A stretch of 16,299 nucleotides of DNA. Origin: Bradymonadia bacterium (GTDB lineage: Bacteria > Myxococcota_A > Bradymonadia > UBA7976 > UBA1532). Of this stretch, positions 1 through 16,299 are shown one piece after another. The first letter of the stretch is position 1, and every line of letters begins with the position of its first letter. The position numbers and the translations under genes are program-made. The notes beneath the pieces were generated by a model. The model was not told the DNA's origin and ran no database searches. It worked only from the letters and a program-made list of their open reading frames with translations. Location of the stretch: assembly GCA_046290225.1 (NCBI GenBank), contig JBKAGE010000020.1, forward strand, positions 1 through 16,299. Reading direction: 5' to 3'.

Positions 1-8
1 GAGGATTC

Positions 9-93
9 GAAAAAATCCTCATGTTCGAGCTGGGCTGGCTCGCCGCTAACCAATCCACCACTACACCAAAAGATGTGTAGGACGATCAGAGCC
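9..93. repeat. 85-bp repeat, exact reverse complement of 16215..16299; possible IS end
   Basis: gaaaaaatcctc...gacgatcagagcc matches the reverse complement of the window's last 85 nt exactly. The inner boundary reads GGCTCT on the minus strand, resembling ISL3-type termini. Internal hairpin ctacac-N8-gtgtag at 61-80. Confidence 0.9.
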
Positions 94-226
94 GCTGGCT
101 ACGCCTGCGCTTTTGACACCACGACTGCGCACCAACTCACCACTCAGTCACCCACCGCCGACCCCTGCGGAGCTCCCGGTGCTCGGCCAAACCACTTCGT
201 TTTGCGGCTTGGCAATTACGTGACTC

Positions 227-300
227 TTGGCGAGGCGGGGGTCGAACCCGCGACCTTCGGTCTGTCAAACCGCTGCTGCAACCAGCTGAGCTTCTCGCCA
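227..300 (-). tRNA. tRNA-Val(GAC), atypical (A8, G27.A43 mismatch), CCA not encoded
   Basis: Cloverleaf: acceptor TGGCGAG/CTCGCCA, anticodon loop TT-GAC-AG, T arm GCGGG-TTCGACC-CCCGC, discriminator A. Confidence 0.85.
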
Positions 301-302
301 TC

Positions 303-323
303 AATCAGCAATCAGCAATCAGC
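303..323. repeat. 3 x 7-bp tandem repeat (aatcagc) in tRNA spacer
   Basis: aatcagc-aatcagc-aatcagc; the equivalent spacer in the upstream unit has one variant copy (aatcggc, 874-880). Confidence 0.8.
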
Positions 324-396
324 ACGAATGGCAGGACTCGAACCTGCAACCTTCAGCTTAGGAAGCCGCCGCTCTCTCCAATTGAGCTACACTCGT
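323..396 (-). tRNA. tRNA-Arg(CCT), CCA not encoded
   Basis: Acceptor ACGAGTG/CATTCGT, D arm GCTC-AATTGGAGA-GAGC (A20), loop TT-CCT-AA, T loop TTCGAGT, G73. Confidence 0.92.
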
Positions 397-400
397 ATCG

Positions 401-475
401 TGGGACCGGTGGGACTCGAACCCACAACCGTCTGCTTAAAAGGCAGCTGCTCTGACCAAATTGAGCTACGATCCT
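401..475 (-). tRNA. tRNA-Lys(TTT), A1.C72 mismatch, CCA not encoded
   Basis: Acceptor AGGATCG/CGGTCCC, loop CT-TTT-AA, T arm GTGGG-TTCGAGT-CCCAC, A73. Confidence 0.9.
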
Positions 476-481
476 TCGAGG

Positions 482-555
482 CGAAATCGGTAGGACTCGA
501 ACCTACAGCCTCCTGCTCCGCAAGCAGGTGCTCTATCCACTTGAGCTACGACTTC
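482..555 (-). tRNA. tRNA-Arg(GCG), CCA not encoded
   Basis: Acceptor GAAGTCG/CGATTTC, D loop AAGTGGATA (A20), perfect anticodon stem CCTGC/GCAGG, loop TT-GCG-GA, G73. Confidence 0.92.
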
Positions 556-559
556 AAAA

Positions 560-632
560 TAGGACTGGCAGGACTTGAACCTGCATTGCCCGCGTATCAG
601 ACGGGATTCCTAACCACTTAGAAGACAGTCCT
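560..632 (-). tRNA. tRNA-Ile(GAT), atypical body, CCA not encoded
   Basis: Acceptor AGGACTG/CAGTCCT, D arm TTCT-AAGTGGTTA-GGAA, loop CT-GAT-AC, 4-nt variable loop, T loop TTCAAGT, A73. Confidence 0.82.
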
Positions 633-634
633 AT

Positions 635-795
635 AGAGCAGTATGAGGAGTGAACTGACACACCAGGCTCGCCCATCGACGAGATCCCAAGCTCAGAAAT
701 ACTCGATGATGCTTTGGCATCGTCTGCGATTTCTTCACGTGGCCTCTCGTCGATGTTCTTCGCCTTCTGTATCAGTTCACTCCTCATACTGCTCT
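635..795. mobile_element. 161-bp palindromic MITE-like element (or rod-shaped RNA) within the tRNA array
   Basis: Perfect 24-bp terminal inverted repeats (635-658 / 772-795) extending to 34 bp with 3 mismatches; inner 11-bp IR (674-684 / 745-755). No clean target-site duplication seen. Confidence 0.6.
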
Positions 796-871
796 GGTTG
801 GCGAGGCGGGGGTCGAACCCGCGACCTTCGGTTCGTGAAACCGCTGCTACGGCCTACTGAGCTTCTCGCCA
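795..871 (-). tRNA. tRNA-Val(CAC), atypical (A8, G27.A43), CCA encoded
   Basis: Near copy of 227..300 differing only in the D arm and anticodon loop (TT-CAC-GA); ends ACCA. Confidence 0.85.
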
Positions 872-879
872 TCAATCGG

Positions 880-953
880 CACGACTGGCAGGACTCGAAC
901 CTGCAACGTTCTGCTTAGAAGGCAGACGCTCTATCCACTTGAGCTACAGTCGC
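880..953 (-). tRNA. tRNA-Arg(TCT), CCA not encoded
   Basis: Acceptor GCGACTG/CAGTCGT, D loop AAGTGGATA, stem TCTGC/GCAGA, loop CT-TCT-AA, G73. Confidence 0.94.
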
Positions 954-956
954 GCA

Positions 957-1034
957 TGGTCGGATCGGTGGGACTCGAACCCACAACCGTCTGCTTAAGA
1001 GGCAGCTGCTCTGACCAAATTGAGCTACGATCCG
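957..1034 (-). tRNA. tRNA-Lys(CTT), CCA encoded
   Basis: Acceptor CGGATCG/CGATCCG, loop CT-CTT-AA, ends ACCA; near-identical to the Lys(TTT) gene. Confidence 0.94.
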
Positions 1035-1152
1035 ATGAGGGAGATCGAGATCTCCCAAAAGACTATCAATACACCCACAAAACGCACCTCTCTCCCTACC
1101 AGCCACAAACAGCCAGCCAACCAATACTCAAAAAACACAATTCAATAGTCAG

Positions 1153-1226
1153 AAGAGCGAGCAGGACTCGAACCTGCAGCCTCTTGCTTCGGAAACAAGC
1201 GCCCTATCCAATTGGGCCACCGCTCC
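1153..1226 (-). tRNA. tRNA-Arg(CCG), U73, CCA not encoded
   Basis: Acceptor GGAGCGG/TCGCTCT (two G.U), D arm GCCC-AATTGGATA-GGGC, loop TT-CCG-AA, T loop TTCGAGT. Confidence 0.88.
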
Positions 1227-1287
1227 TCAAAAAACCAATATCAAATCAAACACCTAACCTCCGCACCGTGCACCGCGGAGGCGCGCA

Positions 1288-1426
1288 GGCGACGCGCTTT
1301 GGTGGCTGAGCGTCGAGTTGGCGTGTATCTGTGGTGACTCAACCGGAAGCGTAGCAGCGCTACGCTGAGGATTGAGGCGCCGCAGAGACGCGTCAAATCG
1401 CCGCTCAGACGCCAAAGCGCGGCGCC
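1288..1426. repeat. 139-bp long imperfect hairpin
   Basis: Ungapped 55-bp arms 1288-1342 and 1372-1426 (44/55 Watson-Crick); inner hairpin agcgtagc-agc-gctacgct at 1348-1366. Confidence 0.85.
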
Positions 1427-1435
1427 GGAGCCCAT

Positions 1436-1470
1436 AAAAAAACCCGCCAATCCTTGAGGAGAGGCGGGTT
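1436..1470 (-). terminator. Intrinsic terminator (attenuator 3:4 helix) upstream of the tRNA array
   Basis: Minus strand AACCCGCC-TCTCCTCAAGGATT-GGCGGGTT, with a run of 7 T starting at the stem base; begins about 28 nt after the leader stop codon. Confidence 0.9.
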
Positions 1471-1498
1471 CTCTACTGAAACGCTTTTATGAGCAATT

Positions 1499-1606
1499 TC
1501 AGAAAGTTCCACCTCCTTCACGACGTACGCGAATCACCCGCAGACGGCGGACGGATTTCACCCGACGCTTGAGTCTGACGTTGACGATGGTGTTCTGGAC
1601 GTACAT
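1499..1606 (-). CDS. Putative attenuation leader peptide, 35 aa (MYVQNTIVNVRLKRRVKSVRRLRVIRVRREGGGTF)
   Basis: GGAG 9 nt before the ATG; 9 Arg, 7 Val, 2 Lys and 2 Ile codons; its 3' end is complementary to the terminator's 5' arm. Confidence 0.8.
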   Translation of the reverse strand: MYVQNTIVNVRLKRRVKSVRRLRVIRVRREGGGTF

Positions 1607-1661
1607 GAAGAAGGGCTCCGTAAAAACTGTGTCTGAATGTGTAATGCGTTCGACGTCACTG

Positions 1662-1690
1662 TTTGTATGTATTACGAACGCAGTGGTCAA
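1662..1690 (-). promoter_or_regulatory. Putative sigma70-type promoter for the leader/tRNA operon
   Basis: TTGACC (1690-1685), 17-bp spacer, TACAAA (1667-1662); A/T tract upstream (1704-1717). Confidence 0.5.
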
Positions 1691-1853
1691 GGAGATGAGT
1701 TACTTTTTTCAAAAAAAGCCCCCCCATGCGGCTCAACCCACTGAAAACACTTGCATTAACATAGACAAGAAAGTTGAACACGACTTCAGGCTTGCCTCAA
1801 GCCAGCACCCTGCCAAGATGCCCGTGACCACCTCTCGGCCTGGAGTTTCTCCC

Positions 1854-2867
1854 ATGATCGACCTGCGCAGCGATACCGTCACCCGACCCACCCCGCCCAT
1901 GCTCGAGGCCATGACGAGCGCCGAAGTCGGTGACGACGTGTTGGGTGAGGATCCCACCGTCACGGCCCTCGAAACCAACATCGCTCAGCGGTTCGGGCAC
2001 GAGGCAGGCCTGTTCTGCCCATCCGGTACCATGACCAACCAGATCGCGCTGCAAGTGCACATGCGGCCCGGAGACGAGGTCATCTGCAGCGCCCTCGCTC
2101 ACATCTACTTGTACGAAGGTGGAGGCATTGCGGCCAACGCTGGCGCATCTGCCCGGCTCATGCAGGGTGAGCGGGGCATGTTCAGCGTCGATGACGCGCG
2201 GGCTGCAATTCGGGCAGATGATCCCCACTACCCCCGGACCCGGCTCATCGCCTTGGAAGACACCTGCAACCGTGGGGGCGGCATCACGTGGCCTGTGGAC
2301 GACATCAGCGCCATGCGGCAACTCGCCGACGATCATGCCCTCGCGCTTCATCTCGATGGCGCTCGGGTGTTCAACCGCCTCGTGGCCCGTGGAGAAGATG
2401 CACGGATCTACGGGCAGCTGTACCACTCCATCTCGATTTGCTTGTCCAAGGGCCTCGGCGCCCCGGTGGGCTCTGTCCTCGTGGGCAATGCCGACTTCAT
2501 CGCTCAGGCACGGCGAGTGCGCAAACGCCTCGGTGGAGGTATGCGACAGGCAGGCTACCTTGCTGCAGCAGGGCAATATGCCCTCGATCATCACGTGGAC
2601 CGCCTCGTGGAGGATCATCGACGGGCCGCACGGATCGCTGAGGCACTCGATGGGGTGTCAGGGGTCGCGCATGTCTGGTCCCCGGAGACCAACATCGTCA
2701 TCGGGACTCTGGCAGAGGGGGTCGAGCCGGGACAGTGGCTCGATCAGTTGAAGCAGGCGGGGGTGCTCGCCGGACGCTCCGGGCCTGGGCAGATCAGGAT
2801 GGTGACCCACCTGGACGTCGACGATGACGACGTAGCGCAGGTATGTCGAGCGCTCCAGCACATGTGA
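1854..2867 (+). CDS. ltaE: Low-specificity L-threonine aldolase (PLP-dependent)
   Basis: [11 protein letters not shown]-terminus, [14 protein letters not shown] and [10 protein letters not shown] motifs; GGAG at 1842-1845 supports the ATG at 1854 rather than the 1569 start. Confidence 0.92.
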
Positions 2868-3263
2868 TCAGCGGCGTACGCGGCGGGGCTTGGCTGCCTG
2901 ATCGATGACCCGACGACGAAGCACCTTGGCGGTGCAGCTGGCCCCGGCAGGGATGCCACCAGGGACCACGTTGTGGGCGCTCACCGTGGCGCCAGCGGCG
3001 AGATCGCTGGTCAGCTTGTAAACACCCTTGTGGGCGCCGTTGCCGTTGCGCCACTGAATCCGCGTCCCCTTCTTGAGCGTGTTGCGACCCTTGTTGGTGA
3101 TCTGAACATCATTAGGGAACTCCACCGGCGTGCCGTAGAAGCCACAGCTCGCCACGTTCAGTTTGATCTTGGCGGCGTTCTTGTGATGCACGGGCCGGCG
3201 GGCAGAGGCCACGCTGGTGAGGGTGAAGAGGGCGACGGTCAGGGTGATGAGGGTGCGCTTCAT
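2868..3263 (-). CDS. Secreted hypothetical protein, possible CARDB/Ig-like beta domain
   Basis: AAGGAG RBS; signal peptide MKRTLITLTVALFTLTSVASA; VQITNKG...LAAGAT pattern; two Cys. Confidence 0.7.
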   Translation of the reverse strand: MKRTLITLTVALFTLTSVASARRPVHHKNAAKIKLNVASCGFYGTPVEFPNDVQITNKGRNTLKKGTRIQWRNGNGAHKGVYKLTSDLAAGATVSAHNVVPGGIPAGASCTAKVLRRRVIDQAAKPRRVRR

Positions 3264-3380
3264 GGATGCTCCTTGTGGTGTGTGTTCTGGCCTCGTCGGC
3301 CGTTCATCCTTTCAGGCGACGCCCCTGCTCAAGCCACGACACGAAAAACACATTTTTTCGTCAGAAAGTGAGATTCCCTT

Positions 3381-4154
3381 TTGATTCAGACGATCTTCAT
3401 CAACCTTGCTTGCATACTCGCTGCAGTGACGGCGCTGTGGGGACTGAGCCTGCGGATGAAGAACGCCGCCATCGTCGACCTCTTCTGGGGCTTTGGCTTC
3501 GTCATCATCGCCTGGCTGACCTGGGCCCAGCTGGATCACACCACAGCCCGGGGTGGGCTGCTGGTGGCCCTGGTCACGATTTGGGGGCTCCGGCTCACGG
3601 CCTATCTGACGTGGCGCAACGCCGGCAAGCCCGAGGACTTTCGCTATCAGGCCATGCGCGAAAAACACGGTGATCGATTCCCACGGGTGAGCCTCGTGAC
3701 CGTGTTCTTGTTTCAAGGCGTGCTGATGTGGTGGGTCTCGCTGCCGATCCAGGTGGGGCAGCTGACAGCAAGCGGTACGCTCAGTGCTTTGGACGTGATT
3801 GGCGGCTCAGTCTGGGCTGTGGGGGTGTTCTTCGAATCAGTCGGCGACTGGCAGCTGGCACGCTTCAAAGCAGATCCAGCCAACCGCGGCAAAGTGATGG
3901 ATGCCGGGCTGTGGCGCTACACCCGACACCCCAACTACTTCGGTGACTTTTGTGTGTGGTGGGGGCTGCTCCTGGTGGCCTGTGGCAGTCCGTGGGGATG
4001 GGCTACGGTGGGCAGCCCACTGCTGATGTCTTTTTTGCTGTTGAAGGTCTCAGGGGTGGCGATGCTGGAGAAAGACATCGCAGAGCGCCGCCCGGGGTAC
4101 CGGGCGTACATCGAGAAAACATCGGCGTTTTTCCCCAGGCCCCCCAAGGCCTGA
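3381..4154 (+). CDS. DUF1295 / steroid 5-alpha-reductase-like membrane protein
   Basis: IVDLFWG, WGLRL, EDFRY, ESVGDWQL, GLWRYTRHPNYFG motifs; multiple hydrophobic segments. Confidence 0.9.
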   Translation: MIQTIFINLACILAAVTALWGLSLRMKNAAIVDLFWGFGFVIIAWLTWAQLDHTTARGGLLVALVTIWGLRLTAYLTWRNAGKPEDFRYQAMREKHGDRFPRVSLVTVFLFQGVLMWWVSLPIQVGQLTASGTLSALDVIGGSVWAVGVFFESVGDWQLARFKADPANRGKVMDAGLWRYTRHPNYFGDFCVWWGLLLVACGSPWGWATVGSPLLMSFLLLKVSGVAMLEKDIAERRPGYRAYIEKTSAFFPRPPKA

Positions 4155-4157
4155 AGA

Positions 4158-4445
4158 TCAGGCGATCGGGTGCATACAGCTCTGAATCACCGACTCTACC
4201 CCAGGGCACGTGTTGGCATAGTCGAGGTGCACCGAGGGGAAGGTCTCGGTGAACTGTCGAAACACATGCTCGGCAAAAATCGGGCTGATCTCGTCTACCC
4301 CACGAAAATCGAGCAATATCGCATCGTACCGTTCGAGACCGGCCATCATCCGCTGGGCCTGGGCTTCTGTGTCGAGACGATCTGCCCCCATGCTCGCGAG
4401 AGCCACTGGGATGCGGACCTTCATGGGCTGACTCTTCTCATTCAT
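4158..4445 (-). CDS. Small STAS-like (DUF4325-type) protein
   Basis: ILLDFRGVDEISPIFAEHVF resembles the LDFxGV...PSFADE pattern; AAGGAG RBS. Confidence 0.7.
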   Translation of the reverse strand: MNEKSQPMKVRIPVALASMGADRLDTEAQAQRMMAGLERYDAILLDFRGVDEISPIFAEHVFRQFTETFPSVHLDYANTCPGVESVIQSCMHPIA

Positions 4446-4733
4446 GGCGCTCTCCTTCGCACATGAGCTGACATCATCTCGACAGGTTGGATGATGTGAG
4501 TCTGTGTACCGATGGCCAAGCCATCGGCACGTTCAGCAGGAACCTTGAGCATTTTCGTGGATTTTTGACCATTCAAATGCTCCAGCGCAACCCCCTGTAA
4601 ACTCGAAGGCCAGCCCACATTGGGTCACACAGCTGTCGTGGACCCGTAACGGTGGGGATCTGAGATAACACGCAGGTGGGGAGAGTCAAAAAACAGGCAA
4701 AAATAAAAGATCGACACAGAAGCAAAAGAAGCT

Positions 4734-6518
4734 TCAGCGCAGTGCTCGACCTCGAGCATGTTCGAGGCGCTCATGAAGCGTCTGCATAGAAATATCTCGA
4801 TACGCCCCCGGCAACCAGCGCCGGCTGCTGGCTTCTTGCACCGCCAGGAGCTCCATGTACTCCATCATGGCGGTCTCGCGGGTGGGCAAGTAATCCCGGG
4901 CAGCCTGGGCCAGATAGGGGCCGGTGAGGGTGTCAGCAGCCTCTTCAGTTGCCTGCTCATCCGTCTGATCGGCGTTGGGGTTCAGCCCAGCGTGTAGATC
5001 GTCCCAGGCCATGAGCAACAATGCCTCGAGATCTGCTGCGCCGTAATCGTGCAAATCTTCGAGGATCGGCAGCAGCACCTCGTCGGGGAGATCGACCTTG
5101 AGTTTGTGGCGCCTGATCTGTGCCCGAACAATGGCCGCTCTCTCGGTGGAGCTTTGCGGCCGGAAGAACGGGATCTTGGTGTCGAAACGTCCTGGCCGCT
5201 TCATGTCGGTGTCGAGCTTGTCGGGGCGGTTGGTCATCATCATGAAGATGATGCGGCCCCGGTGATCGGGATCGCTCATGAACTCCTTGAGCCGGGCCAT
5301 CACCCGAGAGTTCACCCCAGAGTCGCCCTCGTCGCCGCCCATGGCTCGATCGCCCTCGTCGATGATGACCAGGATCTCACCAAGGCTCTCGATAACGCCG
5401 AGCACCTTCTCAAGGTTGGCCTCGGTGCTGCCCACCCACTTGTCCCGGAAGTTCTTGAGCTTGATGGCGGCGAGGCCACTCTCCCGTGCAAAGGCTTCAG
5501 CGATGAAGCTCTTGCCGGTACCCATGGGGCCCACGAGCATGACGCCCATGGGCACCTGGGCCCTCCGGCCGGCCTTCACGTGATCGACGATGCGCATGAG
5601 CCCTTGCTTGATGGGCTCGAGGCCGCCAACAACGGTGAAGTCGTGGTCGGGGTTGATGACCTCGATGAGGCCGTGACACTCCTGCTCGAGGATCTCTTTC
5701 TTGCGGGCGGCCACCTGCTCCACGGGCAAGCTGTCGTCGGGGCCCTCGGTGAGGGTGCCCGACTTCATGAGATCGTCCACCTGTCGCAGCTGCAACCCTG
5801 CCGTGAGGCGTACGAGGCCCGAGCCACGCTCTTCGCTGAGACCAGAATGAGCGTGGCTGAGGAACCGCGCCCGCTCCAGACCCGCCGGCAAGGGCACCTT
5901 GATGGCCACGATTCTGGGGTTCCGGGTGAGGCGCTGGCTCAATGACGACAAGGTGCTGCACAGCATGATCACCATGTTGTCGTTGTGTACCACCTCGTCC
6001 CAGAGAGACCACCGATGCAAGGTGGCGGCGGCGGTGCGATCCATCACGCTGAGGCTGGCGGCGTCACCGGCGGGGGTGATGAGGGAGCCATAGTGCATGA
6101 TGATGGCGCAGGGCATCTCGGCCCGCGTGAGCAAGACCTCGAGGGCAGGCAGCACCACGGCAGCGTCCCGCTCCATGCCCAGAGCGTCGTCGAGGGCCCG
6201 CACGAGTGCGGCGTCAGAGGTCGCCGCAGCCCGGATCATGTTGGCCTCGACGAGGGCCCGAGCAGCGAGCACGGCGTGGGACCGCTTGGGAAAGTACACG
6301 CCCTTGCCGGGGTCGAAGTGCACCACCAGCTTGCCGCTGGGCTCGAAGAAGGCATCGAGGAAGTCGGGCATGCTCCACACCCGACCCCCAGCGAAGATCA
6401 CGTCGTGCACATTGCCATGCAAGATGAACTGCCCAGTGTCAGTGTGCAGATATCGATCCCGAAGGGTCTGCATCCACTGGGGGAGATCAGGGGCGCGGGG
6501 CAGATCGAGGGCGGCCAT
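4734..6518 (-). CDS. Classic-clade AAA+ ATPase with one intact module and a long N-terminal region
   Basis: Walker A GPMGTGKS, pore loop KWVG, Walker [36 protein letters not shown] supports the start at 6518. Confidence 0.9.
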
Positions 6519-6631
6519 GGGGACCTCGCTGTACGGCAGAGATGGGAAGAGAAATGTGAGGTGGGCGTGATGCACATGCATCACGTAGCGCAGTATGACT
6601 CAGCGCAGTATCACTGCAGTGACGACCAGAC

Positions 6632-7345
6632 TCAGAGGGTCTTGTTGCCCTCGGTCTCGCCGCCACCACCACCGCCTTCACGAGCAGCCTTGAGCGCAGC
6701 GAGGCGGGCCTTGGCCTTGGCGGTGCCGGTCTGGGCGCGGATCTTCTCGAGCTTGCCCTCGAGGGACTCTTCCTTGAGCTCGGTGTTGATCTGCACCTCG
6801 GCCTTCACCTTCTCGGCGTAGTCGCGCACGTTCTGCAGAGCCTTGACCTCTTCGTCGACAGAGATGCCGTCGAGCTGCTCCTGGATCTGCTTGCGGGCCT
6901 CGGCGTCCTTGATCTGGGCCACGACCTTGTCGCGCTCGCGCTTGAGCTTCTCGATCTCGGACTGCACGTTGCGCAGCGAGTCTTTGGCGGCCTCAGCGTC
7001 GCGGCTGGCCTGCTCGATGTCGCGACGGTAATCGGCGAGTTGCGCTTCGAGCTCTTCCTGGCGCTCGAGGAGCACCAGGGCGGACTCGTCATCACCGCTG
7101 TCGACGGCCACCTGCACCTGCAGCCTGATCTCTTCGAGGGCCGACTCGGCCTTCTGGATCTTGGCCTCGAGCTGGGCCCGATGCTTGATGAGCCCCGCCG
7201 CGGCGGTCTTGAGCTTCTGGTACTTCTCGGTCATGGCGTTGATCGCGTTCTCGAAGGCGATCTCCGGATGCTTTTCTTCCATCCGGCCCACGAACATGCT
7301 CAAGAAGCCCTTCCACAGGTTGTACATCCGGGACATGAAACCCAT
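6632..7345 (-). CDS. PspA/IM30 (ESCRT-III-like) family coiled-coil protein
   Basis: Amphipathic N-terminus MGFMSRMYNLWKG, E..HPE hinge, 'AVDSGDDESA' turn, long coiled coil, C-terminal 'ARLAALKA'; GGAGG RBS. Confidence 0.88.
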   Translation of the reverse strand: MGFMSRMYNLWKGFLSMFVGRMEEKHPEIAFENAINAMTEKYQKLKTAAAGLIKHRAQLEAKIQKAESALEEIRLQVQVAVDSGDDESALVLLERQEELEAQLADYRRDIEQASRDAEAAKDSLRNVQSEIEKLKRERDKVVAQIKDAEARKQIQEQLDGISVDEEVKALQNVRDYAEKVKAEVQINTELKEESLEGKLEKIRAQTGTAKAKARLAALKAAREGGGGGGETEGNKTL

Positions 7346-7347
7346 CT

Positions 7348-8331
7348 TCAGACCTCCAGCTTCTCAAGGTCATGCGCCGTGAGACCCATCTCGGCCCCCA
7401 GCTGCTTGACCAAATCGATGTTTCGCAAATTGTCGGCAAGCGTCTGAAGCAAGAACAGACGCGCCTTGGTGTGCATGGCTTCGAGGCGACCGTCATCGAC
7501 ACCGAAAGCTTCGGCGAACTCGGTGATGCGGACGCGCTCTTCGACGGAAAACTCTCCGTCGGCGTAGATGAGGAGAAAACACGAGATGAAGAACGCTTCT
7601 TCCACCTGAGCACCTTTCAGTGCGCTGGCGGCCTCGGCGAGGTCAAAGCCCTTCTGTCGCAGGGCCTCGAGCTGCTCTGAGGTGTCGGCGTCTTCGAGCC
7701 CGCAGAAATCGGCGATGAGAGCCACCTCCGCGGGGTGCTCGCCGTCAGCGCCGGCGAGGGTGAGCAGACCACGACCGATGAGGCGGGTCTGGGCGTCGGT
7801 GAGCTGCAGGCTCTCGTAGAACTCTTCGGCAGTCTCGAGCACGGCGGCGTCGGCGAGGGCCTCGACGTCGATGGTGCCGAGGCCCATCTCACCGGCGATC
7901 TCCAAAACGGCATCGCGGTTGCGCACGCCCTCGGCGATCTCCTTGAGCAGGAACAGCCGGGCGCGACGATGCAGACCGTCGAGGGTGGGCTGGTCGAGAT
8001 CGAAGAGCTGCGCGAAGGCGGCCACCTTGGCCCGCTCTTCGTCGGAGTGGTTGCCGTCTGCGTACACCAGCATGTAGCAGGTGATGAAGAAGGCCTCGAC
8101 GAGATGCTCACCGCCGGCTTTCACGGCCTCGGCGGCGGCGCCGTCGAAGCCTTCAGCCCGCATGGCCGCCAGTACATCTTCAGGGCTGCTGCTGCTCCCA
8201 CTGTAGAAGTCGGCGACAAGAGCCAGCTCTGACTCGTGCACCCCATCGACAGCGGCGAGATCGAGCAAACCCCGGCAGATCCACTCGGTCTGGGCATCAG
8301 TGAGCTGGATGCCCTCGTAGAGTTCCTGCAT
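7348..8331 (-). CDS. Tandem TerB-like domain protein
   Basis: Two ~160-aa internal repeats (QLTDAQT..I.RGLL.LA..DG.H..E; YADG..S.EER); stop lies 2 nt before the PspA start. Confidence 0.8.
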   Translation of the reverse strand: MQELYEGIQLTDAQTEWICRGLLDLAAVDGVHESELALVADFYSGSSSSPEDVLAAMRAEGFDGAAAEAVKAGGEHLVEAFFITCYMLVYADGNHSDEERAKVAAFAQLFDLDQPTLDGLHRRARLFLLKEIAEGVRNRDAVLEIAGEMGLGTIDVEALADAAVLETAEEFYESLQLTDAQTRLIGRGLLTLAGADGEHPAEVALIADFCGLEDADTSEQLEALRQKGFDLAEAASALKGAQVEEAFFISCFLLIYADGEFSVEERVRITEFAEAFGVDDGRLEAMHTKARLFLLQTLADNLRNIDLVKQLGAEMGLTAHDLEKLEV

Positions 8332-8501
8332 GGTTCCCCTCTGCGCCAGGTTGCGTTCCAGGATTGGGCTGTGACCCTATCCGCTGATTGTCTGGTGGGC
8401 AAGCACTCTGGTCGTGGCTAGTATGGCGAGTGTGAACGAGAGACGAGCCCTGAAGAGAGGCCTCAAAGACAAGGTGGTTCGAAGGCGTGGGTAAATGCTG
8501 G

Positions 8502-9779
8502 ATGCGGTGGAGCACCCTTGGGGTGCTGATCTCGGTGGCCATGGGATGTGGTGGCGGCGCCACATCGTCGACGCCCACCCCGACGACCTTTGATCCCGAC
8601 GGCCCATTGGCGGCCCGTTACGATCAATTCGACTTCAGTGAAAACCCGAAGCTGCTCGAGCGCATTACGGCGAGGCCTTATGGGTACTATCGCTTCGTGA
8701 ACGTGGCCTTCTCGGAAGAAGTCTGTCAGCGGTTCACGGATGTGCTGCCGGTGATGCCCCGGGTCAACCTGCACGGTGACGCTCACCTCGAGCAATATGC
8801 TGTGACCTCTGCGGGCCGCGGCCTCGCCGATTTCGACGACTCGAGCACAGGCCCGGCGATGCTCGATCTCGTGCGCTTCGGCGTGGCGCTCTCCATGGCC
8901 CACGTGCAGCGCGGCTGGGGGGATCCGAAGGCGTCTCTCGATGCGCTGCTCGACGGGTACCGCGCGGCCTTGAAGAACCCGGGCATCGAGCGCAAAGAGC
9001 CAGCGTTCGTGACTCGCGCCGTGGCGCGATTCGAGACGGATCGAACCAAGTTCCTCAACTGGGCCGAGGGGCTGATGAAGCCCGTGCCTCCTGAGCAGGG
9101 CGAGCAGTTGGCTCAAGGCTTCGCCCGCTACGCCGAGAAGATCCAGAAGCGCCGTGAGCTGCCGGCGACTTTCTTCGACCTCAAGCGCTTTGGCGCCATT
9201 TCAGTGGGCTTCGGCAGCGCCCTCGATCAGAAGTACCTGTTGCGCATCGAAGGCGAGACTCAAGATCCGGCGGATGATTTGATCCTCGAGGCCAAAGAGG
9301 TGCGTGATCTCTCCGGCATCAGCTGCATCAACTCCGGACCTGGTGGTGGCGCGCTGCGCATTCTGGTGAGCAAGGCCCGCATCACCGAGCGCCCTCAGCC
9401 CTTCCTCGCCGAGATCCCCATGGAGGCCGATGCCTCACTGCACGACAAGGCCCTCTGGATTCACGCGTGGTTCGCCAACTACGAAGAGCTCGACATCATG
9501 AAGAGCCTCGAGTCAGCCACCGAGCTGCAGACGATCGCATACGACGTCGGGGCTCAGCTCGGCCGGGGCCATACGTTGCACATCGCCGCCCCCTTCGACG
9601 AGCAGCTGCGCACCAACCAACGCAAGGTGGTCGACACCTACGAGCAGCGTATTCGTCAGGCCATCGCCGAGATGACGCTGCGCACCCTGAACGGCTGGCG
9701 ACAGTTCCGGGTAGACGCCGAAGCAGATGGGATGAAGTTGCCCGAACCCCTCAAGTTCGAGCGCCCGACGACGCCCTGA
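8502..9779 (+). CDS. DUF2252-like (kinase-like fold) protein with lipoprotein signal
   Basis: HGDAHLEQY, LADFDD and ILEAKE motifs; MRWSTLGVLISVAMGC lipobox then Thr/Pro linker. Alternative GTG start at 8487. Confidence 0.72.
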   Translation: MRWSTLGVLISVAMGCGGGATSSTPTPTTFDPDGPLAARYDQFDFSENPKLLERITARPYGYYRFVNVAFSEEVCQRFTDVLPVMPRVNLHGDAHLEQYAVTSAGRGLADFDDSSTGPAMLDLVRFGVALSMAHVQRGWGDPKASLDALLDGYRAALKNPGIERKEPAFVTRAVARFETDRTKFLNWAEGLMKPVPPEQGEQLAQGFARYAEKIQKRRELPATFFDLKRFGAISVGFGSALDQKYLLRIEGETQDPADDLILEAKEVRDLSGISCINSGPGGGALRILVSKARITERPQPFLAEIPMEADASLHDKALWIHAWFANYEELDIMKSLESATELQTIAYDVGAQLGRGHTLHIAAPFDEQLRTNQRKVVDTYEQRIRQAIAEMTLRTLNGWRQFRVDAEADGMKLPEPLKFERPTTP

Positions 9780-9787
9780 ACTGCAGC

Positions 9788-11512
9788 TCAGAAAGTCAGC
9801 GTGCCATAGATCTGAAGCTGGCTGAGAAACTCGACGGTGCCGAAGGTGAGCGAGAAGTCGTTGGTGTCGAACCCGGCGGCCCTGAGCTCCCCTCGCACAT
9901 CCGACGGGAGCCCGAGAGGTGACAGCACCATCATCGTCGAGGCCCCCTGCACCCCCATCCACAATGGCCCGGTGACACGGTGTCGGTAGTCGGCGCCCAC
10001 CCCCAGCCTGATCTCTGCGAGCCAGCCGTCGTCGAGGCGTTCGTCGCTGTAGATCGTGGTCAAGTCATATGGGCCGAACCCCAAGCCCATGAGCCCTTGT
10101 AGACGAAAACGATTGTCGTCGTTGAACTCGAGGTCGAAGTCGTAGCCGAAGCCCAGGCTGCCGGCCCCAGTCTTCACCCGCACGAGCTGATCGGAGATCT
10201 GATGATAGGAGATGATCGGATCTTCGTCGGTGCCCCGATTCTCCTGCAGGTAGACGTTTCGCGGCATGGCGTAACTGGAATACCGCGCGAACATGAACAG
10301 AAAATCGAGCGGATGCCAGCGCACCTCTGCTTGGGTCATCTGCACTGAAAAATCAGCACGCTGCAGCGTCTCGCGGCTGTTGCGATCGATGAGGCGCACC
10401 TGGCCACTCTGAAAGTCGAGGGTGGTGAGCTTGAACGTGACATCTTCCAAGCCTGTGAGGGTGAGCGCGGCGTCGACGAGGATGGAGGGGTCGAGAGCGC
10501 CGAGGGTTTGATCGGTCTCGTACGCCAGCGCGAGACTGCCCCAAGGGCCTCGAACCTGGCCACCGACGTGCAACAGCTGCACTGCGTCGATGTTGTAGAT
10601 CTCCTCAGTGGTGACGTTGACCCACGTAGCATCGTCAGGCCGCGTGGACACAGGATCAAAACGCCACCAGGTCAAGGAGGTGTCGACGGTGACTTGCCAG
10701 GGTGAACTCTCTCCCAGCGGACTCTCTTCACTGATGCCCTCTTCGACCACACTCGTGGTCTCACTGGGCACCCCCGTACCACCAGGCACACCCGCCAGCT
10801 CGGTGGGTCCAGGATCAGTGAGACCCGAATCAGAGAGGCCCGAGTCGGACAGGCTGTCGACGCTGCCCATGTAGGGGTTCGGCGACTCTTCGAATCCGAA
10901 AGGCACCGAGTCACTGCTCGAAGGCTCTACATCGACCCAGGTAAAGGGCTCGTCAGATCGAGTGATGCCCTGGCTCTGCTCGCCCTCACCGACAATGGTG
11001 CGGATACGACGACGAGTGTCCCACCATCGCCTCTGAGACCGCCGCTGAGACTCTCCAGTCCACCACTTCTCGCCCCCAGCCCCTTGGCGCACCCGCTCTC
11101 TGGGGCCGTCGGCGATGGCGCGTGTTTGAGATTCTGGTTTCACTCGAACTGCGGTGCGTTGCCTGGGCTTGCGTCGGGCCCTCCGACGCTTGACGGCCAC
11201 CTCGCGCTGAGCCGGCTTCCGCTGCACTGCAGTCTTTCGAGCGACCTTGGGCTTTCGCCTGACCTTGGGCTTACGGGTGACCTTCGGCCTCGAGTTCGAG
11301 GCCTTGCGGCGTTTCACCGTACGGGCACGCACCTTGGGCGCGGAGGCCTTTCTGGCAGATGGCTTGCGAGAGGCGCTGACCTTCTTGCTGGACCGCTTTT
11401 GAGTCGTCGACTTGCGCGCGTGGGCGGTGGACACAGTGAAGAGCCCACAGATGCCGATCAACAAACCCGCCCACAAGAGGATGTGATGACAGCGGGTCCG
11501 AATCAGTGACAT
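9788..11512 (-). CDS. Probable outer-membrane beta-barrel protein with long charged low-complexity N-terminus
   Basis: Signal peptide ending ..TAHA; alternating-hydrophobicity strands; C-terminal QIYGTLTF fits the Bam signal. Confidence 0.7.
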   Translation of the reverse strand: MSLIRTRCHHILLWAGLLIGICGLFTVSTAHARKSTTQKRSSKKVSASRKPSARKASAPKVRARTVKRRKASNSRPKVTRKPKVRRKPKVARKTAVQRKPAQREVAVKRRRARRKPRQRTAVRVKPESQTRAIADGPRERVRQGAGGEKWWTGESQRRSQRRWWDTRRRIRTIVGEGEQSQGITRSDEPFTWVDVEPSSSDSVPFGFEESPNPYMGSVDSLSDSGLSDSGLTDPGPTELAGVPGGTGVPSETTSVVEEGISEESPLGESSPWQVTVDTSLTWWRFDPVSTRPDDATWVNVTTEEIYNIDAVQLLHVGGQVRGPWGSLALAYETDQTLGALDPSILVDAALTLTGLEDVTFKLTTLDFQSGQVRLIDRNSRETLQRADFSVQMTQAEVRWHPLDFLFMFARYSSYAMPRNVYLQENRGTDEDPIISYHQISDQLVRVKTGAGSLGFGYDFDLEFNDDNRFRLQGLMGLGFGPYDLTTIYSDERLDDGWLAEIRLGVGADYRHRVTGPLWMGVQGASTMMVLSPLGLPSDVRGELRAAGFDTNDFSLTFGTVEFLSQLQIYGTLTF

Positions 11513-11518
11513 ATCCAA

Positions 11519-11578
11519 CCTTCGAGTCAGGGGCCTTCGAGTCAGGGGCCTTCAAGTCAGGGCCCTTCGAGTCTGGGG
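11519..11578. repeat. 4 x 15-bp tandem repeat (ccttcgagtcagggg)
   Basis: Copies start at 11519, 11534, 11549 and 11564 with 0, 0, 2 and 1 mismatches. Confidence 0.9.
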
Positions 11579-11699
11579 GGCAGACCGACATGATAACGCG
11601 ACACAGAAGACAAGTCAGGGTGCGCCTCTCTTCTATCCTCTTGTCATCATCCGCCACGCTCTCCATCATGTCGCACCTCATCTGACAGACGAGTTCACC

Positions 11700-11933
11700 A
11701 TGCGCCTTCACCGTCGACGTACGCCCCAGTTGCTCGCCACGGCTCTGCTGCTCACCACAGCGTGCTATGGCCACACACAGAGCCATTGCCAGACCACGCG
11801 GAACGGCAAGGTGACCTACTCCGAGCGCGAGTGCAGCGCCTCGTGTCGCGAATGGGCAGGCGCCGACTGCATCTCGTACACCAAGGAAGCCTCGAAGGAC
11901 TGCGAGCGCTACCTGAAGAAAGGATCCCGCTGA
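11700..11933 (+). CDS. Small Cys-rich lipoprotein (77 aa)
   Basis: Basic N-terminus, hydrophobic core, TTAC lipobox; paralogous to the next gene. Confidence 0.75.
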   Translation: MRLHRRRTPQLLATALLLTTACYGHTQSHCQTTRNGKVTYSERECSASCREWAGADCISYTKEASKDCERYLKKGSR

Positions 11934-12196
11934 TGCGATCGATCATCGCCCTCACCGCCACCGCCCTGATCGCCCTCACTCTCGGGGGCTGCAGTGGCGC
12001 CGCAGGCACCACCTACGTCGGCGGCAAGTCGATCCGAGAGAATGGTGTAGAGACCCACCAGGAGCGCAACTGCCATGCAGCCTGCGTCGAGTGGGTCACC
12101 GAAGATGTGAGGATTCCGGGCCGGCAGCCCGAGGAGCGCAAGAAGTGCACCCGCTTCTCGGCGGAGATGGCGAAGGTCTGCGACAAATACCTGTGA
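11933..12196 (+). CDS. Small Cys-rich lipoprotein (87 aa)
   Basis: TGATG overlap with the previous gene; MRSIIALTATALIALTLGGC lipobox; shared 4-Cys motif. Confidence 0.8.
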   Translation: MRSIIALTATALIALTLGGCSGAAGTTYVGGKSIRENGVETHQERNCHAACVEWVTEDVRIPGRQPEERKKCTRFSAEMAKVCDKYL

Positions 12197-12212
12197 GCGG
12201 GCGGGCGCCTGC

Positions 12213-13883
12213 TCAGGCGAACACCACCGGCTTGCCTTCGCCGTACCAGCCATCGAGCTTCGGGCCGTAGACATCTTCCAGCTTGTTGCGCTTCATCTTC
12301 TGTGTCGGGGTCAGGAAGCCCGTCTCTGGCGTCCAACGATCCGACACCACCACCATGAAGCCCAGACGCTCGTGCTTGGCCACCTCGCTGTTCACCGACT
12401 GAAGCTGTGCCGTCAGTGATTGCTCCAGCTCGGCGCGGAAGCTCGCATCGTTGAGCTTGGGGTGCAGCTCTTCGGCCACCTGGATCAGGGCGAAGGCCGA
12501 GGGGCGGCCGCTGCCCATCACGCAGGACATCTCCACGTGGGCGTTGGTGTTGATCTTGTTCTCGATGGGGGCCGGGGCCACGTACTTGCCCTTGGAGGTC
12601 TTGAAGAGCTCCTTCACACGGCCCGTGATGCGCAGACGACCAGCGCTGTCGATCTCGCCACGATCACCTGTCTTGAGGAAGCCGTCTTCGGTGAAGCTTT
12701 CTGCCGTGGCCTCCGGGTTCTTGTAGTACCCCTTCATGTTGCCGGGGCTCTTCACCAGGATCTCGCCCTCTTCGCTGATGCGACACTCGACCCCGGGGTA
12801 GCAGTTGCCCACGTAACCCACCTTCCCTCGCCCAGGCAGAGAGGCATGGGAGAAGCAGAAGTTCTCGCTCATGCCGTAGCCCTCGAGCAGCTCCAGGCCC
12901 AGATCGCGGTACCACTGAATCAGATCAGGCGGGATCGGTGCCGAGCCGCTGGCGGCCATACGCACGCTGTCGAGGCCCAGGTTGGTGAGCACCTTCTTGC
13001 GCACGACGCCGGACAAGATCGGGATCTTGAGGAAGCGCTTGAGCTTCTTCGGGGGCATCTTCTTGAACACGCCCAGCTGGAACTTCAGCCAGAGACGGGG
13101 CACCGAGACGAAGACCGTCGGACGCGCCCGGCGCAGATCGGCTACGAAGGTGTCGAGTGACTCTGCAAAGAAAATGTGGAAGCCCAGGACCAGCCCCACA
13201 GTCTCCACCAGCCAGCGCTCCATCACGTGGGCCAGAGGCAGGTATGAAAGCATCCGCTCGTTCGGCTTCAGCTCGAGGGCATTGATCAAACCACGGGCAG
13301 AGATCGAGATGCCACCGAAGTCGTGCATCACCCCTTTGGGCCGACCAGTGCTGCCAGAGGTGTAGACGATCAGCGCCAGATCTTCGGCTTCCCGAGTCGG
13401 CGGATCTGGCAGGGGCTCATGGGCCTTGATGAGATCGTTCCAGGTGGGGAAGTCGTTCTTCGGACTCAGCGGGTAGCTGATGCGGGGCAGATCATCGGGC
13501 ACGCCAGGGGCCATCTCGGCCCAGTTGTCGAGCTTGCCGACGAAGACCGCCTTGGCCTCACTGTGCTCCAGGATGTACTCCACCTCTTCAGCGGGGAGGA
13601 TGGGGTACAACGCCACCGAGGTGTAGCCCGCCATCCAGATGGCGAGATCGCTCATGATGAAGTGAGCACAGTTCTTCGAGATGATCGCGATCTTGCTGCC
13701 TTCGGGCAGGCCGAGGCTCTTGAGATAACTGGCCATGCGCCGCGACTCGTCGAACACGCGTGCAAAGCTGAAATTGTCGACGACCCCACCCCCCATCGGC
13801 TGGCTCATGAAGGTCTGGTCGGCGCGCTGCTCGACCAGACGGTAGAAGGATGGGAGAAGCAGATCTTTCTGCGGGCACGTCAT
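12213..13883 (-). CDS. AMP-binding long-chain fatty acid-CoA ligase family protein
   Basis: YTSGSTGRPKG, LPLAH, GYGMSE, TGDRG, GRVKELFKTSKGKYVAP and TPTQKMKR motifs; GGAGG RBS before the ATG at 13883. Confidence 0.92.
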   Translation of the reverse strand: MTCPQKDLLLPSFYRLVEQRADQTFMSQPMGGGVVDNFSFARVFDESRRMASYLKSLGLPEGSKIAIISKNCAHFIMSDLAIWMAGYTSVALYPILPAEEVEYILEHSEAKAVFVGKLDNWAEMAPGVPDDLPRISYPLSPKNDFPTWNDLIKAHEPLPDPPTREAEDLALIVYTSGSTGRPKGVMHDFGGISISARGLINALELKPNERMLSYLPLAHVMERWLVETVGLVLGFHIFFAESLDTFVADLRRARPTVFVSVPRLWLKFQLGVFKKMPPKKLKRFLKIPILSGVVRKKVLTNLGLDSVRMAASGSAPIPPDLIQWYRDLGLELLEGYGMSENFCFSHASLPGRGKVGYVGNCYPGVECRISEEGEILVKSPGNMKGYYKNPEATAESFTEDGFLKTGDRGEIDSAGRLRITGRVKELFKTSKGKYVAPAPIENKINTNAHVEMSCVMGSGRPSAFALIQVAEELHPKLNDASFRAELEQSLTAQLQSVNSEVAKHERLGFMVVVSDRWTPETGFLTPTQKMKRNKLEDVYGPKLDGWYGEGKPVVFA

Positions 13884-14234
13884 CGTGGGACCTCCGGCGC
13901 TGTCTTGTGCCTCGACAGGTTCCACCTCCTGGTGAGCCGGTGTCAATTGCGCAATGCAATTCGTCGACAGGGTTTACCCTGTACATACTCTACGCTTTCT
14001 CATCTGAAAGTCTGTTACAGATGCAACCGGAATAGAAGTACGGCCATCAACAGTCGCATGATCAAGAGATGCATAAAACGGTCCCCAACACCTCGTGATG
14101 ATTCGGTAACACTCATTTTGGACTGGATAGCAGTGGGAATCTTTTGATGTCTCACCAAGATGTTTGATCTGTGACAGCGAGCACGGTAAACCTGAACAAA
14201 CCATATTCAAAAATACGAATCAGACACTTCTACA

Positions 14235-15164
14235 ATGAGCGATGTTCATCTAACAGACCTGGATCTCAACCTCTTAGTGGTCTTGGAGATCCTTTTACAA
14301 GAGCGCAACGTCACCCGAACGGCGCACCGGCTGGGGCGTACTCAGTCAGCGGTCAGCCACGCGCTCAACCGTCTGCGTCGCCAGTTGGACGACCCCCTCT
14401 TGATGCGCGTCAAGGGCGAGATGTGCCCTTCACCATGGGCAGAGTCGATCTCACCTGATCTGGAACGTTTGCTCTCTGCACTACGTAGGATGCTGTCCGA
14501 GCGGAACCCCGACGGCGCGAGTCGAACATTCACCGTTGCCTGTACTGGCCTGTTGAGCTGCTTCTTTTCGCCTCTCACTTCGGCGCTCTCGACGCGCCTC
14601 CCCAACGCACACCTCGAGTGGGTGATCCCCAAACCCAGCATCATCCCCGATCTGACGGGTGGTGATGTCGATGTGTTGTTGTCCGTGAGCCCCCTCGCCG
14701 AGCAGGGCACGCTCAAAGAAACCCGTCTGCCCTCACTCGACTGGTCGGTGCTCCTTCGCAAGGATCACCCGGCTCTGTCTGCCTGGGAGGCTTCTGACTT
14801 CTTCGAATGGCCGCACGTGAAGGTGCTGCCCTTCAGCCAGCAGGCGGCTCACCTCGAGCGGATCAAGGCTTCGAAGCGCCAGAAAATCATCTTCGGTGGC
14901 TCCCTGCCCGGGTTCACCGAGGCGGCGATGATGGTGTCTCAGACCGACATGTTGTGTCTGGTGCCCCACAAGTGGATCGAGCCCATGATGGACTCCTTCG
15001 GCCTCGCCACAGCCCCACCCCCACTCAAGCTCCCCGAGCTGCCGCTCTACATGTACTGGAACGCGGCGCTGGATCGCACCGAGGTGGGCTCGATCTTCCG
15101 AGAGATGACCTACACAGTGCTCACGGAACACCTCAGCCCCGAGCCGCTCACCCTGCCCGCCTGA
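14235..15164 (+). CDS. LysR-family transcriptional regulator (NodD/LeuO-like subgroup)
   Basis: DLNLLVVL...NVTRTAHRLGRTQSAVSHALNRLR HTH plus a substrate-binding domain; divergent from the acyl-CoA ligase. Confidence 0.93.
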   Translation: MSDVHLTDLDLNLLVVLEILLQERNVTRTAHRLGRTQSAVSHALNRLRRQLDDPLLMRVKGEMCPSPWAESISPDLERLLSALRRMLSERNPDGASRTFTVACTGLLSCFFSPLTSALSTRLPNAHLEWVIPKPSIIPDLTGGDVDVLLSVSPLAEQGTLKETRLPSLDWSVLLRKDHPALSAWEASDFFEWPHVKVLPFSQQAAHLERIKASKRQKIIFGGSLPGFTEAAMMVSQTDMLCLVPHKWIEPMMDSFGLATAPPPLKLPELPLYMYWNAALDRTEVGSIFREMTYTVLTEHLSPEPLTLPA

Positions 15165-15263
15165 TCCACCCTTTTGTGAAAGGCCCTTCCCTTTCGAATC
15201 GGGTTTGATCTAGATTGCTGCGCCTTTGAACTTTGACGATTTATCCAAACAGGGAGCTTTCTC

Positions 15264-15431
15264 ATGGCCAAGCCGAAGCGCGAGAAGATCAAGCTGGAGA
15301 GCACCGCCGGCACCGGTTACTTCTACACGACCACCAAGAACAAGCGCACCGCCACTGGCAAGCTTGAGGTGAAGAAGTACGATCCCAAGATCCGCAAGCA
15401 CGTCATCTTCAAAGAGACGAAGCTCAAGTAA
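15264..15431 (+). CDS. rpmG: 50S ribosomal protein L33 (55 aa, no Cys); absent from the supplied ORF track
   Basis: [64 protein letters not shown] at 15251-15256. Confidence 0.97.
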
Positions 15432-15433
15432 CT

Positions 15434-15469
15434 CCGGCGCTGCGGCGGCGCCAGCCGCCGTGACGCCGG
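15434..15469 (+). other. GC-rich hairpin directly after the rpmG stop (no U tract)
   Basis: ccggcg-ct-gcggcggc-gcca-gccgccgt-ga-cgccgg. Confidence 0.55.
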
Positions 15470-15572
15470 CGATCTCCCGCCCAGCTACGACCTTTCCGTC
15501 CTCGGCGCAGCGCTGGCAAAAGCCTTCGCTGCGCCTGCGGGTGAAAGCCCGCATCTGAACGAGGCCTCACCG

Positions 15573-15644
15573 ACCTCACGACGACTGTCGCCACCTCCGC
15601 GCCTCCGCGGGGCTCGTGCATTCCTGGGTTATGGCTTTGTAGGG
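15573..15644 (+). repeat. Dispersed repeat copy, inverted relative to 16094..16165
   Basis: 56/72 ungapped identity to the reverse complement of 16094..16165. Confidence 0.85.
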
Positions 15645-16093
15645 GTCTTTGGAGCTTCTGACTGCCACATTCTCCGCGCCTCCATGGGACACGTGCATAT
15701 GTGGGTGATGGCCTTGTGGAGGGCGTCGTGGTGGTCTGCGATGGAATGACTCTGGTGTTTTGATGGCTTGTTGAATGGGTCAACACGCTCTGCCATGGCT
15801 GGGTTGACGACCCATTTTGATGCCATGTTTTCTATACAATGTGAGTTTTCTATATCGCGCGAACGATGAAAGAGAGCACGGCTTACGGTGCGCGCTTCCA
15901 TGCTGCCATCAGCACCATAACTCGGACATTTTGAGGCTGTTTGAACCAGCACACACATGAAAACAGGTGACCTGCAGCGGGGAGCCGCAGAGGCGATCTG
16001 CTCGTCGCGAACCCAATGAGACTTCGCGCATGTGACCCACATAACCTTGGGGCATAGCCAGGGGCAGACATCACCTCGGCCCCAACACGGCCG

Positions 16094-16165
16094 CCCTACA
16101 AAGCCAGAGAAGTGTCGTGCACGTGAGCCGCGGAGCCGTGGAGGTGGTGGCAGTCGTCGTGAGGT
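16094..16165 (-). repeat. Dispersed repeat copy, inverted relative to 15573..15644
   Basis: Shares blocks acctcacgacgactg, ccacctcc, ctccgcgg and tggctttgtaggg. Confidence 0.85.
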
Positions 16166-16214
16166 TCACGAGTTTGCGTGCGGGCGTCGTGAAAATTCGG
16201 GAGTCGTAGCCGGA

Positions 16215-16299
16215 GGCTCTGATCGTCCTACACATCTTTTGGTGTAGTGGTGGATTGGTTAGCGGCGAGCCAGCCCAGCTCGAACATGAGGATTTTTTC
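16215..16299. repeat. 85-bp repeat, exact reverse complement of 9..93; possible IS end
   Basis: Begins GGCTCTGATCGTCCTACAC and runs to the window edge. Confidence 0.9.

Follow-up and report, generated by a model that had tools for sequence, protein, structure and literature searches.

A candidate leader-peptide attenuator upstream of spare tRNA genes in a Bradymonadia bacterium

An operon of nine spare tRNA genes in a Bradymonadia bacterium is preceded by a module that, judging from its sequence and predicted folding, is likely to be a ribosome-mediated (leader-peptide) transcription attenuator, on when decoding of its codons slows. Leader-peptide attenuation is a well-known control of amino-acid synthesis genes. 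To our knowledge, apart from growth-rate control of promoters there is little explanation of how individual tRNA levels are set in bacteria. What is probably new here is the application of this known device to tRNA genes, and we found no description of leader-peptide attenuation of tRNA operons in the literature searched. The parts of the module, their order and spacing, the amino-acid match between leader and array, and the alternative pairings are evident from sequence and folding; we infer that the leader ORF is translated, that termination is efficient and that stalling leads to read-through. The initial annotation had proposed such an attenuator gating spare tRNAs, and the proposal is supported by sister modules in the same genome, a trpE leader that serves as a control, a geometry common to eight of eight leaders, two more genomes and the redundancy of the tRNAs.

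The window, by which we mean the whole stretch of DNA analysed, comprises 16,299 nt of Bradymonadia bacterium (GCA_046290225.1, contig JBKAGE010000020.1, positions 1 to 16,299, forward strand). A promoter-like site, a ribosome-binding site, a 35-codon ORF, a terminator and nine tRNA genes for Arg, Val, Lys and Ile had been described on its minus strand, and all of them are present there. The module and its surroundings are as follows.

1685..1690, minus strand: -35 hexamer TTGACC, read from the sequence, with the A/T tract TTTTTTTGAAAAAAG upstream
1662..1667, minus strand: -10 hexamer TACAAA, 17-nt spacer from the -35 hexamer
1616..1619, minus strand: Shine-Dalgarno sequence GGAG, 9 nt 5' of the ATG at 1606
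1499..1606, minus strand: leader ORF, 35 codons plus TGA (ATG 1606, TGA 1501-1499), peptide MYVQNTIVNVRLKRRVKSVRRLRVIRVRREGGGTF
1509..1516, minus strand: region 2, GGAGGTGG, 5' strand of the predicted antiterminator, ending 7 nt before the stop codon
1476..1502, minus strand: small hairpin lying between the stop codon and the terminator, inside the antiterminator helix (folding)
1436..1472, minus strand: intrinsic terminator, stem 1468-1463/1448-1443 (CCCGCC/GGCGGG), T7 at 1442-1436
1467-1460, minus strand: terminator 5'-arm segment CCGCCTCT, pairing partner of region 2
1259..1432, no strand assigned: long imperfect palindrome (z=-6.26), dispersed-repeat copy inserted between the terminator and the first tRNA
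1857..2867, plus strand: threonine-aldolase-type beta-eliminating lyase (PF01212, E=2.3e-94), divergent neighbour of the module, given for context only

The A/T tract before the -35 hexamer resembles the tract at this genome's housekeeping tRNA promoters, and the string GGAGCC(C)TT is also found before two other leaders of this genome (C79 and C77, below). The leader peptide contains 9 Arg, 7 Val, 2 Lys and 2 Ile. A simple consensus scan of positions 1-2400 returned no promoter-like and no terminator-like sites, the module's own included; it missed these because the -10 hexamer ends in A and the hairpin stem is interrupted.

Downstream of the terminator lie nine tRNA genes (Arg x4, Val x2, Lys x2 and Ile; 1226-227, minus strand) and no protein genes. 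The tRNAs were called by ARAGORN and checked with the Rfam tRNA model at a cut-off of 29 bits, with which all nine score 50.6-67.8 bits. They form two blocks separated by a second repeat.

795..1226, minus strand: array block 1 (ARAGORN and Rfam, as for all tRNA entries below)
1226-1152, minus strand: tRNA-Arg(ccg)
1034-957, minus strand: tRNA-Lys(ctt)
953-878, minus strand: tRNA-Arg(tct)
871-795, minus strand: tRNA-Val(cac)
635..795, no strand assigned: another palindromic repeat, lying within the array; inverted ends of ~24 nt, perfect
227..633, minus strand: array block 2
633-559, minus strand: tRNA-Ile(gat)
555-480, minus strand: tRNA-Arg(gcg)
475-400, minus strand: tRNA-Lys(ttt)
396-322, minus strand: tRNA-Arg(cct)
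300-227, minus strand: tRNA-Val(gac)

The repeat inside the array has a copy, 91% identical, at C1:54467-54629. The palindrome at 1259-1432 has 14 further partial matches (69-83% identity) on other contigs of this genome and makes up most of the 209-nt spacer between the terminator and the first tRNA; it does not belong to the switch.

The predicted switch consists of two mutually exclusive pairings. The terminator hairpin folds at -16.8 kcal/mol, and GGAGGTGG (1516-1509) pairs with CCGCCTCT (1467-1460) as the best 12-nt partner of the terminator 5' arm, at -14.7 kcal/mol. We propose that RNA polymerase would start at TTGACC/TACAAA and that a ribosome would translate the 35-codon leader behind it. 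Region 2 ends 7 nt before the stop codon and would therefore be covered by a ribosome standing there. With rapid decoding of the Arg, Val, Lys and Ile codons, the ribosome would thus arrive at the stop codon and mask GGAGGTGG, the CCCGCC/GGCGGG hairpin and its T-run would form, and the transcript would end at about 1436. Were the ribosome slow on the 19-20 Arg, Val, Lys and Ile codons, GGAGGTGG would be free to pair with the emerging CCGCCTCT, the terminator would be blocked and polymerase would continue into the nine tRNA genes. The natural cause of slow decoding may be tRNA loss, poor charging, high demand or drugs. Since the tRNA products would be the molecules sensed, the arrangement would amount to direct negative feedback on decoding capacity for one amino-acid group.

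Folding without the terminator 3' arm places the 5' arm in a pairing with a G-rich stretch near the end of the ORF in all leaders folded, and this pairing vanishes when a ribosome is placed at the stop. The antiterminator of the window is the weakest of the set and has a rival partner at -11.9 kcal/mol. In an equilibrium model in which ribosome positions are masked, the terminator of the window is favoured (P 0.79 or more) at every ribosome position but one (0.51), so that no switching is predicted for this leader; for the C79 leader the terminator is favoured at most positions. Given this dominance at equilibrium, the switch has to be kinetic, as in trp.

The same build recurs elsewhere in the genome. 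A loose scan for an ORF followed by a terminator returned 291 pairs and was too noisy; 160 of these reach -9 kcal/mol or stronger, such duplexes being common by chance in this GC-rich genome. It was replaced by a stringent genome-wide scan in which a TTGACN-N16-18-TA promoter, a Shine-Dalgarno sequence, an ORF no shorter than 14 codons and a terminator made of a hairpin and a T-run were required. This gave nine matches, six of them with an antiterminator duplex at least as strong as -14.7 kcal/mol. Five of the six lie upstream of divergent tRNA genes (C20, C37, C42, C79 and C77) and the sixth upstream of a divergent EF-Tu paralogue (C57); the remaining three matches are the rpsO gene and two ORFs overlapping tRNAs. 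There are thus at least five tRNA modules, and the sets behind them are Arg/Val/Lys/Ile (window), Leu/Ser/Tyr, Asp/Glu/Phe/Gln, Ala/Gly/Thr and Trp, the lone tRNA-Trp standing behind a leader with Trp-Trp. A TTGAC[AC]-N17-TA promoter is present in all six modules. The six are probably paralogues, and therefore do not count as independent trials of the architecture. Two further candidates, VQFVAHHMCIPHPVMPGCPGHHPQVNCMLARPMPGQR at C42:38124 before tRNA-Cys and tRNA-Pro, and MTFDTEQHDVNH at about 41040 on C44 before tRNA-Asn and tRNA-His, were set aside, as both lack a clear T-run terminator.

A classical attenuator of this build is found in the same genome. The leader MNTLLTHADVIEAASKGSWWWWISSEGVRVSG (C79:227115-226969, minus strand) has four tandem Trp codons and precedes an ORF that, from its N-terminus, we take to be anthranilate synthase component I (trpE). 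Its G-rich stretch TCGGAGGGGGTC lies 12 nt 5' of the stop codon and its terminator, AACCCGCC...GCGGGTTTTTTT, is near-identical to that of the window. The trpE leader thus resembles the window module in build, and differs from it in its tandem Trp codons and in its classical use.

Comparison of the leaders bears on another reading, in which the ORF and its terminator are a separate small unit encoding a small protein or sRNA, the tRNAs have their own promoter within the spacer, and the likeness in composition is a coincidence or by-product. The terminator-to-first-tRNA spacer is indeed long across the modules (84-297 nt), that of the window being filled by a mobile palindromic repeat, and the thermodynamic dominance of the terminator in the equilibrium model would also suit such a unit. 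We nevertheless regard this reading as improbable. Matching leaders recur at five tRNA loci in this genome, with more in two other genomes, and the consensus scan offered no promoter-like site for the tRNAs, bearing in mind that it overlooked the leader promoter too. Further, in eight of eight leaders the best 12-nt partner of the terminator 5' arm ends 6-16 nt 5' of the stop codon, a placement that would be purposeless in a free-standing gene. The gap from stop to terminator is 20-33 nt, and folding draws a counterpart of the hairpin at 1476..1502 within the antiterminator of each of this genome's seven leaders. In a MAFFT alignment of the 3' parts of the eight leaders the base-pair columns are out of register, so we claim no column-wise covariation.

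The leaders are matched to the arrays that they precede. In the window leader, our recount agrees with the initial annotation that 19 of the 23 codons at positions 7-29 encode Arg, Val, Lys or Ile and that 18 of the 23 can be read by the array, that AGG is absent from the leader and that no array tRNA serves GTA. Across the full ORF, 19 of 34 codons are readable by array anticodons (binomial p=3.5e-6 against this genome's codon usage), and the leader ranks second for codon match to any array among 288 short ORFs ending before terminators in this genome. The four leaders of large arrays have 19/34, 20/34, 17/31 and 21/58 codons readable by their own array; each of the three remaining large arrays can read 3-5 codons of a given leader (9-11 of 58 in the case of the long C79 leader). 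Tested against their own arrays, these leaders give p values of 3.5e-6, 1.9e-7, 2.9e-5 and 0.041, with 0.049 for the Trp leader, the C79 and Trp leaders being only marginally enriched; against the codon set of another array, p>0.05 in every test of the tRNA leaders. Across the arrays, 30 of 32 anticodons find a cognate codon in the leader that belongs to them; for random ORFs the mean is 19.4, with a maximum of 29 in 5000 trials. Synonymous resampling on the same peptides equals the observed coverage in 1518 of 5000 draws (538 of 5000 with strict pairing), and thus the signal in the leaders is one of amino-acid composition. The earlier suggestion that the array senses its own codons is therefore supported at the level of amino acids but not at that of single anticodons.

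These matches also speak to the alternative that the leader RNA acts without translation, either by sensing tRNA directly as a T-box does or by binding a protein, with the open frame incidental. The leader RNA of the window is strongly structured (z=-4.45; none of 200 shuffles folds equally well), as this alternative would expect. Rfam models of T-box and other cis-regulatory families, including Trp_leader, His_leader, Leu_leader and Thr_leader, gave no match at E up to 1 in the window, nor at E up to 0.1 in eight loci holding the C37, C42, C79 and C77 leaders. The array match is specific to the reading frame: array-readable codons in frames 0/+1/+2 number 19/7/8 in the window leader and 20/8/10, 17/1/2 and 21/9/9 in the other three large-array leaders. 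A Shine-Dalgarno sequence stands 8-9 nt before the start wherever the spacing was read (window, C79, C77 and Albitalea), and the leaders diverge widely in sequence, yet frame, length and stop position are kept. We consider action without translation highly improbable.

Judged by their sequences, the array tRNAs really are a spare, extra set. A total of 89 tRNA matches was counted in this genome, where 25 others from its family have 20-57, and 32 of its 34 array tRNAs share their anticodon with a tRNA elsewhere in the genome, while being 59-87% identical to non-array tRNAs. The arrays hold 1-10 genes each and are sorted by amino-acid group. No leader module is present in the sequence upstream of the housekeeping-type clusters C35a, C35b and C78, and the C35a promoter lies directly 5' of the first tRNA. 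As a separate observation, several array tRNAs appear, on reading their sequences, to carry unusual first base pairs.

The genes of the window are ordinary chromosomal ones. No integrase or phage family matched among the 15 window ORFs scanned, no regulator gene adjoins the array, and apart from a LysR-type gene 13 kb from it the window yielded no regulator. We rejected a mobile element or a binning error as the origin of the arrays: other arrays sit on contigs of 107-413 kb, array promoters are similar to housekeeping tRNA promoters, and the trpE leader shares the common build.

The initial annotation had suggested a search for leaders and terminators before tRNA arrays in related genomes, and leaders were found in a Nannocystaceae MAG and in Albitalea terrae, the homologues in other genomes having been reached only via the EF-Tu paralogue. 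In the Nannocystaceae MAG, the leader MKRSTKYDHASTVTVVVDIVTHVGDKIHTC precedes a Thr/Val/Asp/Ile/His(/Lys) sub-array that can read 22 of its 29 codons. The arrangement in Albitalea terrae S-16 consists of a promoter, an ORF whose 69 codons encode all 20 amino acids and a terminator 28 nt past the stop, ahead of an 18-tRNA array; each of the 18 anticodons is matched by a cognate codon of the leader. Against our reading, the Nannocystaceae MAG also has a Gly/Arg/Ala/Trp/Cys sub-array that lacks a leader and has its promoter immediately before it. The Nannocystaceae leaders also lack clear T-runs. A DNA search with the leader region across 41 genomes, including this one, recovered only the leader itself and copies of the palindromic repeat, and a search with array plus leader gave single-tRNA matches only (401 genomes of the phylum including this one, plasmids and phages). 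Of the four genomes here that carry an EF-Tu2-clade gene, three have large tRNA arrays.

The EF-Tu genes raise the question of what such an attenuator would sense. The same device could respond to a general slowing of elongation, caused by antibiotics acting on EF-Tu or the ribosome or by stress, so that the arrays would form a drug or stress regulon like those under antibiotic-sensing leader peptides and the amino-acid bias would set sensitivity only. A module of the same build does stand before the divergent EF-Tu paralogue here, and a short ORF and a terminator likewise come before the EF-Tu2-type genes of a Myxococcota MAG and of Albitalea terrae. The Albitalea EF-Tu2 copy lies between two long ORFs, presumably MFS transporters as read from their N-termini alone. 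A general sensor, however, would not need five leaders each matching only its own tRNA set, nor a Trp-Trp leader before a lone tRNA-Trp, and the identically built trpE leader is most simply read as Trp-specific. We therefore think general slowing an unlikely signal, even though the Anabaena trn operon is reported to be activated under translational stress (PMC8421152, PMC10272220).

The proposed amino-acid-specific attenuator can be compared with known systems. With ribosome-mediated transcription attenuators it shares a Shine-Dalgarno sequence and short ORF, codon enrichment, a terminator between ORF and genes, and an exclusive antiterminator whose upstream strand a ribosome at the stop codon would mask; the genes behind it are tRNAs instead of genes of the amino-acid biosynthesis, transport or synthetase type. 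The ilvGMEDA leader of E. coli and Salmonella, with Leu, Val and Ile codons, and the thr leader, with Thr and Ile codons, are multivalent attenuators. As in these, a short leader enriched in codons for several amino acids is followed by an intrinsic terminator and a competing antiterminator, and ribosome position would decide between them. In contrast to both, the genes regulated here would be those of tRNAs, which have no protein product, so that the molecule sensed would be the product itself. The present leaders also spread up to four amino acids over about 20 codons without a tight run, and the leader set of one genome divides the amino acids among its members. The pheMST attenuator of E. 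coli, which controls phenylalanyl-tRNA synthetase, likewise acts on a component of the translation apparatus and senses charged tRNA, but it controls a protein and responds to one amino acid. T-boxes bind uncharged tRNA directly, without translation, and control synthetase and amino-acid genes. The window module would share with them a choice between terminator and antiterminator that reports the state of given tRNAs, and would differ in needing translation; no T-box matched in the window or in the eight loci searched. In ermBL and the bmrCD leader, which sense antibiotics, stalling in a short upstream ORF also remodels the downstream RNA; there the stall arises from a drug acting with the nascent peptide, and those leaders match no tRNA set (PMC8274638, PMC4191407).

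The nearest parallel in gene content is the trn operon of Anabaena PCC 7120, an extra tRNA set described in the accessible text as silent and switched on under translational stress (PMC8421152, PMC10272220, PMC4758250). There, as in other long tRNA arrays covered by these excerpts and as here, the extra genes are redundant with the housekeeping set. According to the part of the source available, the Anabaena operon is under a protein repressor, TrcR (PMC10272220). The present arrays differ, too, in being short, with 1-10 genes, and in their grouping by amino acid. The abstract of PMC4758250 defines tRNA array units by a minimum of 20 tRNA genes and a density of two or more per kb; with nine genes in 1.0 kb, the window array reaches this density and falls short of this number. 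The strings 'attenuat', 'leader' and 'terminator' do not occur in PMC8421152, nor 'attenuat' and 'leader' in PMC4758250.

If our reading is correct, the ribosome itself would gauge the supply of a group of tRNAs and thereby decide whether more are made, a direct feedback for tRNA genes. This would explain both the purpose of the extra tRNA arrays and how they stay silent, and it would tie the divergent EF-Tu to the same control. Exchanging leaders is predicted to exchange specificity, and Albitalea terrae S-16, a named, cultured isolate with the same arrangement, makes the idea directly testable. More tentatively, we should consider the possibility that some bacteria hold a full second decoding kit, in which a spare set of tRNAs, organized in operons by amino-acid group, is accompanied by a divergent EF-Tu. 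With each unit behind a codon-matched attenuator, decoding speed might be gauged group by group and ternary complexes in short supply topped up, a principle that may recur in Myxococcota and a betaproteobacterium. Were this so, it would represent a general and so far undescribed form of tRNA-gene regulation, likely to be an answer to attack that cleaves tRNAs or blocks translation.

The leader, terminator and nine tRNA genes described in the initial annotation are real, and all parts of the arrangement are present in the window. In order of transcription they are as follows, with promoter and ribosome-binding elements read from the sequence and tRNA genes called by ARAGORN.

Features of the leader and tRNA array in the window (minus strand)
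Upstream of 1690: A/T tract preceding the -35 element
1690-1685: -35 element TTGACC
1667-1662: -10 element TACAAA, after 17 nt of spacing
1619-1616: Shine-Dalgarno (SD) sequence GGAG
1606-1499: leader ORF of 35 codons (ATG 1606, TGA 1501-1499), peptide MYVQNTIVNVRLKRRVKSVRRLRVIRVRREGGGTF
1502-1476: small hairpin between the leader ORF end and the terminator
1468-1443: terminator hairpin CCCGCC/GGCGGG
1442-1436: seven T
1226-227: nine tRNA genes, Arg(ccg), Lys(ctt), Arg(tct), Val(cac), Ile(gat), Arg(gcg), Lys(ttt), Arg(cct), Val(gac)

With the Rfam tRNA model, whose cut-off is 29 bits, all nine tRNAs score 50.6-67.8 bits, and none of 200 shuffles folds as well as the leader RNA (z=-4.45). A simple consensus scan of positions 1-2400 reported no promoters and no terminators, owing to the final A of the -10 element and a break in the terminator stem. 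Most of the 209-nt stretch that separates the T-run from the first tRNA is taken up by a long palindrome (z=-6.26). This is a copy of a dispersed repeat, for which 14 more partial matches lie elsewhere in the genome, and a second palindromic repeat lies within the array (635-795). Window positions 1-226, 3' of the last tRNA, resemble the start of another contig (C24:1-179), a likeness that represents another repeat family breaking the assembly. There, two tRNA-Arg genes of array type (acg, tcg) come after the stretch, so that CGA-reading Arg tRNAs are encoded outside the window array; 6 kb beyond them, a 16S rRNA gene starts at the contig end. Elsewhere in the window are a STAS-like DUF4325 ORF (4158-4445) and a minus-strand run of three genes (4734-8331; an AAA ATPase of 616 aa, a PspA/IM30 family protein and a TerB-domain protein) suggestive of a membrane-stress module.

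The window is a complete 16.3-kb contig of an 8.58 Mb assembly in which ARAGORN finds 96 tRNAs; the Rfam tRNA model matches 89, and the figure for 25 genomes from its family is 20-57. The surplus tRNAs are grouped in clusters by amino acid. Upstream of those on C37, C42 and C79 we find, in each case, a TTGAC[AC]-17-TA promoter, a short ORF and a terminator.

Leaders elsewhere in the genome (contig, genes downstream, leader peptide)
C37: Leu/Ser/Tyr tRNAs and one Tyr-like tRNA with anticodon UGU; MHFISNTSNSRLSSLDLRLSYCASLLLSALEGSSS
C42: Asp/Glu/Phe/Gln tRNAs; MFCFFDTDVLECALFQQEQERFEQDIEGGNLA
C79: Ala/Gly/Thr tRNAs; VFFYTTHIIDVAALSATRRTDAFEATAGLCVEGPSDAGNAQASWLRAGKGIGLIGGVTP
C77: a lone divergent tRNA-Trp; MTALFHTDDHGRWWPMTRSGGAFSTC
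C57: a divergent EF-Tu gene; MYRRFSTLVDQCLCASQLLSVSLLSSSDLLLDPEGGGLG

Scanning the whole genome for promoter plus terminator gave 22 matches, and a stricter scan that also required an SD sequence and an ORF gave nine. A strong antiterminator duplex is present in six of these: the window, C37, C42 and C79 arrays, the C77 tRNA-Trp and the C57 EF-Tu gene. The remaining three comprise rpsO and two ORFs overlapping tRNAs. The upstream sequences of the housekeeping-type clusters C35a, C35b and C78 hold no such leader module, and the C35a promoter lies immediately 5' of the first tRNA. That the array tRNAs are made from an internal promoter, with no switch at all, seems to us very unlikely beside the recurrence of the leader module.

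The genome also holds several unusual tRNA genes. One member of the Leu/Ser/Tyr array (C37:77832-77917; 86 nt), which ARAGORN assigns to Thr(UGU), shares its body and long variable arm with the adjoining tRNA-Tyr genes; it may be of Tyr type, its anticodon loop being shifted or enlarged. At C42:38124-39797, a 37-codon ORF rich in His/Pro/Met/Cys is followed by an odd tRNA-Cys, a 305-aa ORF and tRNA-Pro(ggg); a clear T-run terminator is absent from this locus. The 305-aa ORF has no NCBIfam matches, and we take it to be nucleoside-hydrolase-like from its DxDxxxDD-type N-terminus. The four amino acids enriched in the short ORF are, together with Asn, those absent from the five clear modules. Directly upstream of two tRNA-Pro genes stand three tRNA-like genes in tandem, each 107-116 nt long (C34:374633-375087); they match the Rfam tRNA model end to end (47-52 bits) and have a ~35-nt insert in the anticodon region, with core TCCGACTG...GATGTCTTACTTCG.

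The initial annotation had counted, among leader codons 7-29, 19/23 encoding the amino acids of the array and 18/23 readable by its anticodons; recomputation returned both figures, and 19/34 for the whole ORF. Across the window, C37, C42 and C79 leaders, 19/34, 20/34, 17/31 and 21/58 codons are readable by the leader's own array, and 3-5 (9-11 for the long C79 leader) by other arrays. With expected codon frequencies from 1273 long ORFs, own-array p values are 3.5e-6, 1.9e-7, 2.9e-5 and 0.041, with 0.049 for the Trp leader; every test of a tRNA leader against any other array's codon set gave p>0.05. For the leader of the EF-Tu gene, the match is to the Leu/Ser/Tyr set (18/38, p=4.5e-5). Within a background of 288 short ORFs that stop ahead of a terminator, where the match to any array has a median of 0.30 and a 95th percentile of 0.45, the window and C42 leaders rank 2nd and 3rd, and the C79 leader is not outstanding. 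Identical hardware could respond to general translation stress or drugs, a reading that we regard as unlikely next to these own-array matches.

The codon bias is tied to reading frame, with 19/7/8, 20/8/10, 17/1/2 and 21/9/9 readable codons in the three frames of the four array leaders. Set beside this frame dependence, an RNA sensor that works independently of translation is, in our judgement, very improbable. Own leaders hold a cognate codon for 30 of 32 array anticodons (random ORFs: mean 19.4, maximum 29 in 5000 trials). Resampling synonymous codons for the same peptides reached 30 in 1518/5000 trials, and the signal is thus one of amino-acid composition: the proposed match between leader codons and array is supported at the level of amino acids rather than of single anticodons.

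To model the switch, RNA from four leaders was folded only to the terminator's 5' arm, with a ribosome placed at successive positions. In all four, this arm finds its partner in a G-rich stretch towards the end of the ORF (GGAGGUGG, GAGGGG, GAGGGGGGG and GGAGGGGU) while the ribosome is more than ~8-10 codons before the stop; the predicted antiterminator encloses the small hairpin and is abolished with the ribosome at the stop. Equivalent pairing is predicted in 7/7 leaders of this genome, that of its putative trpE included. For these seven and an eighth from a second genome, the 12-nt segment that pairs best with the 5' arm has its end 6-16 nt upstream of the stop codon, and the stop-to-terminator distance is 20-33 nt. 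Two points weigh against this: duplexes of this strength are common in the GC-rich genome, and an equilibrium model favours the terminator at nearly all ribosome positions in the window and C79 leaders; the choice must therefore be kinetic, as in trp.

The trpE leader provides an internal control. Preceding an ORF read as trpE from its N-terminus, MNTLLTHADVIEAASKGSWWWWISSEGVRVSG has a G-rich stretch before the stop, as in the tRNA leaders, and a terminator nearly identical to that of the window. A classical amino-acid attenuator of this organism is thus built in this way, and the tRNA leaders resemble copies of it that have been retargeted.

The tRNAs behind leaders form what sequence comparison indicates is a divergent spare set. 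For 32/34 the same anticodon is found elsewhere in the genome, the two exceptions being Arg(gcg) and Ile(gat), and each of the 34 shows 59-87% identity to its closest non-array counterpart for that amino acid. The EF-Tu paralogue (398 aa; locus C57:44698-43014, minus strand) is 56% identical to housekeeping tuf, scores narrowly above the NCBIfam EF-Tu equivalog cut-off (527.1 versus 522.4 bits), and is preceded by a Leu/Ser-rich leader ORF and terminator built like those of the tRNA arrays.

DNA searches found no homologues of the window leader or array, and other genomes were reached with the EF-Tu paralogue as query. In a tree of 16 EF-Tu, it forms a four-member clade (100/100 support), separate from 12 canonical EF-Tu, with proteins from a Myxococcota MAG (64% identical), an uncultured Nannocystaceae MAG and Albitalea terrae S-16. 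Three of the four genomes have large tRNA arrays. The Myxococcota gene lies behind MSFIPPLADLGRSLDSSSASSSSCARRDLR, which carries GGAGGG ahead of its stop, and behind a terminator; the Albitalea gene likewise lies downstream of a short ORF and terminator.

Leaders and terminators before tRNA arrays, which the initial annotation had suggested seeking in other genomes, were found in the Nannocystaceae MAG (88 tRNA matches) and Albitalea terrae (62). Upstream of the Nannocystaceae Thr/Val/Asp/Ile/His(/Lys) sub-array are a TTGACA promoter and the leader MKRSTKYDHASTVTVVVDIVTHVGDKIHTC, 22/29 codons of which that sub-array can read. Weaker leaders precede its Glu/Asn (7/29 codons) and Gln (MWMVRPYRQQA) sub-arrays, the Gly/Arg/Ala/Trp/Cys sub-array has no leader, and the leader terminators are without clear T-runs. 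An ORF between two of the sub-arrays (L138:720-1510, an excerpt of G411:C38) we presume, by eye, to be NYN/LabA-like. The 18-tRNA array of Albitalea (locus L145:2050-5320, an excerpt of G412:C25) covers 18 amino acids and follows a TTGACG-17-TACAGT promoter, an SD sequence, a 69-codon ORF with all 20 amino acids (ending ...PGEGGA) and a terminator 28 nt past the stop; the leader supplies a cognate codon for 18/18 array anticodons. From these cases and those of the window's genome, leader content thus tracks array content across genomes: in the predicted modules, group-specific arrays go with group-specific leaders, and the all-purpose array with an all-amino-acid leader.

Ribosome-mediated attenuation of spare tRNA operons is the best explanation and a probable one, and replication within the genome and between genomes supports the attenuator originally proposed. 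In full-text searches of openly available papers, leader-peptide control was found described neither for a tRNA operon nor for an EF-Tu gene; in word searches, 'attenuat' and 'leader' have 0 occurrences each in PMC8421152 and PMC4758250, and tRNA genes are unmentioned in PMC2965389. The mechanism is of a known kind, and its target and feedback logic are new. Albitalea terrae S-16, a named isolate, could be used as the experimental model in which to study the whole scheme.

Follow-up and report, generated by a model that had tools for sequence, protein, structure and literature searches.

A nine-gene spare tRNA operon in a Bradymonadia genome with a codon-matched leader and a predicted transcription attenuator

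What would a bacterium do with a second, divergent set of tRNA genes when most of their anticodons are already supplied by its housekeeping genes, and what would decide when the second set is transcribed? The window (the whole stretch of DNA analysed, 16,299 nt) is the entire contig C20 of an 8.58 Mb draft genome with 64% GC (G000). ARAGORN and Rfam place exactly nine tRNA genes on its minus strand at 227–1226 (50.6–67.8 bits against an Rfam cut-off of 29; Table 1), in the order and with the anticodons given in a preliminary description of the locus. Other observations made there were borne out: the anticodons of each named pair differ solely at position 34, no anticodon is repeated in the window, a Val–Arg spacer motif is common to both units, and the palindrome inside the array is real. 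That description also took the array to be functional; the strongest sign of function lies in an upstream leader and terminator that the description had missed. Judging from codon content and modelled RNA folds, we consider it likely that the nine genes form a backup tRNA operon under ribosome-mediated transcription attenuation by a codon-matched leader.

Table 1. Features of the tRNA array and its upstream region, in the order of transcription.
Feature	Position	Strand	Basis or remark
-35-like hexamer TTGACC	1685..1690	-	Predicted
-10-like hexamer TACAAA, 17 nt after -35 box	1662..1667	-	Predicted only
35-codon leader ORF	1499..1606	-	GGAG Shine-Dalgarno-like site at about 1616-1619
Purine tract, leader codons 31-33, predicted antiterminator 5' strand	1509..1516	-	Pairs with 1467-1460
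Intrinsic-terminator-like hairpin and run of 7 U	1436..1471	-	Fold -27.9 kcal/mol, z -5.5
REP-like dispersed repeat, a long palindrome separating terminator and first tRNA	1283..1431	.	
tRNA-Arg(CCG)	1152..1226	-	ARAGORN, Rfam
tRNA-Lys(CTT), CCA encoded	957..1034	-	ARAGORN, Rfam
tRNA-Arg(TCT)	878..953	-	ARAGORN, Rfam
tRNA-Val(CAC), CCA encoded, A at position 8	795..871	-	ARAGORN, Rfam
Palindromic dispersed repeat, MITE/REP-like, inside array	635..795	.	6 near-full-length copies on other contigs
tRNA-Ile(GAT), divergent, without close paralogue (best 65%)	559..633	-	ARAGORN, Rfam
tRNA-Arg(GCG), only array anticodon new to genome	480..555	-	ARAGORN
tRNA-Lys(TTT)	400..475	-	ARAGORN, Rfam
tRNA-Arg(CCT)	322..396	-	ARAGORN, Rfam
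tRNA-Val(GAC)	227..300	-	ARAGORN, Rfam

Beside 46 housekeeping tRNA genes, the genome carries 38 accessory calls that form a second, divergent set, five doubtful ARAGORN calls having been removed before counting. The accessory genes lie on separate contigs in units of 1–10 genes sorted by amino acid: Arg/Lys/Val/Ile (the window), Leu/Ser/Tyr, Asp/Glu/Gln/Phe, Ala/Gly/Thr, Cys/Met/Pro and Trp, with two further Arg genes at the start of contig C24. Seven of the nine array anticodons already occur among the housekeeping genes; Ile(GAT) is probably also present in an unassembled rRNA operon, no 16S gene having been found in the draft assembly. The earlier suggestion that selection acted for isoacceptor coverage rather than dosage is therefore apt within the spare set but not genome-wide. 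A strict pattern for the new Arg(GCG) matched 6 of 401 sampled phylum genomes, and in the other five the gene stands alone or in a Ser-Ser-Ser-Arg cluster with no evident leader.

How did the operon come by its isoacceptors? The preliminary description proposed duplication of a four-gene Arg-Lys-Arg-Val unit with a switch of the wobble base. The Lys-Arg-Val stretch and its copy are 84% identical over about 236 nt, spacer included, with pair identities of 95% for Lys, 89% for Val and 85% for Arg(TCT)/Arg(CCT), but only 76% for Arg(CCG)/Arg(GCG), whose following spacers are of unequal length (117 nt against 4 nt). A tree was built of 57 Arg, Lys, Val and Ile genes from 75 columns; numerous forks in it stayed unresolved and its bootstrap had not settled completely. 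In this tree the Val pair is the sole well-supported array clade (99/93), the CCG/GCG pair has support of 71/0, and the Lys and TCT/CCT pairs are neither recovered nor rejected (p-AU 0.07 and 0.06). Grouping of array tRNAs with separate housekeeping isoacceptors, the outcome that the description had named as fatal to its proposal, was rejected in all four AU tests, in which the Lys(CTT), Val(CAC), Arg(TCT) and Arg(CCG) genes of the array were each joined to their housekeeping counterpart of equal anticodon (p 0.001–0.02). Arg(TCT) is 85% identical to its housekeeping copy, equal to its identity with its array partner, and Arg(GCG) has a nearer match on C24, Arg(TCG) at 80%, than its proposed partner Arg(CCG).

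Duplication of a three-gene Lys-Arg-Val block with wobble change is thus well supported by sequence comparison and would be the route by which the operon gained isoacceptors; extending the unit to Arg(CCG)/Arg(GCG) is plausible only, given the low identity, the 71/0 support and the unequal spacers. The best match lies inside the same unit for 30 of the 38 accessory calls (counting C24 with the window), which indicates that local duplication with anticodon change is general in the accessory set of this genome. The palindrome at 635–795 has six near-full-length copies of 78–91% identity elsewhere in the genome; being dispersed genome-wide, it is not specific to the array, and its copies on other contigs rule it out as part of the tRNA duplication.

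Upstream of the array, putative sigma70-like promoter boxes precede a short ORF that reads, from 1606 to 1499, MYVQNTIVNVRLKRRVKSVRRLRVIRVRREGGGTF. Arg, Lys, Val and Ile account for 20 of its 34 codons after the start, 2.9 times the genome frequency (p = 1e-6; p = 5e-5 against nucleotide shuffles), and 18 of these 20 control codons fall within codons 3–27. Measured against the amino acids of the other five tRNA sets, the same leader shows ratios of 0.0–0.7. It uses 11 of the 15 possible codons for its four amino acids, contains Asn, Ser and Leu codons without a partner tRNA in the array, has a weak Shine-Dalgarno site and finds no match in Pfam. All six leaders of the genome are preceded by a TTGAC-like box and, 16–17 nt later, a -10-like box. 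A stricter, simple promoter and terminator scan of the window returned neither a promoter nor a terminator; its loop limit of 3–8 nt explains why it missed the hairpin at 1436–1471.

In the X3 run, one contig of depth 2 from a near relative covers 1447–1597 with 14 differences (12 listed). Ten differences lie in the ORF and affect nine codons, of which seven are changed synonymously, one from Ile to Val and one from Arg to His, with frame and stop kept. None touches the helix of the antiterminator or the stem of the terminator, and three break predicted side-stem pairs. As a sign of leader translation, the synonymous bias of this single depth-2 record is weak.

The predicted terminator hairpin starts 27 nt after the leader stop, and the alternative antiterminator fold (-27.6 kcal/mol, z -3.2) equals it in predicted energy. 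Shuffled sequences matched or beat the antiterminator in 1 of 200 cases and the terminator in none of 200; the duplex between leader end and terminator arm, taken alone, is borderline against shuffles (p = 0.053). When the nascent RNA is folded up to the terminator loop, codons 31–33 are predicted to pair with the terminator 5' arm. With a masking ribosome, sequestration of that arm is 0.57–0.69 at codons 2–27, 0.50 at codon 28 and 0.11–0.31 from codon 29 onward, and a similar drop near the leader end is predicted for the Leu/Ser/Tyr, Asp/Glu/Gln/Phe, Ala/Gly/Thr and Trp leaders. In full-length RNA at equilibrium, the terminator wins at all ribosome positions in the window leader (P 0.64–1.00), so switching would have to be kinetic.

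From these folds a mechanism can be sketched. Transcription would start near 1655. A ribosome slowed within codons 3–27 would leave codons 31–33 free to pair with the terminator 5' arm, and polymerase would read through into the tRNA genes; a ribosome at codon 29 or later would cover the purine tract and allow the terminator to form, and with no ribosome the leader is predicted to fold on itself, so that the terminator would form as well. In this way polymerase would be admitted, when ribosomes lag at Arg, Lys, Val or Ile codons, to the genes that restore the decoding of these codons.

The other accessory units of the genome carry comparable leaders. Codons for their own amino acids make up 20/34, 17/31, 24/58, 14/36 and 2/25 of the five remaining leaders, and the true assignment of leaders to units ranks first of 720 (six leaders, six units), all six ORFs having been picked after inspection of the sequence and two beginning at GTG. 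For the Trp leader, the enrichment does not reach significance against shuffles (p = 0.12). In the Cys/Met/Pro unit the Met gene is weak, a clear terminator is missing, and the leader has five His codons although the unit includes no His tRNA. A uniform pipeline applied to 78 clusters at hand-chosen loci, with clusters having under 600 nt upstream dropped and G000 codon frequencies used for all genomes, assigned a cognate leader, at an adjusted p < 0.01, to 10 of 32 accessory clusters and to 0 of 46 housekeeping clusters, the latter being mostly orthologues and hence not independent. It missed the Ala/Gly/Thr unit (p = 0.02) and an Asn unit of G422, and one of its ten matches (G419, two Arg tRNAs) looks like chance.

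Four related genomes (G012, G414, G419 and G422) show the same design with other amino-acid groupings. G414 has a 17-tRNA array whose leader has 59 cognate residues of 66, while Leu/Ser/Tyr and Asn/Cys/Gly/Phe/Ala/Thr units, all with matching leaders, are present in both G419 and G422. In G419, one Asn/Cys/Gly/Phe/Ala/Thr array follows two successive units of cognate-rich ORF and terminator (L117, contig C658), possibly a tandem attenuator. In G012, the orthologous Asp/Glu/Gln/Phe operon additionally contains an Arg(GCG) and an Arg(CCG) gene, and its leader aligns codon for codon with that of G000 (77% of columns identical). The G012 leader has seven Arg codons, all CGC, CGT or CGG, against one in G000 (Fisher p = 0.053), and Arg is the G012 residue at 6 of the 13 amino-acid differences (p = 0.0008 against 6/61), the direction of change being unrooted. 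Read from sequence, this comparison suggests that leaders and arrays evolve together.

Might the attenuator be real and yet sense general translation stress, such as antibiotics or stalled ribosomes, with the codon match secondary and the spare operons switching together, much as a repressor switches the Anabaena trn operon? A stall anywhere in codons 2–27 gives the same predicted fold, and PMC8421152 reports induction of the Anabaena array by translation inhibitors. A general sensor, however, needs no amino-acid-specific leaders, whereas each leader here is enriched only for its own operon and leaders track tRNA content between genomes. We therefore regard this explanation as unlikely, though general stress may act as an added input to the attenuator.

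If attenuation is codon-specific, what would slow the ribosome? Our preferred trigger, and the least certain part of the proposal, is loss or damage of housekeeping tRNAs. A shortage of amino acids is not relieved by making more tRNA, which is why we prefer tRNA loss, and a leader spread over 11 of 15 codons fits tRNA loss better than it fits the classical pattern, in which one starvation-sensitive codon is favoured. Counting against this trigger, leaders were found to sample more synonymous codons than genome usage in only one of five cases, so that this idea was rejected as a general rule, and anticodon loops are identical to those of housekeeping genes in four of seven same-anticodon pairs, which leaves unsupported the further idea that array tRNAs evade nucleases through altered loops. 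On balance we lean slightly towards a wider reading, in which some bacteria of this class would keep a near-complete backup set in amino-acid-sorted operons, own-codon leaders would make up a codon-specific feedback loop sensing the loss of particular tRNAs (to the nucleases of phage defence or of competing cells, for instance) and replacing just those, and leaders would be rewritten as tRNA genes move between operons.

The surroundings of the array bear on a different explanation, that it is left over from a tRNA set gained by horizontal transfer and is now silent or decaying, with a vestigial leader. Its distribution is patchy. Among 113 class genomes, the leader with its terminator matched G000 alone and had no orthologue in the 112 others, and the top matches inspected were housekeeping tRNAs both for the whole array against 28 family genomes and for a partial array against 401 phylum genomes. 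A Val-gene pattern gave four viral and six genome matches, none of them a tRNA, and Lys and Asp gene patterns gave none in metagenome and viral collections. Repeats have inserted at 635–795 and 1283–1431, an insertion-sequence end lies directly downstream, Lys(TTT) has a 1:72 mismatch, and several array genes have a G-A pair atop the anticodon stem. Yet all nine genes score well over the Rfam cut-off and keep what we take to be the customary identity bases (A20 in all four Arg genes and, in the Lys, Val and Ile genes, A73), with U73 in Arg(CCG), and the promoter boxes, open frame and terminator are intact, with synonymous bias in the near relative. Decay is, in our view, even less probable than a general stress sensor. 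Least credible of all is that the ORF encodes a functional basic peptide, the hairpin being merely its terminator, the tRNA match chance and the array a constitutive isoacceptor supplement, as the preliminary description implied, since, easily as short Arg-rich ORFs arise in GC-rich DNA (the G419 match looks like one), six unrelated peptides each fit only their own operon, no housekeeping cluster among 46 has such a leader, the leader belongs to no Pfam family and seven of nine anticodons are supplied elsewhere.

At both ends of the contig (1–93 and about 16215–16299) lies one and the same end of a multicopy insertion-sequence-like element, the interior of which is unassembled. Twenty such ends break contigs of the genome; REP-like palindromes are their insertion sites, and the target duplication is apparently 3 nt long. 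On C24 (L037, 180–334), array-type Arg(ACG) and Arg(TCG) genes without a leader lie directly behind the other end of this element. They may continue the window operon, completing all six Arg anticodons; at the C20–C24 join the repeat arms fit, but the 3-nt target duplication does not. Elsewhere in the window, consecutive minus-strand genes at 4734–8331 encode a TerB-domain protein, a PspA/IM30 protein and an AAA ATPase, and other neighbours are a beta-eliminating lyase family gene (1854–2867), DUF1295, DUF2252, an AMP-binding enzyme and a LysR regulator. No link was seen between the array and the protein-coding neighbours in the window.

Several further tRNA loci depart from the usual form. 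Eight of the 32 accessory clusters have a sigma54-type promoter motif and no leader, and none has both (sigma54-type accessory loci: L039, L099, L122, L126, L127, L133 and L134). L126 (G422, C175) is an accessory cluster that includes a tRNA called as Ile with anticodon TAT, which is unusual in bacteria. At L038 (G000, C34, 1133–1587), three tRNA-like genes with 35–45 nt anticodon-loop inserts sharing a conserved core follow a sigma54-type motif and precede two Pro tRNAs; long tRNA matches, comparable in size to these insert-bearing genes, occur at L094 (G414, C181). L036 (G000, C14, 1496–2430) holds a tRNA with a CTA anticodon (65 bits) behind two genes. Upstream of it, an 8-codon ORF has TAG as its stop, past which translation would continue to a stop overlapping the next start codon; this ORF is possibly an amber-sensing leader for a suppressor-like tRNA. 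A gene called Thr(TGT) at L031 (G000, C37, 77832–77917) has a Tyr-type long-arm body with 83% identity to the neighbouring Tyr gene and is probably, from its sequence, a Tyr copy with a damaged anticodon loop. After the Asp/Glu/Gln/Phe array (L032, C42, about 91860–91930) lies what we take to be a piece of 23S rRNA, helices 69–71; Rfam lists nothing at this stretch.

How does the proposed system relate to known ones? Leaders that combine several amino acids are familiar from ilvGMEDA and thr. PMC1183508 lists trp, his, leu, thr, ilvGMEDA, ilvBN as well as pheA as operons with ribosome-mediated leader-peptide attenuators, and the locus resembles the attenuators of these amino-acid operons in its short ORF with cognate codons, a predicted antiterminator overlapping the 3' end of that ORF and a predicted terminator shortly after the stop. 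It differs in what would be controlled, namely nine tRNAs rather than synthesis, transport or synthetase genes, so that the output would directly restore the decoding step that is sensed, where classical targets are enzymes. Classical leaders, according to the same paper, are biased to one starvation-sensitive codon, unlike the codon-diverse leader of the window.

A second comparison is with L-arrays, described in PMC8421152 as a second, divergent and redundant tRNA set that is patchily distributed and proposed to stay silent unless translation comes under stress, and with the Anabaena trn operon, which according to PMC10272220 is controlled at its promoter by the DNA-binding repressor TrcR. 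Like these, the accessory tRNAs are surplus to the housekeeping set, from which they diverge and with which they are redundant; unlike an L-array, a single long array of up to 43 genes, they form short amino-acid-sorted operons, each with its own leader. Neither 'attenuat' nor 'leader' occurs in the main texts of PMC8421152 and PMC10272220, whose supplements may bear on upstream features of L-arrays.

T-box riboswitches offer the third comparison, and one is reportedly found before tRNA-Asn genes in Clostridium. Rfam gave no T-box match in the window, only tRNA matches reaching the gathering score. As in T-boxes, tRNA status would decide between terminator and antiterminator; a T-box, as characterised in PMC7778990, binds tRNA directly and without translation, whereas the switch proposed for the window is ribosome-mediated. 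In the literature searched, mostly open-access main texts, we found no report of leader-peptide attenuation of tRNA genes. Attenuation is a textbook control of amino-acid supply. Placed on tRNA genes, if the proposal is right, it would amount to direct feedback on decoding capacity, would offer an answer to why and when many bacteria use redundant tRNA arrays, and would let the leader sequence predict which tRNAs a cell guards.

Follow-up and report, generated by a model that had tools for sequence, protein, structure and literature searches.

Gene copy number together with global control is the usual explanation of how tRNA levels are matched to codon demand. Classical attenuators of the trp, thr and ilv type combine a leader open reading frame (ORF) with its ribosome-binding site, codon enrichment, a terminator, mutually exclusive 2:3 and 3:4 helices and an anti-antiterminator, and all of these features are present in predicted form at the locus described here. 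The target genes of the classical family are those of biosynthesis or of aminoacyl-tRNA synthetases, whereas nine tRNA genes take their place at this locus. Therefore, the attenuator would work like the classical family and is yet not filed as a member of it.

Several described systems stand close to this arrangement. In Streptomyces, attenuators have been predicted for trpS and leuS, and the ilvB leader of Streptomyces coelicolor has a similar anatomy with control that is independent of its candidate codons (PMC1262725). T-box riboswitches bind tRNA directly, without a translated leader (PMC7778990). Anabaena carries one array of 26 tRNA genes (PMC8421152, PMC10272220), and this trn operon is repressed by the protein TrcR (PMC10272220). 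The main texts of the two Anabaena reports make no mention of attenuation or of a leader, and that of one of them makes no mention of a terminator (PMC8421152). No published attenuator controlling tRNA genes was found in the literature searched, which left out most subscription papers. Considering the folding models and the composition of the leader together, we think it probable that the present unit is a ribosome-mediated transcription attenuator that senses slow decoding of the codons of its own array and gates the nine tRNA genes.

Layout of the locus and composition of the leader

The window, that is, the whole stretch of DNA analysed (16,299 nt), is the entire contig C20 of an assembly of 8.58 Mb with 64% GC. 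Reading from right to left on the minus strand, a promoter-like site, a Shine-Dalgarno (SD)-like sequence, the leader ORF, a terminator, a palindromic repeat and nine tRNA genes (1226-227) follow one another (Table 1), and the remainder of the contig carries ordinary protein genes. The tRNA genes, identified with ARAGORN and Rfam, all score 50-68 bits in Rfam and specify Arg, Lys, Val and Ile only. A -35 element of the TTG(A/C)(C/A) type with TA 17 nt later was found 38-107 nt upstream of eight of the nine leaders examined, and GGAGCC also precedes the Ala/Gly/Thr leader and the Trp leader described below.

Table 1. Features of the C20 unit and its surroundings, with positions in the window.
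Feature	Position	Strand	Basis and remarks
Threonine-aldolase-like PLP enzyme, divergent neighbour	1899..2867	+	NCBIfam NF041359, NF007825; outside attenuator control
Promoter-like TTGACC-N17-TACAAA	1690-1662	-	Inferred; absent from strict scanner output
Shine-Dalgarno-like GGAG	1618-1615	-	8 nt upstream of leader AUG
Segment 1a, CCUUCUUCAUG	1604..1614	-	Predicted dominant anti-antiterminator in untranslated RNA; pairs with 1522-1512; buries start codon
Leader ORF, 35 aa, MYVQNTIVNVRLKRRVKSVRRLRVIRVRREGGGTF	1606-1499	-	Predicted from sequence
Segment 1b (segment 1 of the original prediction)	1542..1551	-	Predicted folding; conditional partner of segment 2
Segment 2, antiterminator 5' strand	1516-1509	-	Predicted folding; codons Gly31-33
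Antiterminator inner helices, CUUU/AGAG and stop-codon hairpin CUGAAAU/GUUUCAG	1471..1506	-	Predicted minimum free energy (MFE) structure
Segments 3:4, intrinsic terminator hairpin and U7	1436..1470	-	Predicted, -22.3 kcal/mol
Long dispersed palindromic repeat, separating attenuator from first tRNA	1271..1430	.	Outside switch; 26 BLAST matches genome-wide including itself
tRNA-Arg(CCG), first gene of array	1152..1226	-	ARAGORN; Rfam 62.4 bits
tRNA-Lys(CTT)	957..1034	-	ARAGORN, Rfam
tRNA-Arg(TCT)	878..953	-	ARAGORN, Rfam
tRNA-Val(CAC)	795..871	-	ARAGORN, Rfam
Second palindromic dispersed repeat, within array	634..794	.	29 BLAST matches genome-wide including itself, at most 91% identity
tRNA-Ile(GAT)	559..633	-	ARAGORN, Rfam; sole assembled copy
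tRNA-Arg(GCG), anticodon rare in class	480..555	-	ARAGORN, Rfam
tRNA-Lys(TTT)	400..475	-	ARAGORN, Rfam
tRNA-Arg(CCT)	322..396	-	ARAGORN, Rfam
tRNA-Val(GAC), last assembled array gene of contig	227..300	-	ARAGORN, Rfam
Contig-end repeat	1..226	.	Probable assembly break; common to many contig ends

Over 110 nt, the repeat at 1-226 is 81% complementary to the beginning of contig C24 of the same genome, and the tRNAs of C24 are 80% identical to those of the C20 array. On this sequence evidence the array may extend onto C24 with tRNA-Arg(ACG) and tRNA-Arg(TCG), giving nine genes or perhaps 11. From the attenuator to the contig end there are three T-runs of at least five, and no stable hairpin precedes any of them (best -8.0 kcal/mol). 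Since the 16S gene was not found in the assembly, copies of tRNA-Ile(GAT) in rRNA operons may be missing from it. The region 1230-1440 folds with z = -5.61; the hairpin at 1271-1430 was ruled out as a non-coding RNA, as it is a dispersed repeat and the Rfam matches there lie far under threshold. Dispersed palindromic repeats occur at 1-226, 634-794, 1271-1430 and 16202-16299, and the repeat at both ends of the contig shares 95-98% identity with the ends of many other contigs.

Further observations concern individual genes of the window. Both tRNA-Val genes appear by eye to have A at position 8, where U is usual, and a D-stem of 3 bp. The pattern of tRNA-Arg(GCG) matched in 5 of the 113 genomes of the class; in the studied genome this tRNA is present alongside Arg(ACG) and Arg(TCG), and it would decode CGC and CGT without inosine formation, the usual set for Arg CGN codons being ICG plus CCG (PMC3711424). 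A run of genes at 4734-8331 on the minus strand encodes a duplicated TerB-like protein and a PspA-like coiled coil (both recognised by eye) together with a CDC48-type AAA ATPase, and is possibly an envelope-stress operon.

The leader contains 9 Arg, 7 Val, 2 Lys and 2 Ile among its 34 codons, so that 20 of the 34, spread over 11 different codons, correspond to the four amino acids of the array, against a background share of 0.208 in 2,966 ORFs (p = 1.5e-6). Among 41,395 short ATG ORFs taken from all frames, only three reached this combined share, and one had both the Arg share and the Val/Lys/Ile share of the leader. The rare codons AGA, ATT, GTA and AAA are included. By standard wobble rules the anticodons of the array decode 19 of the 20 matched codons, the exception being GTA, and the anticodon CCT is present in the array with no AGG codon in the leader. 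No NCBIfam family matched the 35-aa peptide. Such a composition could in principle be an accident of GC-rich DNA, in which an Arg-rich frame and a G-rich patch happen to lie beside an ordinary terminator, and Arg-rich short ORFs are indeed frequent, with at least 26% Arg in 1,362 of the 41,395. Val, Lys and Ile, however, are enriched by themselves to a level attained by only 105 of the 41,395 (p = 0.006).

Predicted helices and their response to the ribosome

The stretch 1640-1425 folds with z = -4.68, and none of 200 shuffles was as good. The three strings on which the original prediction was built, GGAGGUGG (1516-1509), CCGCCUCU (1467-1460) and UCCGCCGUCU (1551-1542), are all located where it had placed them, and the terminator arms are CCCGCC (1468-1463) and GGCGGG (1448-1443), followed by U7 at 1442-1436. 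The proposed 3:4 hairpin with its U-tract was returned as the predicted fold, and with a ribosome at the stop codon it alone formed. The built-in terminator scan gave 0 sites between 1000 and 2500, probably due to the internal loop of the stem. The proposed 2:3 helix (1516-1509:1467-1460) was likewise the MFE structure when the 5' part of the leader was masked and the RNA ended at 1452, and the same pairing was the MFE under masks to 1540, 1530 and 1520. Some details needed correction: the Gly codons said to lie just before the stop are codons 31-33, two codons before it, and the extension of the helix across the stop codon consists of CUUU/AGAG (1506-1503:1474-1471), as proposed, and of a stop-codon hairpin CUGAAAU/GUUUCAG (1502-1496:1482-1476) that is longer than the CUGA/UCAG claimed.

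The 1:2 pairing required the largest revision. The duplex between 1551-1542 (segment 1b) and segment 2 is weak (-9.4 kcal/mol), and in pairing probabilities computed under 72 conditions it is conditional only: P was 0.0 in ribosome-free RNA at all eight lengths, rose as high as 0.99 only with ribosome masking to 1570-1552 (A-site codons about 9-15), and fell to at most 0.02, displaced by 2:3, once the RNA ended at 1460-1443. In ribosome-free RNA segment 2 is held instead by segment 1a, which sits between the SD and the AUG, beyond the coordinates first proposed; this pairing is the MFE helix, with a duplex energy of -21.1 kcal/mol and P of 0.92-1.0 at all eight lengths. The folding models thus suggest two segments 1, both of them consistent with antitermination on a stall at codons 16-27.

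The ribosome was then represented as a 13-nt edge moved along the leader ORF, with equilibrium rather than kinetic folding of the remaining RNA. When the RNA ended at 1446 or three bases short of the hairpin end, the outcome of these masking calculations changed abruptly from Val27 to Arg28. For RNA in which the hairpin had only just been completed, 2:3 won for codons 3-16 and the outcome for codons 17-27 was mixed (2-8 on a 0-9 scale), and with the RNA complete through U7 the terminator won at equilibrium (P 0.5-1.0; -32.3 vs -25.9 kcal/mol). The logic originally put forward, in which a stall gives 2:3 and read-through whereas 3:4 forms and transcription terminates once the ribosome is at the Gly codons or the stop, was therefore reproduced by the masking calculations. 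A 2:3 helix unable to compete with the terminator when segment 1 is masked had been named as grounds for rejecting that logic, and such behaviour was seen in part, as the terminator won on RNA through U7 and 2:3 on shorter RNA. We do not consider this a refutation, because the thrL, ilvL and trpL leaders of E. coli (taken from NC_000913.3 as controls) behave in the same manner, with the full hairpin terminating at equilibrium and a switch on shorter RNA only.

Taken by itself, the test on RNA three nucleotides short has little force, as 10 of the 21 ordinary terminators of the genome also fail to form under it. A second and more informative measure, the energy with which the terminator 5' arm binds upstream RNA, amounted to -10.9 kcal/mol and exceeded that of all 21 ordinary terminators; binding was stronger than in ordinary terminators for all nine leaders tested, and of the E. 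coli controls ilvL passed whereas thrL and trpL failed. Only 2 of 300 shuffles of codon order matched -10.9 kcal/mol. Synonymous shuffles were as strong in 2:3 in 185 of 300 cases (not significant), an equality that also speaks for an accidental origin of the pairing. As synonymous changes do not weaken 2:3, the pairing arises from the placement of the Gly codons and not from codon choice, and selection, if any, acts on placing three Gly codons at segment 2. A single 151-nt contig of depth 2, which spans 1360-1502 with a change in the terminator loop, is too thin to count.

With regard to the codons sensed, the original assignment to Arg and Val needs widening, as Lys and Ile are also among the array-matched codons of the leader, and 10 of the 12 codons from 16 to 27 specify one of these four amino acids. 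In the masking profile itself, a stalled ribosome can bring about antitermination at nearly every codon as far as 27, which would suit a general sensor of translation stress, where any slowing of the ribosome, by an antibiotic or by uncoupling, opens the array and the matched codons have no causal part. Consistent with such a sensor, translation antibiotics induce the Anabaena trn array (PMC8421152) and the leader codons of Streptomyces ilvB are dispensable (PMC1262725). A general sensor, however, would need neither an Arg-rich leader in front of an array that includes Arg tRNAs nor six different leaders that each match their own array, as described in the next section, and we regard it as unlikely.

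Sister units in the same genome and in relatives

The upstream DNA of 47 tRNA loci of the genome was scored, C24 being skipped for too little upstream DNA. An ORF followed by a hairpin with a T-tail was present at 11 of the 47, and six of the 47 showed a composition match at p < 0.05; the five other loci with an ORF and a hairpin had composition p of 0.38 or more. Besides the C20 unit, composition-matched leaders precede 10 genes on C37 (Leu, Ser and Tyr, with one Thr), seven genes for Asp, Glu, Gln and Phe on the minus strand of C42, seven genes for Ala, Gly and Thr on C79, and a Cys/Met/Pro unit on the plus strand of C42, which has a poor U-tail. On C77, a leader with tandem Trp codons precedes one tRNA-Trp; this extra tRNA is divergent (20.8 bits), and the masking calculation places the switch of the leader immediately past its Trp codons. 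When five leaders were set against five arrays, the true assignment ranked first of 120 with an amino-acid background that included antisense frames. A matched unit was found in 5 of the 12 multi-tRNA clusters, and in the other seven, among them Pro-Arg-His-Arg-Lys-Leu, four Ser with Arg, and Thr-Tyr-Gly-Thr, an ORF plus terminator was not found.

Six matched units in one genome largely refute an origin by chance through their recurrence. Furthermore, seven terminators that matched the pattern elsewhere lie behind longer ORFs or repeats, with no tRNAs alongside. An accidental juxtaposition at C20 is therefore hardly credible.

Some other tRNA loci of this genome deserve mention. Within the Cys/Met/Pro unit, a 305-aa ORF lies between tRNA-Cys and tRNA-Met (C42, 38650-39565, plus strand), which we take from an N-terminal motif to resemble a nucleoside hydrolase, and the leader of the unit has five His codons, with no His tRNA found in that unit. 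On the plus strand of C34 (374632-375658), three tRNA-like genes with anticodon-arm insertions of about 40 nt and a common motif ending GTCTTACTTCGC precede two tRNA-Pro. These genes lie behind a TGGCAC-N5-TGC site, which presumably resembles a sigma-54 promoter, and a similar arrangement was seen in L047 of the relative G077; the Asn/His tRNA pair on C44 has such a site too, without a leader and terminator. On the minus strand of C14 (27995-28067), ARAGORN reports a tRNA, given the label Pyl, whose anticodon is CTA (Rfam 65 bits); this tRNA could be an amber suppressor.

Four other genomes carry the tRNA-Arg(GCG) pattern: two have leader-bearing arrays, one a lone tRNA and one no tRNA. Three units were identified in the relative G023, namely Leu x4, Pro x3 and Asp/Arg/Arg/Phe/Gln/Glu, each with a leader and a terminator, although the Leu and Pro leaders are weakly enriched (p 0.058 and 0.036). 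The relative G077 has a 16-gene array whose leader is matched at 39 of 42 codons and also an Asp/Glu array interrupted by a contig end. The G023 leader of the Asp/Arg/Arg/Phe/Gln/Glu unit is 66% identical to the C42 leader of the Asp/Glu/Gln/Phe unit and has seven Arg codons against one; all seven are CGC, CGT or CGG, and Arg(GCG) and Arg(CCG) are present in the G023 array only. This shift, although a single event (Fisher p = 0.053), is in the predicted direction. At housekeeping-tRNA loci of relatives, 2 of 19 passed the composition test at p < 0.01, both with poor tails.

Four homologous 3' ends, C20 included, share 6 compensatory pairs (two in the stop hairpin and four in the terminator), with 96% of cells paired against at most 54% in slid alignments; none of 500 shuffles did as well, a figure that is not a probability, as the structure was derived from these four related sequences, three of them paralogues. 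By eye, the 2:3 helix is kept among the homologues with one two-sided exchange (A-U to G-C), three one-sided changes and one bulge.

Searches beyond these loci returned no further member of the C20 type. A DNA search of 61 relatives for an orthologue of the Arg/Lys/Val/Ile unit gave tRNA matches only, and a search of 30 genomes of the order with the leader region gave no orthologue, the best match (E 0.0013 over 26 nt) being at a locus without tRNA. The leader-end pattern had 0 matches in viral contigs. The Lys-Arg-Val tRNA pattern matched 36 metagenome and 7 viral loci, none of them an orthologue of the unit. The terminator pattern matched seven genome contigs, one of which is the known Asp/Glu/Gln/Phe/Arg unit and six of which lack tRNA. 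It also matched one viral locus, which has no tRNA either, and none of the 400 genomes sampled from the phylum. A covariance model run on 112 genomes of the class, with 37 candidates scored per genome, exceeded 80 bits only at the four training loci, and tRNA was absent from 24 of the 26 loci with weaker scores. Among metagenome loci, the contig L082 (38% GC) has a 17-aa ORF that is 75% matched to a downstream Tyr/Gln/Ile/Met/Lys/Asn/Arg/Glu array, with a strong terminator, and at L064/L086 an ORF rich in Lys, Arg and Asn lies ahead of Asn, Lys and Arg tRNAs, with no terminator listed.

The studied genome has 90 tRNA matches (E up to 0.001), compared with 57 in G023, 66 in G077 and 44-47 in four other genomes of the family; these counts fit a spare set that is patchy among relatives. 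The same patchiness would be expected of a horizontally acquired and now silent tRNA set with a defunct leader, in which the terminator always forms. The repeats that interrupt the array, the sequestered SD-AUG region in naked RNA and the low scores of some array tRNAs in the sister units would agree with such a relic. The high scores of all nine C20 tRNAs, the retention of compensatory changes and the intact ORF, SD, promoter-like site and helices in six units argue against decay, and we find a relic quite unlikely.

Model of control and comparison with known systems

As a predicted switch and a codon-matched ORF lie directly before the matching tRNAs, we propose that these tRNAs are likely made only when ribosomes decode those codons slowly. 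In this attenuation model, transcription would begin near 1655, with a ribosome trailing the RNA polymerase. When charged tRNAs are plentiful, the ribosome would reach Arg28 and beyond and cover segment 2, and 3:4 would terminate transcription at U7. A ribosome lagging at any codon as far as Val27 would, with most certainty for codons 16-27, allow segment 2 to capture the terminator 5' arm and the polymerase to enter the array. If the leader were not translated, 1614-1604 would hold segment 2 and the terminator would form. Since the products of the array are the tRNAs whose shortage would be sensed, a negative feedback loop on tRNA supply would result. Sequence alone cannot separate a shortage of tRNA from a shortage of amino acid as the input; we favour the former, because extra tRNA cannot cure amino-acid starvation.

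There is, in our view, about an even chance that the arrangement is genome-wide and acts as a thermostat for tRNA, in which at least six chromosomal operons, with leaders of their own codons, divide a second tRNA set among them according to amino acid, a specific tRNA loss or overload induces the matching spares only, and transfers of genes from unit to unit are accompanied by co-evolution of leader and array. Cleavage of tRNA by an anticodon nuclease or a burst of growth could be examples of such triggers. If the codon-matched attenuator on tRNA genes is real, it would provide direct, amino-acid-specific feedback on tRNA supply and a second answer, besides the TrcR repressor, to how spare tRNA arrays are silenced and induced. 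Since one chromosome carries six units that would differ in their input, simple reporter swaps could test the idea, and the units would also be ready-made sensors of decoding rate.

Among known systems, the C20 unit resembles most the ilvL and thrL leaders of E. coli (ilvGMEDA and thr) in having a short leader (35 aa vs 32 aa in ilvL) with codons for several amino acids, a segment 2 in the last Gly codons, a stop-codon hairpin nested in the antiterminator, a GC hairpin with a U-tract and an equal masking profile, and trpL is the closest known counterpart of the Trp unit on C77. In contrast to ilvL and thrL, the downstream genes encode tRNAs instead of enzymes of biosynthesis, 11 codons, some of them rare, are represented in the leader, and the six units share out most of the amino acids. 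No Rfam leader family matched at the attenuator. As in the attenuators of aminoacyl-tRNA synthetases such as pheST, the component of the translation apparatus under control can relieve the stall, whereas here it is the tRNA that is produced, with a single leader for four amino acids. The unit shares with T-box riboswitches the principle that tRNA status selects between terminator and antiterminator (PMC7778990), and no T-box was matched by Rfam at the locus at gathering threshold or with E up to 5. As with inducible L-arrays, for example the Anabaena trn operon, a second, patchily distributed tRNA set stands beside the housekeeping set and is presumably silent until needed; unlike the Anabaena array, the set of the present genome is distributed by amino acid over small operons that each follow a predicted RNA switch. 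The anatomy is thus that of ilvL and thrL, from which the tRNA-gene target sets the unit apart.
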